A stretch of DNA of 64,000 nt from Candidatus Abzuiibacterium crystallinum (GTDB lineage: Bacteria; Omnitrophota; Omnitrophia; Omnitrophales; Abzuiibacteriaceae): positions 9,478 through 73,477 of the forward strand of contig PCVY01000028.1 of assembly GCA_002787155.1 (NCBI GenBank), in the 5' to 3' direction. Shown here one piece after another: positions 1 through 64,000 of this stretch. Positions within the stretch are counted from its first letter, which is position 1; the number at the start of each line of letters is the position of its first letter. The notes under the pieces were generated by a model. That model saw only the letters and a program-made list of their open reading frames with translations. It had not been told where the DNA came from and made no database searches. The translations under genes and the position numbers were made by a program.

Positions 1-772
1 TCTGCCGCATTTGATTCCACTCATTCAACTTTTTAAGTTTGACACGCAAAAAGGCAGCTTGCAAGCTATCCAGCCTTGAATTAGTCCCTTTGATTTGATG
101 AATATTTTTTTCCTTTTGTCCGTAATTGCGTAATAACTTTAAGCGCTCTGCTATCTCCCGATCGTTTGTAGTCACGGCGCCGCCGTCACCTAAGGCCCCC
201 AAATTCTTGGATGGATAAAAACTAAAACAAGTGGCATCCGTAATGCTCCCAACTCGTTTCTGAAAATATTTAGCACCGTGCGCCTGCGCCGCATCTTCGA
301 TGATGCGCAACTTTTTCTGCTTAGCAATATCTAAAATTGGATTCAGATCCGCAGGCTGCCCATAGAGATCAACCGGTAAAATAGCTTTGGTTTGAGGTGT
401 CAAAGCCGCTTCAATCTTGGCGGGATCCATGTGATAGGTTTTGGGATCAATGTCAACAAAAACAGGTTTAGCGCCCGTCTGTGTGATGGCCAAAGCCGTG
501 GCGATAAATGTGTGAGAAACCGTGATCACTTCATCGCCCGGACCAATCTCACATGCGCGGAGCGCTAAATAAAGGGCATCTGTTCCCGAAGCGACGCTAA
601 CTGCATGCTGGCTGCCACAATAATCGGCAAATTCCCGCTCAAAAGCTTCGGTTTCGATGCCTAAAATATACGCATTTGATTCAAAAATGGTTTGGTAGGC
701 GGCTCCCAGCTCTTTTTTAAGCTCATCATGCGCGGGTTTGAGATCAAAAAAAGGAATTTTCAAGTGAATGCT
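1..772 (-). CDS. DegT/DnrJ/EryC1/StrS-family PLP-dependent sugar aminotransferase. Partial: the 3' end lies beyond the window start; the likely start is TTG at 772.
   Basis: Manual reverse-complement translation of 1..772 gives an open frame with no stop reaching the window edge. It contains typical DegT-family motifs (…[28 protein letters not shown]…, …[22 protein letters not shown]…). It sits immediately downstream of an acetyltransferase on the same strand. Confidence 0.8.
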
Positions 773-773
773 C

Positions 774-1253
774 TTATTTTTTCGCTTTTCGCGTATCGCC
801 AATTTGTTTAGCAGGATTTCCAACGACAACAGCATAAGGAAGTACGTTTTTGGTTACCACCGCACCCGCACCGATTAATGCGCCTTCGCCGATGGTGATA
901 CCTCCTAAAATAGAAACATTACTTCCGATCGTGACATTTTTTTTGACACATGTTTTTAACAATTTCCAATCTTTTTCTGTTTGTAAAGTTCCATCCGGGT
1001 TTGTCGCTTTCGGGTAGTGGTCATTGATAAACATGACGCCATGTCCCACAAAAACACCTTCTTCAATGGTGACACCTTCGCAGATAAATGTATGGCTTTG
1101 AATCTTACATTTAGCACCGATATGACTGTTTTTCTGAATTTCAACAAAAGTACCAATGCGTGTTTCATCACCGATCACGCACCCATATAAATTGACAAGC
1201 TCCGGGTGGTGAATCACCACTTGTTTTCCCAATTGAACATCATCAGCAATCAT
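774..1253 (-). CDS. Left-handed beta-helix (hexapeptide-repeat) sugar N-/O-acetyltransferase, WbpD/PglD-like
   Basis: The 159 aa product has repeated [LIV]-G-x-x-x-x hexapeptides ([26 protein letters not shown]…). It is adjacent to DegT aminotransferase and oxidoreductase genes. Confidence 0.75.
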
Positions 1254-1262
1254 GACTCATCC

Positions 1263-1997
1263 CTATTTGCGAATCCTGAAGAAAAGCAAGAACATAGGCT
1301 TTAGTATACTCCACCAACTCACAATCGGCACCATTTTTGAATAACCCAGTTCCTTGGCAGGATAAATCTTCGAAACTCCCACTTCTTGAACACGGTATTT
1401 TAACCGTATCGCATAATAAAAAAGGTAAACTTCCAGTTCGTACCGGTCTAGCCATGCTTGATGAAAGTCCATGCGTGCCTCTTTTAAGAAATCTGCTCGA
1501 AAAGCACGGAAGCCGTTGGTGCTGTCTGTGATACGCTGACCTGACACGAATGAAAATAAAATCGGATGAACAAAACGTGTCGTGAGCAAACGATAAAGCG
1601 GCATATCGCCATATGTCCCGCTTTTTAAGTACCGAGATCCTTGGACAAAATCCGCCTGCCCGTCCACAATGGGCGCCAAAAGACGGGAAATTTCTTCCGG
1701 ATTATCCTTATTGTTCCCTGCCATTGTGACAACCGCATCATAGTTTTTTTCGATGGCATAATCATAAGCACGTTTCAGCGAAAAACCCACACCAGAACGA
1801 TTTTCATTTCGAATAAGCAAAAATTGATATTGTTGGGCTAATTTGGCAGGCTGTTCGTCCGTTGATGCATCATCCACCAATACAGCATCATATTGAACAT
1901 TTGAGGTTTGCTGTACTAAAAAAGAATGCACGCGCTCCGCTACTTTTGTTAGCTTGATACCTTCATTAAATGCAGGGATCACGATCAGGGCCTTCAT
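1263..1997 (-). CDS. GT2 family glycosyltransferase, DPM1-like polyprenyl-phosphate sugar synthase, with a C-terminal hydrophobic segment
   Basis: The N-terminus reads MKALIVIPAFNEG…VLVDDASTDE, the GT-A signature with the D-x-D region. The C-terminal VSWWSILKPMFLLFF is hydrophobic. A 4-bp ATGA overlap with the downstream gene suggests translational coupling. Confidence 0.7.
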   Translation of the reverse strand: MKALIVIPAFNEGIKLTKVAERVHSFLVQQTSNVQYDAVLVDDASTDEQPAKLAQQYQFLLIRNENRSGVGFSLKRAYDYAIEKNYDAVVTMAGNNKDNPEEISRLLAPIVDGQADFVQGSRYLKSGTYGDMPLYRLLTTRFVHPILFSFVSGQRITDSTNGFRAFRADFLKEARMDFHQAWLDRYELEVYLFYYAIRLKYRVQEVGVSKIYPAKELGYSKMVPIVSWWSILKPMFLLFFRIRK

Positions 1998-3025
1998 TGC
2001 AAACGAACGGGCACTCCACGTTTGGCAAGTGATTTTTGAACTGCTTTTAAAATTCGGACGACAGACAAACCGGATCGGCCGTCTGATAAGGGGCTTTTTC
2101 GTTTTCGAACGGCAGCGATAAATGCGTTAGCTTGTGCTTTAAGCGGCTCAGACAAATTAACCTTGGGAATCGTGATCGTTCCTTCTTTGGCAAGTAATTG
2201 AAATTCACCAAAAGTTTCGTAATAATATTTTTGAACCACTTGCCGGTCATAAATTTTAACAGGCCCTGTTTGATCTAAATCATCCCACATGAGCATATGT
2301 TTATCACCAACGACTGTGATTTGCCGAACCTTCCGGGGATCAAGCCAGCTAACATGAATGCTGACCAGAATATTTTTTGGATAAACCAATGAAATAAAAG
2401 CAACATCTTCAATTTTTTTCTGTAAGTAAATACCGCCGCGCGCTGACACCTCGATTGGTTCTGCGTTGAGTAGATAATTAAAAATTGAAACGTCATGGGC
2501 AGCCAAATCCCAAACAGCATTGACGTCCTGACGAAACGGCCCTAAGTTGGTTCGTTCTGAATGTAAGTAGTAAATACGGCCAAAACTTTTCTTTTGGATT
2601 AGCTCTTTCAGCTTTTGAATGCCTGCATTATAAAGAAATACATGCCCCACCATGAGGATGCGCTTCTTTTTTTGTGCTAATCGAATTAACTCTTTTGCCT
2701 GCCGCTCGTCCAAGCACAAGGGTTTCTCGCACAAAACATCTTTATTGGCCATCAAAGCGGCCTTCACCAAATTAAAATGGGTTGCCGTTGGTGTGGCTAC
2801 TACAACCGCCTGAATCCTGGGGTGGTTCAAAATTTCCTGGAAACGATTGGTGGGATGAATGGTTCTAAACTGCTGTTTCATGGCTTTGAGGCGGTCCCGG
2901 TTCAGATCGGCACACATAAGGACGCGAACCTCTTCCATGCTTGAGAAATTTCGGATGTGGTTAGGCCCCCACTGCCCACAACCAATCACGCCAATATTAA
3001 TCATAACTCTCCTTGTCTCAAGCAC
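1994..3025 (-). CDS. Gfo/Idh/MocA-family NAD(P)-dependent oxidoreductase. A candidate UDP-sugar 3-dehydrogenase (WbpB-like).
   Basis: N-terminal Rossmann motif INIGVIGCGQWGPNHI. The protein is 343 aa. It is linked to DegT aminotransferase and LbH acetyltransferase genes, the arrangement seen in WbpB/WbpE/WbpD. Confidence 0.65.
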   Translation of the reverse strand: MLETRRVMINIGVIGCGQWGPNHIRNFSSMEEVRVLMCADLNRDRLKAMKQQFRTIHPTNRFQEILNHPRIQAVVVATPTATHFNLVKAALMANKDVLCEKPLCLDERQAKELIRLAQKKKRILMVGHVFLYNAGIQKLKELIQKKSFGRIYYLHSERTNLGPFRQDVNAVWDLAAHDVSIFNYLLNAEPIEVSARGGIYLQKKIEDVAFISLVYPKNILVSIHVSWLDPRKVRQITVVGDKHMLMWDDLDQTGPVKIYDRQVVQKYYYETFGEFQLLAKEGTITIPKVNLSEPLKAQANAFIAAVRKRKSPLSDGRSGLSVVRILKAVQKSLAKRGVPVRLQ

Positions 3026-4750
3026 TTATCGGCTTTTTAACAATCGCTCTTGAATGGCTCTGGCCCATGGCGGCACCGGATTCTTGACCACCGCACACAA
3101 AGTCACGCCATCTGCTTTAATTTCGTGAATGGTGCCCTCTGGCGGCCATTTGTCACTCAACAACTCGTCATGACTCAAATTTCTTGTAAGTCCAATACCG
3201 TAATCCCAACCCCGCGTTCCATGAATTGACGGGACCAAGGGATTGTATTGATCGCCAAGCATGGTCTTTAAGTAATAAGCTGTTTGCAAAGTACTTCCGT
3301 CGCTTGAAACCACTACCGGATCATACATGCCTTCTTCTTTCAAATGCTCCCCCAGCCATTCGGCTGCCAGTTTTAAACTGTTCCCCCAATAATCAGTATC
3401 ATAATTACCAAAAGCACCTTTTAACCCACCCACAGTTTCATTGAAGTAGACATACGCGTGCGGATGATTACGCACCATCCAAGCGGCAGGTCTTACCAAC
3501 AAAACGACCAGTAAAACGCAGGCCATTGCTTTTAACCAGGTTTTTTGAAGCAGCCGCCATAGATGCTCCCAGCCCAGAACGGCAAGAACAACAAAAGGCG
3601 GATAAACAAATATAAAATGACGCCATCCATCATAAAGTGGCGGCTTCTTAAAGATAGCATAGCCAATCGGAAAGAAGGCTGCAAGTAAAAGAACCTTCAG
3701 AGCGCTGTCCCGATCAATTGGTTTGGCCCTCCATCGGGCAAAGACAAAAAAAGCCCAACCCAATAAAATAAATAGAGGCGACGTAATGAAAATCCATTTT
3801 GGGATGTAATACCAAGGCAAATGAGTTGACAAATATTTTTCACCTTCAAAAAGAACGCCTAAAACCAGCGCGTTGTAATTGGACATTTCGTGGAATGCAA
3901 TCCAAGGATTCTTCAAAGGCGCTTCAAGCCCGAAAGGCCAAAAAATCAAACCGCCAAAATATCCCAGCAAACTCACGATCAATACGGAGGTAAGAGACAC
4001 GCTCATTACTTTTGTATTCAAGCGATGGTTAAAATACTGCGTGACCCAAAAACAAAAAAGGAAGAAGAAAAGATAAGCCAGTAATAAAATACCGCCGATT
4101 CGAACAGCAATAGAAAGCGCCACACCTAAAGCCAGCAAAAGGATGCGCCGCCATTTTGGTTTGGGTAATTCATTTAGAAACGGAATCATCCAATAAAGCG
4201 CAAGGGTATAGGTGAGTGCAAACGGGATATCTTTGGGATTATTCATACTATGACCGAGTAGACGCGGTGACAAAAACGCAAACCAAAGACCTAAGGATGC
4301 TGCCCGCCATCCAGCCATCCGCTGACACAACAGCCCTATAATCAGAATGATGAGAAATCCGACACAAGCGTTAATAAAATGTCTGGTTTCGTAAAAATCA
4401 CCCCATTGAAGATCCTGAAAAGCCGCCCGATGGATAGACCCCGTTTTCAACCCATAAATCAATGTTGTTATGGTGTCAAATAAGTGACCATACAAATTCA
4501 GGGTTAGATCACCGCCAATGTCAGCACCTGAAGTCAGCGCTGCTTTATCTTGACCGCCGGTTAAAAAATAACGAACGATTAACTTGCCGTAGTGGGCGTG
4601 AACCCACTCATCCCATGTCATGCCATAATCGGAGCTGATCATGGTCATAATAACCAGCATCAAGGCTGCAGAGACCCAGAAAAATCTCTTTAGAAATAAT
4701 TCGCTGATGCTGAAATGAGTTGGATCTAGCAGGAAACTGTTTGTTTTCAT
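3026..4750 (-). CDS. GT-C fold membrane glycosyltransferase (GT39/GT83-like, PMT/ArnT family), polyprenyl-phosphate-sugar dependent
   Basis: The 574 aa product has about 11 predicted TM helices. The first loop carries the D-E motif (…YGMTWDEWVHAHYG…). A large C-terminal soluble domain follows. The gene sits immediately downstream of a DPM1-like GT2 gene (ATGA overlap). Confidence 0.7.
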   Translation of the reverse strand: MKTNSFLLDPTHFSISELFLKRFFWVSAALMLVIMTMISSDYGMTWDEWVHAHYGKLIVRYFLTGGQDKAALTSGADIGGDLTLNLYGHLFDTITTLIYGLKTGSIHRAAFQDLQWGDFYETRHFINACVGFLIILIIGLLCQRMAGWRAASLGLWFAFLSPRLLGHSMNNPKDIPFALTYTLALYWMIPFLNELPKPKWRRILLLALGVALSIAVRIGGILLLAYLFFFLFCFWVTQYFNHRLNTKVMSVSLTSVLIVSLLGYFGGLIFWPFGLEAPLKNPWIAFHEMSNYNALVLGVLFEGEKYLSTHLPWYYIPKWIFITSPLFILLGWAFFVFARWRAKPIDRDSALKVLLLAAFFPIGYAIFKKPPLYDGWRHFIFVYPPFVVLAVLGWEHLWRLLQKTWLKAMACVLLVVLLVRPAAWMVRNHPHAYVYFNETVGGLKGAFGNYDTDYWGNSLKLAAEWLGEHLKEEGMYDPVVVSSDGSTLQTAYYLKTMLGDQYNPLVPSIHGTRGWDYGIGLTRNLSHDELLSDKWPPEGTIHEIKADGVTLCAVVKNPVPPWARAIQERLLKSR

Positions 4751-5454
4751 CGGCGTTTAACCGTGTACCTCATGAGATCAAAAAAAGTCATATAAATGTT
4801 ACGCCATTTAGCGCCGGATGCTCTGCCCTGCGTTCGCGGGAGAAAATCAATACTTTCGCAGTCAATCCGAAATCCTCTTTTCTTTGCCTCAACAATTCTC
4901 TCAATCTCTCCAAAAAAACTTTGCGACATAAGCGGCGCTGTAAAAATTTCTTTCCGGCCTAATTTAATGCCGTTGGCATCCTTGGTATCAATCCCAAACA
5001 AGCATTTTGGAATGAGATTAAAACCAAACGACAAAAACTGCCGCCAGGGTGTGTAGATTTTTTTCCTATTTTCACGCACCCCAATCACCAAATCTAAACG
5101 ATCTTTCTGCATTCGATGAAACAATTTAACCAAATTACCGGCCGGCCACTGATCATCAGCTGCCGTTTGGAAGATGTGCGTTCCCTTCGCTTCGTGAAAT
5201 AGGTCTCTAAATGAACGGTAGATCCCCTGATTGGTTGTGTGGCGCATGACGCGGATTTCTTTTGTTTGATCCGCCAGTTTCGTTAAAATGGTGCAGGTAT
5301 TATCATGGCTTGCGTCATCCAAGCAAAGAACCTCAAACCCATCTAGTTCTGGTTGAAGCGCCTCAAGAACTGTCAGATGGTCCTCGACCACCTTTTGAAT
5401 GGTGCCGGCCTCATTATAAGCGGGAATGGTAACGGATAGATACGGTTTAGGCAT
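4747..5454 (-). CDS. GT2 family glycosyltransferase, DPM1-like polyprenyl-phosphate sugar synthase
   Basis: N-terminus MPKPYLSVTIPAYNEAGTIQKVV…VLCLDDASHDNT. The protein is 235 aa. It is translationally coupled to the GT-C gene at 3026..4750. Confidence 0.7.
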   Translation of the reverse strand: MPKPYLSVTIPAYNEAGTIQKVVEDHLTVLEALQPELDGFEVLCLDDASHDNTCTILTKLADQTKEIRVMRHTTNQGIYRSFRDLFHEAKGTHIFQTAADDQWPAGNLVKLFHRMQKDRLDLVIGVRENRKKIYTPWRQFLSFGFNLIPKCLFGIDTKDANGIKLGRKEIFTAPLMSQSFFGEIERIVEAKKRGFRIDCESIDFLPRTQGRASGAKWRNIYMTFFDLMRYTVKRR

Positions 5455-5637
5455 GCTTTGACATCACTTTGAATGGTTGCTGTAAAAGTGTTCGGCTAAA
5501 TGATTCATGTATATATATTTCGGCCATTTTGATCCCTGTTTAAACATACCATATAACTAGTGGTGTTAGACAATGGTTAAAGTAACCGTGTCACGCGTCA
5601 TTGATGGGCTGTTTTTAAGTAGAGCTAACCATATCAA

Positions 5638-7200
5638 TTGTCTAACGGTACTAGTCGATATTTCATTAATAGAATGCAAACTGACCGTTTTCGATGGCTT
5701 GATCCTATTGTTCTGTTCTCCTGTTTAGCACTTTTGCTGGGCTATACCGGTGTTCGCGCTTATTTATTATCGATGACGCACGATGAAGCGCTCACCTACA
5801 CTTATTTTGCACTTCTACCCAAAACTTATACGGAAATCATCACCTACCATATTCCAACCACCAACAATCATTTACTAAACTCCTTGTTGATCAAATTCTT
5901 TACGTCTCATTGGGGCGACTCGGAATTCATCATCCGTTTACCTGCCCTGACCGGTCATCTGTTGTTTTTGTTGGGAACTTTATTTTGTTTGCGCCTGTTT
6001 TTCAAAGGACCTTGGTTGTGGGGAAGTTTCTTACTGGTCAATGCGCATCCGTTTCTTTTGGATTATTTTTCATGTGCTCGCGGCTATGCCCTCGCTTTAG
6101 GATTTAGCGCCCTTGCATTTTTCATGATTTTGATGATGATCAAGCATGGCCGGCTGACACAAAGCCCGTTCCAACTTGTCATTGCCATGCTAATGATGGT
6201 ATTAGCAGTTCTGTCAAATTTAGCTTTTTTAAACCTAATGATGCCCATGATGGCATTGATCATGTTTTTTGGTATCTTTTCACTCATTCGCCAAAAAGTT
6301 TCTTTTATGAAGCGCGCACAGTCAATCATAGCGAACCTGGGCCTGCCCATGGCCATCCCCGGTTATGGGTTATATTTCATCTATGCCGAACCCATACGCA
6401 AACTAAAAGCTGCGGACGAATTTTATCATGGCGGCAGTCAAAGCTTTTGGCATGACACCATCGGAAGCTTGCTGACGGTATCCTTGCATGAACAATCATA
6501 CGGTATTCTGGGGAACATTTCTTTTCTTTCAATCCTGGCTGCCGGCTTACTTGTTTTAGCAGGCATTTTACTTCTCTTCTATTTCAAAAAACATCGGACG
6601 TTATCATTTACCGGTAAGTCGCTTGGCTTTTTTTTGCTCCTTTTACTCACTTGTACTGCTGGCAGCATCGCTGAACATATTTTGATAGGGACTGTTTATC
6701 CGTTTGACCGGGCTGCGATTTTCTTCATTCCTATTTTCACTTTTACTTTCCTGTTGACGGCCCGGCTGGCTCTTGACCTCTCAAATCAAGCCATGCAGCG
6801 AATCGTGATCGTAGTGTACGGCTGTCTAATCATCATTGGATTGTGCCATTTTGCGCGTTGCGCTAACTTGACACATTTTTTGTTAAACAAACCAGACGCC
6901 AACACAAAAGATGTCATGCAATATTTACGCGAAATACATCGTGTCGAGAACTTAGCGCCTCGTTCGGTGAGCCTGGGTGTCCATTGGTGGTTTGAACCAG
7001 CTGTGAATTATTACATCATTAGAGAAAAGCTTTACTGGCTTCAATTTGTCAATCGCCGCGGACTAGGCGGAAAATTTGATTATTACTACTTTCGAGAACC
7101 AGATAAGGAAATTATTCCAACGTACAATCTGGAAGTCATCCAGCATTACCCGCTGCCGGATACTTATCTCGCAGAACCTAAGGGTTCGCACACAGGTTAG
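5638..7200 (+). CDS. GT-C fold membrane glycosyltransferase (PMT/ArnT-like)
   Basis: The 520 aa product is polytopic. An HDE motif occurs early (…LSMTHDEALTYTYF…). The gene is divergent from the GT2 gene at 4747..5454. The true start may be an internal Met (MQTDRF…). Confidence 0.6.
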   Translation: MSNGTSRYFINRMQTDRFRWLDPIVLFSCLALLLGYTGVRAYLLSMTHDEALTYTYFALLPKTYTEIITYHIPTTNNHLLNSLLIKFFTSHWGDSEFIIRLPALTGHLLFLLGTLFCLRLFFKGPWLWGSFLLVNAHPFLLDYFSCARGYALALGFSALAFFMILMMIKHGRLTQSPFQLVIAMLMMVLAVLSNLAFLNLMMPMMALIMFFGIFSLIRQKVSFMKRAQSIIANLGLPMAIPGYGLYFIYAEPIRKLKAADEFYHGGSQSFWHDTIGSLLTVSLHEQSYGILGNISFLSILAAGLLVLAGILLLFYFKKHRTLSFTGKSLGFFLLLLLTCTAGSIAEHILIGTVYPFDRAAIFFIPIFTFTFLLTARLALDLSNQAMQRIVIVVYGCLIIIGLCHFARCANLTHFLLNKPDANTKDVMQYLREIHRVENLAPRSVSLGVHWWFEPAVNYYIIREKLYWLQFVNRRGLGGKFDYYYFREPDKEIIPTYNLEVIQHYPLPDTYLAEPKGSHTG

Positions 7201-8147
7201 GCATTCCGACTAATACAAACTTCCTGTTTGGTATACGCTTCGATTAATTCACGAATTCCGTCATCAAGCCTGTGAGTGGGTTTGAATCCTGTTTTCTCAA
7301 TCTTTTCATTAGAAACAATGTAGTCACGCTGATCAGGATCCTTACCCGTTGCGGATTCTGTAAATTTGAAAGACGGTAAGTGATTTTGGATTGCTTGGCA
7401 CAGTTCAAGCTTAGACAAGTTAGCCTCTGACAATCCTACGTTGTAAACTTGGCCGCATAACTTTGAAAAATGATTAATGCCGTGCAGAAAAGCCCTGGCG
7501 ACATCCTTCACGTGAATATAATTACGTTTAAAATGCCCTTCAAAGATTTCCAAAGAGCCGTCTTTCCAAGCCCGATAGGTGAAATCATTCACCAATAAAT
7601 CAATCCGCATGCGGGGCGAAACACCAAAAACAGTCGCCAATCGAAAACTAATCGAATTCTGCCGTCGTAATACAATTTTTTCTGCTTCAACTTTTGTGCG
7701 CGCATAAAGCGACAAGGGGTTCATGGGCGATTCTTCGGTGCACATCTTTCCTTTCTCCCCGATGCCATAGCCGCTGTTGGTAGTAGGAATCAAGATCTTC
7801 TGCCGTTCACTCAACACGCCGCACATTTTCCGTATAGCTTCTTGATTAATCTGAACCGCTTCCTCAGGTCGTTGATCGCACAAAGGCGCACCTACCAAAG
7901 CAGCAAGCGGAATGATGACATCTGCTTTCTCAAAATAGGGAACTAATTGATCAATCTCTCTTACATCACCTTCGATAAACTGGTATCGATCTGATGCCTG
8001 GATAGCGGCAAGGCTTTTTTGTTTATACATCAAATTATCAATTACTGTTACTTGAAAATTATTTCTTAAAAGTTCTGGCACCAAAATCGAACCTATGTAA
8101 CCTGCCCCGCCTGTTACCACCACATGTTGATTCAAGGCTGCCTCCAC
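7197..8147 (-). CDS. NAD-dependent epimerase/dehydratase (extended SDR), nucleotide-sugar 4-epimerase-like
   Basis: GxxGxxG motif (VVVTGGAGYIGS). A YxxxK context is present (YARTK). The protein is 316 aa. Confidence 0.7.
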   Translation of the reverse strand: MEAALNQHVVVTGGAGYIGSILVPELLRNNFQVTVIDNLMYKQKSLAAIQASDRYQFIEGDVREIDQLVPYFEKADVIIPLAALVGAPLCDQRPEEAVQINQEAIRKMCGVLSERQKILIPTTNSGYGIGEKGKMCTEESPMNPLSLYARTKVEAEKIVLRRQNSISFRLATVFGVSPRMRIDLLVNDFTYRAWKDGSLEIFEGHFKRNYIHVKDVARAFLHGINHFSKLCGQVYNVGLSEANLSKLELCQAIQNHLPSFKFTESATGKDPDQRDYIVSNEKIEKTGFKPTHRLDDGIRELIEAYTKQEVCISRNA

Positions 8148-8153
8148 TTGTGC

Positions 8154-8849
8154 CTAAAAAATTTGTTGTGCTTTTTCATAGTCTTTCGGAATACCAATGT
8201 CAATAAATCGGCCTTTTGCTTCAAAACCGAATACTGCTTGATGATTTTGAACCCAGCCAGGGAGCAATACCTGTTCCAAGGACAGTTTTGCGCTTGGCTT
8301 TTTTGCTAACGATGTGAGAAATGACTGATTGAACAAATAGACGCCGCCGTTGATAAAACCTTTCTGAGACGTTTGAGGGCTTAAGAATTGTATTACCCGC
8401 CCCTCTGCATCCGTACACACATGCCCATAACGATCATTATTTTCAACCGTATGCAGGCAAATAGTTAACGCAGACTGTTTTGATCGATGAAACGTTTCTA
8501 ACGATTTCCGCTCAATTTCAAAGAAAGTATCTCCATTCAGAACGAGCACTTGGGCTGATACTTGGTTTGATTTTAAAGCCAATAACAACCCGCCGCCGGT
8601 TCCCAGAAAATCTGGCTCCACGGAATAAACAATATCAACATTGCGATATTGATTCCCAAAATGATTCTGAATCATTTTAGCCTTATAGCCAATGGCCAAA
8701 ATAAATCGCTCAATCCCCTGCTCAATCCAATAATCCATTAAAAATTCGAGGAAAGGGCGGTTATGGATCGGTGCCATGGGTTTTGGGAGATCGGGCACTC
8801 GCGACTTTAATCTTTCTCCAGCCCCACCCGCTAAAATAATGGCATCCAC
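8154..8849 (-). CDS. Sugar-1-phosphate nucleotidyltransferase (NTP_transferase fold; HddC/RmlA-short-like)
   Basis: N-terminus MDAIILAGGAGERLKS…LPKPM, the G-x-G-T/E-R-L motif of sugar-phosphate nucleotidyltransferases. The protein is 231 aa. Confidence 0.7.
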   Translation of the reverse strand: MDAIILAGGAGERLKSRVPDLPKPMAPIHNRPFLEFLMDYWIEQGIERFILAIGYKAKMIQNHFGNQYRNVDIVYSVEPDFLGTGGGLLLALKSNQVSAQVLVLNGDTFFEIERKSLETFHRSKQSALTICLHTVENNDRYGHVCTDAEGRVIQFLSPQTSQKGFINGGVYLFNQSFLTSLAKKPSAKLSLEQVLLPGWVQNHQAVFGFEAKGRFIDIGIPKDYEKAQQIF

Positions 8850-8858
8850 TGTAGCAGC

Positions 8859-9848
8859 TTATTTCTTCCCGAGCATACGCAGCGTAGCCGGGACATTTTG
8901 GCGATACCAAGCAATCGTTTTCTGAATACCGGCATCCAAATCGATGGTCGGCCGCCAGCCAAAGATTTGCTTTGCTTTTTGAATATTGACCGCTAATTTA
9001 TAGTTAATCGAAGGTTTGGATGTGTCATATTGAATCTTCATGGTACGTCCGGAATGACGAATAATTTTCTCCACCAATGTCTTTACCGCAATCGACTTTC
9101 CCATGCCCACATTAACAAGTTCATAGCGTGTTTGTTGTTTTTGGAGCGCCAGGCCGACAAAGTTCACTAAATCGTCCACATGAAGCAAATCACGTTCATC
9201 GGAACCATCACCCCAAACAGTTAAAAGATCGCTCGGGTTGGTTAAAACCTTGGTCATGGTCGCACCAAACACATGCGAACGCTCAAGATCATATTTATCA
9301 TGAGGGCCATAAATATTGGAATGCCTGACAACGGTAAATTTGGTGTCGCTGATTCGAGAAAAAAACTCGCACATTTTTTCAATATAGACCTTCGTCCATC
9401 CCACGCCAAAATACTTATCCTTGATTTGATAGTTAAAATCGTCCTCACGCACTGGCCGGACACCTTCGGGGTACATCGTTGTGCAACTAAAAAAGACAAG
9501 ATGTTTGATTTTTTGCTCAAACCCTTCTCGCAAGATCAAAGAATTCATAACCGCATTGTCCGTCACGTGAATGAAAGGTCTGGTCACAATGTCTTTTGCA
9601 CCGGAGGTAGTGGCAGCGGCTTGAATCACAATAGCCGATCCTTTGATCGCGCGCGAAACATGGGAGTGGTTGGTTAAATCTGCCTTCAGTAATTTGAGGC
9701 GTTTGTTTTGACGTAAGGCTAAGGAAGGCTTTGTCTTCCAAAAAGTACCGGCAATAGGCCCTTTCCAACGTTCAGAAAAATAATCGACCAAATTCCGGCC
9801 GATGAAACCAGTGACACCGCATATTAATAATTGTTGTTTTTGACTCAT
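8859..9848 (-). CDS. GDP-sugar 3,5-epimerase/4-reductase-like SDR (Fcl/MlghC/Rmd-like)
   Basis: N-terminus LLICGVTGFIGRNLV. The motifs NIYGPHDKYDLERSHVFGATMTKV and VWGDGSDERDLLHVDDLVNF align with the GDP-fucose synthase family. Confidence 0.6.
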   Translation of the reverse strand: MSQKQQLLICGVTGFIGRNLVDYFSERWKGPIAGTFWKTKPSLALRQNKRLKLLKADLTNHSHVSRAIKGSAIVIQAAATTSGAKDIVTRPFIHVTDNAVMNSLILREGFEQKIKHLVFFSCTTMYPEGVRPVREDDFNYQIKDKYFGVGWTKVYIEKMCEFFSRISDTKFTVVRHSNIYGPHDKYDLERSHVFGATMTKVLTNPSDLLTVWGDGSDERDLLHVDDLVNFVGLALQKQQTRYELVNVGMGKSIAVKTLVEKIIRHSGRTMKIQYDTSKPSINYKLAVNIQKAKQIFGWRPTIDLDAGIQKTIAWYRQNVPATLRMLGKK

Positions 9849-10522
9849 TTCCTAAAAAACTCCGTCATGATAATACCTATAATGCCAAGCCCATTTTTAA
9901 GTGGGCTCATTTTTCTAATACCCCCGATTCGTTTAGGTTCATCACCTGGAATATCAGCCACTTTTAGCTTACGTTTGGCACACTGGATTGCTAATTGAGG
10001 CTCGATCCCCCCAACGCTGGCGCTAATATGACCTTCTTCTACTACGGATCGTTTCCACGCCCGAAACATAACCAAAGTGTCAGTATAATGCCCGCCGAAT
10101 AGAACGTTGATAAGGGTGGTAAACATCCAATTTCCAAAACTGGTGACAGGATCATCGTCTTCGCTTTTAGCCCCCTGACAATAGCGTGACACGATTACCA
10201 TATCGTAACCTTCTTTCATTTTAGCGACCAACACCGGAATTTTCTCTGGCAAAGAATTTCCATCCGGACTAAACGGGATCATCACGTCGCCTTTGGCCGC
10301 TGCCATGGCTTCGAAATAAGATTGGATCAAACCCTTCGATTTCTGCTTGATAAGAATACAGTCATTCTGCTTGGCATAAGCCTCTAGATATTCATAAGTC
10401 CCGTCAGAAGAATGACCATCAACAAAAATGATTTCATCAACCCATTCCCGTTTAATCTGCGGTAAAATTGCCCGGCACCCTGCCAGTTCATTGACGGTTG
10501 GTATAATTAAAGTAAATTTCAC
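9845..10522 (-). CDS. GT2 family glycosyltransferase, DPM1-like, with no C-terminal TM segment
   Basis: N-terminus MKFTLIIPTVNELAG…IIFVDGHSSDGT. The protein is 225 aa. Confidence 0.65.
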   Translation of the reverse strand: MKFTLIIPTVNELAGCRAILPQIKREWVDEIIFVDGHSSDGTYEYLEAYAKQNDCILIKQKSKGLIQSYFEAMAAAKGDVMIPFSPDGNSLPEKIPVLVAKMKEGYDMVIVSRYCQGAKSEDDDPVTSFGNWMFTTLINVLFGGHYTDTLVMFRAWKRSVVEEGHISASVGGIEPQLAIQCAKRKLKVADIPGDEPKRIGGIRKMSPLKNGLGIIGIIMTEFFRK

Positions 10523-10609
10523 AAGCCTCCCTCTAAAAGGTGTAAAAATTAATTGACAAACGAAACTCTGTGACGGCCATACTTGATCATGGCTGGTATA
10601 GAGTGAAGG

Positions 10610-11365
10610 TCAGTAGACGTTAATGGCTTCACGTTGAGCATGCAACCCTGAACGAAACGAACTGCCTTCTTTAATGTAGTGACCAATAAATGCGCGCCGA
10701 AACCGATTCTGACTTTGGTTTAATTCTGACCCATGAACTAAGTTGCCATCCATAAAAACCACGGATCCTGCTTTTGCAGGCAAATAGACTTTTCGATAGC
10801 CTTTGGGAATGACGCAAGGCCGTCCTCTGTCATTAACAAAATTGGCTTCAGCGGGATGCGGCGTGCGGTACGCCTCTTCTTTAACCTCTAGGATAGGCTC
10901 CTGATGTGAACCAACATACGCATAAAGACACCCATTCTCCTGATCAGCATCATCCAAAGCGACCCAAGCGCCGCCAAAAACAAATTGCGCTGCCTGCACA
11001 TAAAAATTATCCTGATGCACATCACGTCCAAGTGCGCCTGGTTTTTTAAAATATAACATGCTTTGCAAAGCACAAATTTTCTGGCTCCGAAGCAAGCTTC
11101 CCATTGCGCTGACTATGAATGGATGTTTAAGTAAAGAAAAAAAGGCTGTATTTAGCCGATGAGGATTCATGATGGGAGCATATTCTTCACCACCTTCACA
11201 CTTTAGCGTATCCGCTTGACTTAAATAATGACGGCATTCATGACAACTTAAAGCTTGGTCCGCTACCAAAAAACCGTCCCGATGATAGTTTGTCACTTCT
11301 TGAGTCGTCAAGAGCCTTTGACGAGATTGCCCTTCAATCATTGATCGGCTTTCCCCGCCTCTCAT
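10610..11365 (-). CDS. PhyH-family Fe(II)/2-oxoglutarate-dependent oxygenase
   Basis: N-terminal LTTQEVTNYHRDGFLV resembles the PhyH N-terminus. An H-x-D motif is present (HQDNFY), with a downstream His (LVHGS). The ORF-track start at 11410 overlaps the gmd gene, so a later Met (MRGGES…) is used here. Confidence 0.5.
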   Translation of the reverse strand: MRGGESRSMIEGQSRQRLLTTQEVTNYHRDGFLVADQALSCHECRHYLSQADTLKCEGGEEYAPIMNPHRLNTAFFSLLKHPFIVSAMGSLLRSQKICALQSMLYFKKPGALGRDVHQDNFYVQAAQFVFGGAWVALDDADQENGCLYAYVGSHQEPILEVKEEAYRTPHPAEANFVNDRGRPCVIPKGYRKVYLPAKAGSVVFMDGNLVHGSELNQSQNRFRRAFIGHYIKEGSSFRSGLHAQREAINVY

Positions 11366-11369
11366 ATAT

Positions 11370-12356
11370 TTAAGCCTCGCCTGCCGAAATCCGTTCACGC
11401 CAATATTCAAGCAAATGATGCACGCTTTCTTTAAATTCGTACTTAGGTTTCCAGCCGGTCATTTTGGAAAATTTGGTCGTGTCAGGTATTTGAAGCGTCA
11501 CATCCGCCGGTCTTAAAAGCGCGGGGTCTACACGAGAAGGGATTGGTGAGCGACTCTCCTTTTTCAGCAAATCTAAGAATTCGCCCACCGAAATAGAAGT
11601 GGTACCGCCTATATTATACGCTTCGCCCGGTTCACAGTATTGCGTGGCAACCCAATATGCCTCCATTGCATCGCGGACATCGATCATGGTTCTAATCGAA
11701 TCCAAGTTACCGTGTACCAACTCTTTTTGTTTTCCCGTTTCAATCAAAGCCACTTGCCTGGCAAAGGATGTGGCAAAGAGATCGCGGCGTCTTGGATTGA
11801 AATAAGCGAACATGCGTGTGCGAATAATTTTCATCCCATAGCTTCGAAAATAACAAAACCCGAGTAAATCTTGGGCAACTTTGGAAACCGCATAAGGGCT
11901 CGAAGGTTTCATAGGCGCTTCTTCTTTAATCGGCACATCTTTAGGATCTACTTGTCCGTAAACTTCTGAAGTGCTGCATAACTGAATAATGGGGTCTATC
12001 TCGGCAGCGCGAATGGCTTCGAATAAATTAGAGGTGGCTAAAATATTATTACTTAAAACGGCATTGGGATTGTCAAATGAGGCGCGCACATTCGCGTAGG
12101 CAGCCAAATGGAAAATCACATCGGGTTTAACACGACGCATCACATTAAATACAGAGGCAAAATCGTTGAGATCGCATTCATAGGTTTTGATTTGAGAAGC
12201 AATGTTTGCTAGGTTGTTTTGAGCGGTTGTGCTGTGCCATCTTAAAATGCCATGCACTTCGGTGCCCTGGCAGTGTTGAATGATATGCTCGGCTAAATAA
12301 CTGCCGCCCGAACCCGCTATACCTGTAATGAGCGCTCGTTTAAAAGGACGTTTCAT
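11370..12356 (-). CDS. gmd: GDP-mannose 4,6-dehydratase
   Basis: N-terminal ALITGIAGSGGSYLAEHI…GTEVHGILRWHSTT matches the Gmd signature (ALITGITGQDGSYLAE…VHGI.RRSS). The SEVYG…SPYAVSK catalytic region is present. Confidence 0.8.
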   Translation of the reverse strand: MKRPFKRALITGIAGSGGSYLAEHIIQHCQGTEVHGILRWHSTTAQNNLANIASQIKTYECDLNDFASVFNVMRRVKPDVIFHLAAYANVRASFDNPNAVLSNNILATSNLFEAIRAAEIDPIIQLCSTSEVYGQVDPKDVPIKEEAPMKPSSPYAVSKVAQDLLGFCYFRSYGMKIIRTRMFAYFNPRRRDLFATSFARQVALIETGKQKELVHGNLDSIRTMIDVRDAMEAYWVATQYCEPGEAYNIGGTTSISVGEFLDLLKKESRSPIPSRVDPALLRPADVTLQIPDTTKFSKMTGWKPKYEFKESVHHLLEYWRERISAGEA

Positions 12357-13366
12357 TACGAAACCGGCTTTTTATCTAAGAATACATTGTAAGTTTTTAT
12401 GAATTTTCCATTCGTTGCCTTATACCAATCCATTACATCTCGAATCCCCTCCTCAACCGAAATGGAAGGTTTGAAGCCCAATGCTTTTAGTCTTGAAATA
12501 TCCATCACGCGTCTTAGATCGCCTTTCGGTTTTGATGTATCCCATTCTATTTCAAGCGGACGCCCATAACAGCGTTTAATGATCTCTGTTAATTCTTTAA
12601 TTGAAATACCCTGACCGCTCCCTATATTGATTGGTTGGGTTGCTTGCTTTTCAACCACCAGCAGCATAGCTCGCGCAACATCTTTGGCGTGAATAAAATC
12701 TCGCATCGGGGACCCATCCCCCCAGACGCAAAGCGGATTCTCGCCTTCCATCGTTCTTTTAATGAGCGAAGGAATCACCATGGCATTCACCGGATCAAAA
12801 TTATCATGCGGGCCATACACATTGGCTGGACGAACAATTGAACACCGATTCCAACCATATTCAATTTTATACGCTTCAGCCTGCAATTCTCCCATCCGTT
12901 TCGCCCATCCGGCAAATCGGTCGTTTTCTGAAGGAAATGTCTTCCACACATCATCTTCATGGAACACTTCAGCTGGCGCGTAAACACCTATTGTGCTCGT
13001 ATAGAGATACCACTTCACATTGGCCTGCCGCGCCGCTTCCATCATGTTTGTATTAAATAACAAAATCGGGACCAAAAAACTAGCCGGGCGCTTTCCAGTC
13101 ACACCGGGTGAACCTTTAACACCCACTAGATGAAAAACGTAATCCATTCCTTTGCAAACTTCAGCGCATTGATCAAATTTGGTTAAGTTAACACGGCAAA
13201 ATTCAACCTTGGGGTGTGCCAGCGAAGGATCATCCAAAGAAACGACTTTTACCTTTGCGCCGGCATTAACCAAAAGTTCCACCAATTGACGTCCGATCAA
13301 TCCCGTTCCACCCGTCACAAGTACTCTTTGATTCTTAAACATTGATACCATTCTTTCTTGAACCAA
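12356..13366 (-). CDS. fcl: GDP-L-fucose synthase (GDP-4-keto-6-deoxy-D-mannose 3,5-epimerase/4-reductase)
   Basis: The motifs NVYGPHDNFDPVNAMVIPSLIKRT and VWGDGSPMRDFIHAKDVARAM closely match Fcl ([23 protein letters not shown] / VWGSGTPMREFLHVDDMA). The gene is immediately downstream of gmd. Confidence 0.8.
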   Translation of the reverse strand: MVQERMVSMFKNQRVLVTGGTGLIGRQLVELLVNAGAKVKVVSLDDPSLAHPKVEFCRVNLTKFDQCAEVCKGMDYVFHLVGVKGSPGVTGKRPASFLVPILLFNTNMMEAARQANVKWYLYTSTIGVYAPAEVFHEDDVWKTFPSENDRFAGWAKRMGELQAEAYKIEYGWNRCSIVRPANVYGPHDNFDPVNAMVIPSLIKRTMEGENPLCVWGDGSPMRDFIHAKDVARAMLLVVEKQATQPINIGSGQGISIKELTEIIKRCYGRPLEIEWDTSKPKGDLRRVMDISRLKALGFKPSISVEEGIRDVMDWYKATNGKFIKTYNVFLDKKPVS

Positions 13367-14407
13367 CTAAAAAGGTCCTTTAAATTTCTCTTCCCAAGAA
13401 TAAAAAACTTCTTTGGATAAATCGGTTTCTTTTAAGTCTAGCATTTTTTCGGCTAATCGAACAATCTGACGGGCCGAAGGATAAAAAAGATTTTCAAGCG
13501 GCCGGGTCGTCGGACAAGGCGTTTGAGCAAATCCAAGACGCTCGACCGGCTTTTTCAGTTCTTTAAAACAAGCTTTGGAAATTTGTGCGGCGAGCTCGGC
13601 GCCAAAACCGCAAAAAACCCAGTCGTAATCGGCAATCATCGCAAGTCCGGTGCGCTTGACAGATTCGATCATAGGATTAATATCCAGCGGCACCAAAGAG
13701 CGTACATCTATCACTTCCAATGCAACATCCCGCCTTTTTAAAATTTCGGCTGCTTTCAGCGCTTCCACATTCATCCATGAGGTACAGATCACCGTCAGGC
13801 TGTTTCCTTTTAATCTGACTTCTGATTTACCGAGTTGATCCGTTCGATTAAAATCCACGGTATCAACAGCATCGTATAACCACCGATGCTCTAAGAAAAT
13901 AACCGGATTGTCATCTTGGATAGCGGCTCTCAATAAGCCATAAGCATTTTGCGGCGTTGTCGGCATCACAACTTTTAATCCGGGGACGTGGGCAAAAAAA
14001 CTTTGAAGCGATTTGCTGTGTTGAGCCCCTTGCCCCCAACCACGCCCAAGGATACCTCTGATCACAAGCGGCACCTTCACCTTTCCGCCTGTCACATAAC
14101 GCATGTTCGACACCATGTTAACAATTTGATTCATCGCCAACATCATAAAATCAACGCGAATGTGCGTATGAACCGGTCTTAAACCAGACATAGCGGCGCC
14201 CAAAGCAACACCGGTCATCGCATCTTCGGATAACGGTGTGCCAAAACATCTTTTCTTTCCGAACGTTTCAACCAAGCCAACCGTGCTGCCGAATATCCGC
14301 TTATGGTCAGGCACATCGAGCCCGTATACAAAGACTCTGTTATCAGCTTTCATTTCATCACGCAAAGCGCGATTAATCGCATCTCGAAAAGCAATTCGCT
14401 CACTCAC
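13367..14407 (-). CDS. Thiamine-diphosphate-dependent enzyme, E1 beta / transketolase C-terminal-like subunit
   Basis: The 346 aa product has the transketolase-like pyrimidine-binding and C-terminal domain pattern (…VFVYGLDV…, …GFGAELAAQIS…). It pairs with the E1 alpha-like gene at 15611..16579. Confidence 0.65.
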   Translation of the reverse strand: MSERIAFRDAINRALRDEMKADNRVFVYGLDVPDHKRIFGSTVGLVETFGKKRCFGTPLSEDAMTGVALGAAMSGLRPVHTHIRVDFMMLAMNQIVNMVSNMRYVTGGKVKVPLVIRGILGRGWGQGAQHSKSLQSFFAHVPGLKVVMPTTPQNAYGLLRAAIQDDNPVIFLEHRWLYDAVDTVDFNRTDQLGKSEVRLKGNSLTVICTSWMNVEALKAAEILKRRDVALEVIDVRSLVPLDINPMIESVKRTGLAMIADYDWVFCGFGAELAAQISKACFKELKKPVERLGFAQTPCPTTRPLENLFYPSARQIVRLAEKMLDLKETDLSKEVFYSWEEKFKGPF

Positions 14408-14414
14408 GATTCAC

Positions 14415-15614
14415 CTATGAAAGCGGTATTTGGTTGAGTAGTTGACATAGTTTAGAAATTCTTTCCTCACTCAATGAAGGATAATTTCCAATGTAAAACC
14501 CAAAAAAGTGGACATGTTCAACATTCGGGAAATCTTTGTAGTTGATTTTTTTTAGGTACGGCTTCAGATAAGGCTGCCTCAATTGATTACCGCCCCCCGA
14601 AGTTCCGCGTCTAAATTCAACCCCACTATCCTTTAATGTTTCCATGACACGTTCACAGAAAGCATGATTGGGTTCTTTTAAAACCAGTGTAAAAGCATAA
14701 TTACTGCATCCCTCTAATTCAAAATCGACAAAGTACCGCTTTGGATCAAGATTGGCTAAAAAAAATGCTAAATTCCGATTACGCAACTTAATTTCTTCAT
14801 CTAATCGCTTGAGATGCGACAACCCCATCACGGCATTGAGTTCCGTACTTCGAATATTAAAACCGGGGTAAGCAAAAATAAATTCCGGGTTCAGATCGGA
14901 ATATTCTGATTCATATTGACGTTTCAAATCTGAATCGGTTGATTCCCGCACCAGACCATGAGAACGCAACATTCGAACTGTTTCGTAAATCGCTTTATTA
15001 TTTGTTGAAACCATCCCACCTTCAATCGTGGTTAAATGATGTGCATAATAAAATGAAAAATTTGAAACCAAACCAAAAGTGCCTAGTTTTTTGGTGCAAT
15101 GAGTTGCGCCATAAGACTCACAAACATCTTCAACTAAAGGAATGTTTTTTTCGGCCAGGAAAGCAAGCAGCGAATCTGTGAGAGCGTTATAACCCAGGAT
15201 GTGCGTCAAAAAAACTGCTTTTGTTTTCTTGGTCACCTTCTTTTTAATTTGGTTTTCATCCATTCCCAATGTTCGAGGATTAATATCCACAAAAATAGGA
15301 TCAAAACCAAGTCGAATCACTGCTGTAATATCCGAGACCCATGTCAATGTCGGCACCAAAACCTCGCCCGTTCCATGCAAAGCTTGAAAAGCAGCAAGCG
15401 TCACCAGGTTAGCCGAAGAGCCTGAATTAACAAATACGCTGTGCTTGACTCCGAGCCACCGTGACCACGCCTCTTCGAATGCTAATACATTGCGCGATTG
15501 TGTGAGAATGTTGTCTTCTTTTAGGAAATCTATGAGCTCTTGGCGATCGCCGGCGGTAATATTGTTATGCATCAAAGGCCAATGAAGTTTGTTATTCATT
15601 GTTTTTCCGCTCAT
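14415..15614 (-). CDS. DegT/DnrJ/EryC1/StrS-family PLP-dependent aminotransferase or dehydratase
   Basis: The 399 aa product has DegT-family architecture (…AFEEAWSRWLGVKHSVFVNSGSSANLV…). It lies between the split E1 alpha and E1 beta genes. Confidence 0.7.
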   Translation of the reverse strand: MSGKTMNNKLHWPLMHNNITAGDRQELIDFLKEDNILTQSRNVLAFEEAWSRWLGVKHSVFVNSGSSANLVTLAAFQALHGTGEVLVPTLTWVSDITAVIRLGFDPIFVDINPRTLGMDENQIKKKVTKKTKAVFLTHILGYNALTDSLLAFLAEKNIPLVEDVCESYGATHCTKKLGTFGLVSNFSFYYAHHLTTIEGGMVSTNNKAIYETVRMLRSHGLVRESTDSDLKRQYESEYSDLNPEFIFAYPGFNIRSTELNAVMGLSHLKRLDEEIKLRNRNLAFFLANLDPKRYFVDFELEGCSNYAFTLVLKEPNHAFCERVMETLKDSGVEFRRGTSGGGNQLRQPYLKPYLKKINYKDFPNVEHVHFFGFYIGNYPSLSEERISKLCQLLNQIPLS

Positions 15615-16579
15615 ATCGTGCTGAAAATATGGTTGTATAATTCTTGAGATGACGGGAATGGTGCTTGTTTGGCTTTTAAAATACTTTTTTCAATTCTCTC
15701 TTTTAAGCGGGATTGAATCCCTTCGAGTGATTGCTTTTTAATCCCTTTACGAAGACAAATTTTCTCAATTTGATAACAAGGATCATACAACTTCGCTTGC
15801 TGAGAAGTCGGCTTCTTTCGATAACCAAACTTAAAATCCTCGTTAACCCCTACATGTTCCAGAAACCGATAATATTTCAGACAAAGAAAAGCGGGCTGCG
15901 CCTTCTTTTTCATTTGTTGGATTAACTTTGAGGTTTTTTGATATGCGACATCAGCGCGCGACCCATCTCCTTCGTCGTAATAACAACGAAACCCTTTGAC
16001 CGCATCACGGAATGATCGAAACCCCCTTCTGGCTTTGCCTGGCGTGTGAATAGCGAGATCGTTGTCTTCACAAACAAACAAAATACGCAAGCCGCGCAAA
16101 CTGGCAAAATTCAAGCTTTCCCAAAACACACCTTCTTCAATTGCCCCGTCTCCAAAAAAAACAGCAACCATGCCCCCCTTTTTTTCATACTGGTTGGCAA
16201 AAGCAGCGCCCACCGCTACCGGAATGGTCGTCCCAACAACGGCAGAGGTGGCCATCAATTGATGCTCAGGCGAAGTCAAATGCATCGAACCCGCCTTCCC
16301 CATTGCCGGTCCTGTTTGTTTTCCATGCAATTCCGCAAAAAAACCATCCGGCTCTTGAGTGGCCATCAGATAAAGGCCGTGGTTTCGGTAAGTGCCAAAT
16401 ATTTTTGATTGCGGCGGAAGCGCGCTCATGACTCCGGCTGCAATGGCTTCCTGCCCGATACACAGATGGACGGGTGTTTTCATTTCATCTTGAGAATAAT
16501 GTGCCTGAATCGCTTCTTCGCAAAAGCGGATCAAGAAGATTTGTTCGTAACATTGACGAGCTAAGCTAGGCGTGAACAC
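15611..16579 (-). CDS. Thiamine-diphosphate-dependent dehydrogenase E1 alpha-like subunit
   Basis: ThDP-binding region GDGAIEEGVFWESLNFASL. The protein is 322 aa. Confidence 0.65.
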   Translation of the reverse strand: MFTPSLARQCYEQIFLIRFCEEAIQAHYSQDEMKTPVHLCIGQEAIAAGVMSALPPQSKIFGTYRNHGLYLMATQEPDGFFAELHGKQTGPAMGKAGSMHLTSPEHQLMATSAVVGTTIPVAVGAAFANQYEKKGGMVAVFFGDGAIEEGVFWESLNFASLRGLRILFVCEDNDLAIHTPGKARRGFRSFRDAVKGFRCYYDEGDGSRADVAYQKTSKLIQQMKKKAQPAFLCLKYYRFLEHVGVNEDFKFGYRKKPTSQQAKLYDPCYQIEKICLRKGIKKQSLEGIQSRLKERIEKSILKAKQAPFPSSQELYNHIFSTI

Positions 16580-16580
16580 G

Positions 16581-17588
16581 TTAGGTCACATTCTGAAAAT
16601 CATCCGGTTCGTACACCACAATTTTACTTCCGTGCAAATCAAAATTAAAAGAGACATGGACTAATTTCTTTAGTTTTTCTCGGACAGCTTTTTGAAGCTC
16701 CGGCTTGACGAAGAGTAAAATAAACCCACCCCCGCCAGCGCCTAGAATCTTACCTCCCGTAGCGCCAGCAGAAAGCGCTGCTTGATAAATTTCATCAATT
16801 TGCGGTGTGGTAATTTTGTCCGAGAGTTTACGCTTAAATTGCCAAGATTCATGTAATAATTTGCCGAATTGCTCAACAGGCGTTTTTTGATCCTGTAGAA
16901 TATGAATGGCTTCATCCACCATTTCCGACATGTGCTTAAGTTCTGCTTGGCGCTCATTCATATTTTTAATCACTTCAGATGCAATTTTGAAAGCAAAGCG
17001 AGAAAATCCGGTAAAAAAAAGCATGAGATGATCTTTCAAGTCTGACATTCGGTCTTTCGGCAAAATAAGAGGATGCACACCGAATGAATCGTCCCGGTTA
17101 AACTCGATTAAATTAACGCCGCCATAAGATGCCAAAATCTGGTCTTGGGAGCCCACCGCTTCTTTAATGACGTTTTGTTCAACATGAACGGCGCTTCGCG
17201 CCAGCTCCTGTTTATCGATCATGGCGCCCTGAAGAGCTTTAATCGCATGGATAAGACCTACTGTAAAAGCTGAACTGGAACCTAGGCCTGATCTGGCCGG
17301 CAAATCGCCATCGTGATGAATTTCTAGGCCTTTTTGCATATTCATCCATGACAAAACAGCTTTAACTGCGGGATGTTTTATTTCTGAAATTTGATTCACA
17401 TACTCAATTTGCGAATAGACAATTCGGTGTTTATATTCAAAGAAAGGAGGTAAGAAACGACAAGTGATATAACAATATCGATCGATAGCAGTCGCTAACA
17501 CCCTACCGCCATGTTGACGGTACCAGGCAGGATAATCAGTACCACCGCCAAAAAATGAGATCCTAAAAGGCGTTCTGCTAATAATCAT
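16581..17588 (-). CDS. GHMP-family sugar kinase (HddA / fucokinase / galactokinase-like)
   Basis: GHMP ATP-binding motif PARSGLGSSSAFTVGL. The protein is 335 aa. It is in the same operon as nucleotide-sugar genes. Confidence 0.7.
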   Translation of the reverse strand: MIISRTPFRISFFGGGTDYPAWYRQHGGRVLATAIDRYCYITCRFLPPFFEYKHRIVYSQIEYVNQISEIKHPAVKAVLSWMNMQKGLEIHHDGDLPARSGLGSSSAFTVGLIHAIKALQGAMIDKQELARSAVHVEQNVIKEAVGSQDQILASYGGVNLIEFNRDDSFGVHPLILPKDRMSDLKDHLMLFFTGFSRFAFKIASEVIKNMNERQAELKHMSEMVDEAIHILQDQKTPVEQFGKLLHESWQFKRKLSDKITTPQIDEIYQAALSAGATGGKILGAGGGGFILLFVKPELQKAVREKLKKLVHVSFNFDLHGSKIVVYEPDDFQNVT

Positions 17589-17759
17589 TCAGGGTGTCTG
17601 TCAATAAAAGACATTACAATTTGCGCATCTATCAGCTTATGTTATAGTATAACGTATAGAGGCGATATTCAATTGATTGTTTCCTAAATAAACGGCATTA
17701 TTTAGCTGATAATTAACCTGATAATCACATGCCTGCCAATTGACAATAAATCACAATCT

Positions 17760-19340
17760 GTGCTAAGCCAAAATAGAGATAAAACCACATTTGCGCTGCT
17801 TTCGATCATTTTGCTAAGCAACGCCATTTTTCTCTTCCGGCACGCCTCCCATTATTTTGATGTCTACGAGATGGGGGCTTTGATGGACGCCGGATGGCGC
17901 ATCCTCAAAGGGCAGTTGCCTTATCTTGATTTCCAGTGTTCGTCAGGACCTGTTCATCTTTATTTAATCACTCTCTTCTACCGGATATTTGGCATTGGCA
18001 AAAATGCCATGCTTGTCTTTCTAATTGTGTCACATTCTGCCGCTATTTTACTAACTTATGCCATGGCACGTCGATATTGCCCCAAAGCCATTGCCTTTTT
18101 AACTTCTCTCCTGACAACCGTTTGTTTTTATTGGACGATCTCTCATCCTTGGCCAGATCAAACCGCGCACCTATTTGGTTTGGGAGGTGTATGCCTTCTC
18201 ATATATCAAACTCCCTTTTCTTCAAAAAGTTCTGCTTTTAAAAATGGCTTGCTTTGCGGTTTCTTTTTCATTTTATCGATGGCAACCAAAAGCAATGTAG
18301 GCCTTGCTTACGGATTAACATTTGTATTTTTCTTTCTTTCTGTCGAGGGACGCTTGCAGGGACTCCTAGGACTTCTTCTGGGAACTTTGTTGGGCGGCGC
18401 CATCATGTTATTGGTGATTCGAGACCCGGTTGCTTATTACAACCAAGCATTTGCGGCTTTCTACACCGGAGAGCTGGCGAGTCGGCGTTTGATTTCATTT
18501 TTAATCTTGTTTACTTATTTCGTCGAGTGGTATTGGCTGATCGGCATCATCACTTTAGCCGTCATCGAGAAAAATATTAAAACACATCAACCGTGGGTAA
18601 TGCTTTTTATTTGTTTCTACGGCATCATGATTTTTACACGCTTCAGCAGTACTATCAGACCAGAAGCTAATATCCCGCTTTCTGGCGTCTTCTTGGCCAT
18701 GGCTTTTAGCTTGTTATTTAAGGATCGAGAAAATCACACGTCAACACTTGGGAAAATTGTTTTTAAAAGCGCCATCGTCATGATGGTTTTCTTCTCCGGT
18801 TTACTCATTGCGTCATCGGCCAAGAGAGGACTTGCTCTAAACGCCTGGGCTGACGGTGGAATTGATTCTTTTAATCACTACACCATGGCTTCTCGCGGCG
18901 TAGCAGGATGGCAAACGAGTCATCAAACCGGCGAAGCCGTTGACGCCTTGACTCAACTAATCAAAACCTATGTGCCCGCCAATGATTCTTTGCTGGTCTT
19001 AAGCGACCTGCCGATCCTTTATCTTTTAACGAACCATGAAAGCTACGAAGGAATTCCGGTTGCTTTGCGTGTTAATGAAGAACCGCCTCCCGGAGAACCT
19101 TCTCAAAAAATATCGCAGTACGTTCAAACGCACACGCCGGATTGGATTGTGACGCACAAGTCAGAACCAAGCACACCGCGGGTAACTGACATCATCCCTT
19201 ACTTGGGTTTAACCGATATGATTAACGAACATTACATGATTGCGGCACAGCATGAAAATTATGTTTTATTAGTTCACCGGAAGCGGCTAACTGAATTAAC
19301 ACCAACCATTGTTCAGCTACATCAACTAACGGGCGTTTAA
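17760..19340 (+). CDS. Polytopic GT-C-like membrane glycosyltransferase with a C-terminal soluble domain (tandem paralog 1)
   Basis: The 526 aa product has many TM helices. It shares conserved blocks with the next gene (RTGEAVD, DSLLVL.DL.ILYLLT.H.SY.GIP, PDW.VTH). There is an acidic residue in the first loop (MDAGWRI). Confidence 0.5.
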   Translation: MLSQNRDKTTFALLSIILLSNAIFLFRHASHYFDVYEMGALMDAGWRILKGQLPYLDFQCSSGPVHLYLITLFYRIFGIGKNAMLVFLIVSHSAAILLTYAMARRYCPKAIAFLTSLLTTVCFYWTISHPWPDQTAHLFGLGGVCLLIYQTPFSSKSSAFKNGLLCGFFFILSMATKSNVGLAYGLTFVFFFLSVEGRLQGLLGLLLGTLLGGAIMLLVIRDPVAYYNQAFAAFYTGELASRRLISFLILFTYFVEWYWLIGIITLAVIEKNIKTHQPWVMLFICFYGIMIFTRFSSTIRPEANIPLSGVFLAMAFSLLFKDRENHTSTLGKIVFKSAIVMMVFFSGLLIASSAKRGLALNAWADGGIDSFNHYTMASRGVAGWQTSHQTGEAVDALTQLIKTYVPANDSLLVLSDLPILYLLTNHESYEGIPVALRVNEEPPPGEPSQKISQYVQTHTPDWIVTHKSEPSTPRVTDIIPYLGLTDMINEHYMIAAQHENYVLLVHRKRLTELTPTIVQLHQLTGV

Positions 19341-19346
19341 ACAAAG

Positions 19347-20897
19347 ATGCCAAATACATCACCACCCACAGTAAAGAAAGAACTCTATGGCTGGATAGGC
19401 GTTACTGTGTTCTTACTCGTCAACGCTTGGTTTCTTAATTTCAATGCTTTTCGCGGCTTTAACTTCTTTGATTTCGGATGTTTTATGGATGCGACATGGC
19501 GCATCATGCACGGACAAAAACCATACACGGATTTCATTTTCTTCGTTGGCCCTGTTCATCTTTACATGTGCGCTATCTTCTATCTTCTCTTTGGGTTTGG
19601 TAAATGGGCGGTTTTGGTTCACTTGGTGGCAGTTTCTTCTGCGCTTGTTGCACTCACATACCGTGTTGCCAGAAAATATCTTTCAATTCCCCTAGCTGTT
19701 CTAACATCCGTTTTAACCGGTATTGCCTTTTACTGGCCGGTTTCACACCCTTGGTACGATCAATCGGCACACTTCTGGGGATTGCTGGCGTTTTACGCTT
19801 ATCTGTTTTGGTATCCGTTTGAGCGGAACCGCCAAGCATTCTGGGTGGGGGTTTTAAGCGGGAGCGCCGTGATAATTTCTTTGATGACCAAAACCAATGT
19901 CGGCACTACTTATATTCCCCTCATATTCTTCATGTTTTTGATTTCACCCAATTTTCAAAGAACCGTGCCCGGTTTTTTTGTTGGCGCCTTTTCTGCTTTG
20001 ATTGTTCTGCTCGTCTGTCTTGGAAATCCTGCGGCTTTTTACAATCAAACTTTCCAAACCTTCTCGATTCCCAGTCAAACGATTCAGCGTTTTCTCCCTT
20101 TTGTTTACATCCCTACTTACCTTCTCAATGAATATTGGGTTGGACTTTTAGTCATGCTTTACGCCATTCGATCTCATTGGAAAAAAGTATTTCGTTTACT
20201 GATCCTTTCTTTAGGTGTTTATGCCTTGGCTATCTTTACAACAGTAACAGGCTCCATGAAAACAACCGCAAACATTCCATTATGGGGTCCTTTTATGATG
20301 CTGGTTTTTATTGCAGTGGCGCAAGTGCGCCCGCATTTAACAACCACTCGCCGCCAGATTGAAAACTCGATATGCACTGGACTGTTGGTGATTTTGTCTT
20401 TTCTGTTAATTTGTAACGGTGCACTCAGAGGCTTCGCGCTTGAAGCATGGACCTACGGAAACATTGATCCTTTTGGGACTTACCCCATGAAAACAAAACA
20501 ACTAAAGGGATGGCTGGCCAATCAGAGAACCGGTGAGGCGGTTGATCATTTAGTCGCTTATTTAGATGAATATGCATCTAAAGATGACTCTCTTTTGGTT
20601 TTAACCGACCTGCAAATCCTATATTTACTCACCCATCATCAAAGTTATAAGGGTATTCCTTTTAATTTCGCGGATGGCAAGGTGCCAAGCCCAGGACCTC
20701 AGACTGAACAAGTGCGCCGCTACATTCTGAGCCATCCGCCCGATTGGGTTGTGACGCATCGAAATCCCCTCTATCAATCTTTGGTGTCAAAAATTGTGCT
20801 TCATTTGGGCCTACAGGAATTTCTTGAGAAAGACTACGCTAGCATCACCTGGTTGAATGACTATATCTTGTTAAAAAAGATAAAGGATTCGTTTTAG
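19347..20897 (+). CDS. Polytopic GT-C-like membrane glycosyltransferase (tandem paralog 2)
   Basis: The 516 aa product is a paralog of the gene at 17760..19340, with the same motif blocks (FMDATWRI in the first loop). A predicted intrinsic terminator follows it. Confidence 0.5.
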   Translation: MPNTSPPTVKKELYGWIGVTVFLLVNAWFLNFNAFRGFNFFDFGCFMDATWRIMHGQKPYTDFIFFVGPVHLYMCAIFYLLFGFGKWAVLVHLVAVSSALVALTYRVARKYLSIPLAVLTSVLTGIAFYWPVSHPWYDQSAHFWGLLAFYAYLFWYPFERNRQAFWVGVLSGSAVIISLMTKTNVGTTYIPLIFFMFLISPNFQRTVPGFFVGAFSALIVLLVCLGNPAAFYNQTFQTFSIPSQTIQRFLPFVYIPTYLLNEYWVGLLVMLYAIRSHWKKVFRLLILSLGVYALAIFTTVTGSMKTTANIPLWGPFMMLVFIAVAQVRPHLTTTRRQIENSICTGLLVILSFLLICNGALRGFALEAWTYGNIDPFGTYPMKTKQLKGWLANQRTGEAVDHLVAYLDEYASKDDSLLVLTDLQILYLLTHHQSYKGIPFNFADGKVPSPGPQTEQVRRYILSHPPDWVVTHRNPLYQSLVSKIVLHLGLQEFLEKDYASITWLNDYILLKKIKDSF

Positions 20898-20898
20898 G

Positions 20899-20921
20899 TG
20901 GCAGCCTTGGCTGCTTTTTTT
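20899..20921 (+). terminator. Rho-independent terminator (GC stem followed by a T-tract)
   Basis: The sequence GGCAGCCTTGGCTGC followed by TTTTTTT lies immediately after the stop codon of the gene at 19347..20897. Confidence 0.5.
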
Positions 20922-21027
20922 GGAAATGTTATACTTGAAAAAGATGGTCTCACATTATAGGGTCAGTGCCTTGCGACCGATAATAAAAGGACTTAAATTC
21001 AGGTAAATAGAATAAAGGATTAAAGCG

Positions 21028-23034
21028 GTGCTCAACACCAGCAAAACAATTCCAAGCAGCGCTGTTCCTATCAAAATTGGCTTGGTACAGATTAATAATA
21101 GTTTTTCCGGCCAGAATTATTTCCCTTATTCGGTTGGTATCATTCAATCGTTTTTGAAAAAGCACGTCAAAAATATCGAACGTTTCCGGTTTTTGCTGCC
21201 AATCTATTGTCGTATTCCGGTTGCCAACGCAGTCAAGCAATTAGAAGGCGCCCATATCATTTTCTTTAGTGCATACGTTTGGAACATCCGGATTTCTTAT
21301 GAAATTGCTAAACAAATTAAAACATCACACCCAGAAACCATCATCGTCTTTGGAGGACCGCAAGTACCCGACCGCGTTGAATCGTTTGCGCGCGAACATC
21401 CCTGCATTGATGTCTGCTGTCATGGTGAAGGAGAACAGGTAGCCAAAGCTATACTAGAAAAAGGAATCTACGGAAAATGGGAAGAAGTGCCTGCGATCAG
21501 TTTTATAGATCAAAATGATCAATTGGTCCAGACGCCCCGTCCGGAACGGATTCGGGATATGACACTGATTCCCTCACCTTACCTCGATGGCACTTTTGAA
21601 CCCTTGATAAAAGCCTACCCGAAGGAAAATTGGATTGTTATGTGGGAAACAAACCGAGGCTGCCCGTTTTCTTGTACCTTTTGCGACTGGGGATCTGCGA
21701 TTCAAAGCAAAGTCTTTCAATTTGATCTAGACCGGATATGCCGAGAAATTGATTGGTTTGTGAAACATAAAATACAATTCATCTTTTGCGCGGATGCCAA
21801 CTTCGGGATTTTGCCTCGGGATCTGGAAATTACACGCCATTTGGCTGACGCTAAGAAAAAAACAGGGTATCCGCAAGCTATGTCCGTGCAAAACACAAAG
21901 AATGCAACGGAGCGCGCTTATCAGGTCCAAAAAACACTCGCAGAGGCAGGTTTAAATAAAGGCGTAACGGTTTCCCTGCAGTCAGTGGATGATGTTACTT
22001 TAAAAAGCATTAAACGCAGCAACATTTCGACTAACTCATTTCAAGAATTGCAAAGGCGTTTCACCAAGGACAGGATAGAAACATACTCCGACATCATATT
22101 GGGTCTACCGGGTGAGACATACCATTCTTTTGCCGATGGCATTTCTTCGGTCATTGAAAATGGCCAACATAACCGCATCCAATTTAACAATTTGTCTATC
22201 TTGCCGAATGCTGAAATGGGAGATCCGGCTTACCAGAAAAAATACGGCATGGAGACTGTTGAATCAAAAGTGGTTAACATCCATGGGTCACTCGTGGAAT
22301 CAGAGGATAACATTTATGAAACACAAGAACTCGTCATTGCAACCAAATCAATGCCGCGGGAAGACTGGGTTAAGACAAGGGCCTTTTCTTGGATGACATC
22401 GCTCCTTCACTTTGACAAAATTTTTCAGATACCTCTTCTAGTTATTCACAAACTTGGCGCAGTTAAGTTTCGCGATCTAATCGAAATTTTCATAGAAAGT
22501 GACTTAACCCAATATCCTACCTTATCAGAAATCCGTGAATTCTTTTTCGAAAAAGCGCGCGACATTCAAAATGGCGGTGCCGAATTTTGTCGTGCTGAGA
22601 ACTGGCTCAATATCTGGTGGCCGGCTGATGAGTATATTTTTATAAAGTTGTCCGTGGAGCAAAAACTAGATTTGTTTTATCGTGAAGCGCAAAGCATTCT
22701 TGAAAGGTTTTTAAAGCAAAAATCAATCAAACTTCCTGACAATATATTAACGGATGCGGTGCTGCTTAATCAAAGTTTAATCAAACAACCCTTTCAAACC
22801 AAAAACATTAAGATTCAACTTCACTATAATCTTTTTGAATATTATCAGGCAGCTCGCCAAAGCGAAATGGTTAACTTGGAGGATAAACCGGTTACGCACT
22901 TAGTTGACCGAACCACCCAACAATGGCATTCATGGGAAGAATGGTACGAAAAAGTTGTTTGGTTTGGCAATAAAAAAGGCGCTTACTTATATACCAACAC
23001 GCCCACTGATATTGAACTCGCCGGTCACTTTTAA
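21028..23034 (+). CDS. B12-binding-domain radical SAM enzyme, class B (likely a methyltransferase)
   Basis: CxxxCxxC radical SAM motif (GCPFSCTFCDWG). It is preceded by an N-terminal region resembling a B12-binding Rossmann domain (…IIFFSAYVWN…IIVFGGPQV…). The 668 aa product has an extra C-terminal extension of about 200 aa. Confidence 0.7.
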   Translation: MLNTSKTIPSSAVPIKIGLVQINNSFSGQNYFPYSVGIIQSFLKKHVKNIERFRFLLPIYCRIPVANAVKQLEGAHIIFFSAYVWNIRISYEIAKQIKTSHPETIIVFGGPQVPDRVESFAREHPCIDVCCHGEGEQVAKAILEKGIYGKWEEVPAISFIDQNDQLVQTPRPERIRDMTLIPSPYLDGTFEPLIKAYPKENWIVMWETNRGCPFSCTFCDWGSAIQSKVFQFDLDRICREIDWFVKHKIQFIFCADANFGILPRDLEITRHLADAKKKTGYPQAMSVQNTKNATERAYQVQKTLAEAGLNKGVTVSLQSVDDVTLKSIKRSNISTNSFQELQRRFTKDRIETYSDIILGLPGETYHSFADGISSVIENGQHNRIQFNNLSILPNAEMGDPAYQKKYGMETVESKVVNIHGSLVESEDNIYETQELVIATKSMPREDWVKTRAFSWMTSLLHFDKIFQIPLLVIHKLGAVKFRDLIEIFIESDLTQYPTLSEIREFFFEKARDIQNGGAEFCRAENWLNIWWPADEYIFIKLSVEQKLDLFYREAQSILERFLKQKSIKLPDNILTDAVLLNQSLIKQPFQTKNIKIQLHYNLFEYYQAARQSEMVNLEDKPVTHLVDRTTQQWHSWEEWYEKVVWFGNKKGAYLYTNTPTDIELAGHF

Positions 23035-23048
23035 CGCGTGGCCGCCGC

Positions 23049-23384
23049 CTACTGATTCGCCTTCATTTGATTTGCGATGCGGCCCATTTGTGCCAAAGTT
23101 TCAAAACGACGTCTCGTTTCTTCCGGATCGTCTGAAATCATTTGTTTAAAAAACTCGGAATCCATCGATTGAATCATGGCAATTGTTTCGGGCGTTGGCA
23201 AATCACTTGCTGCTCCCCCGGCACTCATGGCAGCCTGATTGGCCTGATAGGTTGATTGTTTAACCGGCATGGCTTTTTTTGTTTGTTGTGGTGTTTCATC
23301 TTGACGATCCCACCATGCTCCTGTGAATAAAAAGAAAATCGCGACAATTGTTAGCATTCTTCCCATGGCTAAATCCTTTCCCAA
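23049..23384 (-). CDS. Small secreted or membrane-anchored hypothetical protein
   Basis: The 111 aa product has an N-terminal hydrophobic segment (MLTIVAIFFLFTGAWW). It is convergent with the radical SAM gene. Confidence 0.35.
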   Translation of the reverse strand: MGKDLAMGRMLTIVAIFFLFTGAWWDRQDETPQQTKKAMPVKQSTYQANQAAMSAGGAASDLPTPETIAMIQSMDSEFFKQMISDDPEETRRRFETLAQMGRIANQMKANQ

Positions 23385-23473
23385 TTAGATTGTTGGTTCA
23401 CTTAGCATTGAAAACACTTAAGCATTTACTAGCAACAAACGATGATATTCTATAGAATAGAGGCGTTTTTTCA

Positions 23474-23941
23474 ATGACTATTTGTGACTATATTAAAGGA
23501 TGCCATATGATCATACGATGGTCTAAACGGCTGCTGACAATTATATTTTTTTTATATATCACCGGCATCGTCTGTTTAAATTTCAAACCGCTCACCCTCA
23601 CAACTCACCCGGTTCTTCTGAAGTCACTTATTTTAGGACAAAACAAAGGTTATATCCTACCCGGATCTGAATTTGAAATCTTTCGTCCTTACTTACCAAG
23701 AAACGGCCGATTTAGCGTTATTTTTGATGAGCCTTTCGCTCAAAACAAATCAATCCAACACCGATTGTGGAATGCACAAAACTACCTTTGTCCGCTCATC
23801 CTTAACCATGACCCTGCTGAGGAATTGGCGCTTGTTCTCTGTTCAGATGAATCAAGCGCCTCCAAACGCTTAAACGCCACTCATTACACCTGGCTTAAAC
23901 AAATCAATCCGGGTGCCGGCATTGCCAGGAAGCAAGTATGA
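23474..23941 (+). CDS. Hypothetical membrane-anchored protein
   Basis: The 155 aa product has an N-terminal TM segment. It is translationally coupled (ATGA) to the next gene. A 12-bp perfect palindrome lies just upstream. Confidence 0.4.
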   Translation: MTICDYIKGCHMIIRWSKRLLTIIFFLYITGIVCLNFKPLTLTTHPVLLKSLILGQNKGYILPGSEFEIFRPYLPRNGRFSVIFDEPFAQNKSIQHRLWNAQNYLCPLILNHDPAEELALVLCSDESSASKRLNATHYTWLKQINPGAGIARKQV

Positions 23942-25398
23942 TGCTCGTTGGCGCTATTTTAATACCCTGGCTAATTGGATTTTTAATTTTAAAACGCCTC
24001 ACAAAACACACCGCCCTATTAAATCCCTTTGGTTTAGCGTTAGCAATCGGCCCTGCTGTTGGATTGGCAATCATCTCCCTAATCCTTTTTGTCTCATTAC
24101 TCCTCACAAATGGTAAAGGCATTATCGTGTCAAACCTTGTCATAGGGCTTTTATTTGCTCTTCTAGTTTGGTTGGAACTTAAAGAGGTGCCCTGGATTGG
24201 AATGCCGTCAAAGTCCGCTAAATATTTTCAGGAAAAAATGCAACAACTCATTAAACCTTTTTCTTCAAAACAACCATCACGTATTGTTTTTTTCCTCTTC
24301 ACGATCGCTGCTTTTGGTTTATTGATTGCAACACTTGTTTATTATCTTCGTTACTATATTTCATACTGTTCATGGAATATATTTGGCGGTTGGGACGCTC
24401 AATATTTATGGAACTACAAGGCGCGCTTTCTAAGCCGTGATCCTCTTTACTGGCGGAACATGTTTTCTCCTGTTATGGCGCAATGGCTTCTACCGGATTA
24501 TCCGCTCCTGCTGCCCGGTTCGGTTGCTTGGGGTTGGAACTTCACGGCCCATGAAATGCTGATATGGCCGGCGGTGATATCGCTTCTTTTCTTCCTCTCG
24601 CTTTGTTTTCTCGTCATTTGGTATCTGTTTGCGTACGTCTCTGCCTTTTCTGCTTTTGTGGCCGGAAGTTTTCTGTTAACAGTCCACGCTTATCAATTTT
24701 GGTCTACAACCCAATATGCCGACATCCCGTTTGCTTTATTTGTTACTGCAGCGACGCTTCTTCTCATATGTGCGCTCCGTCACCGGGAACTTAAACTATT
24801 TTTTTTAACCGGATTTTTAACTGGCTGTGCTATTTGGACAAAAAACGAGGGCATATTCTTTTCCTTGTGGCTTTTTACTTTTTTCATTCTCACTTTTTCT
24901 CGCGCATCACAAATACCCGCATCAAAAAAGAAGAGTGCTTTTCTCCTTTTTCTGTTGGGATATCTGATTCCCTTTTTGTGCTTCTTGATCATTAAGACAA
25001 CATTGGGAGGAGCCGGCATTTATATGGGCTCGGGCCGTAGCGCCGCTGATTATGGGCATTTGATAACCAACCTTAACCGGACTAAATTGATTGTTATTTC
25101 TTTCTTAGTGCTCAAATGGAACTCCGCTCAATGGCTTGGTCTTTGGGCGTGCTTTTATTTGGCATTCTTGGCCGTAGGAAGAAGATTGTTCCAGGCATAC
25201 CGCTGGATCATACCCGGTATGGTTTTTTGTTTAGAAGCAGGGTATTTCCTTGTCTATCAAATTACACCCATCGAATTGCCGTTTCATATCAGTACTTCAT
25301 TACTTCGTCTCTTACTTCATAGCGGCGTTTTAGCGCTTATTTTTATTTTTGAAGTCTTTAATCCCAAAGACTGCTTCGCGATTAAATACACGAAATGA
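23938..25398 (+). CDS. Polytopic integral membrane protein, a possible GT-C-like glycosyltransferase
   Basis: The 486 aa product has at least 10 predicted TM helices. It is coupled by ATGA overlaps to the flanking genes and co-operonic with a SAM-dependent methyltransferase. Confidence 0.35.
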   Translation: MMLVGAILIPWLIGFLILKRLTKHTALLNPFGLALAIGPAVGLAIISLILFVSLLLTNGKGIIVSNLVIGLLFALLVWLELKEVPWIGMPSKSAKYFQEKMQQLIKPFSSKQPSRIVFFLFTIAAFGLLIATLVYYLRYYISYCSWNIFGGWDAQYLWNYKARFLSRDPLYWRNMFSPVMAQWLLPDYPLLLPGSVAWGWNFTAHEMLIWPAVISLLFFLSLCFLVIWYLFAYVSAFSAFVAGSFLLTVHAYQFWSTTQYADIPFALFVTAATLLLICALRHRELKLFFLTGFLTGCAIWTKNEGIFFSLWLFTFFILTFSRASQIPASKKKSAFLLFLLGYLIPFLCFLIIKTTLGGAGIYMGSGRSAADYGHLITNLNRTKLIVISFLVLKWNSAQWLGLWACFYLAFLAVGRRLFQAYRWIIPGMVFCLEAGYFLVYQITPIELPFHISTSLLRLLLHSGVLALIFIFEVFNPKDCFAIKYTK

Positions 25399-26195
25399 CC
25401 GAAGAATTAAAGCAGCAAATCAGATTGTTTTGGGATCGCTATCCATGTGCTGCTGATCGATCTAATCAGGAACGTTATTCAAAAACTTATTTCGAAGAAT
25501 TAGCTCAAAAAAGATACCTCATTGAACCAGAAATTATCTCCTTCGCCCAATTTGATCACTATCGCGGTAGAGACGTCCTGGAGGTTGGTGTTGGTCCTGG
25601 GCACGATTTCAGGCAATGGGTAGCAGCCGGTGCCAATGCCTATGGCATTGACTTCTCATCTGAAGCCATTCATCACACCACCGCTTATCTGCAGCACTTT
25701 GGGTTAAACGCCAAGGAAATAAAAATAGGAGATGCAGAGAATCTCCCCTATCCGGCAGACCGATTCGATTTGGTTTACAGCTGGGGCGTCCTTCATCACA
25801 CGCCTGATACTCAAAAAGCATTGAGTGAAATAGTGCGTGTTTGTCAGCCTGGCGGTATTTGCAAAGTGATGTTTTATCACCGCAACTCTCTTTATGCGTT
25901 TTATCTGTGGCTAAAATACGCTCTATTGAAAGGCCGCCCTTGGCAATCGTTCGGCTGGTGCATCGGTCATTTTCTTGAAAGCCCGGGCACACAAGCTTTT
26001 TCTGTGACCGAAGTGAGAAAAATGCTAAACCGCTTACCTGTCCAAATAATTAAAATATCACCTACACTCACCTATTATGATCTTCTTAAGAATCGCTCCG
26101 CACCCATTCGGGCATTCGCTTGGCTACTCTCGTTTTTGCTGGGCGGGAATCGTGTCGGTTGGTTTATGCTAATCGAGTTTCAAAAGAAAAACTAA
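25395..26195 (+). CDS. Class I SAM-dependent methyltransferase
   Basis: Motif I VLEVGVGPGHD. The protein is 266 aa. Confidence 0.7.
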   Translation: MTEELKQQIRLFWDRYPCAADRSNQERYSKTYFEELAQKRYLIEPEIISFAQFDHYRGRDVLEVGVGPGHDFRQWVAAGANAYGIDFSSEAIHHTTAYLQHFGLNAKEIKIGDAENLPYPADRFDLVYSWGVLHHTPDTQKALSEIVRVCQPGGICKVMFYHRNSLYAFYLWLKYALLKGRPWQSFGWCIGHFLESPGTQAFSVTEVRKMLNRLPVQIIKISPTLTYYDLLKNRSAPIRAFAWLLSFLLGGNRVGWFMLIEFQKKN

Positions 26196-27433
26196 TGTGG
26201 TATTTTATTTAAAATTGAGCGGTATAAATCCATAAATCGGTTTAACTGGGTAGTCTGTGAGAACTCAGATTTTATTTGATTGCGACACTTCGTTGCCATT
26301 TGATATCGTGCGCTGTTCTGGCTTGCCAATGTTAAAATTCCCTTTGCCAAAGCTGTGACGTCCATAACAGGCACAACATAGCCGGTTTCCCCATGTTTAA
26401 CAACCTCGGCGATACCTCCCGAATCAAAAGCTACGACCGGCGTCCCGCATGCCATACTTTCTAAAACTGCATTCGGTAAATTATCGGCTAAAGTGGGTAA
26501 TGCAAAAATATCGGCAGCTGAATAAATCAACGCCATTTGCCGCGGATCGTCGATATGCTCCATGGTAATTGTATGACACGGCAAATCTTTCTTTTGCCGT
26601 TTTGCACCATTGCCCACCACCATTAGCGTCAGATGACTAAGTTCGTTTTGCTCAAAACTTTCCAATGCTTTGATGAGATATGAGAAACCTTTTCTCTTTT
26701 CATGAATAAAATGAGCGCTAAACAAAATAATTTTCTGGTCCGCCGCGTTGATGCCAAGCTTCCGCCGAGCTTCTAACTTATCAATTGCTTGAAAAGTTTC
26801 TATATCAATCCCGTTGGGAATCGTGCATGATTCAAAATGGCTTAATAAAGGGCTTTGCTTCACCTTTTCATGCATCCAACGGCTCGGTGTCACAATAATC
26901 ATCTTTGATTTGGCATAGACTTCTTTTTTAAGACGCCAATGCAAGGCAGAGGTATCAAAATAAAGAGGCGGAAAAGCTGAGAGGTGCGGACAAGCGCCGC
27001 AACCCGTTTTCCAGCGTTCGCATTCGTAAGAATAACCGCAATGTCCGGTAAAAGACCACATGTCTGATAGACGCCAAACAACCGGTTTAAGATGCGACAA
27101 GGACGGCAGTGCACGATAACTAAAATAACTGCCGTGAATATTAAATAATTGAATAATATCTGCCTCCTTTACCCAAGGGTGGTCTTTGAGTTGAAATGAG
27201 GACGGGCAATAGAGATATTGCAAACTTAAATGGTCACATACAAAATGGCATGCACGGTCGATCCACCAACGGTATCCAGAGACAATGGGCTGCACGTCGG
27301 GGTCATGCGTTCTTTTGATGCGCACCAACATTCGGGAATCAACACCGTGAGATTTCAAACCCGTGTGGATCACAAGCCCTGATCGCGCGGCCCCGCCCGT
27401 CAAATCATTTTCATTAATGTGCAAAATTCGCAT
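26192..27433 (-). CDS. GT4 family (GT-B) glycosyltransferase
   Basis: C-terminal GT4 signature (…ESMACGTPVVAFDSGGIAEVV…). An N-terminal Cys-rich segment is present (CGYSYECERWKTGCGACPH). The protein is 413 aa. Confidence 0.7.
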   Translation of the reverse strand: MRILHINENDLTGGAARSGLVIHTGLKSHGVDSRMLVRIKRTHDPDVQPIVSGYRWWIDRACHFVCDHLSLQYLYCPSSFQLKDHPWVKEADIIQLFNIHGSYFSYRALPSLSHLKPVVWRLSDMWSFTGHCGYSYECERWKTGCGACPHLSAFPPLYFDTSALHWRLKKEVYAKSKMIIVTPSRWMHEKVKQSPLLSHFESCTIPNGIDIETFQAIDKLEARRKLGINAADQKIILFSAHFIHEKRKGFSYLIKALESFEQNELSHLTLMVVGNGAKRQKKDLPCHTITMEHIDDPRQMALIYSAADIFALPTLADNLPNAVLESMACGTPVVAFDSGGIAEVVKHGETGYVVPVMDVTALAKGILTLASQNSARYQMATKCRNQIKSEFSQTTQLNRFMDLYRSILNKIPH

Positions 27434-27439
27434 GAAGTA

Positions 27440-29395
27440 CTACCCGCTTAACTCTTTGACTGAAAAAGTTGGATAACCAACCGCTTGATTCTCAATGTAG
27501 ATCATATGCCACAACTGAAACATCACCATCGACCAAATTTGCCATGTGTAATCAGCTTTTCCTTCCAAATGTGGCTTAACAAATTGCTGATAAAAAGCGG
27601 GTTGGAATATATTTTGACGACCTAGTCGTTCGGGATTCGTTAATCGTTCCGCCAGAGGCTTAAGTCGTGTTCGGAGCCAAAGTCCGATGGGAATGACAAA
27701 GCCTCGTTTATGAGCCCCGCAAATCTCCGTCGGTAAAACATGGGCTAGCGATTTCTTAAGTAAATATTTAAGATTGGTTGATTGGGTTCTTTGGTGAGGC
27801 GGAATAGACATCACCAACTCGACAAACTCATGATCTAAATAAGGAACTCTCGCCTCGAGCGAGTGCGCCATTGACAAACGATCCGTCATCAATAAAAACT
27901 CATCAGCCAATTGGGTTTTAAAATCGAGTGCTGCAATTTGATTACGAAAGGACGGTGAATCATTTTGATCAAAAATGGTTTGCAATGCCTGGCGTGTATT
28001 AAAACCTGCTACGCCTTTGTCTTGAAAGATACTTCTTTGCTTCATTTCTTCGGTGGCATAGTATAACGGCGTGACGTAGTAACGACTCAGCGCTCCGTAA
28101 CCAAAATCAAGCCACTCTTCCGCTTTTTTCTTCAAGCGCTGACGAAACCGATTCTCCCGCAACAAATCCAGCATGCTAAGAACCGGCGCTCGTAGTCCGC
28201 TCAGTAACCCGACTGATTGAAGTGGGGACTTCATGAAAGGTGCAAGACAGCTTTGCTCAAAACGTCTGAACTTCCCGTAATTACCAAACAACTCATCACC
28301 GCCGGTACCGCTAATCCCAACCTTGACCGTTTTACTCATGAACCGAAATACGTACCAGGATGGTAAGCCGCCGCCATAAGGCTCATCCAATGCGTAAACC
28401 ATCTGCACGAGATCTTCCAAGAGTTCATCGCTGCTCAAGGTGAGTTCATGATGCTCCGTCGACCAACGTTCAGCAACTACCTTTGCAAGCGGCAACTCGT
28501 TCCAAACTTCCTCTCGTTCACCCTTAAAGCCTAGTGAGTAAGTTTTAACAGGGCCCGTTGAAACTTCAGCCGCCAGTCCGACCAATCCCGAAGAATCAAT
28601 ACCGCCGGAAAGCGAAAAACCAACTGGGACATCACTGATTAATCGCCTTTTAACTGCCTGTGTGAGTTTGTCTCGAATACGCCCCGACCATTCCTCGGCG
28701 GTCCATTGAGTTTGATTTTTAAAATCAAGCGACCAATACGACTGCGTTTGAAACTGTTTCTCTTCAAGATCGTAAGTAAAAAAATGTCCCGGCAGTAATC
28801 TTTTAACTTTCTGAATGATGGATGACTCGCCCGGGACATATAACAATGTAAAATAATGGTAAAGACTTTCGGTATCGATTTCCCTCTCAACACAAGGCAG
28901 AGTTAAAATTGCTTTTAATTCAGAAGCAAAAATAAAACGTTCCGGCTGTTCTAAATAGTAGAACGGCTTAATGCCTATACGGTCTCGAGCGCCAAATAAG
29001 GCATTCTTTCGTTTATCAAAAATCACAAAAGCAAACATGCCATTGAGCTCTTTCAGCATCTGCGGACCTTGATCAGCATATGCGTGCAGCAAAACTTCGG
29101 TATCTGAATGAGAAGTCCGAAATTCAAACCCCTTCGACATCAGGCGTTTTCTGATTTCGCCAGCATTGTAGATTTCCCCGTTAAAAACAATCCAAAGCGT
29201 TTCATCCAGATTACCCATCGGTTGATGCCCGCCTTTGACATCGATCACACTTAACCGGCTCATGCCTAAAGCCAATTGAGATGACGGGTGATGAAACTCG
29301 CCTGTGTCATCCGGGCCGCGGTGCCGCATCGATTCATACATACGCGCCACCCAGCCTTCCTTTTGACGTCCTGCAATGCCTGCAATTCCACACAT
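27440..29395 (-). CDS. Asparagine synthetase B-like glutamine amidotransferase, a candidate sugar-uronamide-forming WbpS-like enzyme
   Basis: N-terminal nucleophile MCGIAGIAG. PP-loop SLSGGIDSS. The protein is 651 aa. Located in a glycan operon with a Ugd-like dehydrogenase. Confidence 0.7.
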   Translation of the reverse strand: MCGIAGIAGRQKEGWVARMYESMRHRGPDDTGEFHHPSSQLALGMSRLSVIDVKGGHQPMGNLDETLWIVFNGEIYNAGEIRKRLMSKGFEFRTSHSDTEVLLHAYADQGPQMLKELNGMFAFVIFDKRKNALFGARDRIGIKPFYYLEQPERFIFASELKAILTLPCVEREIDTESLYHYFTLLYVPGESSIIQKVKRLLPGHFFTYDLEEKQFQTQSYWSLDFKNQTQWTAEEWSGRIRDKLTQAVKRRLISDVPVGFSLSGGIDSSGLVGLAAEVSTGPVKTYSLGFKGEREEVWNELPLAKVVAERWSTEHHELTLSSDELLEDLVQMVYALDEPYGGGLPSWYVFRFMSKTVKVGISGTGGDELFGNYGKFRRFEQSCLAPFMKSPLQSVGLLSGLRAPVLSMLDLLRENRFRQRLKKKAEEWLDFGYGALSRYYVTPLYYATEEMKQRSIFQDKGVAGFNTRQALQTIFDQNDSPSFRNQIAALDFKTQLADEFLLMTDRLSMAHSLEARVPYLDHEFVELVMSIPPHQRTQSTNLKYLLKKSLAHVLPTEICGAHKRGFVIPIGLWLRTRLKPLAERLTNPERLGRQNIFQPAFYQQFVKPHLEGKADYTWQIWSMVMFQLWHMIYIENQAVGYPTFSVKELSG

Positions 29396-29420
29396 AACCT
29401 ATAACTCCGTGCTAGATAAT

Positions 29421-31109
29421 CTAAAGCTCCGTTAGGAAATCTTCTTTTCGAGATTGCGCTATCCAATCTGCAAATGCCCTCAAATCGGCTGCCTGACGCC
29501 AATCTTGCTCGTTATGGATATGAAGATGTGTTTGCACATCAGCCATTTCGCTTTTATCAAATTCAACCGAGAAAGATTTAATTGGAAGCGGTCTTTTTAA
29601 GAAAACACCAAACCCAAAGCGCTCCGCCAATTCTTGCTCTGAACTGGAAAGTCTTTTAATTTGATGAATGTTTTTAATACGGTACAAATAATCTGCTTGA
29701 TTCTCAGAATCACATGTAAAGCCTTTGCGGTCATAGCGCCCTGTCCCTGCCGTCAGCACTGGAATCCCAAAGGAAGCAGCTTCAATCCCGATGGTGCCGC
29801 GAACCGTCACACAATAATCCATGGTCTCAAACAATGAGAAGGTGTTCATCGGGTGATGGCTTGCCACGACTTTAATGTGAGAGGGTAGCCGCCCGATATG
29901 CTTTTTGATTGCAGTAACTTCAGATGGCTCTCCTTTACACCCATCACGAGCATCTTTTACCATATTCGCAGGGTGGACCTTGATTAACCAATTCACTGCT
30001 TTATTTTCAGCAGCGGCTTTCACAGTTTCAATTAACCAATCTTCATAATTGCGGAACAAATCTTCTCCCCAAAAAAAAGTACCGTCCCATAGAATATGGG
30101 AGAAAATTACCGCTATTTTTTTGTTGGGATCTAAGCTGAATTCCTGAACCATCTGCTCTTTTTTCATCATCTTTTTATTCACTTGTGTACCGACTTCGCT
30201 GTACCATTCCCCGTTCTCATAGCATGTTTTTAATTCATTCAACAACTGTTCGCTTTTTTTTGCACTCCAAGGCTCTTGTTTCATGCGCTGCCACGACTCG
30301 TTTGAAAGGGACGAATGATGTTCGTCTCGATTACTCGGATAATAACGTTTAAACATCAATGTGTTATTCTTATGCGCCACATTCCAAGTGACCGCTGGAA
30401 TGCCTTTCTCGATGCAGATATCAAAAGCTTCAGCATGCGGCGTATAGCCGCGATGCCCAAAAATAGCAATATCCGGCTTTAAGCTCTCCATTAAACCATT
30501 AAATCGTTTGGCATAAGCGATGGCGGAGGCCAAGGCATACGTTAAGTGTTTTCGCACTTTAATATCATGGATATCCAGCATGCCTACTCTGAGTTTTCTT
30601 AAAGCAGTGGATGCGGCAAATCGGCCGACACGCGCACCTAAGCATTCGACAGCCAATAGATCCTCAAAGGTTTTTAATCGATTCACCTTTTCTCCTGCCT
30701 CTTGCAATTCCTTCAGACTGGGAAAAGTATCACAATAGGATAACGAAATATTGCGATTAAGCCTTTGGTAACGATCTGCCCAGGACTCAGGCACCATCCA
30801 GACATGCGATTTAAAATTACCCAATTCAAGCCCTTTAATCAAAACCAATTCCATTTCTGTCACCGATGGCGACCCAATGTTCATGACAAGCGCTTTTCTG
30901 GCGGGCTGTTCTTTTGTGAGCTTGACGGATAAAACTTGGAAGTAATGTTGCTTGAAGTTTTGAAAACGAGCAGCTGCTTTTCGGCGTAAACGGCGTTTTG
31001 ATTCGGAAAAGTATGAAAAAAAGTCTATAAAAAAATAATAAGCGCTAGGCCACAAGCCTAACGCGATCAATAGCTTTCGGACAGAGGCTTTAATTAAGTG
31101 CGCAATCAA
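29421..31109 (-). CDS. Hypothetical protein, a candidate GT-B-type capsule-synthesis-like glycosyltransferase carrying an 'HP' motif
   Basis: The 562 aa product has a KVHPANM motif reminiscent of the HP motif of sialyl/Kdo transferases. It lies immediately upstream of NeuC-like and NeuB-like genes. There are no strong family motifs otherwise. Confidence 0.3.
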   Translation of the reverse strand: MIAHLIKASVRKLLIALGLWPSAYYFFIDFFSYFSESKRRLRRKAAARFQNFKQHYFQVLSVKLTKEQPARKALVMNIGSPSVTEMELVLIKGLELGNFKSHVWMVPESWADRYQRLNRNISLSYCDTFPSLKELQEAGEKVNRLKTFEDLLAVECLGARVGRFAASTALRKLRVGMLDIHDIKVRKHLTYALASAIAYAKRFNGLMESLKPDIAIFGHRGYTPHAEAFDICIEKGIPAVTWNVAHKNNTLMFKRYYPSNRDEHHSSLSNESWQRMKQEPWSAKKSEQLLNELKTCYENGEWYSEVGTQVNKKMMKKEQMVQEFSLDPNKKIAVIFSHILWDGTFFWGEDLFRNYEDWLIETVKAAAENKAVNWLIKVHPANMVKDARDGCKGEPSEVTAIKKHIGRLPSHIKVVASHHPMNTFSLFETMDYCVTVRGTIGIEAASFGIPVLTAGTGRYDRKGFTCDSENQADYLYRIKNIHQIKRLSSSEQELAERFGFGVFLKRPLPIKSFSVEFDKSEMADVQTHLHIHNEQDWRQAADLRAFADWIAQSRKEDFLTEL

Positions 31110-31145
31110 TGGCGAGTCTCACCTTTGCATCGGAATCAAGATGCT

Positions 31146-32159
31146 TTAAGTCATTTCATCAATGATGTAGGGCGATTCGGTGCTTTCCCACTTTTCAAAA
31201 ATACTAGCCGATTCTAGTATGGCGCGAACGCCCTTTTGAAGCGAAACGGTCGGTTTAAAGCCTAACAATTTTTGTGCCTTGCGGCCGGAGCAATAGCGGT
31301 GCCTGATTTCTCTGTGCGCGGTCCTGTCCGCCCCTTTAAAATTGCGGCGGTGTTTAATCGGTAGATGTGAGTTCCCAATAATCTTTCTCACCATTCCGGC
31401 AAGATCATTAATTGTGACAGGTTCACGGCTATTCCCCAAATCAATCACATGCCCATTGGCGCTGTTTTTTTGAAGCGCGGCCACTACACCCCGAGCGGTA
31501 TCACTGGCATAGCAATATGACCTTACTTGATTACCATTGCCATTAATGACCAACGGCTTGCCCCGCAGCGCATTTAAAATAAATCTTGGTAAAACAAATT
31601 GGGCGGGCTGATAAGGTCCATAAGCGTTGAAAAACCTTAAAATAACAAAATTAAAATCAGGATATTTTTGAGCGTATCCTTTGCAAAGTTCTTCACCCGC
31701 TAACTTGCTAATGGCATAAACGGATTTTCCCTGTGTCATCGCATTCTCATCGATCGGGTTTTGAAGGGGCTCTCCATAAACTTCAGAGGAAGATGCAAAA
31801 ATGAACTTTTTGATGCGATACTGAATCGCACAATCCAGTACCATTTTAGTGCCATCAATATTGACTTCTAAGCATCTTAAACGATTGACTTCGGTACGCT
31901 TAACTCCCAATAGTGCCGCTAAATGAATAACGGCATTGCAACCCTCCATGGCTTCACGAATGGTTGAATGATCCAAAATGGAACCATAAAAGATACGGAC
32001 TTTGGCCGGAATAGCAGAGCGGACTCTGGCAATTTGTTCACCCAAGTCAAGCAAATGCACCTTAAAACCCTGGGAAACAAGTTCATGGCACACCTGAAGA
32101 CCGATACAGCCGGCTCCTCCCGTTACTAAAACCCTTTTGTACCGCACCTGAGATTTCAT
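31146..32159 (-). CDS. NAD-dependent epimerase/dehydratase (UDP-sugar 4-epimerase-like)
   Basis: N-terminus VLVTGGAGCIGLQVCHEL. A YxxxK context is present (YAISK). The protein is 337 aa. Confidence 0.7.
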   Translation of the reverse strand: MKSQVRYKRVLVTGGAGCIGLQVCHELVSQGFKVHLLDLGEQIARVRSAIPAKVRIFYGSILDHSTIREAMEGCNAVIHLAALLGVKRTEVNRLRCLEVNIDGTKMVLDCAIQYRIKKFIFASSSEVYGEPLQNPIDENAMTQGKSVYAISKLAGEELCKGYAQKYPDFNFVILRFFNAYGPYQPAQFVLPRFILNALRGKPLVINGNGNQVRSYCYASDTARGVVAALQKNSANGHVIDLGNSREPVTINDLAGMVRKIIGNSHLPIKHRRNFKGADRTAHREIRHRYCSGRKAQKLLGFKPTVSLQKGVRAILESASIFEKWESTESPYIIDEMT

Positions 32160-33310
32160 TAATAAGTCATCCTTTTGATTTTGAATCTCTCTAAATTAAC
32201 ACATTCTAAAATCTTCAAGATCCTTTCTGAACTATGTCCGTCACCGTAAGGATTGCGGCACTGTTTCAGCTGCTTTTGATACCGCTGATTGCCAATCACA
32301 TATTTAATTGCTTTCAAAATCACATGGCGCCTAAAATTAGGGACATGAATGACATTTGAAGCGCACATTCGATCAATTTGGCGATTACCAATATTCACTG
32401 CCGCTAATTTAAAAGAGGGCGCTTCTAAAATACTGGCGCTTGAATTGCCTAGCAAAACTTTAACGTATTTTAACAAACTTAAGAAAATAGGCCTGTCAAT
32501 ATTGCGATAAACTTTGATGTTTGAATGCTTAGCATATCGATGAATGGTTTCAATGATCTTCTGCCCGCCCGCATCTACATTCGGATAAATCACAATGGTT
32601 TCATATCCGCTTAATCGCGCGGCTGCCAATGTTTCGTTCATTTGCCGGGCAGACTTATCCATTTCATACAAGACGGGATGTTGAATAATCAATAAAACCG
32701 GTTTTGAAAAATCACATTTAAAAATCCTTTTAATCTCTTCTTTTGACAGTTTCTTGCCTTGGACCACTTCATCCAGTTGAGGGGCGCCGACATTGAAAAC
32801 ACGCCAACGCTCCTCTCCCATTTTAATCACACGGTCAGCCGAATCTTGACAAGCCGGAAAATGAATATGAGCCAATTTGGTAATCGCATGCCGTGCGGAA
32901 CCATCAATATGGCCCGATAAATCACCGGACTGAATATGGGCCACTATTTTATTCATATAACAAGCCGCAACTGCCGCACCTAACATCTCTGCTCTATCCC
33001 CACTGAGAAGTACGACATCAGGATCTAAACGATCAAAAACACGTGCCATGCCTTGTATTTCAATACCCAGCGACCTGGTCCATTCCAGTGCGGTGTCATG
33101 CCGAACTGTCATATCCACTGTTGCCGCAGGCTTAAGCCCATCTCGTTTGATTTCATTAATTGTATAACCAAACCGCTTCATTAAATGCATGCCGGTAACA
33201 ACCAATTGAAGTTCTGAACGTTTCGACTTCTTGATTAACTTCATCAAACGCTTGGAATAACCGTAAGTGGCCCTGGCTGCCGTGATGACGGCAATGCGAC
33301 GTTTTCTCAT
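32159..33310 (-). CDS. UDP-N-acetylglucosamine 2-epimerase (hydrolysing), NeuC/LegG-like
   Basis: N-terminal IAVITAARATYGYSKRLMKLIKKSKRSELQLVVTGMHL matches the NeuC N-terminus (…VVTGTRAEYG…ELQLIVTGMHL). Confidence 0.75.
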   Translation of the reverse strand: MRKRRIAVITAARATYGYSKRLMKLIKKSKRSELQLVVTGMHLMKRFGYTINEIKRDGLKPAATVDMTVRHDTALEWTRSLGIEIQGMARVFDRLDPDVVLLSGDRAEMLGAAVAACYMNKIVAHIQSGDLSGHIDGSARHAITKLAHIHFPACQDSADRVIKMGEERWRVFNVGAPQLDEVVQGKKLSKEEIKRIFKCDFSKPVLLIIQHPVLYEMDKSARQMNETLAAARLSGYETIVIYPNVDAGGQKIIETIHRYAKHSNIKVYRNIDRPIFLSLLKYVKVLLGNSSASILEAPSFKLAAVNIGNRQIDRMCASNVIHVPNFRRHVILKAIKYVIGNQRYQKQLKQCRNPYGDGHSSERILKILECVNLERFKIKRMTY

Positions 33311-33314
33311 GCTT

Positions 33315-34355
33315 CTATTTTAGTTGACTCCAGCGGATCTGAACATTTTTTGGAATGTCGACACGTGCAATTTTTCCGATGACCTTCTTGTAATCTTTCG
33401 CCGGCACCGCACCTTTGGCAGGACTTGGTCTTTTTACCCAAACCATTTCAGGTTTGATACGGGTGCCTTTCTTAATTGATTTTTCAGAAACAACACTTTC
33501 TCTTGCCCAAGCAACAATTTCTTTTTCTTCGGGGAATATTTTTCGCTCAGCCCCTAAGGCTTGAAAAACGGCGTCGGCTCCTTTCACCAATTCTGTCAAC
33601 TCATGCGGCTCGATGGAAACAGGATGATCCGGCCCTTTTTGAAGTTTATCGAGCGTGTAATGTTTTTCAATCAAGCAAACGCCCAACGCCACACCGCCTA
33701 AAGCTGTATAGATGCCTCTTGAATGATCTGAAAGTCCAACCGGCACTTTAAATAACTCTGCGTACTTCTTAATCAAGCCTAAATTAACAATATGATAGGG
33801 CGTGGGATAAGCAGACACGCAATGTGTCACAATAAGCGGTGTGCCAATTAATTGAATAAGATCAACCGTTTCTTTAATTTCATTGATGGTACACATCCCC
33901 GTCGAAACAATCATGGGTTTGCCTTTGCGGGCAATATGCTCTTGGAGCGGTAAGTTGGTCAATTCACCCGAACCTGTTTTATAAGCCGAAACACCCAATG
34001 CTTCGAGTAAATCCGCACCCTTACGGCTAAAAGGTGTGCACAAATAAAGAATGCCGAGATCTTCGCACAGTTCCTTTAGTTTTTTGTGCTCGGCAATCGA
34101 TAAGTTTGTTTTCTTTAAGGTGTCATAAAGAGGTTCTTCAAAATTAGCCGATTGAGGTGCATCTTTAAGCATTTCATTTTCAAGCACATGGATTTGAAAC
34201 TTAATGGCATCTGCACCCGAAGCATGAGCCGTGTAAACCATTCGTTTAGCCGTTTCAAAATCACCTTGGTGATTTACAGCCGCTTCGGCCACGATAAAAG
34301 GTTTGTGCCCCGGCCCAACCAATCGATTGCCTATTTTGACTGCTTTGATAGCCAC
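33315..34355 (-). CDS. Nonulosonic acid synthase (NeuB/LegI/PseI family) with a C-terminal SAF domain
   Basis: FIVAEAAVNHQGDFETAKRMVYTAHASGADAIKFQ matches NeuB (IAEIGCNHNG…AGADAVKFQ). The protein is 346 aa. It is adjacent to the NeuC-like gene. Confidence 0.8.
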   Translation of the reverse strand: MAIKAVKIGNRLVGPGHKPFIVAEAAVNHQGDFETAKRMVYTAHASGADAIKFQIHVLENEMLKDAPQSANFEEPLYDTLKKTNLSIAEHKKLKELCEDLGILYLCTPFSRKGADLLEALGVSAYKTGSGELTNLPLQEHIARKGKPMIVSTGMCTINEIKETVDLIQLIGTPLIVTHCVSAYPTPYHIVNLGLIKKYAELFKVPVGLSDHSRGIYTALGGVALGVCLIEKHYTLDKLQKGPDHPVSIEPHELTELVKGADAVFQALGAERKIFPEEKEIVAWARESVVSEKSIKKGTRIKPEMVWVKRPSPAKGAVPAKDYKKVIGKIARVDIPKNVQIRWSQLK

Positions 34356-34409
34356 AAATCTCTCCTCTATAAGGTTAACACATTATTTTGTACCAAAAGT
34401 CCTTTGTTT

Positions 34410-35543
34410 TCAATGACTTATCGGCTCTTTTCCAAACCTCCTAAATCCTGCCTCCCAAATCATACAGCCCACATGCCGCCAACTTCTAGGTTCTGCGGCA
34501 ACTAGAAATAAAGATTTCCACGCCGCCCTAAAAAAGGAAAAACGCACACAGTAAAGAAAAAATTGTGCGATTGCCTTATACCGATGCGGCTCATCTTCAC
34601 CTATGACATAACCGAGGCCCCGCTGAAGGCATCGCATCGCTTCGTTTTTCATGCTTAACTTACGGAAACATTTCGCAATTGAAATACAATAAAGATACTT
34701 ATTCGCCATCATGGGATCATAGCTAATGCGCACCATTCCCTGATTAAGTTTTTCGTCGGCTTTTCTTCTTTCGTTATTCTTAATGTTTTGTATCGCTTTC
34801 TCAATCAAAGCATCAACCGATTCTGTAAAGTTTGGCAACGATTGTTTAGAATTTGGCGGAAACTGAAAGAAAATAGAATTGGTTCTATAATGACGCCGAA
34901 CCGGTAAATGAGAACGCACCCTATCTTTTTCTAAAACTATTTCAACTTTGCTGAGCATATTGATTGGCACTTGATTAGCTTCTATCCAATTCCAGACATG
35001 GCGAGCCTCCGGCGTATGTGCCAAGCGATCATGAAAAGCGATGTCTTGCATAAAAATAGCTCCGCTAATTCGCGGAAAAACGTTTTCGATATACCATTTG
35101 GCAAACCATGCTTCATGACAGCTATCTATGAGTAAAAAATCTGCCGTGCTTGGCGCAGATTGGATCGTTTCAACCACGTCGCCCAAATGAACAACGAGTC
35201 TGTTTGTGTCCCAATGGACATTTTGATTATTTCGAATGACAGATTCCGTATCCTGCCCATTTGTTTTGCGTAACAATTCAAACGAATGAACAACCCCTTT
35301 TTGATTTCTTGTTAAAGCTCCTAAAATATAATTGGTAGACCATCCGGCTGCCGGTGAAATTTCAAAAACAATTTCGGGTTTCAATTCTCTAATAGCAAGA
35401 TAAAGCATTTCACCCTCTGTATCGCCAAAAGCAGGCTTAAACCGCTGTTTTGCCATTTTAAAATAAATGTCTCTCAGCTCATCGGCTAACTCATATAGCT
35501 CATCCTGATATTTTGAATATAAAGCCAAGAAATCGATCATCAT
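34410..35543 (-). CDS. Putative methyltransferase-like protein (TylF/CmcI-like fold)
   Basis: KPEIVFEISPAAGWSTNYILGAL resembles the E-x-G…S motif of the TylF/CmcI family. The ORF-track start overlaps the upstream gene by 112 bp, so the start is trimmed here to the ATGATGA junction. Confidence 0.4.
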   Translation of the reverse strand: MMIDFLALYSKYQDELYELADELRDIYFKMAKQRFKPAFGDTEGEMLYLAIRELKPEIVFEISPAAGWSTNYILGALTRNQKGVVHSFELLRKTNGQDTESVIRNNQNVHWDTNRLVVHLGDVVETIQSAPSTADFLLIDSCHEAWFAKWYIENVFPRISGAIFMQDIAFHDRLAHTPEARHVWNWIEANQVPINMLSKVEIVLEKDRVRSHLPVRRHYRTNSIFFQFPPNSKQSLPNFTESVDALIEKAIQNIKNNERRKADEKLNQGMVRISYDPMMANKYLYCISIAKCFRKLSMKNEAMRCLQRGLGYVIGEDEPHRYKAIAQFFLYCVRFSFFRAAWKSLFLVAAEPRSWRHVGCMIWEAGFRRFGKEPISH

Positions 35544-36607
35544 TTTATCGGTAAACCAGCCAACCTCAATTGAATTAGACGAATGAAGAAAATAACTTTT
35601 CTGTACCAAGGCATATTCCGTGCGGTCAGAACACTTGCCAATACTTTGCACAGGTTCATCGGGTTTTTCTTCGCTTCAAAAGACAATGGCCAGCCAAAAG
35701 AATTAAATACGCGCCTGCCAATGCAGCTTTCGATTTGCCTGACATCTTTTTCTGAAAGCTTATCTTTCCAATAAGCAACGCCTTGTGAGGAAACCTGCTC
35801 AAACTGAAAACCGTGCATTGAGTTCCCTTGCCATGGGATGCCTGCTCTGGTCGGCTGAAGTAAGATATTATCCCATGAACTATTAAATGTTTTGACTAAC
35901 ATTTGCATCATTTGCTTAGGGTCGGCAGTTAGCATTTCATAGGTCATAAAAATAAATCGATTCTTACTTGACCCATGAAATCTTTTCTGGCAAGTCACGG
36001 CACACAGCAAGCTTCCGCTCCAATCTGAAAGAAAAGTATGAATGTTAAAATCAGGATCTATTCTCTTGGTTAAAGTTTTTGAGTATGAGTAGAAATTCGC
36101 ACGGGGATCTCTTAGAATATAAACAAATTGCGCTTTCGGAAATAATTTTAGCATCTTATCGATGTACAACTCGTTTAAAGGAGTTTTCTCGACCCAATAA
36201 CGAAATGATTGATTCACTTGACCGGAAACATCTCGATAAGCCAAAAGAAGCGCTTTGAGTAAACCAGCCTCAGAGTAACCGTCTATTTTCCAATAGTTTT
36301 CGAGCGCTTGCTTATATTGATCAAATTGGATCTGCGGATAGTCTACCAAACCAATGTCAGTCGTTTCAGAGGCGCCGATTCTAAAATGTTTGACGCCTGT
36401 GTCTTGGTAAATAGATTCTAAAATCTTTTCCCGTTTGACACCTTTTCTTATCATCGGAAGTAGATCGCCAAAAAAACGCGTTTCTTCCGGCATGACTAAA
36501 AAGTCGGGATGAGAATCCAAGAGGGACAATGTTAACGTTGTCCCCGATTTGGGAAAACCGCAAATAAAAATAGGCGTTAACTGATCAAATGTTTTAAGGG
36601 AATCCAC
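35540..36607 (-). CDS. Sulfotransferase (PAPS-dependent)
   Basis: 5'-PSB motif FICGFPKSGTT. 3'-PB motif ILRDPRANFYS (RDP…S). The protein is 355 aa. Confidence 0.75.
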   Translation of the reverse strand: MDSLKTFDQLTPIFICGFPKSGTTLTLSLLDSHPDFLVMPEETRFFGDLLPMIRKGVKREKILESIYQDTGVKHFRIGASETTDIGLVDYPQIQFDQYKQALENYWKIDGYSEAGLLKALLLAYRDVSGQVNQSFRYWVEKTPLNELYIDKMLKLFPKAQFVYILRDPRANFYSYSKTLTKRIDPDFNIHTFLSDWSGSLLCAVTCQKRFHGSSKNRFIFMTYEMLTADPKQMMQMLVKTFNSSWDNILLQPTRAGIPWQGNSMHGFQFEQVSSQGVAYWKDKLSEKDVRQIESCIGRRVFNSFGWPLSFEAKKNPMNLCKVLASVLTARNMPWYRKVIFFIRLIQLRLAGLPIK

Positions 36608-36612
36608 GGTAT

Positions 36613-37524
36613 TTATTGATTGTTTCCTTGTAAAACAGCAAAACGAACCTGGTCATTCGGCAATCGATCTAATGCTACTTCTTTTTGCCATTGAAAGTCT
36701 CGGGGATACCAGGGATGGCCTGATGTATAGAGAAACATGAGTAAGTATCGATCACTTTTTGTCGGTTTCAAACCTTTGTGATACCCAGAAGTGTCTGCAA
36801 TCACGATTGAATGTTTTTCCCCTGCACAAATTCGCCACTGACTTTCCGGCGCCACTGCAATCATTTTCTCATCTCGAATTCGACCATCTTTTTCTGCCTG
36901 CGCTTGTTTAGCAATACTGCCGCGCGCATGGGTTTTTGGGACGTAACAAAAAGGTCCATTTTCTTTTGTAACGTCATTAAGATAAATAAACACCTTAACA
37001 TTCATCACGTCGATATAATCACGATGCCAATATTGCGTCTCCGCTTCAGCCTGTTGGGTCGGAAAATCATGCCATATGTCAATCGCTCTTAAAAACCCCC
37101 ACATGCCTAAGTAGTCACCCACCATTTGAAGCAGCTCCGGTTGAAGCGCCAATTGAATCGCCGGATGTTCAAAACTTAGCATCTTTGACAAAAACATTTC
37201 TCGATATGCTTTTTCTCCTTTTGTTTGATAAGCGTTCTTTTGAAACGAAGCGACGCTCCTTTTCTGTTCGAGTTCATTCTCTATTTGCTCGAGCAAATGT
37301 TTGCTATGTGACGAGAAAAAATGGTTAACATGCGTACCAACAATACCTTCTTTTCTCAACTCTTGTGAAACCAGTGATAAAGCTGGGCGTTTGCTGGCGC
37401 GGGCATAGGATTGAACGCGTTGGCTGTTAAAACCATGCGACCACACGAAATACGAAATAGGCCGTAGCGCTGGAAAACGTATGATCCCCTGTGCGAAAGC
37501 ATGATATTGAGCAGGAATTGACAT
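36613..37524 (-). CDS. PhyH-family Fe(II)/2-oxoglutarate-dependent oxygenase
   Basis: H-x-D motif (YWHRDYID) and a downstream GPFCYVPKTH, consistent with the PhyH family. The protein is 303 aa. Confidence 0.55.
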   Translation of the reverse strand: MSIPAQYHAFAQGIIRFPALRPISYFVWSHGFNSQRVQSYARASKRPALSLVSQELRKEGIVGTHVNHFFSSHSKHLLEQIENELEQKRSVASFQKNAYQTKGEKAYREMFLSKMLSFEHPAIQLALQPELLQMVGDYLGMWGFLRAIDIWHDFPTQQAEAETQYWHRDYIDVMNVKVFIYLNDVTKENGPFCYVPKTHARGSIAKQAQAEKDGRIRDEKMIAVAPESQWRICAGEKHSIVIADTSGYHKGLKPTKSDRYLLMFLYTSGHPWYPRDFQWQKEVALDRLPNDQVRFAVLQGNNQ

Positions 37525-37543
37525 TTTAATGATCTTTCATAAA

Positions 37544-38491
37544 TTAAATCGGATATTTATAATCTTGTAAATCAAATTGAACGAGTTTCTGCAAATGCTG
37601 ATTACTTTCTTGGTAGTATGCTTTAAGACGCGTCCGCCATTCCGCAGACAAGATAGGCCGCCGTATCCCCATTAACTTTTCCAATCTGGCAATCCCATAA
37701 AACCATGCATAGGGGTTAAAAAACAGCGGCAAAAGTTTCGAACGATCCACAGGTCGTTTCAAAAAACCAGCCGGTTGAAACTCGGTTTTTGAAAAAAAAT
37801 TAAGCCATCGCACATACCGGCAAAAAAGCGGATCGTATCCCCGTCGCACATAAATTTTCATTTTGTCCGTTATTGTGATTGCGGGAACGCTTATCAATTG
37901 ACATATCTGATTACAAAATACTTGGATATTCCTAACCATCAGTTCATAAGGCAGTACTAAGACACGGCTCGCTCCAAAGCGATCTATGTAATATTGAACA
38001 AGTTGGTGATACCGCAAATGATCCAGTCTGAAATCACAATGTAATGTTTTTTGGCCCACAAAATCATTAAAGCGGCATGTCCCGCCGTTGAGGAGGTATT
38101 GCTTGTAAATTGACTCAACCATGTGAACTTGCTCACGCACTAAAATTAAAATCTTGGCTTGATGCAAAACCGCAGAGATACGATCCGCATTTCGCTTGGC
38201 ATCACTCGACCCTTTCCAAGGATTCCCGACCAATCCTTCACTGGAAAGTACAATGGTTTTTGGAGAATCTGATTTTTTAATGTTTGTATTGAAAATTGCT
38301 TGCCACTTGGCCGGTGCAAATTCAAAATCGTTCTCTGTAAAAACCGACTTGAGAAAATCATGAACCCATGGGACAGCGTCTGTGTAACGTTTTCCTAAAA
38401 AAAGGATATCGGGAAGTTGGGGGAAGAATATCTTTTGCAGCCAAGTAGAACCGGCTTTTTGATACCCGATGTGAATCATAAAGTCTGTCAT
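37544..38491 (-). CDS. Sulfotransferase-like protein
   Basis: N-terminal IHIGYQKAGSTWL (5'-PSB-like K-x-G-S-T). LVREQVHMVES (R-x7-S, 3'-PB-like). The protein is 315 aa. Confidence 0.55.
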   Translation of the reverse strand: MTDFMIHIGYQKAGSTWLQKIFFPQLPDILFLGKRYTDAVPWVHDFLKSVFTENDFEFAPAKWQAIFNTNIKKSDSPKTIVLSSEGLVGNPWKGSSDAKRNADRISAVLHQAKILILVREQVHMVESIYKQYLLNGGTCRFNDFVGQKTLHCDFRLDHLRYHQLVQYYIDRFGASRVLVLPYELMVRNIQVFCNQICQLISVPAITITDKMKIYVRRGYDPLFCRYVRWLNFFSKTEFQPAGFLKRPVDRSKLLPLFFNPYAWFYGIARLEKLMGIRRPILSAEWRTRLKAYYQESNQHLQKLVQFDLQDYKYPI

Positions 38492-38511
38492 GACAACAAA
38501 CCTTTCCTATA

Positions 38512-39807
38512 TCATTGAATGACTTGCGAAAAGTCTTGGCCGGAAGGCAATACTAATTTGAATGTTTGTGACACAATGACATGTCCATGTTTGGGTGCTG
38601 GAAAACTGCTGTAACCGGTTTCCCCGCTATCGACCACTTCAAAAAATCCCGCTCGGTCAATCATATCGGTTATTCCGTGATCATCTTTGAACGCTAAATT
38701 CATCCAATACTTTCCGGGAATTAACGGCAGGCGTTTCACAAGACAAACGATCTTACCTCTTGGCGGTGCATCCAAAAATCCGTTTTTCTCCAAATAGTGC
38801 GTCCCGCATGAGAAAATCACTGATCCATTTGTATCAACTATATTCAATACCAGCCTTAACCTAAACAAAGATTGTTTGGATGAGGAATCATACGAAATCT
38901 CAAAATGCGTGTCGGTGCCACTTTGAGGCGGCGCCTGTGGGTCACCTGCCTTCGAAACCTTTATATCAACTGCCCGAACCGCCCCACTGCCGCTTCGATC
39001 GTGACGGTCTTTTAGGGACACTGATGTACTTTTGACTTGAGAATCATCCTTCTGCAAATATTGTTGAATCACATTTTCTGGCAAACCGATTGTTTTAATT
39101 CTGCCCTGTTCTAAATGAACGGCGCTGGTGCAAAGATTTCTGATTGCGCTCATGTTATGGCTGACAAATAAAACGGTTCGGCCGCTGTGAGCTACTGCGC
39201 TTACCTTATCGATACACTTCTTTTGAAATGCAAAGTCGCCAACCGCGAGCACTTCATCAACGAGCAATATCTCCGGATGTAAATGAGCCGCCACTGAAAA
39301 AGCTAACCGGACATACATGCCGCTCGAGAAACGTTTAACCGGCGTATCGATAAATTTTTCAACGCCTGAAAAATCAACAATGGCGTCAAATTGCCTGTCA
39401 ATCTCTGATTTTCTCATGCCGATAATCGCCCCATTTAAGTAAACGTTCTCGCGGCCCGTCAGTTCCGGATGGAACCCGACGCCCACCTCCAAAAGCGACC
39501 CCACTCTGCCTTGGATTTCAGCATGTCCTTCCGTTGGTTCGGTCACACGGGAAAGTATCTTGAGTAACGTAGACTTGCCGGCACCGTTAGAGCCGACAAT
39601 CCCTAATATTTCACCTTTTTTAATTTCTAATGAAATATCCTTAACAGCCCAAACCTCATTGGAACTGGCAGCGGTCATCTTACTCTTCGGACGGAACGGT
39701 ACTCTTAATGTGCCGGCTATAATATCTCGAAGCGCATAATAAGGTTCGCGGGCCCCGATACAATACCGTTTGCCAACACCAGTGATTTTAATTGCAACGT
39801 CACTCAT
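38512..39807 (-). CDS. wzt: Glycan ABC exporter ATP-binding protein Wzt/TagH/KpsT-like, with a C-terminal extension of about 170 aa predicted to be a glycan-terminus-binding domain
   Basis: Walker A GIVGSNGAGKST. Signature FSSGMYVRLAF. Walker B LLVDEVLAVGD. The 431 aa length is typical of Wzt proteins carrying a C-terminal carbohydrate-binding module. Confidence 0.8.
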   Translation of the reverse strand: MSDVAIKITGVGKRYCIGAREPYYALRDIIAGTLRVPFRPKSKMTAASSNEVWAVKDISLEIKKGEILGIVGSNGAGKSTLLKILSRVTEPTEGHAEIQGRVGSLLEVGVGFHPELTGRENVYLNGAIIGMRKSEIDRQFDAIVDFSGVEKFIDTPVKRFSSGMYVRLAFSVAAHLHPEILLVDEVLAVGDFAFQKKCIDKVSAVAHSGRTVLFVSHNMSAIRNLCTSAVHLEQGRIKTIGLPENVIQQYLQKDDSQVKSTSVSLKDRHDRSGSGAVRAVDIKVSKAGDPQAPPQSGTDTHFEISYDSSSKQSLFRLRLVLNIVDTNGSVIFSCGTHYLEKNGFLDAPPRGKIVCLVKRLPLIPGKYWMNLAFKDDHGITDMIDRAGFFEVVDSGETGYSSFPAPKHGHVIVSQTFKLVLPSGQDFSQVIQ

Positions 39808-39810
39808 ATC

Positions 39811-40635
39811 TTAATAAGCAATCCCCAGGCTGTCCCCGGCATACCAGTGATCCAATGGCTCTTCATCCCATTTGATAAATTTCTTGTTCAATTCTTTCGA
39901 AAACTTAAGAAGCTCCTCTGTCTGATTTGCATTATCACTGACCAAAATAGAGCAAGATCTTAATTGGGCTTGGATGGTTTTGTATTCCTCTCGTTCATAT
40001 TCGGCTGCATGATGGCTGTCATGTATAAATAAATCAATCGGCAGCTTAAATTGCCTAAGCAATTCTATCGAATCCCCGTACAGCACTTCTCCAAATTGAG
40101 CATATGGTCCGGTTAATAAATAACCGCCGGATCGATCAATTTCTGTTCCGTAATATCGGCCTAAAAAACCCTCTTGTGAGTTGTTGAACAGTGCTGCGGT
40201 TATCAAACAAGCGCTCAACCCCTTATCAACCCCCGTCTCAACAACAACACGCGGTTTTAATACCCGGGTTAAAATATACCAAGCAACGCGCCTGCCAAAA
40301 CGCGGCACCGGATCCGAAGCGTAACGAACAGCGCTCGTCATTCTAACCTTAATTAAATGCGTCTTCAATCTTTCATCGGTTTCCACTTCTGCCGCAAAGC
40401 GCTGGATTTCTGCGAGAGGCCGGCCAGTCACATCAGCTAACATTTTGATGAGATTCTGCTTGTTGGCAGGCGTAATGTGATAAGTCAGATTATATAACTC
40501 ATTTGAGGTCAAAAGCCACTTGAGGAATTTAAAATTAAGCACCGGAATATATGAACGCATAATTTTGATGCGAAGCGGGATAAGGCACAGCCTTCCTAAA
40601 ATTGGTGTGTTCAAAATATGCTGTTTGAGCGTCAT
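39811..40635 (-). CDS. Putative SAM-dependent methyltransferase (CmcI/TylF-like)
   Basis: VVVETGVDKGLSACLITAAL and a downstream …LFIHDSHHAAEYERE… resemble the CmcI/Methyltransf_24 family. The protein is 274 aa. Confidence 0.45.
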   Translation of the reverse strand: MTLKQHILNTPILGRLCLIPLRIKIMRSYIPVLNFKFLKWLLTSNELYNLTYHITPANKQNLIKMLADVTGRPLAEIQRFAAEVETDERLKTHLIKVRMTSAVRYASDPVPRFGRRVAWYILTRVLKPRVVVETGVDKGLSACLITAALFNNSQEGFLGRYYGTEIDRSGGYLLTGPYAQFGEVLYGDSIELLRQFKLPIDLFIHDSHHAAEYEREEYKTIQAQLRSCSILVSDNANQTEELLKFSKELNKKFIKWDEEPLDHWYAGDSLGIAY

Positions 40636-40643
40636 AAAAATAT

Positions 40644-41954
40644 CTAAGATTGTGAGATACTCATCCGAAAACTATCCATGACCCGCTCTGCTAAAATGCG
40701 GGGCGTGTGATGCTGCTCATAAGTTTGGCGGCCATTTTGACGTATGTGCTGGTTGAGCATGCCATCCGTGACTGCCGAGTAAATGGCACGTGCAATTTCT
40801 TCTCCGGTATCACCCGCTAAAACATTCAGACCCTCTTTCATGTCACTTAACGTGCGGAGACTATTTCGATGAACAATTAAACATAAACCCATCGACCAAG
40901 CCATCACGGTGCGACTGTAAGCGGCTAAGTAACTTCCCGCATTGTTCAAAAGTAAGAAAACATCTCCAGATCTAAGTTCCTGATCCAAATCCGCGACCCA
41001 CCCTCGTAAATAAACACGGGGATGACGGATAACTTTTTCCAACCCCGGGTAAGGCTTCCCTGCGCCAATGATGTGAACCTCATAATCAAGCCCTTTCATT
41101 ATTTTCTCGAGTTCAGGCATGACTTGTGTCAAAAGAAAGTACATCCCTAACGTACTGCCCGTGACACGTAAGTGTCCAATGTGTCCGATAATCTTTATTT
41201 TCCGTTTATGTGCTTTGGACTTATTTGAAATAGTCATACCTTCATCGATCCAAGTAGGGCCTAGTTCTTCAACATTTTGACAACCATTTGTTTTGTAATA
41301 GGCTACATGTGCGGCCGTTGCGGTAAAAATTTTGCTCAAATCCTTCATCAATAGAAGGTGCGCTTGCTCAAAAGAGCGAATCCGCCGCCAGCCAGTCATA
41401 ACCATTAGCCATCCGAGCGGACCATAAAAGAGTTTGTAATCGATTAAACGAGCTTTGCCTGGATCAAAATCGATGTCGCCCTGATAGGCTATTTTAGGAG
41501 CCGAATGATAACCATCACTGGCTGCCACGCCTTCAGGGCTGCCAAAAATAAACAAAGCGTCTGGTTGAAAAGCTTGAATGCGGCTCGTAACTTCTTTTTT
41601 CAAACTGACACTCGGATAGAAATCAGTCAGGCAAATACGCTTGAAAAGGACGCCAAATATGTTTTTGATATGTTTGGCTAATCGCCGCCGCCAGTTTTGA
41701 TTCTGGTTATAATCCTTTGCAAAAAAAACAGGTTCAACGTGAAATTGTTCGCTCTTTAGCTCTTCTAATCGTCTTTGCTCAAAATCGGTCAACTGGTTCG
41801 GATGATAATTATTAAAAATCACCTGTAAGCACACCGTGTGCCCTGCCTGAAGGAATATTTTTAAAAACTCGTTTAATTGAATGTTGATGGCGCTAATGCC
41901 ATTGGTGTGATGACTGATGTGAGGGATATCGCTGGACAGGACAAAAATTCTCAT
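40644..41954 (-). CDS. Putative GT-B fold glycosyltransferase
   Basis: The 436 aa product has a C-terminal half with a GT4-like layout (…HIIGAGKPY…, …VFLLLNNAGSYLAAYSRTVMAWSMGLCLIV…). Located in the glycan operon. Motifs are weak. Confidence 0.35.
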   Translation of the reverse strand: MRIFVLSSDIPHISHHTNGISAINIQLNEFLKIFLQAGHTVCLQVIFNNYHPNQLTDFEQRRLEELKSEQFHVEPVFFAKDYNQNQNWRRRLAKHIKNIFGVLFKRICLTDFYPSVSLKKEVTSRIQAFQPDALFIFGSPEGVAASDGYHSAPKIAYQGDIDFDPGKARLIDYKLFYGPLGWLMVMTGWRRIRSFEQAHLLLMKDLSKIFTATAAHVAYYKTNGCQNVEELGPTWIDEGMTISNKSKAHKRKIKIIGHIGHLRVTGSTLGMYFLLTQVMPELEKIMKGLDYEVHIIGAGKPYPGLEKVIRHPRVYLRGWVADLDQELRSGDVFLLLNNAGSYLAAYSRTVMAWSMGLCLIVHRNSLRTLSDMKEGLNVLAGDTGEEIARAIYSAVTDGMLNQHIRQNGRQTYEQHHTPRILAERVMDSFRMSISQS

Positions 41955-41961
41955 GAGCCCG

Positions 41962-43071
41962 CTACACGGTAGGAATTTCGCTAAACAGACTTTGCCATAT
42001 TTGGTATTCTGTTAGAAAGTCGTGGATCAATTGACGATCCTGATCAGCCATGTTTTTCACGGTCGGTAATTTCTCTAGACTTTTTTTCAACAACTCCTCG
42101 AGAGCACCCAAATAAGTTGCTTCTTTTAAGTCGACTGACCGAAGTAAATCAACGAATGGATCCGTGGCCCGATTGTTCTTCCATTCATCTTCCAAATCTT
42201 TCCAGAGATTGTGCGGGTTCCGCACTTGTCTGACAAGCGGGTGCCCGTACGCAATGACTTCACGCATTTGTTCGGTTAATCGGCAAAGGATAAATGCGGT
42301 CCAAATATCAGCGTTTCTACCGGTAGTAGGCGGCGTAAAATAAACCGGAATAGCGGCGCGCGACAAGGCGGTGTTTTGGTTGTTGAATGACGACCAGGTA
42401 GTCGGATCAAGTGCAAATTGGGGCTCAAAATCTTTTTTCATTCCCACAACACGCAACGGCCAGAAAAGGCGCGTAACCGCATCAACATCAGTGTCTTCTA
42501 AAACAATCCCTTGTTTAGCTGCCACCGTCACCTTGTTCTTCTGCCTGGAAAAAACTTCTTTTTGGTAAAGACGTTTTGACCAAGGAAATCCTCTCGGATA
42601 AAATGGGATACCGTTTGCTTCTTGCACGGCTTCATAAACATTAAACCAACCCGTCTCCGTTTGAATGACATCCATCTCAATCTGACGGCCGACCATCTCA
42701 TAGGCTCCAATAAAGTCTTCTTCAGTAATAAAATTATCGTCATCAATCATTACCACACGTTCACAACCGCCTAAATAAGCCAGGAAATTGCCGATCATTT
42801 TTCGGGCGGCATGATTGACTGGCATCAGTTCCTTAAGCCGCGGATAATCGGCTAATGCTTTATTTTGCTGTTCAATATTTAAATATCTGACGTCTCGCTT
42901 ATATTGCTTTGACAATTTTTCGCAGAAAGGACCTGCTGCTGCCGGTGTTTTTAGATCGCCAATAATCAAAAAAGCAATGTCCTCATGTCCATATCGTATT
43001 GAATTCCGGCAGATTGCTTCTAAAAAGGTAGGAACGCGAATAGTAGTTGTAATTAAAACCGTCTTTTGCAT
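41962..43071 (-). CDS. Hypothetical protein, a possible GT-A-like enzyme (DDD motif)
   Basis: The 369 aa product contains VVMIDDDNFI. There are no other recognisable signatures. Confidence 0.3.
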   Translation of the reverse strand: MQKTVLITTTIRVPTFLEAICRNSIRYGHEDIAFLIIGDLKTPAAAGPFCEKLSKQYKRDVRYLNIEQQNKALADYPRLKELMPVNHAARKMIGNFLAYLGGCERVVMIDDDNFITEEDFIGAYEMVGRQIEMDVIQTETGWFNVYEAVQEANGIPFYPRGFPWSKRLYQKEVFSRQKNKVTVAAKQGIVLEDTDVDAVTRLFWPLRVVGMKKDFEPQFALDPTTWSSFNNQNTALSRAAIPVYFTPPTTGRNADIWTAFILCRLTEQMREVIAYGHPLVRQVRNPHNLWKDLEDEWKNNRATDPFVDLLRSVDLKEATYLGALEELLKKSLEKLPTVKNMADQDRQLIHDFLTEYQIWQSLFSEIPTV

Positions 43072-43081
43072 GTCATGACCT

Positions 43082-43846
43082 CTATTCTAAGGGGGAGCCC
43101 ATCAGTTCTTTTTTTAAGTAAATAAAACTCATTCCAAGCGGCGGAAACGGGAAAAATGGTTCCAAGTAAATTGTCTTTTGATATTGTTCACGGAATTCCG
43201 TCATCGCCTTTTTTTGCCCCCTTTTGGGATCGCCGTAATACATCTGCCAGTCATCAAACGCAATGACAGCGCCATGATTCATCTTGTCTTTAATAAATTC
43301 CAAAGCGTTCTTAGTTGACTCATAATAATCACAATCAAAATATGCTAAAGCGATACCGTTTTTTTCTTGCCACTCATAGTGAGGTAATGTGTCTTGATAA
43401 AAACCTTTAATGGTCGTTACCCGATAAAGATCTCTGCGCATCAATCTTTTAAAAGCTTCTTCACTCATGGAAAATTTCCCCTTTGAGAAACATTTCTGCC
43501 TATCCAAGCCTGACGCTTCAGGTAAGCCCTCAAAGCTATCAAAAGCAAAAAAATGGGAAATGTGATTACGCAAGCCATAGGCAGCAGGCTTGCCCAGCGT
43601 ATTTAAAGCGTAACGCATAGTCACCGCGCCGCAACATCCGAACTCAACATAAACACCGTCTATGTAATTAGCACTCAAATAATTAGCTGTCCAACTAAAG
43701 AAATCAAAACGGTGATCTCGGTTTTTGGCTAATAACGAAGGGACAACCTGCCTTAGACCAAAGCGCGGCATCGGAGTGCCGCGCACGCACAAACGTTTGA
43801 TAAAATCAATCAGGTCTTGATGAATTTGACTTATTATTCGCGACAT
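43082..43846 (-). CDS. TylF/MycF-family (macrocin-O-methyltransferase-like) sugar O-methyltransferase
   Basis: GVYVEFGCCGAVT and AFDSFEGLPE match the TylF family (…EFGV..G.S…, DSFEGFP). The protein is 254 aa. Confidence 0.65.
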   Translation of the reverse strand: MSRIISQIHQDLIDFIKRLCVRGTPMPRFGLRQVVPSLLAKNRDHRFDFFSWTANYLSANYIDGVYVEFGCCGAVTMRYALNTLGKPAAYGLRNHISHFFAFDSFEGLPEASGLDRQKCFSKGKFSMSEEAFKRLMRRDLYRVTTIKGFYQDTLPHYEWQEKNGIALAYFDCDYYESTKNALEFIKDKMNHGAVIAFDDWQMYYGDPKRGQKKAMTEFREQYQKTIYLEPFFPFPPLGMSFIYLKKELMGSPLE

Positions 43847-43863
43847 GAAATTAAGAGTTGATA

Positions 43864-44616
43864 TTACCCGATCTTGCCGTTATTAAAGATTTCTTCAAAT
43901 TGATCTGTGGTCACATATGCTGAGGCAAATGATTGGGTAGCTGCCATTTTCTTTCGGCAAAGTTTCACATCAAATGAAACACGTGGCTGCCCATTTAAAA
44001 GACTGGTTTTGTGAGGGCAGGCACCGTCAAACAAAATCACTTGTCCAATTTGATGTTTCAGTTTTATTTGTTTCATTTTTGGGAGTTTTTCTCCTTGATC
44101 ATATTGATCAAGCGTCTTAAACCATTTCTCTTGAAAAATAGCATCAGGCGGCTCAAAGAGTTCCATTGTGGTATTCGTGACATCTCCAAAAAGCGCCACC
44201 CACACATGTGCAATATCGGCAGGTTCGCCGGACCAAACATCGAGATGAGTTTTAGTGGTAGCGTAGGGTCGGTTTAGATTTTTTTTGTCGGGCATCTTCC
44301 CTGACATCAATCGAAAATTAACCAGACTGAGCGATGTCACCTTATCTAGAATCTTCAACTGTTCCAATAATTTACAGACTCTTTGATGAAAGCGTGCATA
44401 TGACACAAAATTATGCACGCTGATTTTCACAATCGAACCTGCGGTTGCATCGATGTGCATGTCTCCGCGCTCAACTTTCTTCAGGAATGTGGGCATGTCT
44501 CCCATCACCATGCCAGGTGCAGAATCGTGAATTAACACCTCTGCCGCTTGCTGGAGTGCCGTTAACGCTTCTTTATCTAACATTAAAATGCCCAGCAAAG
44601 GATGCAGTAACCGCAT
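43864..44616 (-). CDS. Hypothetical protein, a possible cupin / 2OG-oxygenase-like enzyme
   Basis: The 250 aa product has THLDVWSGE (H-x-D) and a later CPHKT His. This is weak evidence. Confidence 0.25.
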   Translation of the reverse strand: MRLLHPLLGILMLDKEALTALQQAAEVLIHDSAPGMVMGDMPTFLKKVERGDMHIDATAGSIVKISVHNFVSYARFHQRVCKLLEQLKILDKVTSLSLVNFRLMSGKMPDKKNLNRPYATTKTHLDVWSGEPADIAHVWVALFGDVTNTTMELFEPPDAIFQEKWFKTLDQYDQGEKLPKMKQIKLKHQIGQVILFDGACPHKTSLLNGQPRVSFDVKLCRKKMAATQSFASAYVTTDQFEEIFNNGKIG

Positions 44617-44699
44617 TTGGTTTTCACTTGCAACTTTTTAAAACCAATCAAAACGTTCTTCGCGCGTCATGTATGTTGATTGAGCGGCCACCGGCTGCA

Positions 44700-45536
44700 T
44701 CATTTGGCAATCCTTTCAAAGTGACCTAAACGGTCCACTGTCTTCACTAACTTGAATTGACCCGCTGCCTCAATTTCTCGAATGAGCGGTTTCATGTAAG
44801 CGGGTGCATCGGCAAAAGTTCCTTCCCCGGAGCAGTCGTCAAAAAAAACGGCTCCGCCCACGCGGACACGTTTACCAAACCGTTCAAAATCACTTTTAAC
44901 AGCATCGTAAGTATGTTCCCCATCTATGATGACCAAATCAACTGTACCGGTTTCACACTCAACAGTTCGAGAATCTCCGACAAGCACATGAACTTGAAAG
45001 CCAAATTGCCGGCATTTCTCCGTTAATTGCACATCAAAAGGTCGTTTATTCTCCTTGTGAAGACGAGACTCTTTTTCGCCAATATCAATGGACCAAACCG
45101 TTCCTTTTTTACCCATTGCCGCAGCCATTAAAAAGGTAGTGCCTCCCTTGTAGCGTCCGATCTCAATCACTTTTGTTGCTTTCAGGCGCCGCAGTGTATC
45201 AAATAAATAAGCAGCCATACGAATGGTCAAATCCGAAACACCGCTGTTTAAGTTATTGCTTGCATGTAGTCCAACCAAATGCTCAAAACACAAATCATGA
45301 GTGACCGGAATATCAAACGTCAAATGATCCAAATCAGGCGTCCGGTTTAAGAGCGGCCCGACTGTTTCAATACCCAAAGCTAAATCACGCTCGATAAACG
45401 CCCGTGCTAAAAATTTCTGTATAAAGCGGGGTGTGAAGATTTTAAGCATTCGGCGAATTCCTTTTGCCAAACCAAAACGCCACCTATTGATATGATATTT
45501 CAAAGCATTCCACCAAGCATCAGATGACATCGGCAA
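44700..45536 (-). CDS. Class I SAM-dependent methyltransferase (Methyltransf_24-like), a candidate glycan chain-terminating methyltransferase
   Basis: VIEIGRYKGGTTFLMAAAM and IIDGEHTYDAVKSDFERF match the Methyltransf_24 pattern. The gene is immediately downstream of wzm. Confidence 0.6.
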   Translation of the reverse strand: MPMSSDAWWNALKYHINRWRFGLAKGIRRMLKIFTPRFIQKFLARAFIERDLALGIETVGPLLNRTPDLDHLTFDIPVTHDLCFEHLVGLHASNNLNSGVSDLTIRMAAYLFDTLRRLKATKVIEIGRYKGGTTFLMAAAMGKKGTVWSIDIGEKESRLHKENKRPFDVQLTEKCRQFGFQVHVLVGDSRTVECETGTVDLVIIDGEHTYDAVKSDFERFGKRVRVGGAVFFDDCSGEGTFADAPAYMKPLIREIEAAGQFKLVKTVDRLGHFERIAK

Positions 45537-46344
45537 AACTCTTCTCCATGCGTTTAAAATAGTACATTCCGCTCACACAAATAACGCAGGCAATCAACCC
45601 AGAAAAAATGATCATGCCTTGTAATTCATTTGATTGACCAAAAAGTGCCCACCGAAAACCCTCAATGACACCGACCATGGGATTTAACCCATATAAAAAA
45701 CGCCATCCCTCCGGCACCAAGCTGCTTGGATAAGCAATGGGCGTAGCAAAAAACCAAAATTGAATTAAAAATGGAATCGTGTATCTCACATCTCGATACC
45801 TGACGTTCAGTGCGGAAAGCCAAAGTCCGACTCCCAACGCCGTCATAAAAGCTAACACCATAAAGATGGGAAGATATATCACTGAAATCAATAACGGCGT
45901 CTGGTAATACACCATCATGCCGATCAGGACCAGAAATGCAAAAAAGAAATCAACGACGCCGGAAAAAGTGGCTGAAAGAGGCATTGCCAGTCTGGGAAAA
46001 TAAACTTTTGTTACCAGTTGTTGGTTAACGATTAAAGTATTAGCAGATTCTGTGACTGCGTGAGAGAAAAATTGCCAAGGTAATAGCGCGCTATAAGCAA
46101 AAATAGGGTAAGGAATACCGTCAGATGGCATTTTTGCCAAATGACCAAAGATCACGGTGAAAATCACCATCGTTAAGAAAGGCTGTAAGATAGCCCAAGC
46201 GGCACCGATGATGGTTTGTTTATACCTGACTTTGATATCTCGCCACGTCAGAAAAAAAATCAACTCGCGTGCTTGCCATAACTCCTTTAGGTTTAAAGGA
46301 ATCCAGCCGCTGCTTGCTTTGATCGTTGTCATGGATTCTTTCAC
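45520..46344 (-). CDS. wzm: ABC-2 type glycan exporter permease Wzm/KpsM/TagG-like
   Basis: The 274 aa product has 6 predicted TM helices. N-terminal …ELWQARELIFFLTWRDIKVRYKQTIIGAAWAILQP… is typical of ABC-2 permeases. It pairs with wzt in the same operon. Confidence 0.8.
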   Translation of the reverse strand: MKESMTTIKASSGWIPLNLKELWQARELIFFLTWRDIKVRYKQTIIGAAWAILQPFLTMVIFTVIFGHLAKMPSDGIPYPIFAYSALLPWQFFSHAVTESANTLIVNQQLVTKVYFPRLAMPLSATFSGVVDFFFAFLVLIGMMVYYQTPLLISVIYLPIFMVLAFMTALGVGLWLSALNVRYRDVRYTIPFLIQFWFFATPIAYPSSLVPEGWRFLYGLNPMVGVIEGFRWALFGQSNELQGMIIFSGLIACVICVSGMYYFKRMEKSFADVI

Positions 46345-46346
46345 GA

Positions 46347-47363
46347 TTACCGTTCCACTAATTTCTTGTCAAATGAGGCTTCAACAGCTTCGCGCTTCTT
46401 GTTTGAAAAATACCAGTCAATGGTTCGATGTAACCCGTCCATAAATTTTGTTTCAGGCTCCCACCCTAAGAGTTTCTTGGCCATTCGGTTATCCGCAACC
46501 CGGTTTAGCGGACCCGTGGGCATATCAGGCCTTAATTTAATTTCAGCTTGATGTTTGCAATAGCGCAATACTTCGCGAACAGCATCTATGACGCGTGTTC
46601 TTTCGGTGGTACCTAAGTTGATAGCAGTGCCATCGTCAATTTTTTCGGCAGCCAATAGGGTACCCCTTGCAATATCTTTCACGTAAGTCCAATTTCTAAT
46701 TTGTTCACCAGTCCCCCATACCTCAAAAGGATTCTGCTTGATGAATGCTCTGGCAATCATAGCGATCACCGCGTGGTTCTCAACGCCACGCTCGCCGTAA
46801 ACCGTAAAATAGCGGCAGGAAGCCGTCTTGATACCCCATTCGCGGTAATATGCTTTTAAAGTGAGTTCTGCCATTAATTTGGCCCAGCCATACATGTTAT
46901 CTGCATCATAGGGCGGCCCAACCATATCCTCAACGAGATACAATTCTTCCTTCGTGTTGGTTTGCAGGTGATTAGGGTATACACAACCGGAGGAAGCATA
47001 AACAATCTTCTCAACGCCATTGTCACGACAGGCTCCAAAAATGAGTCCGTCTAAAGTCAGGTTGGTCGAACAATCCGCTTGATGTAAATCTACATAGCCT
47101 CTTCCGCCATGCGCCGCCGCCAAATGGATAACGACATCAACCTGTTGCGTGACTTGTTTGGCAACTCCCTCTTCAAGTAAATTTTTTTGAATAAACTCAA
47201 CTTTTTTAGAGGCTATATAAGATTGAATATTTTCGAGCCGTCCGCTGCTTAAGTCATCAACCACCCGCACTTGCGCGCGGTGCTCAATTAACCCATCGAC
47301 AATGTGCGATCCAATAAATGAAGCACCGCCGGTAACTAAAACGCGCTTTTGACTCCAATTCAT
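46347..47363 (-). CDS. NAD-dependent epimerase/dehydratase (UDP-uronate 4-epimerase or decarboxylase candidate)
   Basis: N-terminus VLVTGGASFIGSHIVDGL. The protein is 338 aa. It is immediately downstream of the Ugd-like gene. Confidence 0.65.
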   Translation of the reverse strand: MNWSQKRVLVTGGASFIGSHIVDGLIEHRAQVRVVDDLSSGRLENIQSYIASKKVEFIQKNLLEEGVAKQVTQQVDVVIHLAAAHGGRGYVDLHQADCSTNLTLDGLIFGACRDNGVEKIVYASSGCVYPNHLQTNTKEELYLVEDMVGPPYDADNMYGWAKLMAELTLKAYYREWGIKTASCRYFTVYGERGVENHAVIAMIARAFIKQNPFEVWGTGEQIRNWTYVKDIARGTLLAAEKIDDGTAINLGTTERTRVIDAVREVLRYCKHQAEIKLRPDMPTGPLNRVADNRMAKKLLGWEPETKFMDGLHRTIDWYFSNKKREAVEASFDKKLVER

Positions 47364-48697
47364 GCCGGCTTCCTTACTGTTCGCCCGCGCCCAAGCGCCA
47401 AGTATTGAATAGACTTGTCTAACCGCTTTTCATCTAATAGACGCCAACAATCTAATAAAACCTTTTTGGTTTCGCTTTTAAATTTAAAACCCATTAGCTG
47501 AAGGAAGGTTTGATCGGGTGTTGCAAGAATAATAATATCCGCTTTTCTAACGCCTTGCTCTAAACTATTTGCATACAAAACCCGGTGTCCCAACTTTTGT
47601 TTTGCCGCTTCTAATGCCAGCGGATCATAAACTTCTACTAAAGCATTTAATTCTAACAATTCGTTGACGATATCGATTGATTGCGAACTCTCAATCACGT
47701 TTGTTTTGGGTTTGTAACTCATCCCTAAAATAAGCACTTTTGTTTGCTTCTTGAGATAAGGCTCAATCCGTTTAATGACTCGAAAAGCTTGGCGGCGGTT
47801 AATTTGATCAGTTGCTTCAGCAATGTTGGCCTGCAAACCCAATTCTTTTGCAAGAGCGCCGAGGGCTAAATTATCTCGTGGAAAGCAAGGACCGCCATAA
47901 CCCAAGGCGCCCCTAAAATAGGCCGGATTGATTCTCCGGTCATTTGCCAAGGCTTTGGTTACCACCTCAACATCAGCATTTGGTAAAACTTCACTCATTT
48001 CTGCCAGCATGTTTGCAAAAGAGATTTTCGTTGTCACATAGGTATTAATGGCAATCTTGGCTAACTCTGCGTTCACCCAATTCATTCGAAGCAAGTTGGG
48101 CTTATTATCGCAAAAAACCTCATAGAAATCCGCTAATTCTTTTCCGGCCCGCTGATCAGACTCACCGATTAAAACAAAGTCTGGATTGAGTAAATCATGA
48201 ATGACATTACCCAATGCAATAAATGCCGGATTATAGCAAAGACCGAAATCTTTCCCGCATTTTTTGGAGGACGCCTGTTCCAATTCAACCAAAATATTTT
48301 GCCTCATATCGCCAGGCAAAACAGTGCTGACCACAACAACCAGATGGTAGCTGTTTTTCTTTACCAAACTCTTCCCAAGAGCCCGGACTGCTTGCAATAC
48401 CATTTCAACCGAAAAACGGCCATTGGCATTGCTGGGGGTAGGCACCGTAATAAAAGTGACGCTGGTCTCACGAACCACAGTTTGATAATTATCCGCTACT
48501 TTAATACGGGATCGATTGGCGCTCATTAATGACTGTAATCCAGGTTCCAACACAGGAGATTCACCTTTGCGTATGTTAGCCGAAACTTGATCATTCACAT
48601 CGTACCCAACGGTTGAAAATCCTTTAGCTGCTGCGCAAGCAAGCAACGGAGAGCCTAGTTTACCCAATCCGACCACCGATATTTTTGGCAAAATCAC
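47360..48697 (-). CDS. UDP-glucose/GDP-mannose dehydrogenase family enzyme (UDP-sugar 6-dehydrogenase, Ugd/WbpA/WecC-like)
   Basis: N-terminal ISVVGLGKLGSPLLA NAD-binding motif. Catalytic-Cys context GGPCFPRD. The protein is 445 aa. Confidence 0.8.
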   Translation of the reverse strand: MILPKISVVGLGKLGSPLLACAAAKGFSTVGYDVNDQVSANIRKGESPVLEPGLQSLMSANRSRIKVADNYQTVVRETSVTFITVPTPSNANGRFSVEMVLQAVRALGKSLVKKNSYHLVVVVSTVLPGDMRQNILVELEQASSKKCGKDFGLCYNPAFIALGNVIHDLLNPDFVLIGESDQRAGKELADFYEVFCDNKPNLLRMNWVNAELAKIAINTYVTTKISFANMLAEMSEVLPNADVEVVTKALANDRRINPAYFRGALGYGGPCFPRDNLALGALAKELGLQANIAEATDQINRRQAFRVIKRIEPYLKKQTKVLILGMSYKPKTNVIESSQSIDIVNELLELNALVEVYDPLALEAAKQKLGHRVLYANSLEQGVRKADIIILATPDQTFLQLMGFKFKSETKKVLLDCWRLLDEKRLDKSIQYLALGRGRTVRKPA

Positions 48698-48701
48698 AAT
48701 A

Positions 48702-49643
48702 TCACCTTTCTCGTTGAACCATAAGTATTTGCTGCAAAACCTTTCGAATCAATTGCCTCAAACAAAGTCTAAACCAAAGCAAGGGTTTAATGAATGGGCT
48801 AAGCCATGATCCATTTTCCCGCAAAATAATTTCCACATCAAGATTTCTTAAAAGCCGTAACAACGATAAGCGTTTCCGTTGCAATTGTTCATTTCTTAAA
48901 ATCCATTGGGCGTCCGATAGACTAAAACAATGATCCATATCGCCTGCGAGTCTTAAATTTTCTTCCACTTCAGGCCCTACCCAAATATCTTGACTTAATC
49001 TGTTTTTAGCTAGAATATGATTCGGATAACCATGATTTTGATGAACAATAAAAAAGCTTTTAGTGGCATCAATCACTTCTGCATGAGAAAGACGTGCTTG
49101 ATAGATCAGCCAATTATCGTATTTGGTGCGGCCAATGGCAAATCTGGGCATTTGATTAAAAAGGCCTTTCTTAAATAGAAAGTAGTCAATACCGGTTTCA
49201 TCGCACAACTCACCTGTTTCTTGAACCCGTTTTTTCAAATCCGACTGCCAATCGTGGTTTTTAAAATTAATCCGTTCGGTAACGTCTAAATTCCAACGCT
49301 GCCCAATGATGAGGAAGTGACTGAAAGAAACTCGAGCCAGTAAAGTCTCAAACCCTTCCGTGAGAATGATATCGGTGTTGATATAGCATACGATGTCGTA
49401 ACGTGCCAGCTTTTGCGCTTGATTAAAAATAAAATTCACGAGCGGTGTGCCATATTGATTGCGCTCAAGCGCCGAAACATGCCGAAAACCAAACTCCTTC
49501 GCTGCCTGTTCTGTCCCCGTTTCATCACCAAAAAGGATAATTTCTGCATTCGGATTTAACTGTTTCCAGCTTTCGATGGCATTTTTCTGGATATGGTCAT
49601 AAATGCCGCTAAAAGGTTTTGGTAACGTAAAAATGGAAATCAT
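48702..49643 (-). CDS. Hypothetical protein, a possible GT-A-like glycosyltransferase
   Basis: The 313 aa product has a YINTDIIL D-x-D-like segment. No firm family assignment can be made. Confidence 0.3.
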   Translation of the reverse strand: MISIFTLPKPFSGIYDHIQKNAIESWKQLNPNAEIILFGDETGTEQAAKEFGFRHVSALERNQYGTPLVNFIFNQAQKLARYDIVCYINTDIILTEGFETLLARVSFSHFLIIGQRWNLDVTERINFKNHDWQSDLKKRVQETGELCDETGIDYFLFKKGLFNQMPRFAIGRTKYDNWLIYQARLSHAEVIDATKSFFIVHQNHGYPNHILAKNRLSQDIWVGPEVEENLRLAGDMDHCFSLSDAQWILRNEQLQRKRLSLLRLLRNLDVEIILRENGSWLSPFIKPLLWFRLCLRQLIRKVLQQILMVQRER

Positions 49644-50684
49644 TTAACGCACCCCTTTTACAACCGCCTCAATTACTTCACGAATAACACGCTTACTAAA
49701 CCGTTCTTCAAATCTATCTTTCATCGCTTTACTAAGTTCCAGCACCTCTTCACGTTTCAAAGAACATAAGTGCTTAATTTTAGCCACAATCGCTTCCGCA
49801 CTATTTTCCTGGAAGATCAAATGCTCATCGCCAATGACTTCCGGAATAGCGCCCGAATTCGAACCAATGACAATCACACCCCTGTCCATCGCCTCAACAA
49901 TCACACGCCCAAATTGTTCTTTCCACCACCCGACCGAAAGAGACGGCACAACAAGCACATCAATATCGTTAAACACTTTATCCAGCGCTTCCGATGAATA
50001 ATCAAACGGACCTTTATAATTAAATTGGGTTTGCTTGATTTCCGGCACCAGATAGCCGTTCCCATAAATATTAAACTCTAATTCCGGAAAATGTTTCATC
50101 GCCTCACACAGAACATCAATCCCTTTTTCATGGATAAGCCGGCCGACAAAACCAATCCGTTTCACTGACTCTTTATAGTTAACTTCAACTTGGGTATTAG
50201 AAACGGGTAACGGACAAACAAACGCCTTTTTCACGCCCATCTGTTCAGCGCGGGTTACCGCTTCCCGATTAGCGCATAGCGCAGAATCAATGCAGCGGGC
50301 AAAGAAACGTCCCAATAAAGTCTGGAGAAACGAGAATTTTAAATTCTCCGCACAAAATATGACGACCTTTGAGCGGCAAAACAACTTGGCAAATAAAGCG
50401 TGCAGCATGGTGGTGCTAAATATTTCATCATGTATCAATAAGACATTCCTTGTTTGATCCCGGCGGACAGCAGCATAAGGCCACATTGGATATAAAAATC
50501 CCCTTAAAGCCACCCAGCGCAGGGTGATGCATTTGACCGGTAAATGCGTTATATCTTTTTTTTTGGGTGGGCACGGATAATTAGAAATAAAATAGACTTG
50601 GCCGGCCAGATGTGTAGGAATAACATCAAGCATCGCATATTGCTCTGCTGCTAATTCACGAGGGTTGCATAGCAGAAACATCAT
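49644..50684 (-). CDS. GT4 family (GT-B) glycosyltransferase
   Basis: GFVGRLIHEKGIDVL and EQFGRVIVEAMDRGVIVIGSNSGAIPEVI match the GT4 E-x7-E region. The protein is 346 aa. Confidence 0.7.
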   Translation of the reverse strand: MMFLLCNPRELAAEQYAMLDVIPTHLAGQVYFISNYPCPPKKKDITHLPVKCITLRWVALRGFLYPMWPYAAVRRDQTRNVLLIHDEIFSTTMLHALFAKLFCRSKVVIFCAENLKFSFLQTLLGRFFARCIDSALCANREAVTRAEQMGVKKAFVCPLPVSNTQVEVNYKESVKRIGFVGRLIHEKGIDVLCEAMKHFPELEFNIYGNGYLVPEIKQTQFNYKGPFDYSSEALDKVFNDIDVLVVPSLSVGWWKEQFGRVIVEAMDRGVIVIGSNSGAIPEVIGDEHLIFQENSAEAIVAKIKHLCSLKREEVLELSKAMKDRFEERFSKRVIREVIEAVVKGVR

Positions 50685-50688
50685 CGGC

Positions 50689-53190
50689 TTACTCTTGATT
50701 TTCCATTTGAAAATATCGATCCCAATTAATGTGATAGGCTACCAACTTATTGGGAGGTAAATCAGTCTGCTGTTCCGTTAAAGGTGTAAAAAACTTGAGA
50801 TCAACAGCTTTTAAATAATACAAACGATACAGAACCGACCTCAATAAATCGGGAAACCCGACAACAGCCGTATAGGTATCCGGATACTCGAGAAGTAAAA
50901 CCGAAGTTGAATAAAGACCCATCCCCTTCATTCGCTTCTCAATCAAATGATCCTCTTCAACGTACATTAAACTGAATGGTCTTAAAGTCAAATTTTCTTT
51001 TTCATTATACAACAAGGCATCTTTCAGAACTAAATTAACAGCTAGGTTCTCTTCAAAGAATAATTCGTCTCCCGTTGATCGAAGAAGTTTTCTTTCGGGT
51101 CCATATTGCCAGTTATCCGTGACTAACTGAAGATGTTGCTTTAAAAAACGCCTGTCACCTATTTTTTTGTTTTGTCTGATCAATTCAGCTGCTCGATCAA
51201 AATCCCAATTAACCAGGTAAGATAGCCCGATGTTGCGAAAGATAAGGTCATCATAAATGAAAACGCAGCCGGGCGGCACCGGTTGCTCCGGGTGGGTTAA
51301 TCGTATTAATTCCTCGTACTGCGTTTTGGTAAGTTCTGGCGGCCCTTCGGCTGGCAGTTTTGATTTTGGAACACTAAGAACATTTAAAATTAACTGATTG
51401 ATCCTAGCAGCCCTCAACCCTAAATTCTCCAAGAAAACCTCGGCTTTATTTCCGGTGGTGGAGAGCATGCGCCAAATACTTAACGCAAGGAACTCATTCG
51501 CGGTCATGAAGGCCTGTGCCATCCAATAATTTTGATGACTGTATTGGCTGCCGCCATCTAACATGGTGCTTCTTTCGGCAATCGCATTGATAAAGTAACC
51601 GGGGTCAAACCACGAGTAAACAATGGTGTCTTTCGGCGTTTCTTTTTTAATATCGGTCAAAACTTGATTCCAAGTATCATTCATCACCTGTTCGTTGTTA
51701 AATACAACCACAGAAATATACTGAGCATACGCCACTGGAGGCATAACACAGCAAGCCAACAAAGCAAAAACAGCGGCAGGTAATTTCCAATCCCGTTTTG
51801 CCCCCCATTGATGTTTGATCATTTCAAGCGCATGATGTACAAAAAACGAAAAGAAAAGCGCAAAGGGCAGCACCAATAACACACTAAAACGAACTGCCTG
51901 CAAACTCAGGATTGCCGACGGTAGAAAAAAAGCCGTAAAAAAAAGAAATTCTGAAAAACGGAACTGGCTGCGTTGACACCAGGTGGTATAGGCCATGATG
52001 ACAAACCCCAAAACCACCCATACAAAACTCAGATCATTTCCTACCAGGTAAATCACTTTTCTCACAGATGCCGGATCCAATTCCGCGATGAACATAAGGG
52101 TGTTGGGCCAAATATCAAGCGATGAGCCGCTTGCTCTCACCCGCTCAAAAAGGAAGAATTTTTCTTGAAGCGACAATAAAAATGGATGACTGGGCAACAA
52201 GATAAAACTAAAGCACACCGCCGAAATGAAATAGCCGCTCAGCCACTGTAAATACTTTTGATTTCTTTGCTGATTGAAAAAAATTTCATAAAGCCCGGCA
52301 ATCAAGACGCTGACTGATATCACTAAAAATAAATAATGCCAAGCTTCCCAAAAAAATGCATAAATAACTGTCACAAATCCCGCCAGAAGAGAGCTGGCCA
52401 TAATAAACCGACGCCGGCGCAGCGGGTAAAACAATAACAATAAGACAATGAGAGGAAAAATAAGTTGATAAGGATCGTTATCATAACTGCCCAACGCGCT
52501 CCGCTGAAGATAAATAGGCGATAACGATAAGAATGCAGCGCCTGCAAAGGCAGCTAAAAAATTAAGCTCTAAGACAGCAGCGAAAAGAAAAAAAAGTAAA
52601 ATGGACAATACTGCAAGAAATATCGGATACCAAGCAAGGAGATCTACCAAAGCTGCTTTTTTAAAAAATAGTTTAAAGAAATTGGCCCAGGCAGCTCCCA
52701 GATATGGATGCAGGGTAATATTTTCCCACGAACCATCTGGGGCTTTCCTAAGGGGATTGAAAAACTTATTCTGACGAAATTTCTCACCGATGTGGCCCGT
52801 CCGCATAATATTCTCTGTTAATTGGTAATATAAATAAGCATCTGCACCTAATAAATAGAAATGGTTCTGTCGAACGCCCCCATTCTCTCTCAGTAGTTTT
52901 TTCTCGGTCTCAGCGGTTAAATTTAGAAATTGCAGCTTATCTTCGGCCATTGCCAACTTCATCCGCTCATCTGTCAATCGATTAAGCTGGGTTGTATTGA
53001 GGTGAGAATTTTCCGACTTTAACAACTGACGAACATGTTTTTCAGCCATTCCATAAGCAATCGATTCGGCTTTTTGGTGAATCTCTTGTGCGGTTAAACG
53101 GTTCGCATTTATCCGGTAACGAATGCGGTGATAGATGCCGAAAGCAATGACCAGCATAATCAAAATCAAATAAAACATGGGACGCTTCAT
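50689..53190 (-). CDS. STT3/AglB/PglB-family oligosaccharyltransferase-like membrane protein (OTase-1) with a degenerate WWDYG motif
   Basis: The 833 aa product has N-terminal TM helices. An EL1-like acidic motif LLGADAYLYYQLTENI is present (compare SNDGYAFAEGARDMI of PglB). There are about 12 TM helices and a TIxE-like FIAE segment. The C-terminal periplasmic domain carries SWFDPGYFINAIAERSTMLDGG, which aligns with PglB [21 protein letters not shown]. The start is trimmed to MKRPMFY to abut the upstream GT4 gene. Confidence 0.65.
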   Translation of the reverse strand: MKRPMFYLILIMLVIAFGIYHRIRYRINANRLTAQEIHQKAESIAYGMAEKHVRQLLKSENSHLNTTQLNRLTDERMKLAMAEDKLQFLNLTAETEKKLLRENGGVRQNHFYLLGADAYLYYQLTENIMRTGHIGEKFRQNKFFNPLRKAPDGSWENITLHPYLGAAWANFFKLFFKKAALVDLLAWYPIFLAVLSILLFFLFAAVLELNFLAAFAGAAFLSLSPIYLQRSALGSYDNDPYQLIFPLIVLLLLFYPLRRRRFIMASSLLAGFVTVIYAFFWEAWHYLFLVISVSVLIAGLYEIFFNQQRNQKYLQWLSGYFISAVCFSFILLPSHPFLLSLQEKFFLFERVRASGSSLDIWPNTLMFIAELDPASVRKVIYLVGNDLSFVWVVLGFVIMAYTTWCQRSQFRFSEFLFFTAFFLPSAILSLQAVRFSVLLVLPFALFFSFFVHHALEMIKHQWGAKRDWKLPAAVFALLACCVMPPVAYAQYISVVVFNNEQVMNDTWNQVLTDIKKETPKDTIVYSWFDPGYFINAIAERSTMLDGGSQYSHQNYWMAQAFMTANEFLALSIWRMLSTTGNKAEVFLENLGLRAARINQLILNVLSVPKSKLPAEGPPELTKTQYEELIRLTHPEQPVPPGCVFIYDDLIFRNIGLSYLVNWDFDRAAELIRQNKKIGDRRFLKQHLQLVTDNWQYGPERKLLRSTGDELFFEENLAVNLVLKDALLYNEKENLTLRPFSLMYVEEDHLIEKRMKGMGLYSTSVLLLEYPDTYTAVVGFPDLLRSVLYRLYYLKAVDLKFFTPLTEQQTDLPPNKLVAYHINWDRYFQMENQE

Positions 53191-54335
53191 TTTAAACAAT
53201 CCTTTTTTGCAACTTGTTCGCAGCATTTCAAAACTTCTTTAGCGGCTAGCTTCCATGTAAACAATTCGGCACGTCTTCGCGCCTGATCAATCATGGCATG
53301 GCGTTCGGCCGGCTCCATTTCAAGCAAAACTTGCAAATGATGCGCTAAATCCTGGTCATTATTTTCTTGGAAGTAACCAACACAATCTCCGCCGACTTCG
53401 GGGATAGAAGCACAGCGAGTCGTTAAAACCGGAACACCCGCTGACATCGCTTCTAAAATCGGAAGTCCAAAACCTTCGTAACGTGAGGGTAAAACAAATA
53501 CATCCGCACGGCGGTACAGCGGGAGTAAGTCCTGCTGAGAAAGAAATGGTACTCGACGGTAACGATTATTTGGAATTTCTTCACATGCACGTTTTAGCAT
53601 GGGCTCACCCAGGCGGGGTTGGCCAACCAGAATCAATTGATGAGAAATCTGAGACAATAACCGTTTGAAAGCACTTACCAAACATGGTAAGTCCTTGTGC
53701 GGATAGGAGTTAGCAACACACAATATATAAGGTTTTTGGCTTTGTAAAACAGACTGCACTGTTGGATGGATTTTTTTTTGGTGCTCTGATTGAAATAACG
53801 GCGAAACACCGCATGAACTAACAGCCACTTTGGTCGGCGGAACGTCTAAAAATTGCACAATTTCACGTTTCGAAAACTCGGAAAGTGTGATAATTATTTC
53901 GCATTGACGGCTCGCGCTAATGACTAGAAAATGAGTGACTAGTCGTGATAGAAAGTTTAAATCTTCCGGAAATCGTTTGTATTGCATGTCAAGGATGGTG
54001 ACAATTTGAGGGCAATGCGCATACAGCGGAGCCGTATAACCCGGCGACCACAAAATATCTACTTTGGCTTGGTAGGCGCGTATCGGTAGTTCCGTTTGCT
54101 CACGAATGATCCTGACATAGCGGTTAGTGGCATGAAATGAAAGCTTTGAAAAGGTGACGTTTGGGTATTTTCCGAATTGGTTTTGCAGCGAGTCATGGTT
54201 GTCCTGATGTGTAAAAAGACAAAACTCAACACTGGGCTGCATGGCAACCATCGCCTGCAGCGTTTCGCGTAAAATAGTTTCTGATCCACCAACTTCATTT
54301 GGAATAAGAAACAGCGCATTCACGCCGATTCGCAT
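53187..54335 (-). CDS. GT4 family (GT-B) glycosyltransferase
   Basis: PSRYEGFGLPILEAMSAGVPVLTT is the GT4 signature. The protein is 382 aa. It is directly upstream of OTase-1 with a 4-bp overlap. Confidence 0.75.
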   Translation of the reverse strand: MRIGVNALFLIPNEVGGSETILRETLQAMVAMQPSVEFCLFTHQDNHDSLQNQFGKYPNVTFSKLSFHATNRYVRIIREQTELPIRAYQAKVDILWSPGYTAPLYAHCPQIVTILDMQYKRFPEDLNFLSRLVTHFLVISASRQCEIIITLSEFSKREIVQFLDVPPTKVAVSSCGVSPLFQSEHQKKIHPTVQSVLQSQKPYILCVANSYPHKDLPCLVSAFKRLLSQISHQLILVGQPRLGEPMLKRACEEIPNNRYRRVPFLSQQDLLPLYRRADVFVLPSRYEGFGLPILEAMSAGVPVLTTRCASIPEVGGDCVGYFQENNDQDLAHHLQVLLEMEPAERHAMIDQARRRAELFTWKLAAKEVLKCCEQVAKKDCLK

Positions 54336-54377
54336 GAACTATTATCCCCTTCTGCGCGGCAATCAAACAATTGGTAG

Positions 54378-54851
54378 CTAGGACAAATAACCTAACAGTG
54401 CTCTGCGTTTTTTGTTTTGCTCATACACGTCTTCGCCTAAAACTTGTTTTGCCAACTCTTCTTTGTTTTGGCCGTTGTAAAAGTCGTAATCCATTACCGC
54501 CAAGACTTTCAACACAATTGGTAACGGCAACTCTAACATCGTCGGATCCGCTGCAAGCTGTTCGTTAATTTTGGTTGCATAATAACTTGCGGGAAGCAAA
54601 ATAGCCGCGTTGTCCCTGATTTTAAATAACTCAATCATGGCTCGGACAACTTCCGCTTGGTCCGTTTCACTCAACCGATCCCAAGATTTTGCAGACTTTG
54701 TCAGTTGGCCTGCCTGTTGCCGTAGGTTCGTAGGCACCTGCAATGCCTGCATAAGCTCAAGCAAATCTACTTGCTCCTCGGCCCATAATACAGGCATTGC
54801 TGCAGTCGCCCAAAAACCAACTGTTAACAGAAAGATCAACCGGCGCTTCAT
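54378..54851 (-). CDS. Hypothetical secreted or periplasmic protein
   Basis: Signal-peptide-like MKRRLIFLLTVGFWATAAMPVLWA. The start is trimmed to an internal Met to avoid overlap. Confidence 0.4.
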   Translation of the reverse strand: MKRRLIFLLTVGFWATAAMPVLWAEEQVDLLELMQALQVPTNLRQQAGQLTKSAKSWDRLSETDQAEVVRAMIELFKIRDNAAILLPASYYATKINEQLAADPTMLELPLPIVLKVLAVMDYDFYNGQNKEELAKQVLGEDVYEQNKKRRALLGYLS

Positions 54852-54870
54852 CGGATCAAGCATTCGGTCA

Positions 54871-55092
54871 TTACTTTCTCTTGCCGGCTGCTTTAAGTCT
54901 TGCAAGCCGCATCTTTTGTTTTGCGGCAGCGGAATGATGTCTTCCGTACATCGGATTTTTCTTGCCTTTTACCGCCCGACTAATTTTTTGTTTAGAACTA
55001 CTCGAATGCTTTCTTCCATAAAAAGGGTTGCCTTTTCCAGAAGCTAGTTTACTCATTAATCTTTTAGTTTTAGCTGAATGTTTTTGTCCCAT
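54871..55092 (-). CDS. Small, highly basic protein with two NUMOD3-like motifs (a putative DNA-binding module)
   Basis: The 73 aa product repeats N-P-[FM]-Y-G-R-[KH]-H-S-x3-K-Q-K-[IM]-[SR]-x-A twice. This resembles the NUMOD3 motif (NP.YGK.HSEETK.KIS.A.KG) found in homing endonucleases. Confidence 0.4.
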   Translation of the reverse strand: MGQKHSAKTKRLMSKLASGKGNPFYGRKHSSSSKQKISRAVKGKKNPMYGRHHSAAAKQKMRLARLKAAGKRK

Positions 55093-55123
55093 TTTCTTCT
55101 CCTGTTCTGAGGTTATTATTCGT

Positions 55124-56290
55124 TTACCTATACTTCTTAAAAATTTCCAATGCTTTTCTAGTTTGCTGATCTTCTCCTTCTACACCTTCAACCAGATACG
55201 GCACTTCCTCATCCGGAACAATCCCGACCTTATCAATGACCCTCCCGTTTGGTGATATATATCTTGCCGTTGTTAATTTCATGGCAGTTTTATCATCTAA
55301 CGGAACAACAGACTGAACAGACGCTTTTCCGTACGTTTTCATCCCCACAACTATTCCGCGTTTGTGGTCTTGTATAGCAGCTGAGAAAATTTCGGAAGCG
55401 CTGGCAGAATGTTCGTTAACCAACACGATTAAATCGCAATCCGTTAGATGTTTACTTCCATCTGAGAAATGCTCTTTCTTTTGAACATCAATGCGGCTTT
55501 CAACCGAAACTATTTTCTTGTCACCCGGTAAAAAACGGCTTGCCAAATCAATGGCGGCTGTCATTAAACCGCCTTGATTGTTTCTCAGATCAATAATCAA
55601 CGCCTTCATACCCTCCTTTGTCAATTTCTTGATTGCTTTATCAATTTGATCGGCTGTGTGTTCTTGGAAATTATCAATTCTAAGATAGCCGAGATGTCGT
55701 CCAGCCATCCGGACATCGTTAATAGCACTAATCTCCACCAATTCGCGGATAACCTTAATATCAATGGGCTCTGGTACCGTCGGCCTCTGAACCCTTACCA
55801 TCACCTCGGTGCCAGCTTCCCCGCGCAACAATTCGGCTACTTCAGCCATCCCTAAACCAATCACATCTTTACTGTCTACCTTGAGAATCATATCCTTTAC
55901 TTCCAATCCTGCTTTCTGAGCAGCGCTGGCAGGCTTAATTTCTTTGATAAAGATTTGGTTATCAACCATCTCTAATACGGCTCCCAAGCCTGAGTACTCT
56001 CCTTTCATATCAATCTGCAGCAGCTTGTAATGTTCCTCATCAATAAAAACGGTATAAGGGTCCATACCCTCCAACATCCCTTTCACTGCATGATAGAGCA
56101 GTTGGCGTGCATCTTTTTTCTCAACATAGCCTTCCAAAACGGCGCCAATGGCACGTGAGAAAAGTTTTAATTCCTCCAGAACATCGTAACTTTCGCTTTG
56201 CACAGCGGCAGCAGACGAATGTCTGCTGTTAATAGCGGACATCAATAAAATTAAAGAACCTATTAAAAAAAATCCAACCTTTTTCTTCAT
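55124..56290 (-). CDS. S41-family C-terminal processing peptidase (Prc/CtpA-like) with a PDZ domain
   Basis: Signal peptide. A PDZ-like segment is present. Catalytic-region motifs GGLMTAAIDLASRFL and HSASASEIFSAAIQDHKRGIVVGMKTYGKASVQS (Ser/Lys dyad context). The protein is 388 aa. Confidence 0.75.
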   Translation of the reverse strand: MKKKVGFFLIGSLILLMSAINSRHSSAAAVQSESYDVLEELKLFSRAIGAVLEGYVEKKDARQLLYHAVKGMLEGMDPYTVFIDEEHYKLLQIDMKGEYSGLGAVLEMVDNQIFIKEIKPASAAQKAGLEVKDMILKVDSKDVIGLGMAEVAELLRGEAGTEVMVRVQRPTVPEPIDIKVIRELVEISAINDVRMAGRHLGYLRIDNFQEHTADQIDKAIKKLTKEGMKALIIDLRNNQGGLMTAAIDLASRFLPGDKKIVSVESRIDVQKKEHFSDGSKHLTDCDLIVLVNEHSASASEIFSAAIQDHKRGIVVGMKTYGKASVQSVVPLDDKTAMKLTTARYISPNGRVIDKVGIVPDEEVPYLVEGVEGEDQQTRKALEIFKKYR

Positions 56291-56303
56291 CTTACACTCG
56301 CTT

Positions 56304-57308
56304 TCAGTTTGCGCTTAAAAATTTCTCGTGCCAATACAAAATATCTCCGGTACGGGTTGTGACGCAATTAATTAATAGTGCTTCTGAACGATTTCTGAGT
56401 CGAGCTAAGCTTTGAACCGTGTAAGCACTAGACTGCAATGTAAGAAGACCCGACTGAACATAATCATGCAAACTTTGAGCTTCACTATCATCTAGGGGAA
56501 AGGCGTTTTGAAGCGTTTCGGCGACAGAACTTAAACTAATAAAATAATGGTCATCAGGCGTGCGTTCGACGCCATCCTCGCCGGCACGAAAACGTAATAT
56601 TTTCTTAACCAAACTTTCCGACATCCCAATTGAAACTAAGATAATTGGTGAGGCGGTATTTAAATTAAGCAGACCTGAGCCATACAAGGTCAGATAGGGT
56701 GATAAACGCTCGTAAATAGCGGGCGTCATCCCGCGAATGAAGTTCATTTCTTCAAGGATATCCAAAGGTTCATTTTTAGGCTGATAAGGCGGTTTCAGTC
56801 TCATATAATATTTTTTCTCCGCCCCCGCTTCATACGCGTGATCATCCTCGTCCATCCAGTCAAGTAAGGCGTAAGCAATGTGAGCAGCCTCTTCTTTTGA
56901 CAAACCACCTGCCAACTGAAATAAATTGCTTAAGATGCGTGCGGACGTGATTAATCTTAAACTGATTTTACTTTCCTCATCGATCATGCCGCTATAAACT
57001 GTATTCCCGATTTGATAGCCGACAGTAAAATAGCCATCCCCAACTGGAATTTCGTGAAACGCACTTTCATTAACACTCCAACCATCATTTAAGACATCGG
57101 GTAACTGCGATTGAACATCTTTCATTGCCAACACTTGAATAGCCTTTTGAACACCTGCTTCTGCTATATAACGCAATTTTGACTTGGTTTCGAAGGTTTG
57201 TGCCATTTTTAGCTTCCCCTGGACTATACGGCCAACCACGGACGTAAAAAGAGCTAACAAGAGTAAAACCCAAATGGCTAGAATCAACAAACTCCCTCTT
57301 TTATCCAT
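56304..57308 (-). CDS. gspK: Type II secretion system minor pseudopilin GspK-like protein
   Basis: N-terminal hydrophobic helix (LLILAIWVLLLLALF). The conserved GspK motif LLNLNTASPIIL (PxNxNTAS) is present. The protein is 334 aa. Confidence 0.6.
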   Translation of the reverse strand: MDKRGSLLILAIWVLLLLALFTSVVGRIVQGKLKMAQTFETKSKLRYIAEAGVQKAIQVLAMKDVQSQLPDVLNDGWSVNESAFHEIPVGDGYFTVGYQIGNTVYSGMIDEESKISLRLITSARILSNLFQLAGGLSKEEAAHIAYALLDWMDEDDHAYEAGAEKKYYMRLKPPYQPKNEPLDILEEMNFIRGMTPAIYERLSPYLTLYGSGLLNLNTASPIILVSIGMSESLVKKILRFRAGEDGVERTPDDHYFISLSSVAETLQNAFPLDDSEAQSLHDYVQSGLLTLQSSAYTVQSLARLRNRSEALLINCVTTRTGDILYWHEKFLSAN

Positions 57309-57315
57309 AAAACTT

Positions 57316-57660
57316 TTATTTGTCCAATAACTTGAGTTGACGACTCACGTCTGTCAGCTTGTCTGACATATCATTGATCTTAACCTCCAACGCATTCATC
57401 TTTTCCGTCAGCTGTTCAATGCTGGCGTGCACTTTGTCAAAATGCCGTTTCATATATATATCGACACCTTCGGGCTCATATTTGCCTCCTATTCTGATAA
57501 CCTCACGGTCCTCAGCCATGTTATAGACAATCCCGTATTTTTTAATGCCTTCCGAAGTTTCATCCGATTTTCTCTCCTCCGCAAAAACAGACATGCACAC
57601 GACGCCTGACAACACGCTCATCATGGCTAAGCCCACTATGAGGTTAGGTAGTTTTTTCAT
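57316..57660 (-). CDS. Small secreted coiled-coil protein, hypothetical
   Basis: Signal peptide MKKLPNLIVGLAMMSVLSGVVCMSVFA. The C-terminal region is a heptad-rich helix. The protein is 114 aa. It overlaps the OTase-2 start by 17 bp. Confidence 0.4.
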   Translation of the reverse strand: MKKLPNLIVGLAMMSVLSGVVCMSVFAEERKSDETSEGIKKYGIVYNMAEDREVIRIGGKYEPEGVDIYMKRHFDKVHASIEQLTEKMNALEVKINDMSDKLTDVSRQLKLLDK

Positions 57661-60421
57661 CTAATTCTCCTTGTTCAATTTCAGTAATATGGTCAATTTG
57701 TTCCCAATTAATTTTAAATATTTTAACGGTTGTTTTTTGATCACTTTCTTGATAAACGGGCTTAAATAAAGAAAGCGTGATGCCATCCAAATAATACAAT
57801 TGATACAGCACTGAACGGATCAATGCCGGATCCGCGACAACTGCGCGCAACTGGCCCTGACGTTTAAAAAGCAAAACTGACAATGATACTTGGCTTTGAG
57901 GAAAAACATGCTCTACCAGTTTTTGATCAGTGACTTCAAAAACACTATAGGGCTGAATTCGTCCTACCCCGCTTGGCGGCTGTATCCAGATGCTTTGTGT
58001 TTGCATGTCCAGCAAAACACCGTTCTCGAATAATATCTTGTTCTCTTTTTGTTCACGAATCCCTGCTTCCGGCAAATATTTCCAAGCACCTTCAATCGTA
58101 TCGAACACCTCACTTAAATAGCCTTGAAATTTTTTCTCCTTCACTTCTTCATATCTGGTTAAATTTGTTGTGAGCCACCGATCTGCTGCCTGACCACCCA
58201 AGAAAGTTGGGCTCAAACCCACTTCCAGTGGCACTGAAGATTGCGATGCCTGAGGTGTCACGGGCGCTTGACTGTTTATTTGGTGATTAGGAATAAGAAG
58301 AGGATTTGTCCAGAAGGGTGTCTGTAAAACATTTTGAACCCAGTTACCCAAAGCAAGAATGATAGGTTTTTGAGTCAGTTGTTTTTTTTGCTGAAACTCT
58401 TTTGCCTTCCTAAAATTCCACTTTGCAAGGAGGGTCAAGGCTAAATTTTTTTCCATCAAATCATTATAAAGAAATAGATAAGAAGGCGGCGGTTGCTCAA
58501 TTTGTATCAAATTAACAAATGCTTTTTGTTCATCCGCTGACATTTTTCCGCTTAATTGCGCCATCAGGCTTGCTGGATCTAACGTCATGGAATCAGTAAT
58601 TAATTCGATGGCATCTGACAACTCCCAATGGCGCTCAAGCAGAAAATCAAGAGGCGCATTGCCTTTTGTGTTAACCATATTAAATAATCCAACTGCTGTT
58701 TTCTCATCAGAAGAAAGAAAAGCTCTGGCCATCCAATAGGTTTGGTGATTTTGCTGGGTGCCGCCGTCAATAACGGTGCGGCGTTCGGCGACTGCATTAA
58801 TAAAATAGCCGGGAGGCCACCAGCTATCAATAATGGCATTCGGGGGACTCTTCTCTTTTAAGTTCAGTAGACTATTATACCAAACATCATTCATAATCCT
58901 ACTCACCCCTTGCGCCCCGATATGTCCCAGAACCAACGGTACCGGAAGAAACAGACAGATCATGAGGAGCCTGGACACATATTCAAAAATCCTGATCCGA
59001 GGTGAATGTGAAAGAAAAATATTTCTAACGTTTAAGAGAGACTGCTCGATCGCATAGAACCCAAGGGCTGTCATGAAACCAAATGGGACTACCAACAAAA
59101 TAGCAAAACGCTCTGTTCGTAACGCCAATAAAATGGTAGGGATAGAAAATATAAAAATCACAAGCCATGCGAAACCCAACTCGGCCTTTTTCTCTTTTAA
59201 AAGAATGGCAATCAAGTAGCAAATGCCGTAAAGAGCAACCATTGCCATCACGGGGCTGCTGCATAAATACACCAGCTTTTTTATCGTCAAAGAATTGGTT
59301 TCGGCCACTGTTAAAAACGCATTTGGCCAAACCGAGACATCTGTGGATGAAAACATGGGGAGAAAGGTAAAAGACTCTTGAAAGACTTCCCACAAACCTC
59401 GCGGGGTCAAAAACAACACTGCCGCCGCCAATGTTGTGATGCCGTAAATAAGTCCAAACAAAAACATATGGTGCTTCATTCTAACGGCCAATTGGATAAA
59501 TCCAATTGCCAAACAGATGACGAATGCAAGCATAAACATATAAATCCATCCTGCCCAAAACAGCGTGTAGACCCCCGTGAGAAAACCAGCCGCAATCGGA
59601 TATCGAAATTGCTTTCTGTTTCCCTGTCGGCAGGCGAGGCACATGAGTCCGAAAATTAGGAGCTGGAATAACGGTTGGTAAGGATCGGTGTCATACCACC
59701 CAAGCGCACTCCTTTGCAAGTAAGCGGGAGCCAGCATCAAAGTAACGAGCCCTAGAAAAAGGGCGGATCCGCTTAAATTAAGCATCCGCCCAACCACAAA
59801 AAAAAGAAGACAACTTGCGCACACGAGAACAAGCGGAAAATATGAAAGCCCCTCCATCATATCAATTTTAGGATTCAAAGCATGAATGATCTTAAACCAG
59901 GAATAGCCTAAATATGGATGAAGCGTCTTGAGTGCCCACGCTCCGCTGGGGGCTTCACGAAGAGAGTTGAAAAAGCGCCCCGATTGATACGCGGATGATA
60001 ACTGACCCTCCTTTACAATCCGTTGAGTAAGGCTATAATAGTAATAAGAATCAGCGCCCAATAAGTAAATTCTTGAGTGTCCTTCATTACCGCCCCCTTT
60101 TGCTATTTGACTTGCCAATTTCTCAACACTTTCTTGAAATTGATCGTGGCTATTTTCAATAATTCTATCTGCTTGTTCATGCACCAATTGGTTCTTTAAT
60201 TTTTGATCAAGTCCTGGCAGTGAAGTTTCGTCTATGTTTTTTTTGATTTGACTGACAATTTTATTGTAAACCGCATCCCGCGCTAACTTGTGCGCAACAA
60301 AAGGTGAAACTTTGCGCAAGGTCTCTGTTCTAAAAAAACAGGCAATCAATCCAGATAAGATAATCAGCCCAATCCAGAAAAGACGCGACAGAAGACGATT
60401 GTCTTGCTGAAAAGTATGCAT
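57644..60421 (-). CDS. STT3/AglB/PglB-family oligosaccharyltransferase-like membrane protein (OTase-2). The WWDYG motif is replaced by SWWPPGY.
   Basis: The 925 aa product is a paralog of OTase-1. It has YLLGADSYYYYSLTQRI (EL1 acidic motif), a TIxE-like TVAE, and IIDSWWPPGYFINAVAERRTVIDGG aligning with PglB WWDYGY…TLVDGG. A long C-terminal periplasmic extension follows. Confidence 0.65.
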   Translation of the reverse strand: MHTFQQDNRLLSRLFWIGLIILSGLIACFFRTETLRKVSPFVAHKLARDAVYNKIVSQIKKNIDETSLPGLDQKLKNQLVHEQADRIIENSHDQFQESVEKLASQIAKGGGNEGHSRIYLLGADSYYYYSLTQRIVKEGQLSSAYQSGRFFNSLREAPSGAWALKTLHPYLGYSWFKIIHALNPKIDMMEGLSYFPLVLVCASCLLFFVVGRMLNLSGSALFLGLVTLMLAPAYLQRSALGWYDTDPYQPLFQLLIFGLMCLACRQGNRKQFRYPIAAGFLTGVYTLFWAGWIYMFMLAFVICLAIGFIQLAVRMKHHMFLFGLIYGITTLAAAVLFLTPRGLWEVFQESFTFLPMFSSTDVSVWPNAFLTVAETNSLTIKKLVYLCSSPVMAMVALYGICYLIAILLKEKKAELGFAWLVIFIFSIPTILLALRTERFAILLVVPFGFMTALGFYAIEQSLLNVRNIFLSHSPRIRIFEYVSRLLMICLFLPVPLVLGHIGAQGVSRIMNDVWYNSLLNLKEKSPPNAIIDSWWPPGYFINAVAERRTVIDGGTQQNHQTYWMARAFLSSDEKTAVGLFNMVNTKGNAPLDFLLERHWELSDAIELITDSMTLDPASLMAQLSGKMSADEQKAFVNLIQIEQPPPSYLFLYNDLMEKNLALTLLAKWNFRKAKEFQQKKQLTQKPIILALGNWVQNVLQTPFWTNPLLIPNHQINSQAPVTPQASQSSVPLEVGLSPTFLGGQAADRWLTTNLTRYEEVKEKKFQGYLSEVFDTIEGAWKYLPEAGIREQKENKILFENGVLLDMQTQSIWIQPPSGVGRIQPYSVFEVTDQKLVEHVFPQSQVSLSVLLFKRQGQLRAVVADPALIRSVLYQLYYLDGITLSLFKPVYQESDQKTTVKIFKINWEQIDHITEIEQGELDEKTT

Positions 60422-60458
60422 TGATATCCGCCAAAGTTAATATAAAATAATTGAGCCA

Positions 60459-60719
60459 TCGGGGAGTTAATTTTATCAATCCCCGCTGGCTCATCCCAGC
60501 GCATTGCTTTTTAATGCGCGTGGGATTACCAATGAAACCCCATACCAGCCCCGCTTGATCGTGACTGGTATGGGGTGAGAGGTCGGGGAAACTCCTCGAC
60601 CTCTCAAATAATTGAGGTGTTATCCCAGCGGGGATTGTTTCCGCCAAAGGCCAGATCTCCGCCGGAGGGACGGATCAGTCCTTTGGCTGAGGTCCTCTGG
60701 CGGAAGAATTAACTCCCCG
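60459..60719. ncRNA. GC-rich, highly structured element with nested inverted repeats, a candidate structured ncRNA / cis-regulatory leader or a MITE-like repeat
   Basis: Outer 13-bp inverted repeat CGGGGAGTTAATT (60459-60471) / AATTAACTCCCCG (60707-60719). An inner 13-bp pair CAATCCCCGCTGG (60477-60489) / CCAGCGGGGATTG (60625-60637). Several internal hairpins (60495-60526, 60538-60575, 60577-60604, 60639-60705). Local GC is clearly higher than the AT-rich flanks. It lies in the divergent intergenic region between OTase-2 and a GT2 gene. Confidence 0.4.
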
Positions 60720-60781
60720 TTGAATCAAATAATTTAGTAACTGATATTGATTAGCCGATAAATTAATCACAAAAAGGGCAT

Positions 60782-61486
60782 ATGAACACCCAAAAAATAC
60801 TTATCATTGTTCCCGCACTTAATGAAGAAAAACTCATCGGAGACCTTGTCCGTGAAATTAAGGCCGCCTATCCGTATGATGTTTTGGTCATTAACGATGG
60901 CTCGCTTGATCAAACTGCAGTTTATGCTGTTCAAGCGGGTGCCAAAGTTGTAACACATCCTTATAATCTTGGGATTGGCGGTGCCGTTCAAACAGGTTTT
61001 AAGTTTGCTGAGAAAGAGGGATATAAAATTGTTGTACAAGTTGACGGCGACGCTCAACATGACCCGCGATACATCCAGCCTCTTATAGAACCTGTCTTAA
61101 AAGGGCAATTTGATTTGTGTATTGGATCTCGTTTTATTAAACCTTCCGACACGTTTAAATCTACATTCATTCGGCGAATTGGTATCCGTTTTTTTGCTGT
61201 TCTATTGGGCTGGCTAACCGGTGTCCATGTAACGGACCCAACATCCGGCTTTCGAGCCACCGGCCCTGCTCTGATTAAACCATTTTCAACGAACTACCCC
61301 GTCGATTTTCCGGAGCCTGAAACCATTAAAATCGCAAAACGCTTAGGCGCTCATGTTGGCGAAGTCCCTGTGCAGATGCGTCAGCGTCTAAGCGGTCATT
61401 CGTCGATTCGCTATTTTCGAACGGTTTACTACATGATCAAAGTCACTATAGCCATACTCATTGATGCTTTAAGACGTAACAAATAA
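60782..61486 (+). CDS. GT2 family glycosyltransferase, DPM1-like polyprenyl-phosphate sugar synthase
   Basis: N-terminus ILIIVPALNEEKLIGDLV…VLVINDGSLDQT…VVQVDGDAQHDP (DxD). The protein is 234 aa. A small DUF2304-type membrane protein gene follows. Confidence 0.7.
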   Translation: MNTQKILIIVPALNEEKLIGDLVREIKAAYPYDVLVINDGSLDQTAVYAVQAGAKVVTHPYNLGIGGAVQTGFKFAEKEGYKIVVQVDGDAQHDPRYIQPLIEPVLKGQFDLCIGSRFIKPSDTFKSTFIRRIGIRFFAVLLGWLTGVHVTDPTSGFRATGPALIKPFSTNYPVDFPEPETIKIAKRLGAHVGEVPVQMRQRLSGHSSIRYFRTVYYMIKVTIAILIDALRRNK

Positions 61487-61495
61487 AGGTGATTT

Positions 61496-61846
61496 ATGAA
61501 TGTAAATTTCTTTGCAATTTTAAGCGCTTTTCTTATTTTATGTTTGGTTATTGAACTGATTCGACAACAAAAAATGACCTTTAAATATTCTTTATCGTGG
61601 TTGAGCGCCAGCCTTCTTGTTATCATTCTTGCTTTTAATGAAAAACTCTTAGCTAAAATCTCTACTTTTTTTGGCTTTGAACTGCTGAGTAATTTTATTT
61701 TCTTTTTGCTTCTTTTATTTTTTGTCTTCTTAAGTCTTCGGTTAACGATATTTATTAACGAACAAAATAACCGAAGTGAAACTTTGGCTCAAACGGTTGG
61801 TATTCTTGAGCATAAAATTAACGAGCTCGAGAAAAAAACACACTAA
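61496..61846 (+). CDS. Small membrane protein (DUF2304-like), a GT2-associated partner
   Basis: The 116 aa product has two or three TM helices and a C-terminal coiled-coil tail. It forms a conserved gene pair immediately downstream of a DPM1-like GT2 gene. Confidence 0.5.
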   Translation: MNVNFFAILSAFLILCLVIELIRQQKMTFKYSLSWLSASLLVIILAFNEKLLAKISTFFGFELLSNFIFFLLLLFFVFLSLRLTIFINEQNNRSETLAQTVGILEHKINELEKKTH

Positions 61847-61854
61847 GTCCTTTG

Positions 61855-62523
61855 TTAGAAAAACTCAAATCCCGCTCCTCCCTGAGTCGTATCAGATTCG
61901 CTCTTCTCTGGCGTTTTCATAATGTCTTCAATCCGTCGCGCTAAATCGTCGCGGCCGATCTGACGGAGCAGTGTTATTGACTTGAGCGCAGCTCCTCGCT
62001 TTTCTGCCGCGACATAGGCAAGCCCTAATCCATACTGCGCTTCCACAACGTCTGGGTCTCGCTTGACTGCCTTTTCAAAATACTGAACTGCATCGTACCC
62101 GTTTTGTTTCTGTAATTCTAACCAACCTAATCCCGTGTAGCCTTTTGCAAAGTTTGGATCGGCTTCAATTGATTTTTCAAAAAATTCTTTTGCTAAAATC
62201 GGATCCTTAGCCACCCCGGCATAATAGGTCCCAATATTAAAATATGGGTCGCCGTAATGCGGATTCAGTTCGGTCGCCGTCATAAATGCGTTCATTGCAC
62301 CGATGATACCTTCTTCGGTTTTTAGAAGCGCCACACCCAAGGCATTGTGAAATTGCGGGATATTGGGATTCGCTCGTATGGCTTTACGAAATGATTCAAT
62401 GGCTAATGGGATCTCGCCTTGATTTATGAATTCAATACCAGCTTCGAAATAATGACGCTCATCTTGCGCTCGCAGCGGTCCAGCCGTTAAAAAGAAACTT
62501 AAAAAGAAAATCAAAATGATCAC
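61855..62523 (-). CDS. Tetratricopeptide-repeat (TPR) protein, secreted
   Basis: Signal-peptide-like N-terminus. Repeated TPR signatures are present (…AIESFRKAIRANPN…, …AKEFFEKSIEADPNFAKGYTGLGWL…, …AVQYFEKAVKRDPD…). The protein is 222 aa. Confidence 0.7.
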   Translation of the reverse strand: MIILIFFLSFFLTAGPLRAQDERHYFEAGIEFINQGEIPLAIESFRKAIRANPNIPQFHNALGVALLKTEEGIIGAMNAFMTATELNPHYGDPYFNIGTYYAGVAKDPILAKEFFEKSIEADPNFAKGYTGLGWLELQKQNGYDAVQYFEKAVKRDPDVVEAQYGLGLAYVAAEKRGAALKSITLLRQIGRDDLARRIEDIMKTPEKSESDTTQGGAGFEFF

Positions 62524-63179
62524 GTCTCTTCCTCCGAGGGAATCGGCACCGTTTTATTCTGGCCTCCTGTTGTCATAGGTACTTCGGCGGGCATTACTTC
62601 AACCCCTATCTCATCTTCAGTTTCTCCGTCGTTTGTAATAAAAATGCGTGACATGGATAGACTGGCGTTAATCACATCTGAGTTTTTCCCTTTAGGTTCC
62701 AGCAAATACTGAGTGATGCGAAATAAAAAATCTGAATCTTCAAGTGCCTGCATAAATTCCAGCATGTTCCGCAACTTCCCATTACACTCGAGCGTTGTTT
62801 TGTACTCTTGCATAATTGGATTGCCTTCCACATCGCCAGGCTGCACATTTGTGATATTGATGGACATTGCTGCAGCAATTGATTCAATTTCTCTTAAAAG
62901 ATCCGCAATAATCTCCTCTTGAGCTTTCTCGCCACTATCGAGATAGTGCTGATACTGCCTGTATTCACGCAAAATACTGTCTTTGTAGGACAGAACACGA
63001 ATGCTACGCTTTATTGCTTGAGACTTCGCATCAATTTCAGCATCCAGCACTTTTTGTTCTGCCAAAATCGGCCCCAGAACAAGCAGATCCATGAGCAGCA
63101 TGAGCACGCATATAATCGCAGCGATTATTAATATTTTTTCTTTTTTTTGTAACTTGTTATAAAAATCGTTAATATTCAT
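62520..63179 (-). CDS. GspM/PilO-like type II secretion or type IV pilus inner-membrane assembly protein
   Basis: Short cytoplasmic N-terminus, a single TM segment (ILIIAAIICVLMLLMDLLVLGPIL) and a periplasmic coiled-coil domain. A 4-bp overlap with the upstream gspL-like gene. The protein is 219 aa. Confidence 0.45.
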   Translation of the reverse strand: MNINDFYNKLQKKEKILIIAAIICVLMLLMDLLVLGPILAEQKVLDAEIDAKSQAIKRSIRVLSYKDSILREYRQYQHYLDSGEKAQEEIIADLLREIESIAAAMSINITNVQPGDVEGNPIMQEYKTTLECNGKLRNMLEFMQALEDSDFLFRITQYLLEPKGKNSDVINASLSMSRIFITNDGETEDEIGVEVMPAEVPMTTGGQNKTVPIPSEEET

Positions 63180-64000
63180 TAAATTCCCTCAACCAAGGTA
63201 CATTCGATGGAAAAATCTGCTACTTCTTTTTGTCCTTCCCGCCTTGATTTTGTTTCTTTGGTTTGCACATCCGTAAAGAAATTAGATTCTTCTAATTCAG
63301 TGACGAATGCAAAAATACGTGACATGGAATCAGCTGTCCCTCCAATGGTAATGGCGCCCTCCTTGTCGTAACTAAACCTAGACAAGTAAATATCATCACC
63401 AATCATGGAATTTATCTTCTCAAAGACATGGAGACCTCTGCCCCTTTTACGCAAGAGTTCTCGAACAGCCCGACTTTTGGTTGATTTTTCTTCTAATTCC
63501 CTGGCTTGCTCAAATGTTGACTCATTTAATGTTTCCAATTTCTTGCGGTGCTCATTTTTAATATAACTCTTCACTAATAAAAAAACGCTGATTAATAGGA
63601 AGACTGTCATGATCAAAATGCCAAATTCGATAACATCTTTTCCGCTTTTTCGAAAGGACCGCCTTATTTTAATTTCCTTTGGAATTAAATCGATCCTTGT
63701 CAGGCTTAGCATCTCGTAGGAGGAGAAGACATCAAAAAATGAATCATCTGTGGCTTGTGCAATCATTTGAGATACTTCACTTCCCGTTTGAAATCTATCT
63801 TTTGCTTGAATGAATGAAACTTTTGTTTCATGATCTTTAATATAAGGAATGGCGCCTTCTATTCCCTGTTTGATTAATTCGTGGTACTCAGGTATGCTGG
63901 CAACGAACAGCATTTTAATCACTTGCCCCACACCTTGATCTTGATAAGCGACGATAGATTTACTTAATTCCGAGATAAACTCCTTGACTGCCGCTTCGCG
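63179..64000 (-). CDS. GspL-like bitopic secretion-system protein (cytoplasmic domain, TM, periplasmic domain). Partial: the N-terminus lies beyond the window end.
   Basis: The reading frame stays open upstream of the annotated GTG (63931) to the window edge. A central TM segment (ILIMTVFLLISVFLLV) separates cytoplasmic and periplasmic domains of roughly 100 aa each. It is adjacent to the gspM-like gene. Confidence 0.45.
   Translation of the reverse strand, partial: REAAVKEFISELSKSIVAYQDQGVGQVIKMLFVASIPEYHELIKQGIEGAIPYIKDHETKVSFIQAKDRFQTGSEVSQMIAQATDDSFFDVFSSYEMLSLTRIDLIPKEIKIRRSFRKSGKDVIEFGILIMTVFLLISVFLLVKSYIKNEHRKKLETLNESTFEQARELEEKSTKSRAVRELLRKRGRGLHVFEKINSMIGDDIYLSRFSYDKEGAITIGGTADSMSRIFAFVTELEESNFFTDVQTKETKSRREGQKEVADFSIECTLVEGI

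Follow-up and report, generated by a model that had tools for sequence, protein, structure and literature searches.

The locus studied here, positions 34410-46344 on the minus strand of a 64,000-nt window (the whole stretch of DNA analysed) from Candidatus Abzuiibacterium crystallinum, an uncultured bacterium of the Omnitrophota, is part of a long operon that encodes a surface glycan. This chain probably contains sulfate, methyl groups and a sugar resembling sialic acid. We consider it fairly likely that the product is a lipid-linked, ABC-transporter-dependent (Wzm/Wzt) glycan that is sialic-acid-like, is sulfated and methylated in the cytoplasm and has its export gated by the carbohydrate-binding domain (CBD) of Wzt. 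This CBD belongs to a clade that is nearly always found beside a sulfotransferase (ST) gene and sialic-acid genes, which hints that the tag marking a chain as "ready for export" may be of a new kind.

Gene calls were verified against ORF lists and against the calls on an identical metagenome contig; all genes of the locus, like the other features of the string described below, lie on the minus strand. The locus is embedded in a single co-directional, tightly packed gene string (26192-54335; intergenic gaps of at most 83 nt) along which promoters and terminators showed no excess over shuffles. The gene arrangement is not a matter of chance: contigs unrelated to one another show this set of genes again. 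With soluble STs, methyltransferases and Fe/2OG oxygenases in one such string, the sulfated, methylated glycan proposed in the initial annotation is a reasonable prediction. We also noted that the 64-kb island may hold genes for more than one glycan.

The exporter consists of the ABC-2 permease Wzm (45520..46332; PF01061 [ABC2_membrane], 73.8 bits) and the 431-aa Wzt (38512..39807). Wzm has at least four hydrophobic segments, is 53-63% identical to the Wzm proteins of relatives and shows weak similarity to both the Wzm/RfbD and the KpsM NCBIfam models, with the Wzm model giving the higher score. In Wzt, an ATPase portion (residues ~1-252, with a Pfam ABC_tran match at 55-186) is followed by the CBD (residues ~255-431), of which residues 269-399 match Wzt_C (Pfam; E = 3.6e-14, 53 bits versus a cut-off of 30). 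The best solved relative is Aquifex aeolicus Wzt (E = 2e-69), the alignment extends into the CBD, and the AlphaFold model has a pLDDT of 91. The discrete C-terminal domain that had been read from the sequence is thus borne out, and the further claim of a Wzm/Wzt exporter whose CBD genuinely reads a cap is likewise supported. KpsT-type ATPases are not known to carry a Wzt_C domain. The presence of this domain here and the better score of the permease with the Wzm model, together with the failure of domain calls to reveal any KpsD or KpsE (OPX/PCP) homolog in the window, make it improbable that the locus yields an anionic exopolysaccharide (EPS; sulfated and sialylated), free or capsule-like, rather than an O-antigen or glycoprotein glycan. 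Such an EPS would be similar to the sulfated capsule of Vibrio sp. KMM 8419, which is of the KpsMT type and whose cluster unites an ABC transporter, cysNDC and STs (PMC11641403), and it would be consistent with the KpsC-like enzyme described below, of a kind typical of group 2 capsules, and with the sulfated, sialylated EPS common in Nitrospira-bearing sludges (PMC10483923).

The window CBD falls into a distinct clade and reaches 35-42% identity only with CBDs from loci that carry NeuB. When the CBD alone was used for tblastn, 11 loci scored 91-148 bits and every other Wzt locus at most 53 bits; all long loci among the 11 carry NeuB and a KpsC-like gene. Eight clade contexts were compared (L084, L086, L090, L091, L092, L097, L175 and the window). 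In all eight, the genes around wzt include those for NeuB, NeuC and a KpsC-like transferase, and NeuA is present except in L097 and the window. An ST (Sulfotransfer_3) gene directly adjoins wzt in seven of the eight, window counted, with at least three non-orthologous ST subfamilies recruited to this position. L092 has no ST and instead carries a Methyltransf_24 gene next to wzt, so sulfate cannot serve as the ligand for every member of the CBD clade. As background, 80 GTDB Wzt loci contained an ST-like ORF in two cases and NeuB in four (Fisher p = 4e-8 for ST and 8e-9 for NeuB, clade versus GTDB loci, values that ignore phylogenetic non-independence).

Directly downstream of the locus are the NeuB, NeuC and KpsC-like genes (29421-34355), the strongest conserved link, which the initial annotation had missed. 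The NeuB-family nonulosonic acid synthase (33315..34355; PF03102, 249 bits) is closest to the NCBIfam model NeuB_NnaB (338 bits, under the equivalog cut-off) and is 70-72% identical to NeuB of L090, L091, L097 and L175. NeuC, a hydrolysing UDP-GlcNAc 2-epimerase (32159..33310), scores well above its threshold (TIGR03568, 409 bits versus 236). The SDR dehydratase or epimerase at 31146..32159, whose nearest model is LegB-like, has orthologs in L091 and L175 (52-64% identity), and the AsnB-type glutamine amidotransferase at 27440..29395, called from domain and NCBIfam matches, has a 52%-identical ortholog at the same position in L090. Between them lies the KpsC-like protein, a putative CMP-ulosonic-acid glycosyltransferase (29421..31109; PF05159, 28 bits versus a cut-off of 20). 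Its family profile matches only KpsC structures (E = 2e-6), across an invariant K-x-HPA motif, and its orthologs in relative contexts are 35-49% identical; those in the seven other contexts of the CBD clade align at 37-49% identity and are 544-586 aa long, but exceed 1,100 aa in L084. No CMP-nonulosonate synthetase was detected in the window plus ~19 kb of flanking contig (~83 kb in all; tblastn E ≤ 1).

These genes bear on what the CBD reads. One tentative possibility is that the cap is the nonulosonic acid itself, added by the KpsC-like enzyme as a direct analogue of the Klebsiella O12 β-Kdo cap, with sulfate and methyl groups internal and without a role in export gating. However, the gene beside wzt is an ST in seven contexts and a methyltransferase in one, not the KpsC-like gene, and the repeated recruitment of unrelated ST subfamilies to this position also argues against such a cap. 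The cap that we would guess at first is a terminal unit, at the nonulosonic acid or adjacent to it, that is sulfated, or methylated where a methyltransferase replaces the ST.

Two STs are encoded in the locus. The first (35540..36607; PF13469 [Sulfotransfer_3], E = 6e-28) belongs to a nonulosonic-acid-associated subfamily in which the PAPS-binding motifs are invariant: PKSGTT does not vary, nor does R166 of an R166-(D-P-R) motif, in which D167, P168 and R169 are at least 90% conserved; it is 41% identical to Nitrospira orthologs adjoining wzt. The second (37544..38491), directly downstream of wzt, carries the motifs YQKAGST and LVREQ, exceeds the cut-off for both Sulfotransfer_3 (PF13469, 31.8 bits) and Sulfotransfer_1 (PF00685, 29 bits) and represents an orphan subfamily with no homolog in any of the loci compared. 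Two clear STs and a probable third had been predicted. Both of the former stand, being above the Pfam cut-offs with motifs present, but profile and phmmer searches of all ORFs of at least 70 aa in the window returned no third. Transmembrane segments were found in none of the STs, the methyltransferases or the KpsC-like protein, which fits modification ahead of export.

The surroundings of the 35540 family were surveyed in 33 metagenome loci of at least 8 kb. NeuB was present in 25, a KpsC-like gene in 16, APS kinase in 16, NeuA in 14 and Wzt in 10; one locus (L133) combines two STs, an ATP-sulfurylase/APS-kinase fusion, NeuB and NeuA. These associations with NeuB and with dedicated PAPS genes, as well as the position of an ST directly beside wzt in 7/8 clade contexts versus 2/80 in the background, make it most unlikely that the STs act on protein tyrosines or small molecules instead of a glycan and that their place in the locus is incidental. 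The best solved-structure matches of the 35540 protein are indeed the protein-tyrosine sulfotransferases TPST1 and TPST2 (E = 5e-11), but these matches mostly span the common PAPS-binding motifs. A check for the PAPS-synthesis genes that the initial annotation had tied to sulfation was negative for this contig: neither APS kinase nor ATP sulfurylase was detected in the same ~83 kb (window plus ~19 kb flanking; tblastn E ≤ 1), whereas relatives carry PAPS-synthesis genes in-cluster.

The four methyltransferases already assigned to the locus all exceed Pfam gathering scores. Three are of the SAM-dependent Methyltransf_24 type (PF13578): 44700..45530 (61 bits), which has a 53%-identical ortholog directly upstream of ST-wzt in L175; 39811..40635 (48 bits), directly upstream of wzt; and 34410..35543 (38 bits), with a C-terminal extension of ~180 aa that has no Pfam match. 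The fourth is a TylF-type O-methyltransferase (43082..43846; PF05711, 53 bits; PF13578, 34 bits), and the additional gene noted at 25395 encodes a Methyltransf_11 protein. As to the predicted oxygenases, the PhyH-family Fe/2OG dioxygenase at 36613..37524 passes its cut-off (PF05721, 35.8 bits versus 22; WHRD motif) and has a 38%-identical ortholog adjoining the ST in Nitrospira loci. The ORF at 43864..44616 does not qualify as a firm call; sub-threshold matches (TIGR04324, E = 4e-4; PF13759, E = 0.09), an HLD...H...RVS pattern (HxD...H) and the UniProt name "phytanoyl-CoA dioxygenase" mark it as a probable 2OG-Fe(II) oxygenase.

Further glycan genes fill the string. Between wzm and wzt lie a GT-B glycosyltransferase (Glyco_trans_1_4; 40644..41954; PF13692, 38 bits), with homologs in the same interval in L175 (28% identity) and L091 (24%), and a weakly assigned putative glycosyltransferase (41962..43071; STELLO, E = 3.6e-4, below the cut-off; DDDN motif). 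The last gene of the string, encoding a GT4 glycosyltransferase (26192..27433), has orthologs in L084, L089, L090, L092 and L097 (44-52% identity). Upstream of wzm are an NAD-dependent epimerase (46347..47363), a UDP-glucose/GDP-mannose dehydrogenase (47360..48697), an uncharacterised GT-like protein (48702..49643), a GT4 glycosyltransferase (49644..50684), an STT3-family GT-C protein (50689..53190; PF02516, 63 bits) and the GT4 glycosyltransferase that opens the string (53187..54335). The 48702 protein matches no Pfam model or PDB entry, yet its family comprises 4,120 representative clusters, frequently occurs in fusions with GT2 or GT1 domains and has members, 35-41% identical, in 18 of the 33 ST loci. 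Domain calls recognised neither an initiating phosphoglycosyltransferase nor an O-antigen (WaaL-type) ligase in the window.

The STT3-family protein had led to the suggestion that the exported sulfated, methylated glycan is N-linked to proteins and resembles a haloarchaeal N-glycan rather than LPS. Consistent with this, the gene lies in the same string, its start overlapping the GT4 gene at 53187 by 4 nt, its product scores above the Pfam cut-off with the catalytic-type motifs SYDND and IAE retained, and no WaaL-type ligase was recognised in the window. However, WWDYG, the motif that binds the sequon's Ser/Thr at +2, is replaced by WFDPG (in SWFDPGY) in this protein and by WWPPG (in SWWPPGY) in the paralog at 57644, and the host is a bacterium, not an archaeon. 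STT3 homologs were also absent from the 33 ST loci of at least 8 kb, the 80 GTDB Wzt loci and six relative contexts (L087-L092/L097) by tblastn, and from the Pfam tables of the remaining relative contexts; the STT3 link is therefore not conserved. The haloarchaeal likeness, drawn solely from the STT3 genes, is accordingly weak, and N-linkage appears doubtful. The glycan could be destined for lipid A-core, or for protein via the in-string STT3-like enzyme.

Collectively, these data suggest a pathway in which glycosyltransferases, those of GT4 and GT1 among them, would assemble the chain on the cytoplasmic side. NeuC and NeuB, with the LegB-like SDR and the AsnB-like amidotransferase, would make a sialic-acid-like nonulosonic acid, which the KpsC-like, HP-motif enzyme may transfer to the chain. 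Two PAPS-dependent STs, four SAM-dependent methyltransferases and one or two Fe/2OG hydroxylases, all soluble, are predicted to decorate the glycan before export, and only when the Wzt CBD had read the modified non-reducing end would Wzm/Wzt export the chain.

Parts of this pathway have precedents. The Legionella pneumophila O-antigen is a poly-legionaminic acid exported by Wzm/Wzt, pairing a nonulosonic acid with this exporter as in the window, and the Geobacillus S-layer glycan is ABC-dependent, receives an O-methyl cap and then passes to an oligosaccharyltransferase, combining a capped glycan with transfer to protein; neither is known to be sulfated. The terminator genes wbdD and wbbB of E. 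coli O8/O9a and Klebsiella O12 adjoin wzt. The O8/O9a system couples Wzm/Wzt-CBD to the WbdD terminator, but the window CBD is only 14% identical to its CBD (structure 2R5O), no homolog of the WbdD kinase/methyltransferase is present in the window, the candidate modifiers are PAPS-dependent STs and Methyltransf_24 enzymes, and nonulosonic-acid genes belong to the module. In Klebsiella pneumoniae O12/Raoultella terrigena, the Wzt CBD (structure 5HNO) reads a terminal β-Kdo added by WbbB; in the window, the sugar would be a nine-carbon NeuB product rather than Kdo, the transferase is KpsC-like with no WbbB homolog recognised, and STs are added. Known caps are methyl, methyl-phosphate and Kdo, and the CBD of A. 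aeolicus Wzt reads a 3-O-methyl sugar cap (PMC9445017). The Aquifex WzmWzt (7K2T, 8DKU, 6O14, 8DKY) is the closest solved sequence relative of the window Wzt, and the window likewise has several O-methyltransferase candidates; however, the CBDs are ~20% identical, and no nonulosonic-acid or ST genes have been described for Aquifex. The sulfated capsule of Vibrio sp. KMM 8419 (PMC11641403) also derives from an ABC-transporter-type polysaccharide cluster with STs, but uses KpsMTDE machinery without CBD-gated export or nonulosonic acid, and the window itself has no PAPS genes. Finally, the synechan xss cluster of Synechocystis 6803 (PMC8205485), although it follows the Wzx/Wzy pathway in a cyanobacterial host, without a CBD or nonulosonic acid, directs the synthesis of a surface polysaccharide with two in-cluster STs of different subfamilies, as seen in the window.

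The genes at 34410-46344 sit within a run of 26 minus-strand genes, extending from 54335 down to 26192, in which intergenic gaps are at most 83 nt and several starts and stops overlap. On the basis of gene calls and Pfam matches, the content of the window is almost wholly glycan biosynthesis. The GC content (about 43%) is flat at 0.41-0.46 throughout, giving no signal of horizontal transfer across the window. Rfam and tRNA scans of the window returned no match, and promoter and terminator scans gave counts no higher than those for shuffled sequence and so did not provide operon boundaries. Given that the island is flanked by type IV pilus/T2SS genes, an S41 protease and an F-type ATPase, and that the identical Wzt protein is found in the MAG of Candidatus Abzuiibacterium crystallinum (Candidatus Omnitrophota), the host is a bacterium.

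In the direction of transcription, the first gene of the interval 34410-46344 encodes Wzm (45520-46332, minus strand), which has multiple hydrophobic segments and matches ABC2_membrane (PF01061) at 73.8 bits. Between wzm and wzt, on the same strand, are genes for a Methyltransf_24 enzyme (44700), a probable oxygenase of 250 aa (43864), a TylF-type methyltransferase (43082), a putative, weakly STELLO-like glycosyltransferase (41962), a Glyco_trans_1_4 glycosyltransferase (40644) and a second Methyltransf_24 enzyme (39811). Wzt itself (38512-39807, minus strand; 431 aa) carries an ABC_tran domain at residues 55-186 and a Wzt_C domain at residues 269-399 (Pfam, E 3.6e-14), and is followed on the minus strand by a sulfotransferase (37544), a PhyH dioxygenase (36613, Pfam), a second sulfotransferase (35540) and a third Methyltransf_24 enzyme with a C-terminal extension (34410). 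These assignments bear out the exporter with a C-terminal glycan-binding extension proposed in the initial annotation, as well as its methyltransferases, all four of which (34410, 39811, 43082 and 44700) exceed their Pfam gathering scores. The same annotation had also counted two clear sulfotransferases with a probable third, and two or three oxygenases. Two sulfotransferases stand, but a third was searched for across the window and not found; PhyH 36613 likewise stands, while 43864 is only a probable oxygenase, all of its 2OG-oxygenase matches being sub-threshold. The observation as a whole is confirmed and its interpretation partly supported; the conserved NeuB/NeuC/KpsC-like module described below had been overlooked.

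The best solved relative of Wzt is that of Aquifex aeolicus (E 2e-69), and the alignment continues through the C-terminal carbohydrate-binding domain (CBD). A scan of GTDB genomes with Wzt gave no relative above 47% identity over the full length. Both exporter parts known from the CBD-gated, ABC-transporter-dependent export of the O9a, O12 and Aquifex type are present, namely Wzm and a Wzt with a C-terminal Wzt_C jelly-roll domain. Using Pfam and NCBIfam, no capping protein of the WbdD or WbbB type was recognised in the window; the candidates for a capping enzyme are the wzt-adjacent sulfotransferase, the Methyltransf_24 enzymes and the KpsC-like enzyme. Likewise, no window ORF of at least 150 aa had a Pfam match to a phosphoglycosyltransferase or to Wzy_C (WaaL-type ligase). 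ORFs 3026 and 5638 are polytopic and have no Pfam match.

Sulfotransferase 35540 matches Sulfotransfer_3 at 99 bits (Pfam cut-off 27), and its PAPS-binding motifs (5´-PSB and 3´-PB) read PKSGTT and RDPR, with PKSGTT and R166 unchanged in all 24 homologs compared and D167, P168 and R169 shared by at least 90% of them. For 37544, which is above the cut-offs for both Sulfotransfer_3 and Sulfotransfer_1 (31.8 bits against 27 and 29 against 22), the corresponding motifs, YQKAGST and LVREQ..S, were read by inspection and give weaker motif support than those of 35540. On one otherwise identical metagenome contig (L002, JGI 3300004196, 12265-13195, compared with window positions 36613-37524), PhyH 36613 is called as a mere 52-aa remnant, so that the dioxygenase may be disrupted there through strain variation or misassembly. 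A KdoO-like role in ulosonic acid hydroxylation was considered for this protein and set aside as speculation, its PDB sequence matches being weak and to unrelated PhyH hydroxylases.

The same gene string encodes enzymes of nonulosonic acid metabolism. NeuC is a full NCBIfam equivalog match (409 bits against a cut-off of 236). NeuB scores 249 bits with Pfam and 338 bits with the NeuB_NnaB model, below the 400-bit cut-off of the latter; it is nearer the Neu5Ac synthase model than PseI, and the neighbouring SDR is nearest LegB (NCBIfam), so the exact nine-carbon sugar is not fixed by these matches. The KpsC-like protein 29421 exceeds the Pfam Capsule_synth cut-off (28.4 against 20), a K-x-HPA motif is invariant in the profile of seven members of its family, and this profile, compared with PDB, matches structures of the KpsC beta-Kdo transferase only, with E about 2e-6 and across the K-x-HPA motif. 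Based on this family membership, it is plausible that 29421 uses a CMP-activated ulosonic acid donor. The CMP-nonulosonate synthetase NeuA (CTP_transf_3) was absent from the about 83 kb formed by the window and its flanking contig DNA (L173 and L174) when searched with five NeuA queries (tblastn E ≤1), and no APS kinase or ATP sulfurylase turned up at the same threshold in the window or in the roughly 19 kb of contig beside it. Genes elsewhere in the genome would therefore have to supply both activated donors. Among the relative contexts read, locus L097 alone has no NeuA adjoining the module.

We found much of this gene set conserved in relatives. Sulfotransferase 35540 shares 41% identity with its nearest relatives, one of which carries a Nitrospira annotation. 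Loci of this Nitrospira type have the order KpsC-like, B12-radical SAM, NeuA, NeuB, NeuC, CBS, APS kinase, Wzt, sulfotransferase, PhyH and GT4, and their Wzt is also 431 aa long with a Wzt_C domain. Seven window proteins have orthologs in them: KpsC-like 29421 (47% identity), NeuB (43%), NeuC (39-44%), Wzt over residues 1-422 (50%), sulfotransferase 35540 (41%), PhyH 36613 (38%) and GT4 26192 (48%). The closest database homologs of Wzt (51-55% identity) come from four further contexts (L090, L091, L092 and L175), and in all four wzt is flanked by genes for NeuA, NeuB, NeuC and an SDR, together with a protein of 544-577 aa that is 37-47% identical to the window KpsC-like protein. A Sulfotransfer_3 gene lies immediately upstream of wzt in three of the four; in L092 its place is taken by a Methyltransf_24 gene. 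The layout of L175 is a near-copy of the window (Wzm, methyltransferase, oxidoreductase, GT1_4, Methyltransf_24, sulfotransferase, Wzt, acetyltransferase, NeuA, NeuB, NeuC, SDR and KpsC-like), with identities of 53% for Methyltransf_24 against 44700, 72% for NeuB, 58% for NeuC, 64% for the SDR and 47% for the KpsC-like protein.

The association extends to the CBD alone. When only this domain was used in tblastn, matches of 91-148 bits (35-42% identity) were obtained to 11 loci only, all of them sulfotransferase/NeuB loci, whereas the next-best Wzt loci reached at most 53 bits and lacked NeuB, sulfotransferase and KpsC-like genes. Comparing the eight contexts of this CBD clade, including the window, with 80 background GTDB Wzt loci, a sulfotransferase was present in 7/8 (directly beside wzt), while the background loci, searched with ten diverse sulfotransferase queries, carried one in only 2/80 (Fisher p 4e-8), and NeuB in 8/8 compared to 4/80 (p 8e-9), p-values that ignore shared ancestry and come from few contexts (n=8). 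Pooling the three Nitrospira-type loci gives 5/6 for the sulfotransferase (p 3.5e-6) and 6/6 for NeuB (p 4.5e-7). The wzt-adjacent sulfotransferases belong to at least three non-orthologous subfamilies, which argues for repeated recruitment of sulfation at this position and not for one inherited gene pair. Since CBD identity among the database homologs forms a continuous gradient, we drew no conclusion about the ligand from clade-specific residues.

A survey of the 35540 family, in which metagenomes were scanned with a sulfotransferase alignment, gave 80 loci, 33 of them at least 8 kb long. Among these 33, NeuB was found in 25, a homolog of window ORF 48702 in 18, a KpsC-like gene in 16, NeuA in 14, Wzt in 10 and STT3 in none; in-cluster PAPS genes took the form of an APS kinase (16/33) or a Sat-CysC fusion. 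One locus that was read in detail (L133, 2979-14832) has the order PseB-like, RmlD-like, NeuB, GT4, NeuA, 48702 homolog, GT2, two sulfotransferases and an ATP-sulfurylase/APS-kinase fusion. This locus and the similar L104, L110, L113, L114, L130, L160 and L164 combine a family sulfotransferase with NeuB, NeuA and APS kinase and are without Wzt; nonulosonic acid and sulfation are therefore paired beyond the ABC-transporter pathway as well. The recurrent ORF 48702-49643 (minus strand) encodes 313 aa with invariant N-x-D, D-N-W and H-Q-x-H motifs and has neither a Pfam model nor a PDB match by profile search; a single-sequence structure model (pLDDT 42) was unusable. Its family comprises 4,120 representative clusters at E ≤1e-3 (1,416 at E ≤1e-30) and is often one domain in multi-glycosyltransferase proteins of 1,000-4,000 aa, with GT2, GT1, TPR or methyltransferase domains.

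The initial annotation had also likened the product to haloarchaeal sulfated N-glycans, given an STT3-type oligosaccharyltransferase, and this likeness proved weak. STT3 50689 belongs to the gene string described above, and its paralog 57644 (29% identity) is found at a distance of 4 kb; both are above the Pfam cut-off for PF02516 (63 and 67.6 bits). As read by inspection, the paralogs keep the acidic catalytic motifs SYDND/WYDTD (DxD-type) and IAE/VAE (TIxE-type, in loop EL5), and may well be active GT-C transferases. The WWDYG motif, which binds the +2 Ser/Thr of N-X-S/T, is replaced in both, with SWFDPGY in 50689 and SWWPPGY in 57644 compared to SWWDYGY in human and fungal STT3, for which reason we do not class them with the canonical N-X-S/T oligosaccharyltransferases. 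STT3 was found in none of the relative loci examined. A haloarchaeal Agl-type pathway has an archaeal host and an AglB with intact WWDYG; here the host is bacterial and the motif degenerate, leaving the comparison as an analogy at best. The C-terminal regions of the two paralogs (about 250-350 aa) match no Pfam model. The gene for 57644 (57644-60421, minus strand) lies inside a type IV pilus/T2SS-like cluster (neighbours at 56304-57308, 60782-61486, 61855-63931 and positions 1-10000 of the flanking L173) that contains an MshE-type ATPase with PilZ, T2SSF, a T2SSG-type pseudopilin, PilM/N, a PilO-like protein, a TPR protein, GT2, STT3, T2SS-K and an S41 protease. Given these neighbours, the acceptor of 57644 may be a pilin or pseudopilin.

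Further gene groups lie elsewhere in the island and beside it. The plus-strand block at 17760-26195 encodes three PMT_2 (ArnT/PMT-like GT-C) proteins, a B12-binding radical SAM enzyme (668 aa), a 155-aa ORF and a Methyltransf_11 enzyme, with a fourth PMT_2 just outside the window (L174, 16421-18325), pointing to a glycosylation or modification system of its own in the periplasm. On the minus strand, 13367-17588 encodes alpha and beta subunits of a thiamine-dependent E1 dehydrogenase, a DegT aminotransferase and a GHMP kinase, and a strong PhyH dioxygenase (E 2e-26) is found nearby at 10610; this unusual set is possibly for a branched or keto-modified sugar. To the left of the window (L174, 12354-15647), a 1,097-aa protein with TPR repeats and a spermine/spermidine-synthase-like domain adjoins GT2 and PMT_2 genes.

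In CBD-bearing Wzt systems, chains are completed and receive their cap in the cytoplasm; the cap is bound by the CBD, and export is restricted to chains that bear one. Methyl, methyl-phosphate and Kdo are the caps known so far (PMC9445017). The genes present, the fold of the CBD and the conservation of the neighbourhood lead us to infer that GT4, GT1 and other glycosyltransferases would build the glycan on a lipid carrier, that the KpsC-like enzyme would add a nonulosonic acid, and that the glycan would then be sulfated, methylated and hydroxylated by enzymes without transmembrane segments, with the resulting modified terminus read by the CBD of Wzt. The genes wbdD and wbbB adjoin wzt in the model systems. 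The sulfotransferase occupies the corresponding place beside wzt, which is why we lean slightly towards a cap that includes sulfate (or, in L092, a methyl group). In the alternative version, the nonulosonic acid would itself be the cap. Either a sulfate-bearing or a nonulosonic cap would extend the rule of three caps (PMC9445017), with a defined and testable CBD clade. A more specific version of the sulfate-bearing cap, which we put forward as a speculative and rather unlikely reading, is that the CBD clade, which occurs in Omnitrophota, Nitrospira and further uncultured lineages, recognises a new class of cap, a sulfate ester at or adjacent to a terminal sialic-acid-like residue, installed by the wzt-adjacent sulfotransferase; the exported chain might here pass to the divergent STT3 with its lost N-X-S/T-reading motif, and this would be the gene set behind the sulfated, sialylated glycoconjugates of environmental biofilms. 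If so, sulfate would join methyl, methyl-phosphate and Kdo.

Chemical surveys show sulfated and sialylated glycoconjugates to be widespread in the EPS of granular sludge, where the bacterial pathways are stated as not known and reference sulfotransferases gave few hits (PMC10483923). The module, whose relatives include Nitrospira-assigned loci, offers candidate genes and a search signature for these glycoconjugates: sulfotransferase, NeuB, NeuC, NeuA and KpsC-like transferase, joined by APS kinase in roughly every second locus and by Wzm/Wzt-CBD in a subset. For Omnitrophota, a phylum with no cultured member in the present data, the module also offers a first look at how envelope glycans are made. 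Neither a sulfate or nonulosonic cap nor the present gene module is described in the open-access literature searched, an absence that is not proof of novelty. In an Aeromonas salmonicida O-antigen cluster, an uncharacterised sulfotransferase-domain ORF lies between wzt and wbbB, although sulfate was not observed in this O-antigen (PMC4483657). Co-location of PAPS-synthesis genes with sulfotransferases has been described as a hallmark of sulfated polysaccharide clusters (PMC11641403); among these, the Synechocystis xss cluster is of the Wzx/Wzy type (PMC8205485) and the Vibrio capsule cluster of the KpsMT type (PMC11641403). The present locus, by comparison, is a variant of the known CBD-gated ABC-transporter pathway, distinguished by a CBD clade tied to nonulosonic-acid genes and a wzt-adjacent sulfotransferase.

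Follow-up and report, generated by a model that had tools for sequence, protein, structure and literature searches.

The genome of 'Candidatus Abzuiibacterium crystallinum' raises the question of what two large membrane proteins resembling STT3 oligosaccharyltransferases do in a member of the Omnitrophota, which are ultra-small, host-dependent bacteria, and which of the surrounding genes they serve. Within the 64,000-nucleotide stretch of DNA that we analyzed (the window), both genes lie on the minus strand where an initial annotation had placed them, ORF-A at 50689..53190 (833 aa) and ORF-B at 57644..60421 (925 aa), and both are annotated as "hypothetical" in this organism. Read from its first ATG, ORF-A would cover 50689..53226 and encode 845 aa; gene callers start it at the second Met (53190), giving 833 aa. 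The initial annotation took the pair for divergent STT3/AglB/PglB-type enzymes set in a glycan super-locus, and proposed that they transfer to protein, en bloc, a glycan built by the ABC-transporter-dependent route.

The family assignment was borne out. Matches to the Pfam profile PF02516 (STT3), at 63 bits for ORF-A and 67.6 bits for ORF-B against a cut-off of 24.5, are far above chance for these sequences, and PF21436 (STT3-PglB_core) adds 25.6 and 28.3 bits (cut-off, 23). Neither protein was assigned to an ArnT or PMT family in the Pfam profile search. The two proteins are 29% identical over 707 aa (E 2e-99), and AlphaFold models of both predict a GT-C fold with a multi-helix transmembrane domain and an STT3-type C-terminal periplasmic globular domain. 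As the annotation had suggested checking, these models superpose best on Campylobacter lari PglB, followed by STT3 and AglB, with the periplasmic domain included; the ORF-A model (AF2 pLDDT 83.7) matches PglB in Foldseek at E 5e-21 with a TM score of 0.65-0.69. Judged from sequence and models, ORF-A and ORF-B appear to be active GT-C glycosyltransferases of the STT3/AglB/PglB superfamily, and not the ArnT/PMT-type proteins lacking an STT3 periplasmic fold that would have contradicted the annotation.

Accounts of STT3-type protein glycosylation in bacteria usually limit it to a few proteobacterial lineages that acquired the gene from archaea (PMC4973528). ORF-A and ORF-B belong to a large, so far unnamed STT3 clade found in Candidatus Omnitrophota, and a profile search recovered 1,256 cluster representatives at E<=1e-30, which suggests that an entire bacterial phylum carries a large, diverse and unannotated set of STT3 proteins. 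Conservation counts given below refer to 155 members of this clade, and synteny counts refer to the 80 best genome loci, all from Omnitrophota-type MAGs. Among characterized enzymes, the best sequence-profile match is to archaeal AglB (A. fulgidus AglB-L, PDB 3WAJ/7E9S; Haloferax and Methanococcus), at E 2.3e-19, whereas C. lari/jejuni PglB (PDB 3RCE, 5OGL, 3AAG) is a weak match (E 1e-6) with 14% sequence identity. The clade shares with AglB the catalytic Asp, the second acidic motif, the TIxE Glu, the phosphate-site Arg and a DGG-type motif, but it is bacterial, carries WWPPG or WFDPG in place of WWDYG, and has about 100 additional residues between TM1 and the catalytic Asp.

Every motif string that the annotation had quoted is present in both ORFs, in the order it gave. 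ORF-A contains LLGADAYLY (residues 113-121), QRSALGSYDNDP (229-240), WPNTLMFIAE (361-370), SWFDPGYF (526-533; nt 51592-51615) and LDGGSQ (544-549). Its counterparts in ORF-B are LLGADSYYY (120-128), QRSALGWYDTDP (236-247), WPNAFLTVAE (365-374), SWWPPGYF (533-540) and IDGGTQ (551-556), with D124 encoded at 60050-60052, WWPPG (534-538) lying within 58802-58825 and DGG at residues 552-554. In ORF-B numbering, D124, R237, D246, P366, E374, R438, G538 and R547 are invariant in 155/155 members. The Asp of the EL1 acidic motif (D124 in ORF-B, D117 in ORF-A) aligns with AfAglB D47 and STT3A D49; two residues before it, both ORFs have Gly and most clade members Glu. The second DXD motif, D244-T-D246 in ORF-B and D237-N-D239 in ORF-A, aligns with AfAglB D161-H162-H163 and the YDNE of STT3A, its first Asp being kept in 154 of the 155 sequences. 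The TIXE/SVSE motif reads T-V-A-E374 in ORF-B and F-I-A-E370 in ORF-A (clade consensus, TVGE), and the equivalence of its Glu is assigned by position and conservation, the HMMER local alignment being ambiguous in the EL5 loop. HMMER aligns R438 of ORF-B (R434 of ORF-A) with AfAglB R426, the counterpart of PglB R375, which acts at the lipid-phosphate site (PMC8342417).

The motif that reads the acceptor sequon tells a different story. In known enzymes WWDYG forms the Ser/Thr pocket for the +2 residue of the sequon (PMC8342417). The WWDYG-like block named in the initial annotation stands in part: the strings are there and ORF-A retains the Asp, but this key residue is absent from ORF-B, which reads W-W-P-P-G, and is replaced in 151 of the 155 members. 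Across the clade the WWD-Asp column holds P in 110 sequences, S in 24, C in 6, A in 5, T in 4 and D in 4. ORF-A (W-F-D-P-G) is thus one of only 4/155 with Asp, while its second Trp has become Phe and its Tyr has become Pro. Because the Asp is missing from ORF-B and nearly all of its relatives, classical N-X-S/T recognition cannot be assumed. Of the DGGK motif typical of bacteria and Euryarchaeota (DNXT in eukaryotes and TACK archaea), the DGG part is well kept (D552 and G in 153/155 each), and the Lys position is Thr or Ser in both ORFs and most members. Residues 652-662 of ORF-B, which follow the beta-strand YLFLY, contain a conserved [DE]-[LM]-[IV]-E-x-N-L where canonical relatives have DxxK, a candidate counterpart of the DK or MI motif that supplies the other half of the Ser/Thr pocket. 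At the level of aligned sequences, then, the predicted metal- and phosphate-binding residues (EL1 Asp, DxD, TIxE Glu and Arg) are conserved, and the Ser/Thr-pocket motif is systematically WW(P/S/C)PG. This clade strictly conserves its catalytic core but has replaced the motif by which the N-X-S/T sequon is defined in all three domains, and its genes are tied to a type II secretion/type IV filament operon.

Of the two, ORF-B is the orthologous copy, with a fixed place next to or within a T2SS-like type IV filament operon. Counting an operon as at least three filament genes, we found one in 34 of the 38 loci with at least 6 kb on either side of the STT3 gene; the other 4/38 have no filament genes at all. 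Homologs of PilM/N occur in 57 of the 80 loci, PilO in 53, the TPR protein in 61, GspK in 54, GspG in 50, GspF in 46 and GspE in 45, and the operon runs GspE-GspF-GspG-minor pilins-PilM/N-PilO-TPR, then STT3, then GspK-S41 protease. The last gene before STT3 encodes a TPR protein with a signal peptide (61855..62523, minus strand; Pfam TPR families, with a weak NCBIfam type_IV_pilW match) that is PilW/PilF-like and adjoins STT3 in 60-61/80 loci, in both arrangements described here. Upstream of it on the same strand are a PilO/GspM-like bitopic protein of 219 aa (62520..63179; weak NCBIfam GspM match) and the C-terminal PilN part (Pfam PilN) of a 496-aa PilM-PilN fusion (63179..64000), whose gene extends past the window. 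On the source contig PFGO01000060.1, just beyond the window, the full PilM_2+PilN gene is accompanied by GspE (T2SSE+MshEN+PilZ), GspF (T2SSF), GspG (T2SSG) and two minor pilins.

Downstream of ORF-B, all on the minus strand, the start of a secreted 114-aa coiled-coil protein (57316..57660; conserved core YNMAEDR..GGKYEPEG) overlaps the end of ORF-B; it has no Pfam family above threshold, and its orthologs directly follow STT3 in 19/80 loci. Next are a GspK-like minor pseudopilin of 334 aa (56304..57308; Pfam T2SSK_1st, 79 bits; NCBIfam GspK, 91.8 bits, below cut-off) and an S41 C-terminal processing peptidase of the CtpA/B-like type with PDZ and S41 domains (55124..56290; Pfam Peptidase_S41, 185.8 bits; NCBIfam prc, 304.6 bits, above cut-off). 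A secreted 161-aa protein (54378..54863) without a Pfam match has orthologs in 16/80 loci and in locus L087. The peptidase gene adjoins STT3 in 29/80 loci, upstream or downstream according to the arrangement, and travels with it from one to the other. The second arrangement has STT3 and the filament operon converging on each other, so the two are not co-transcribed there. Linkage is kept at 27-36% protein identity in these two distinct gene orders, and a third form occurs in a distant relative of the WWDYG type, where three STT3 genes in tandem directly follow GspE-GspE-GspF-pilin. The surrounding 10 kb showed no secretin gene. N-X-S/T sequons are absent from the major pseudopilin of this genome, no cluster protein has a column in which a sequon is conserved, and sequons occur at background density, 0.3-0.9 per 100 aa. 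The link between STT3 and the filament operon is a genomic linkage, read solely from gene neighborhoods.

On the other side, facing ORF-B from the plus strand, is a divergent gene for a 234-aa GT2 (60782..61486; Pfam Glycos_transf_2), a putative GacI/PpgS/AglJ/Dpm-like polyprenyl-phosphate glycosyltransferase. Its best solved relative is the Pyrococcus Dol-P-Man synthase 5mlz (E 1.8e-15), followed by GtrB and ArnC, and its best NCBIfam matches are PpgS and AglJ, all NCBIfam matches being below cut-off. Ten nucleotides after it begins a gene for a small GacJ/Rv3632-like membrane protein of 116 aa (61496..61846, plus strand; Pfam DUF2304, 68.6 bits against a cut-off of 25.5). The GT2 is at the same position in 27-28/80 loci and the DUF2304 gene adjoins it in 21/80, the pair being adjacent to STT3 only in the window-like arrangement (21-28/80 loci). 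GacJ, a DUF2304 protein, complexes with and stimulates GacI, and Rv3632 stimulates PpgS (bioRxiv 10.1101/180810). A conserved GacI/GacJ-like pair beside ORF-B suggests that the donor is linked through a monophosphate and is not an Und-PP-polysaccharide. Euryarchaeal AglB uses monophosphate-linked donors (PMC8342417), which start with an AglJ-type GT2 such as the window GT2 resembles. Compared with PglB, there is no pgl-type locus here, and the donor genes likely indicate polyprenyl monophosphate, not an Und-PP-heptasaccharide.

The setting of ORF-A is different. It is flanked on its own minus strand by two GT4 glycosyltransferases, one directly upstream (53187..54335; Pfam Glycos_transf_1 and Glyco_transf_4) with a stop/start overlap and one directly downstream (49644..50684; Pfam Glycos_transf_1) across a gap of 4 nt. 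A 313-aa protein without a Pfam or NCBIfam match (p313; 48702..49643, minus strand) travels with the GT4 pair. Within L087, tandem WFDPG and WWPPG copies share one operon and are followed by GT4-GT4-p313; the upstream GT4 has a 42% identical ortholog there at the same relative place, the downstream GT4 a 34% identical one, and p313 a 43% identical one after the pair. Another Asp-retaining STT3 copy is located with GT4s and a Wzx-like flippase, although this contrast in context between Asp-retaining and Asp-lacking copies is based on four proteins.

The reading we prefer, in which our confidence is about even, is that ORF-B glycosylates a component or cargo of the filament system without a canonical N-X-S/T sequon, while ORF-A works as an accessory paralog linked to glycan assembly by GT4 enzymes. 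At the cytoplasmic face, the GT2/DUF2304 pair would charge polyprenyl monophosphate with a sugar (a HexNAc or hexose, probably), which the two GT4s might then lengthen or leave as it is. Once flipped, the sugar would be transferred by ORF-B at the periplasmic face to a filament-system protein (a pseudopilin or assembly component) or to cargo, with acceptor recognition independent of a +2 Ser/Thr hydroxyl. ORF-A, which keeps the WWD Asp and appears translationally coupled to the two GT4s, probably uses a GT4-built oligosaccharide with a more sequon-like specificity. The parallel would be archaeal AglB with Dol-P-linked donors, which modifies type IV pilins and archaellins (PMC4390842, PMC4336324); the clade differs in its genomic setting, a T2SS-like bacterial operon that encodes the pseudopilins GspG and GspK, and in that the neighboring proteins lack conserved sequons. 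If this is true, the clade offers a natural experiment in sequon-pocket re-engineering, a candidate new oligosaccharyltransferase specificity for glycoengineering and a handle on Omnitrophota surface biology.

More tentatively, and at well below even confidence, the clade as a whole could be devoted to modifying a T2SS-like filament or the cargo of that filament, having abandoned N-X-S/T and rebuilt its pocket as WW-P-P-G, with a polyprenyl-monophosphate sugar supplied by a GacI/GacJ-type synthase. The STT3 family would then have an acceptor specificity that is new to it, perhaps with a new linkage chemistry as well, and its first member integrated into a bacterial secretion/pilus machine; ORF-A and ORF-B would be two enzymes of different specificities in one pathway. 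Pilin glycosylation by PilO/TfpO, PglL, TfpW and TfpM is similar in that a lipid-carrier-dependent glycosyltransferase is found in or near a type IV filament cluster. Those enzymes, however, belong to the Wzy_C family of O-oligosaccharyltransferases or to other GT-C types and are not known to be STT3 homologs.

The initial annotation would instead make both proteins classical N-oligosaccharyltransferases that move a Wzm/Wzt-pathway glycan en bloc to N-X-S/T sites of periplasmic proteins, replacing WaaL, which we consider distinctly unlikely. The glycan genes it named are indeed present (GT4, NeuB, UDP-GlcNAc 2-epimerase, Wzm, and Wzt with a Wzt_C domain, by Pfam), and ORF-A, with its WWD Asp and a GT4 on either side, shares its strand with a block a few genes downstream that comprises UGDH, an epimerase, Wzm, methyl-/sulfotransferases, Wzt, NeuB and the 2-epimerase. 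Its observation that a WaaL-like ligase is missing also agrees with our scan, in which no Wzy_C/WaaL-type domain was found in the window ORFs of at least 150 aa or in the smaller ones scanned, two large ORFs being unannotated. Against this, homologs of Wzm, Wzt, NeuB and UGDH occur within 10 kb in 0/80 related loci, the sequon-pocket Asp is missing from ORF-B and from 151 of the 155 clade members, GT4-GT4-p313 recurs in L087 after the filament operon in a stretch without a transporter gene, and no initiating phosphoglycosyltransferase was found in the window. The super-locus therefore gives way to the filament operon as the conserved context, and the adjacent Wzm/Wzt and nonulosonic-acid locus is probably not what ORF-A and ORF-B serve. 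Since the glycan genes are not part of that context, en bloc transfer lacks comparative support for ORF-B and is only a possibility for ORF-A.

It is rather unlikely that the acceptor is not a protein at all, but a periplasmic glycan, lipid A/LPS or peptidoglycan receiving a single polyprenyl-phosphate sugar from an STT3 scaffold re-purposed like GacL, ArnT or Rv3779. A GacI/GacJ-like pair adjoining ORF-B is the signature of three-component systems (GacI/GacJ/GacL of Streptococcus pyogenes, PpgS/Rv3632/Rv3779 of M. tuberculosis, GtrA/B/C), in which a GT2 with DUF2304 stands beside a GT-C transferase, and the loss of the pocket Asp together with sequon-free neighbors would fit a non-peptide acceptor. 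There is precedent for GT2+DUF2304 making a HexNAc-P-polyprenol that a GT-C enzyme uses outside the membrane (bioRxiv 10.1101/180810). Known systems of this kind decorate glycans, not proteins, whereas the GT-C partner here is STT3-type with a peptide-binding-type periplasmic domain, not GacL/ArnT-type, and the Pfam scan gave no GtrA or Wzx flippase family match next to ORF-B. The peptide-facing parts (TIxE strand, W-W-x-P-G block and whole periplasmic domain) are strongly conserved, and what is conserved alongside STT3 is a set of filament proteins instead of genes for glycan polymers. No characterized STT3-family member is known to have a non-protein acceptor. Very unlikely, in turn, is that adjacency to the filament operon reflects phylogenetic inertia and that these are general Omnitrophota N-glycosylation enzymes with many unrelated targets; a single phylum supplies all loci, the second arrangement is convergent and 4/38 loci lack filament genes, but the linkage outlasts deep divergence in two gene orders, reappears in the very distant relative with three STT3 genes, and carries the S41 protease gene along when STT3 relocates. 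That either copy, or both, has become a catalytically inactive scaffold or a duplicate in decay, as the long branch of ORF-A and a 75-residue insertion of low model confidence in ORF-B (residues 687-761) might suggest, is extremely improbable: both ORFs are intact and retain every invariant catalytic residue of the clade.

The two large membrane proteins encoded at 50689..53226 (ORF-A; minus strand, 845 aa, or 833 aa from the Met at 53190 preferred by gene callers) and 57644..60421 (ORF-B; minus strand, 925 aa) are 29% identical across a 707-residue alignment (E 2e-99). Identical copies of both occur on ~85 kb contigs in several assemblies of one organism (GCA_002781965.1, contig PFGO01000060.1), and NCBI and UniProt label them hypothetical or uncharacterized (Candidatus Omnitrophica bacterium or Candidatus Abzuiibacterium crystallinum). 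The initial annotation had read them as STT3-type oligosaccharyltransferases from motif strings, all of which were found in both proteins in the order given. The Pfam STT3 profile matched at 63 bits (ORF-A) and 67.6 bits (ORF-B) against a gathering cut-off of 24.5, and the STT3/PglB/AglB core domain at 25.6 and 28.3 bits, respectively (cut-off 23); the Pfam scan reported no ArnT or PMT family for either. The only NCBIfam matches, to archaeosortase-associated STT3 and PglB, were far below threshold, so neither protein is a member of a named equivalog.

A 15-member family profile compared with solved structures matched A. fulgidus AglB (E 2.3e-19), mammalian STT3A (~1e-15) and C. lari PglB (~1e-6). 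In the alignment to AglB, also made in a single-sequence version, D124 (ORF-B numbering) corresponds to D47, D244/D246 to D161/H163, R438 to R426, and SWWPPGYF to SWWDYGHW. AlphaFold2 gave good models (pLDDT 79.4 and pTM 0.77 for ORF-B; 83.7 and 0.79 for ORF-A), and the top Foldseek match of each was PglB (E 1e-18 for ORF-B and 5e-21 for ORF-A; target TM 0.65-0.69), with AglB and eukaryotic STT3 ranked next. Membership in ArnT, PMT, AftA or DPY19 was rejected because fold scores were far lower and only the transmembrane part was covered. By Pfam, structure-profile and Foldseek results, therefore, neither protein falls in another GT-C family or lacks the STT3 periplasmic domain, and the earlier assignment stands. 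Both have the STT3 fold and an intact catalytic set, and we regard their membership in the STT3 family as nearly certain.

ORF-B residues 687-761 (58139-58363, minus strand) form a Pro/Gln/Ser-rich insertion of ~75 residues with pLDDT <50, which is common to only a few members (P0002, P0010) and absent from ORF-A and most relatives. Between TM1 and the catalytic Asp, ORF-B residues 31-124 (60050-60331, minus strand) and their ORF-A equivalent make up a family-conserved stretch of ~90 residues with three predicted periplasmic helices. AfAglB and STT3A, whose catalytic Asp lies at residue 47-49, have no counterpart of this stretch in the profile alignments.

Searches by word index brought up only a few relatives, 29-36% identical. 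Exhaustive profile searching raised the number of cluster representatives to 5,124 at E<=1e-3, of which 1,256 reached E<=1e-30; the top 150 are full-length. When species-representative genomes were scanned with ORF-B as sole query, no relatives were found; with the family alignment as query, relatives were recovered on 142 stretches. The best 80 of these 142, from 80 different assemblies, constitute the loci compared here, and all carry the label Candidatus Omnitrophota/Omnitrophica or are untyped MAGs under the labels "uncultured bacterium" or "Planctomycetales". In the literature, STT3 homologs of bacteria are described as small in number and obtained from Euryarchaeota (PMC4973528). In a full-text literature search, we found no paper tying Omnitrophota/Omnitrophica to STT3 or oligosaccharyltransferases or describing the clade, none on STT3 genes within pseudopilin clusters, and no description of the clade under PglB in Planctomycetes. 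Because the Pfam STT3 domain is detectable automatically, a bare statement of STT3 homology is not new. Three features appear to be undescribed: how large the clade is and that it is confined to Omnitrophota; the systematic change from WWD to WWP over an invariant catalytic core; and the presence of STT3 in a T2SS-like operon alongside an S41 protease and a donor module of the GacI/GacJ type. These features are of high interest for glycobiologists, with all functional statements drawn from sequence, structure prediction and synteny.

STT3 proteins are defined by two DXD motifs, TIXE/SVSE, WWDYG, DGGK/DNXT and DK/MI, and the Ser/Thr pocket behind the N-X-S/T sequon is built jointly from WWDYG and DK/MI (PMC8342417). 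Across 155 aligned family members (ORF-B numbering), D124, R237, D246, P366, E374, R438, G538 and R547 are invariant (155/155), D244 is kept in 154/155 and D552-G553 in 153/155. The Asp position of WWD is occupied by Pro in 110 members, Ser in 24, Cys in 6, Ala in 5, Thr in 4 and Asp in 4; the following position is Pro in 151 of the 155, and the Lys position of DGGK is Thr or Ser in ORF-A, ORF-B and most members. ORF-B reads WWPPG and ORF-A WFDPG, the other Asp-retaining members being P0163 (SWFDPGYF), P0090 (SYWDPGYF) and the distant P0014 (WWDYG). An independent count over genome-locus ORFs, made with two search patterns of which one favoured this motif, gave 36 WWPPG, 5 WWSPG, 2 WWCPG and no Asp. 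Since the canonical WWDYG is present in the more distant relatives P0014 and P0015, its replacement is most simply read as a derived state. Judged from the alignment, the chemistry-side residues are strictly constrained and half of the putative sequon pocket is rebuilt.

The major pseudopilin of the source genome is a typical GspG without N-X-S/T. No conserved N-X-S/T column was found in the ortholog sets of nine cluster proteins (GspG, two minor pilins, the 114-aa secreted coiled-coil protein cc114, the 161-aa secreted protein p161, PilO, TPR, GspK and the S41 C-terminal processing peptidase), nor was there sequon enrichment in them, density being at background level. A classical sequon-bearing neighbour was therefore rejected as an obvious target, and the absence of a conserved sequon in the neighbours agrees with loss of the Ser/Thr-pocket Asp. 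The start of the cc114 gene (57316..57660, minus strand) overlaps the end of ORF-B. This protein has no family assignment, and its core, highly conserved in 20 orthologs, comprises G43, N47, A49, D51, R52, E55, G58, G59, Y61, P63, E64, G65, D67, K68, Y69 and R72. As a lead only, cc114, with its N47-x-A49, is a candidate substrate or partner for the STT3 enzyme.

Both genes had initially been set in a glycan super-locus. A large glycan locus is present in the window, but this neighbourhood is not conserved among the 80 loci: in tblastn searches of window proteins within ±10 kb, Wzm, Wzt, NeuB, UGDH and a methyltransferase had homologs in 0/80 loci, and each window GT4 in 1/80. The conserved context is instead the T2SS-like type IV filament operon beside ORF-B, with homologs of TPR in 60-61 of the 80 loci, PilM/N in 52-57, GspK in 54, PilO/GspM-like in 53, GspG in 50, GspF in 46, GspE in 45 and the S41 peptidase in 29. 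Contig ends cut many of the remaining loci, and at least three filament genes are found in 34 of the 38 loci with flanks of 6 kb or more on each side. Linkage of the clade to the filament operon is conserved, and a functional link with the filament system is likely.

The window-type gene order runs GspE(MshEN+PilZ)-GspF-GspG-pilin-pilin-PilM/N-PilO-TPR, then divergent DUF2304 and GT2, then STT3-cc114-(GT2)-GspK-S41-p161; in the second type, (S41)-STT3 is convergent with TPR-PilO-PilM/N-GspK-…-GspE. In the source contig the operon runs on past the window end, and a promoter/terminator scan of 48-64 kb gave counts at or below shuffle expectation, and thus no information on operon boundaries. A third form of linkage occurs in L086 (JGI metagenome 3300033149, 1-18544), the locus of a very distant WWDYG-type relative (19% identity), where GspE-GspE-GspF and a 150-aa type IV pilin are followed by three tandem STT3 genes (WWDHG, WWDYG, WWDYG) and then by GT2 (with GT2_TM_C), radical-SAM, GT2 and GT4 genes. 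The pilin has a single N-X-S/T sequon, N127-S-T, within its C-terminal Cys-Cys (disulfide) loop. A second distant WWDYG relative has a classical Alg7/WecA-type and GT28 context, with filament genes absent. Between the S41 peptidase and p161 genes of the window lies a 73-aa basic ORF of NUMOD3 DNA-binding motifs (54871-55092, minus strand; Pfam 85.8 bits). No such gene is found in the corresponding gap of the related loci L081 and L087, and it has the appearance of an inserted homing-endonuclease-type element, or of what remains of one, within the operon.

STT3 genes usually number one per locus, and tandem pairs also occur. L008 (3-4392) has two tandem copies, both WWPPG, upstream of cc114-GspK-S41; local duplication of the STT3-clade gene therefore recurs. 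In L087 (4529-9735), a WFDPG copy (833 aa) is directly followed by a WWPPG copy (902 aa) in the same filament operon, and after the pair come cc-GspK-S41-p161 and orthologs of the window's GT4 (42%), GT4 (34%) and 313-aa protein p313 (43%). ORF-A is placed between the two window GT4s, overlapping the upstream stop and lying 4 nt from the downstream gene. On the strength of this shared gene set, the GT4-ORF-A-GT4-p313 block is assigned to the filament/STT3 module, not the Wzm/Wzt locus. In the tree, ORF-A is a long branch nested inside the family. P0090, a third Asp-retaining copy, neighbours a PMT_2 protein, two GT4-like genes and a Wzx-like flippase. These gene contexts, four cases only, suggest sub-functionalisation, in which Asp-retaining copies would accompany GT4 and flippase genes, and copies lacking the Asp the filament operon.

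Divergent from ORF-B is a 234-aa GT2 whose nearest solved structures are Pyrococcus dolichol-phosphate mannose synthase (E 1.8e-15), GtrB and ArnC; its best NCBIfam matches, PpgS and AglJ, are both below cut-off. The next gene encodes a DUF2304 protein (68.6 bits), and the pair holds this exact divergent position in 21-28 of the 80 loci, all window-type. GacJ, a DUF2304 protein, binds and stimulates GacI, whose product GlcNAc-P-undecaprenol feeds the GT-C enzyme GacL, and PpgS is likewise stimulated by Rv3632 (bioRxiv 10.1101/180810). Euryarchaeal AglB accepts a polyprenyl-monophosphate-linked donor (PMC8342417). By analogy, the GacI/GacJ-like pair points to a polyprenyl-monophosphate-linked sugar as the probable donor of ORF-B. 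It does not point to an Und-PP-polysaccharide of the Wzm/Wzt export route.

ORF-B has a rebuilt WWD motif and a GacI/GacJ-like pair adjacent to it. The GT2/DUF2304 pair would make a polyprenyl-P-sugar, possibly extended by GT4s, which after flipping would be transferred by ORF-B at the periplasmic face onto a filament component or T2SS cargo through non-sequon acceptor recognition. ORF-A, with its Asp kept and its GT4 coupling, would use a GT4-built glycan with more classical specificity. We give this overall scenario an even chance.

A rival reading is classical en bloc N-glycosylation fed by the Wzm/Wzt pathway. It draws on the glycan locus and on the early remark that no WaaL-like ligase is visible, which held up, as Pfam scans of the window gave no Wzy_C (WaaL/PglL-type) match; an initiating phosphoglycosyltransferase was not found in the window either, and the lack of Wzm and Wzt homologs around the relatives, together with the monophosphate-type pair, favours the GT2/DUF2304-based scenario. 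The lack of conserved sequons in the neighbours and the loss of the pocket Asp would also suit a non-protein acceptor for these enzymes, set against which are the conserved partners, which are filament proteins. Phylogenetic inertia is a less likely source of the filament-operon linkage, which is kept across two gene orders and, in a third form, in the distant L086. That the proteins are dead copies is very unlikely: ORF-A has a long branch and ORF-B a low-confidence insertion, but both ORFs are intact and retain every invariant catalytic residue of the family.

The glycan locus itself includes Wzm (45520-46344), Wzt with a Wzt_C domain (38512-39807) and NeuB (33315-34355), in addition to GT4s, GT2s, UGDH, UDP-GlcNAc 2-epimerase, sulfotransferases, methyltransferases and three PMT_2 GT-C proteins; tRNA and Rfam scans of the whole window found nothing. 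Between Wzm and NeuB (34410-45536, minus strand), Wzt is joined by two sulfotransferases, a PhyH-type dioxygenase, four Methyltransf_24/TylF-type methyltransferases, a GT4-like (Glyco_trans_1_4) gene and a weak STELLO-like GT, a gene set suggesting that the product is an end-capped polysaccharide of the ABC-transporter-dependent route, with heavy methylation or sulfation. Two further ORFs of the locus, at 3026-4750 (minus strand, 574 aa) and 5638-7200 (plus strand, 520 aa), match no Pfam family at E<=0.001 and carry faint hints of Acyl_transf_3 and an LPXTG-like segment. The PMT_2-type membrane proteins (17760-19340, 19347-20897 and 23938-25398) span 17760-25398 on the plus strand, opposite to the remaining glycan locus, and are interleaved with a B12-binding radical-SAM protein (21028-23034) and a SAM methyltransferase (25395-26195).

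Follow-up and report, generated by a model that had tools for sequence, protein, structure and literature searches.

Within the 64,000-nt stretch of DNA analysed here (the window), from a member of Candidatus Omnitrophota, a gene for an STT3-family GT-C glycosyltransferase is embedded between T2SS-type genes, as an earlier note on this DNA had claimed, and the embedding is conserved phylum-wide. The conserved unit comprises the STT3 enzyme, a secreted TPR protein, and a periplasmic serine protease, which is S41 in most cases and trypsin-like in one lineage. It is tentatively proposed, at a little short of an even chance, that the region holds the 3′ half of a T2SS-like pseudopilus operon, conserved in Omnitrophota, which carries these three proteins as an add-on periplasmic maturation module.

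Genes of the operon and its neighbours

The genes that the earlier note had named in 55124-64000 are all present there, on the same strands, and its gsp-like calls hold in profile searches, with that of PilO/GspM remaining weak. At 63179-64000 the minus strand encodes the C-terminal 273 codons of a PilM-PilN fusion, a GspL-like assembly platform protein of 496 aa (PF05137 PilN, 2.2e-15), and the gene runs past the window end. Complete on the source contig (L001:8511-10001), the fusion matches PF11104 PilM_2 in addition to PF05137 PilN, and TIGR01175 pilM at 2.2e-16, under its cut-off. PilMN is followed in every locus type (A, B, and C, described below) by the gene for a PilO/GspM-like bitopic membrane protein (219 aa, 62520-63179, minus strand; NF040576 GspM, 2.9e-4; PF04350 PilO, 0.042), which shares 1 nt with PilMN and 4 nt with the TPR gene; its type C orthologue matches T2SSM_b at 1.4e-5. 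The GspK-like minor pseudopilin (334 aa, 56304-57308, minus strand) matches PF21687 T2SSK_1st (4.9e-22; 79.1 bits against a cut-off of 26.2) and NCBIfam GspK (NF037980, 5.5e-26), the latter at 91.8 bits, below the cut-off of 130. The gspE/F/G and pseudopilin genes predicted past position 64000 were found there on the source contig, where an ATP synthase operon precedes gspE (MshEN+PilZ), and gspF, gspG (148.9 bits against 88.85 for NCBIfam GspG), two minor pseudopilin genes, and PilMN are present. A secretin gene was not found in cis with the Omnitrophota T2SS-like operon.

The terminal gene of the operon, which is also a member of the add-on module, encodes the secreted TPR protein (222 aa, 61855-62523, minus strand), matching several TPR Pfam families (e.g., TPR_11, 7.5e-19). 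Signal peptides occur on all module partners, and the TPR protein has no lipobox Cys. The STT3 gene (57644-60421, minus strand) heads the tight string STT3-sm114-gspK-S41, joined by a 17-nt overlap and then by gaps of 7 nt and 13 nt. The start of sm114, a small secreted protein (114 aa, 57316-57660, minus strand) that has a signal peptide and a coiled coil at its C-terminus, overlaps the STT3 stop. Profile searches of Pfam and NCBIfam found no family match for sm114; it has the conserved core G-x-W-N-x-A-x-D-R...GG-x-Y-x-PEG-x-D-x-Y and is kept directly 3′ of STT3 in most type A loci, making it a candidate partner or acceptor of the enzyme. The last gene of the string encodes a periplasmic C-terminal processing protease of the S41 family, which has a PDZ domain and a signal peptide (388 aa, 55124-56290, minus strand; TIGR00225 prc, 7.6e-91, with 304.6 bits where the cut-off is 218.6; PF03572, 5.7e-55). 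In most type A loci the S41 gene is followed by that of p161, a conserved exported protein of unknown family (161 aa, 54378-54863, minus strand) with the motif AVMEYDFYNGQNKDELA and with no match in a Pfam search.

The STT3 enzyme and its probable sugar donor

The identity and fold of the STT3 enzyme ('OTase-2', 925 aa) are established. It matches Pfam STT3 (PF02516, 2e-18) and STT3-PglB_core (PF21436, 2.9e-6), both passing the gathering score, and its AF2 model (pLDDT 76.7) returns PglB as the top Foldseek match (5ogl, E 9e-18, target TM 0.66), then STT3A and AglB. By sequence, PglB is a marginal match (2e-3), AfAglB is the top match among solved structures (9.3e-14), and archaeo_STT3 is the top NCBIfam match. 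A second STT3 paralogue lies elsewhere in the window, within a 50-kb glycan island.

A HMMER alignment places the motifs of the enzyme in line with those of AfAglB and STT3A. The predicted metal and acceptor-activating acidic residues (D124, D244/D246, and E374 of TVAE) and the predicted donor-phosphate Arg (R438) are retained, and all five are invariant in the STT3 family alignment. The DGGK position reads DGGT, and in place of WWDYG the enzyme has WWPPG (residues 534-538; window 58808-58822, coordinates verified). WWxPG, with x never Asp, occurs in 80/80 genome loci with STT3; in an unbiased profile search it was found in 147 of the 160 proteins kept, and WWDYG in just three, assumed to be distant matches of the first search. 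By alignment, the predicted WWDYG pocket for the sequon Ser/Thr is thus replaced by WWxPG throughout the Omnitrophota STT3 family. The Asp of the WWD motif belongs to the Ser/Thr pocket (PMC8342417). Since the window STT3 lacks this Asp, it would be no canonical N-X-S/T oligosaccharyltransferase.

Divergent from STT3, on the plus strand, are the genes of a GT2 polyprenyl-phosphate glycosyltransferase-like enzyme (234 aa, 60782-61486; PF00535, 2e-22) and its partner, a DUF2304 small membrane protein (116 aa, 61496-61846; PF10066, 68.6 bits against a cut-off of 25.5). A large majority of type A loci have the GT2 enzyme at the same place, and the pair is absent beside STT3 in most type B loci. 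The top NCBIfam matches of the GT2 enzyme are PpgS (1.1e-31; 110 bits, the equivalog cut-off being 370), AglJ (2.9e-25), and dolichyl-phosphate hexose transferase (7e-12), all under equivalog cut-offs. PpgS (Rv3631) and Rv3632 make polyprenyl-P-GalNAc for a GT-C enzyme, and the PpgS/Rv3632/Rv3779 system resembles the window in joining a GT2 enzyme and a small membrane protein that deliver a polyprenyl-monophosphate sugar to a GT-C enzyme outside the membrane (PMC3485146). The mycobacterial system differs in that its acceptor is arabinogalactan and its GT-C enzyme is not STT3. The donor of AfAglB is likewise linked to polyprenol monophosphate (PMC8342417), which fits a PpgS/AglJ-like GT2 beside the window STT3. 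By analogy, we infer that the GT2/DUF2304 pair probably supplies STT3 with a polyprenyl-phosphate sugar donor.

The spacer between the GT2 and STT3 genes (60422-60781) is palindrome-rich (RNA MFE -165.9 kcal/mol, z = -11.8) and holds an element of ~295 nt (60443-60736, no strand assigned) made of nested hairpins within 30-nt terminal inverted repeats (I1, 60443-60472 and 60707-60736). The element has no Rfam match and is present once in the window, and the spacer spans just 16-76 bp in three relatives. It looks like an insertion private to the source genome, outside the conserved system.

Conserved linkage across Omnitrophota

Conservation of the locus was assessed on the 43 STT3 genes whose flanking sequence was long enough. 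STT3 lies beside T2SS genes in 41 of the 43, phylum-wide and in two architectures, an arrangement that is far beyond chance, and relatives with the same arrangement have STT3 enzymes merely 27-36% identical to that of the window. The TPR gene adjoins STT3 in 39/43 loci. A serine protease gene stands beside STT3 on the same strand in 35/43, being S41 in 25 and a trypsin-like S1 protease in ten more; in one lineage a secreted Trypsin_2 protease takes the S41 position, ~6 nt upstream of STT3. Both the conserved linkage and this protease swap are established.

Type A, the window architecture, forms a 39-member clade, and loci of this type seeded on the T2SS gene PilMN contain STT3 in 20/20 cases. 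In type B, STT3 and the T2SS operon run towards each other and are not co-transcribed. Types B and C have gspK between ppJ (gspJ) and PilMN; when type B was rearranged into type A, gspK came to lie between STT3 and S41, where the window has it 3′ of sm114, and the STT3/T2SS linkage survived. Type C is monophyletic (27 loci); here housekeeping genes come after the same operon, and TPR, STT3, and protease genes are absent. The machine therefore needs no module in cis.

These data also bear on the possibility that STT3, TPR, and protease are a general cell-envelope module, for example for general protein glycosylation and proteolytic quality control, that sits at the end of a stable core block (ATP synthase, then the T2SS operon) with no specific tie to the pseudopilus. 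On the PilMN tree, two state changes suffice for the three architectures, so few independent events underlie the linkage. Moreover, the adjacency of ATP synthase and gspE is as stable as that of STT3 and TPR and is equally kept in types A, B, and C; backbone synteny in Omnitrophota thus persists with no evident functional tie, and adjacency by itself is weak evidence there. The convergent STT3 of type B, the retention of the operon in type C, and the paralogue in the glycan island, by which protein or glycan modification is a broad theme in the window, also fit a passenger. However, the move of gspK into the STT3-S41 string throughout the type A clade is difficult to account for unless co-expression was selected for, and the TPR gene, which overlaps the PilO/GspM-like gene and ends the operon, comes and goes with STT3. 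Such a passive association is considered rather unlikely, and a maturation module serving the pseudopilus machine is tentatively preferred.

Acceptors and known systems

The earlier note had proposed pseudopilins or secreted substrates as glycosylation targets, and STT3 could act as a classical N-oligosaccharyltransferase on sequons of GspG/I/J/K. Its gene lies among pseudopilin genes, directly before gspK in an operon-like string, and two N-X-S/T sites occur in the window GspK (N80 and N306, neither positionally conserved) and one in the GspJ-like protein. In Archaea, the STT3 homologue AglB N-glycosylates type IV pilins and archaellins (PMC4371748); the statement that an STT3 enzyme is undescribed in a pilin role thus stands for Bacteria in the searchable literature and falls for Archaea. 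Nevertheless, N-X-S/T in GspG/I/J/K of the locus is at or under the composition expectation, and in other locus proteins it is likewise neither enriched nor positionally conserved. Neither the GspG nor the GspI-like protein of the window contains a sequon; type A GspG is depleted (12 observed against 34 expected), and just 17% of its orthologues contain a sequon of any kind. Among the orthologues, no sequon column is kept in more than 16-17%, pseudopilin sequons are no commoner than in the 27 STT3-less loci of the type C sister clade, and D/E-X-N-X-S/T is nearly absent among locus proteins. With the WWDYG Asp missing family-wide, N-glycosylation of pseudopilins is unsupported, and this proposal of the earlier note is judged improbable.

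Compared with AglB, the window STT3 is similar in being an STT3-family enzyme associated with type IV filament-related genes. AglB, however, has the canonical WWDYG, acts on filament subunits at N-X-S/T sequons, and serves the whole glycoproteome, whereas the window enzyme has WWPPG, a bacterial host, no pseudopilin sequon signal, and a gene inside the operon; we know of no AglB encoded inside a pilus operon. Campylobacter PglB, the top structural match, has a motif of the DGG(K) type and catalytic acidic residues in common with the window STT3. It differs in that it carries WWDYG and an MI motif, recognizes D/E-X-N-X-S/T, and is located in the pgl glycan-assembly cluster. PglL and TfpO (PilO) are lipid-linked-sugar transferases encoded beside pilin genes that decorate filament subunits; they belong to the Wzy_C/O-antigen ligase family rather than STT3, and Pfam gave no match of the window STT3 to that family. 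TfpW, an arabinosyltransferase for Pseudomonas group IV pilins, is not STT3 either, and it illustrates that a GT-C enzyme can fill such a role. To our knowledge, PglL, TfpO, and TfpW all lack a protease and a TPR protein as partners.

Pairs of a TPR adaptor and an S41 protease are established in Escherichia coli (NlpI-Prc) and Pseudomonas aeruginosa (LbcA-CtpA), and the TPR and S41 proteins of the window could be a like pair controlling peptidoglycan hydrolases for passage of the pseudopilus, with STT3 modifying these two proteins, their substrates, or an envelope acceptor other than a protein. The S41 protease is a true member of the prc family, its exchange for another periplasmic serine protease fits a degradative role, and the TPR protein has a sub-threshold match to NlpI (6.8e-11). 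However, its matches, to PilW (1.7e-12), Tgl (5.5e-11), and MamA as well as to NlpI, are weak to the same degree and therefore reflect generic TPR similarity. NlpI and LbcA are lipoproteins, unlike the TPR protein of the window, and STT3 lies between the TPR and S41 genes, the latter being replaceable by the gene of a trypsin-like protease. Across the neighbourhoods compared, the locus has no conserved gene for a peptidoglycan hydrolase, and no STT3 enzyme is known to be tied to such a pathway. A cell-wall function of this kind is judged improbable.

Under the maturation-module proposal, the GT2/DUF2304 pair would load a sugar on polyprenyl phosphate at the cytoplasmic face, and the lipid-linked donor would flip to the periplasmic face. 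From there, the STT3-like enzyme would pass the sugar to an exported protein, either a part of the pseudopilus machine or one of its clients, with an acceptor determinant other than N-X-S/T, and the TPR protein and protease would act on that same protein, presenting or processing it. The STT3 GT-C enzyme, the TPR protein, and the protease (S41 in the window) would form the core, to which the window architecture alone would add the divergent GT2/DUF2304 pair, the translationally coupled sm114, and the tip pseudopilin gene gspK. The STT3-like enzyme of Omnitrophota is thus plausibly coupled to the pseudopilus machine, and we infer that its acceptor would be an exported protein tied to this T2SS-like machine and recognized otherwise than by N-X-S/T.

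The gene string and its secretion-like machine

The earlier note described an STT3-type oligosaccharyltransferase inside a type II secretion system (T2SS)/pilus-like cluster, and ORF listing combined with profile searches of Pfam and NCBIfam bore out every gene element it had named. A PilN-domain gene (63179 to past 64000, minus strand; PF05137, 2e-15) runs off the window end and is followed on the same strand by a PilO/GspM-like gene (62520-63179) with weak matches (GspM, 2.9e-4; PilO, 0.042) and by the gene of a secreted TPR protein (61855-62523). Genes for a GT2 glycosyltransferase (60782-61486; PF00535, 2e-22) and a DUF2304 protein (61496-61846; PF10066, 68.6 bits vs. a cut-off of 25.5) lie on the plus strand, the latter starting 10 nt past the end of the former. 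A 360-bp spacer separates GT2 from the 925-aa STT3 homologue, OTase-2 (57644-60421, minus strand; PF02516, 2e-18; PF21436, 2.9e-6), beyond which the minus strand encodes the secreted 114-aa coiled-coil protein sm114 (57316-57660), a GspK-like pseudopilin (56304-57308; PF21687, 4.9e-22), and an S41/PDZ protease (55124-56290; TIGR00225, 7.6e-91, above cut-off). The sm114 gene, whose product has the conserved core W-N-x-A-x-D-R...PEG, starts 17 nt ahead of the STT3 stop codon and is predicted to be translationally coupled to STT3. Since sm114 and gspK are separated by 7 nt, and gspK and the protease gene by 13 nt, STT3, sm114, gspK, and S41 form an operon-like string.

The sequence beyond 64000, which the earlier note singled out as the place to find further gsp and prepilin genes, was recovered through an exact-sequence look-up of the PilO-like protein, leading to the parent contig (L001, 86.7 kb). 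It does carry such genes: directly past the window end lies the remainder of a 496-aa PilM-PilN fusion that is GspL-like, then two short genes whose products have prepilin motifs (G/LTLVE and G/FTLIE), then GspG, GspF, and a 726-aa GspE, followed by the F1Fo ATP synthase operon.

Among the components of this machine, the major pseudopilin GspG (L001:7017-7457) is well above its cut-off (TIGR01710, 148.9 bits vs. 88.85) and has a G/FTLIE prepilin motif. By profile score, family membership is clear for GspE and GspF, though both fall below equivalog thresholds: the best NCBIfam match of GspE is GspE (570.5 bits vs. a cut-off of 630; PilB, 535), and that of GspF is GspF (309 bits vs. 424). GspK exceeds the cut-off of PF21687 and falls below that of NCBIfam GspK. 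One protein with a prepilin motif matches GspJ/T2SSJ weakly (2e-7, 31 bits vs. 64.85), the prepilin motif is the sole feature supporting the GspI-like protein, and no GspH was recognized among the minor pseudopilins of the operon. The candidate GspL/GspM platform is the PilM_2 and PilN fusion, of GspL-like architecture, together with the weak GspM/PilO match. The secretin GspD, GspC, and the prepilin peptidase GspO are absent from the 64-kb window and the L001 flank, and in the other loci inspected none of the three occurs in the stretch from the ATP synthase to the module. The T2SS-like locus reported ahead of giant genes in Omnitrophota was considered as the same cluster and rejected: it includes gspD, rcpC, and a rotamase gene and is a different cluster.

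The GspE ATPase (L001:3594-5774) bears MshEN at its N-terminus and PilZ at its C-terminus, an architecture repeated in four relatives' loci (L002, L003, L007, and L010). Both are described as domains that bind c-di-GMP (PMC12448109), which suggests possible regulation of the machine by c-di-GMP.

The spacer ahead of STT3 contains an element of about 295 nt (60443-60736) with 30-nt terminal inverted repeats (60443-60472 and 60707-60736), nested hairpins, and an RNA fold z of -11.8. It has no second copy within the window, and Rfam returned no match, either at the gathering threshold on the whole window or at E <= 1 on the spacer. Because the orthologous GT2/STT3 spacer in three relatives is only 16-76 bp long and lacks the element, it is most simply read as a genome-specific insertion outside the conserved system; it may be a MITE-like insertion or a structured RNA in the STT3 5' region. 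A promoter and terminator scan of 54.3-64 kb was uninformative, as promoter-like sites were fewer than in shuffles. Between the S41 and p161 genes, the latter encoding an exported 161-aa protein (54378-54863, minus strand), lies a basic 73-aa ORF (54871-55092, minus strand) with two NUMOD3 motifs (PF07460, 1.8e-24). NUMOD3 motifs are DNA-binding modules of homing endonucleases, and this ORF, detected among the surveyed loci only in the window and L027, may be the remnant of a mobile endonuclease.

An STT3 homologue with an altered acceptor motif

Sequence and predicted structure both assign OTase-2 to the STT3 family. Its Pfam scores exceed the gathering scores (PF02516, 67.6 bits vs. 24.5; PF21436, 28.3 bits vs. 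23), its best NCBIfam match is archaeo_STT3, and its best sequence relative of solved structure is Archaeoglobus fulgidus AglB (AfAglB; 9e-14). The AF2 model (pLDDT 76.7, pTM 0.74) predicts a GT-C fold, with a multi-pass N-terminal membrane domain and a C-terminal periplasmic globular domain. In a Foldseek search of the PDB, the top 20 matches were PglB, STT3, or AglB only (E 9e-18 to 1e-7), led by PglB 5ogl (E 9e-18, target TM 0.66) and then STT3A, STT3B, and AglB; other GT-C enzymes (AftA, DPY19, and ArnT) were orders of magnitude weaker. PglB and AglB are thus the closest structures. Identity with the pilin O-OTases PglL/TfpO (PilO), which have a Wzy_C/O-antigen ligase domain, was rejected because OTase-2 matches only STT3 families at E <= 0.1 in Pfam and NCBIfam. 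Bacterial pilins are glycosylated by the Wzy_C-family O-OTases PglL and TfpO and by the GT-C enzyme TfpW, none of which, to our knowledge, is an STT3 protein. In function, the nearest parallel is AglB of Archaea, which acts on type IV pilins and archaellins; modification of type IV filament proteins by an STT3 homologue is described as apparently limited to Archaea (PMC4371748).

The family-defining motifs were checked singly against a published list (PMC8342417). Both DXD motifs are present and invariant in a 14-sequence STT3 alignment: D124 of the first (LLGADSYYY) is aligned by HMMER to D47 of AfAglB, and the second (D244-T-D246, in GWYDTDPY) to D161. About 7 of 80 orthologues (L011-L090) have Lys or Arg for the first Asp of the second DXD (GWYKNDP, GWYRTDP), and these may be catalytically altered or inactive copies. 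The TIXE/SVSE Glu of external loop 5 is present as E374 in TVAE, which HMMER aligns to the E360 region of AfAglB; orthologues read TVGE or SVGE, with the Glu invariant. The donor-phosphate Arg is R438. The DGGK motif, a donor-binding motif of bacterial and euryarchaeal type, is partial (D552-G-G-T); orthologues have DGGT or DGAT, the Lys being unconserved.

The WWDYG motif is absent. In its place OTase-2 has W534-W535-P536-P537-G538 (58808-58822), and HMMER pairs SWWPPGYF with SWWDYGHW of AfAglB and SWWDYGYQ of STT3A. WWDYG and DK/MI form the pocket for the +2 Ser/Thr of the sequon (PMC8342417); the HMMER alignments of OTase-2 stop short of the DK/MI region or are unreliable there. Since WWDYG, part of this pocket, is replaced, OTase-2 should not read N-X-S/T canonically. 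All 80 genome loci read WW[P/C/S]PG, and among 160 proteins stored from a motif-unbiased profile search there were 110 with WWPPG, 20 with WWSPG, 6 with WWCPG, 4 with WWAPG, and 2 with WWTPG, besides 3 with WWDYG, which we assume to be distant matches of the first search (P0015-17), and 2 with WFDPG. Sequon-directed transfer is regarded as universal among STT3 enzymes, and WWDYG as one of the motifs that define them in all three domains of life. The WWxPG clade, with more than 1,000 sequence clusters, appears to have kept the catalytic core and lost the Asp of WWDYG.

OTase-2 also has an insertion of about 80 residues in the periplasmic domain (residues ~687-766; 58120-58360), modeled with low confidence and common, within the 14-sequence alignment, only to P0002 and P0010; most STT3 orthologues are 820-860 aa long. 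A second STT3 paralogue, OTase-1 (50689-53226, minus strand; 845 aa), is 27% identical to OTase-2 and lies between two GT4 genes at the edge of a glycan island. Its motif is WFDPG, with the Asp kept and Phe for the second Trp, as in the two stored proteins, and it may be the transferase of the island's glycan. The island is one continuous stretch of about 50 kb (774-50684) encoding NeuB and a UDP-GlcNAc 2-epimerase (nonulosonic acid), a DegT aminotransferase, an Asn-synthase-like amidotransferase, three PMT_2-type GT-C proteins (17760-19340, 19347-20897, and 23938-25398), a B12/radical-SAM enzyme (21028-23034), two sulfotransferases (35540-36607 and 37544-38491), Wzm/Wzt ABC export (45520-46344 and 38512-39807), at least five methyltransferases, and many GT2 and GT4 proteins.

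Locus architectures and companions of STT3

A word-indexed protein search yielded only 17 relatives, the nearest full-length ones being about 35% identical, and the gene order of the window is kept in the contigs of these relatives. Scanning one genome for each GTDB species with a sequence pattern gave 80 STT3 loci, most of them titled Candidatus Omnitrophota or Omnitrophica and many others from bins labeled generically as "uncultured bacterium" or "uncultured Planctomycet*", and a profile search run over the full set of 1.84 billion representatives gave 1,184 clusters (50% identity) at E <= 1e-30.

Annotation of loci with the window's proteins defined three architectures. In type A, that of the window, the ATP synthase is followed on one strand by gspE, F, G, I, and J, PilMN, PilO, and TPR, then by the divergent GT2 and DUF2304 pair on the other strand, then by STT3, sm114, often a second GT2, gspK, S41, and p161. 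In type B, gspK lies between gspJ and PilMN, and the string ending in TPR converges on the protease and STT3 genes. Type C has the same order as type B through PilO and continues into housekeeping genes (PNPase, FtsK, RodZ, and MiaB), with no TPR, STT3, or protease gene at the locus. One contig bears two complete tandem copies of the type C operon (L139 and L142). In all three types, and despite very deep divergence, gspE directly follows the F1Fo ATP synthase operon, a synteny that is unusually stable without obvious functional reason.

Among 43 well-flanked STT3 genes (no less than 4 kb of upstream and 5 kb of downstream sequence), STT3 adjoins T2SS genes in 41 and the TPR gene in 39, and a same-strand periplasmic serine protease gene lies within 3.5 kb in 35. 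Conversely, when PilMN genes of metagenome contigs served as the starting point, STT3 was found in 20 of 20 type A loci with room for it and in 0 of 27 type C loci. A neighbor-joining tree of PilMN places types A and C as two monophyletic groups inside type B, which is paraphyletic, and requires only two state changes; thus, the STT3-linked state looks ancestral. Type C looks like one loss or relocation of the module and type A like one rearrangement that shifted gspK from the gspJ-PilMN interval to the STT3-S41 interval. To see whether type C has an STT3 gene further downstream, its loci were compared by blastn and blastp with "orphan" STT3 loci, and no overlap was found.

Two companions travel with STT3: the TPR gene and the gene of a periplasmic serine protease. 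The window's protease has PDZ and Peptidase_S41 domains and scores 304.6 bits against TIGR00225 (cut-off 218.6). One lineage of type B has, in place of the S41 gene immediately upstream of STT3, that of a secreted trypsin-like S1 protease (PF13365, 4e-23; for example, L071:9067-9816 and L077:9167-9883). The trypsin-like protease gene lies about 6 nt upstream of STT3 on the same strand, and the replacement is seen in 10 of the 43 well-flanked loci. That a non-orthologous protease occupies the same fixed place speaks for a functional pairing of glycosyltransferase and protease rather than mere inheritance. NlpI-Prc and LbcA-CtpA are comparable in that the protease here is an S41 C-terminal processing protease with a PDZ domain. 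However, the TPR protein reaches only 42.2 bits against the NlpI model (cut-off 250), and its N-terminus, VIILIFFLSFFLTAGPLRAQ, has no lipobox Cys as a TPR outer-membrane lipoprotein would.

The GT2 has PpgS, AglJ, and dolichyl-phosphate hexose transferase as best matches. Its top match, PpgS (NF058614), scores 110 bits against a cut-off of 370, so GT2 is not an equivalog. PpgS and its small membrane partner Rv3632 make polyprenyl-P-GalNAc for a GT-C enzyme (PMC3485146), and the donors of euryarchaeal AglB are likewise monophosphate-linked (PMC8342417). The likeness to PpgS/Rv3632 lies in the small DUF2304 membrane protein encoded next to GT2, whereas the failed PpgS cut-off marks a difference. 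In the simplest model, GT2 and DUF2304 would synthesize a polyprenyl-P-sugar, which would be flipped across the membrane and transferred by the STT3-like enzyme.

Candidate acceptors and functional readings

The earlier note suggested pseudopilins or secreted substrates as glycosylation targets and proposed a search for their sequons. N-X-S/T and D/E-X-N-X-S/T were counted in orthologues of GspG, GspI, GspJ, GspK, PilO, PilMN, TPR, S41, sm114, and p161, sequon columns were tested for positional conservation, and the STT3-linked types A and B were compared with the unlinked type C. In the window, GspG, the GspI-like protein, sm114, S41, TPR, and p161 contain no N-X-S/T, and GspJ, GspK, and PilO contain one, two, and three, respectively. 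Orthologue counts equal or fall below the composition expectation (in type A GspG, 12 sequons observed vs. 34 expected, with only 17% of proteins having any), the best conserved column covers just 16-17% of pseudopilin orthologues, and sequon density in STT3-linked loci does not exceed that of type C loci without STT3. The search thus gave the suggested targets no backing through enrichment, positional conservation, or excess over type C, and it removes the one computational signal that could have supported pseudopilin acceptors. Classical N-glycosylation of pseudopilins is accordingly held to be improbable, although pseudopilins could still be acceptors of a non-canonical enzyme.

Coupling of the STT3 module to the pseudopilus machine in a shared maturation process is tentatively preferred, at a little under an even chance. 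It draws on the near-universal adjacency of STT3 and T2SS genes, on the TPR gene as the terminal, overlapping gene of the T2SS operon that co-varies with STT3, and on the shift of gspK into the STT3 string. Counted against coupling are the small number of independent events in evolution, an entire clade that lacks the module in cis, the convergent orientation of STT3 and the operon in type B, and the ATP synthase neighbor, which is equally conserved yet functionally unrelated. On these points, the reading of STT3 as part of a general envelope module, beside the machine through synteny, is possible but unlikely, and a cell-wall-gate variant is very improbable.

A bolder form of the coupled-maturation reading holds that the WWxPG clade (mainly Omnitrophota; 1,184 clusters) swapped its Ser/Thr pocket for a new acceptor determinant, and that a three-part periplasmic maturation unit of glycosyltransferase, TPR presenter, and serine protease serves a T2SS-like pseudopilus lacking a secretin gene in cis. 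This is speculative and, taken whole, rather unlikely. If true, it would mean a new bacterial protein glycosylation that is not sequon-directed and uses a polyprenyl-monophosphate donor, as in Euryarchaeota, and a pseudopilus component or cargo that is both cleaved and glycosylated.

Within the searchable literature, no paper was found linking Omnitrophota with STT3 or oligosaccharyltransferases, and queries pairing Omnitrophota, Omnitrophica, or Velamenicoccus with STT3, oligosaccharyltransferase, or WWDYG returned nothing relevant. Such a clade would be a natural experiment on the evolution of oligosaccharyltransferase acceptor specificity and might supply glyco-engineering with enzymes of new specificity. 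If an STT3 homologue modifies bacterial type IV filament proteins, a trait thought to be exclusively archaeal would extend to Bacteria (PMC4371748). Predatory or parasitic lifestyles, in which surface filaments and secretion are proposed to play an important part, are suspected for members of the uncultivated Omnitrophota (10.1101/2023.11.21.568195). The fixed association of STT3 with a pseudopilus, a TPR protein, and an exchangeable protease offers a testable handle on the envelope biology of these bacteria.
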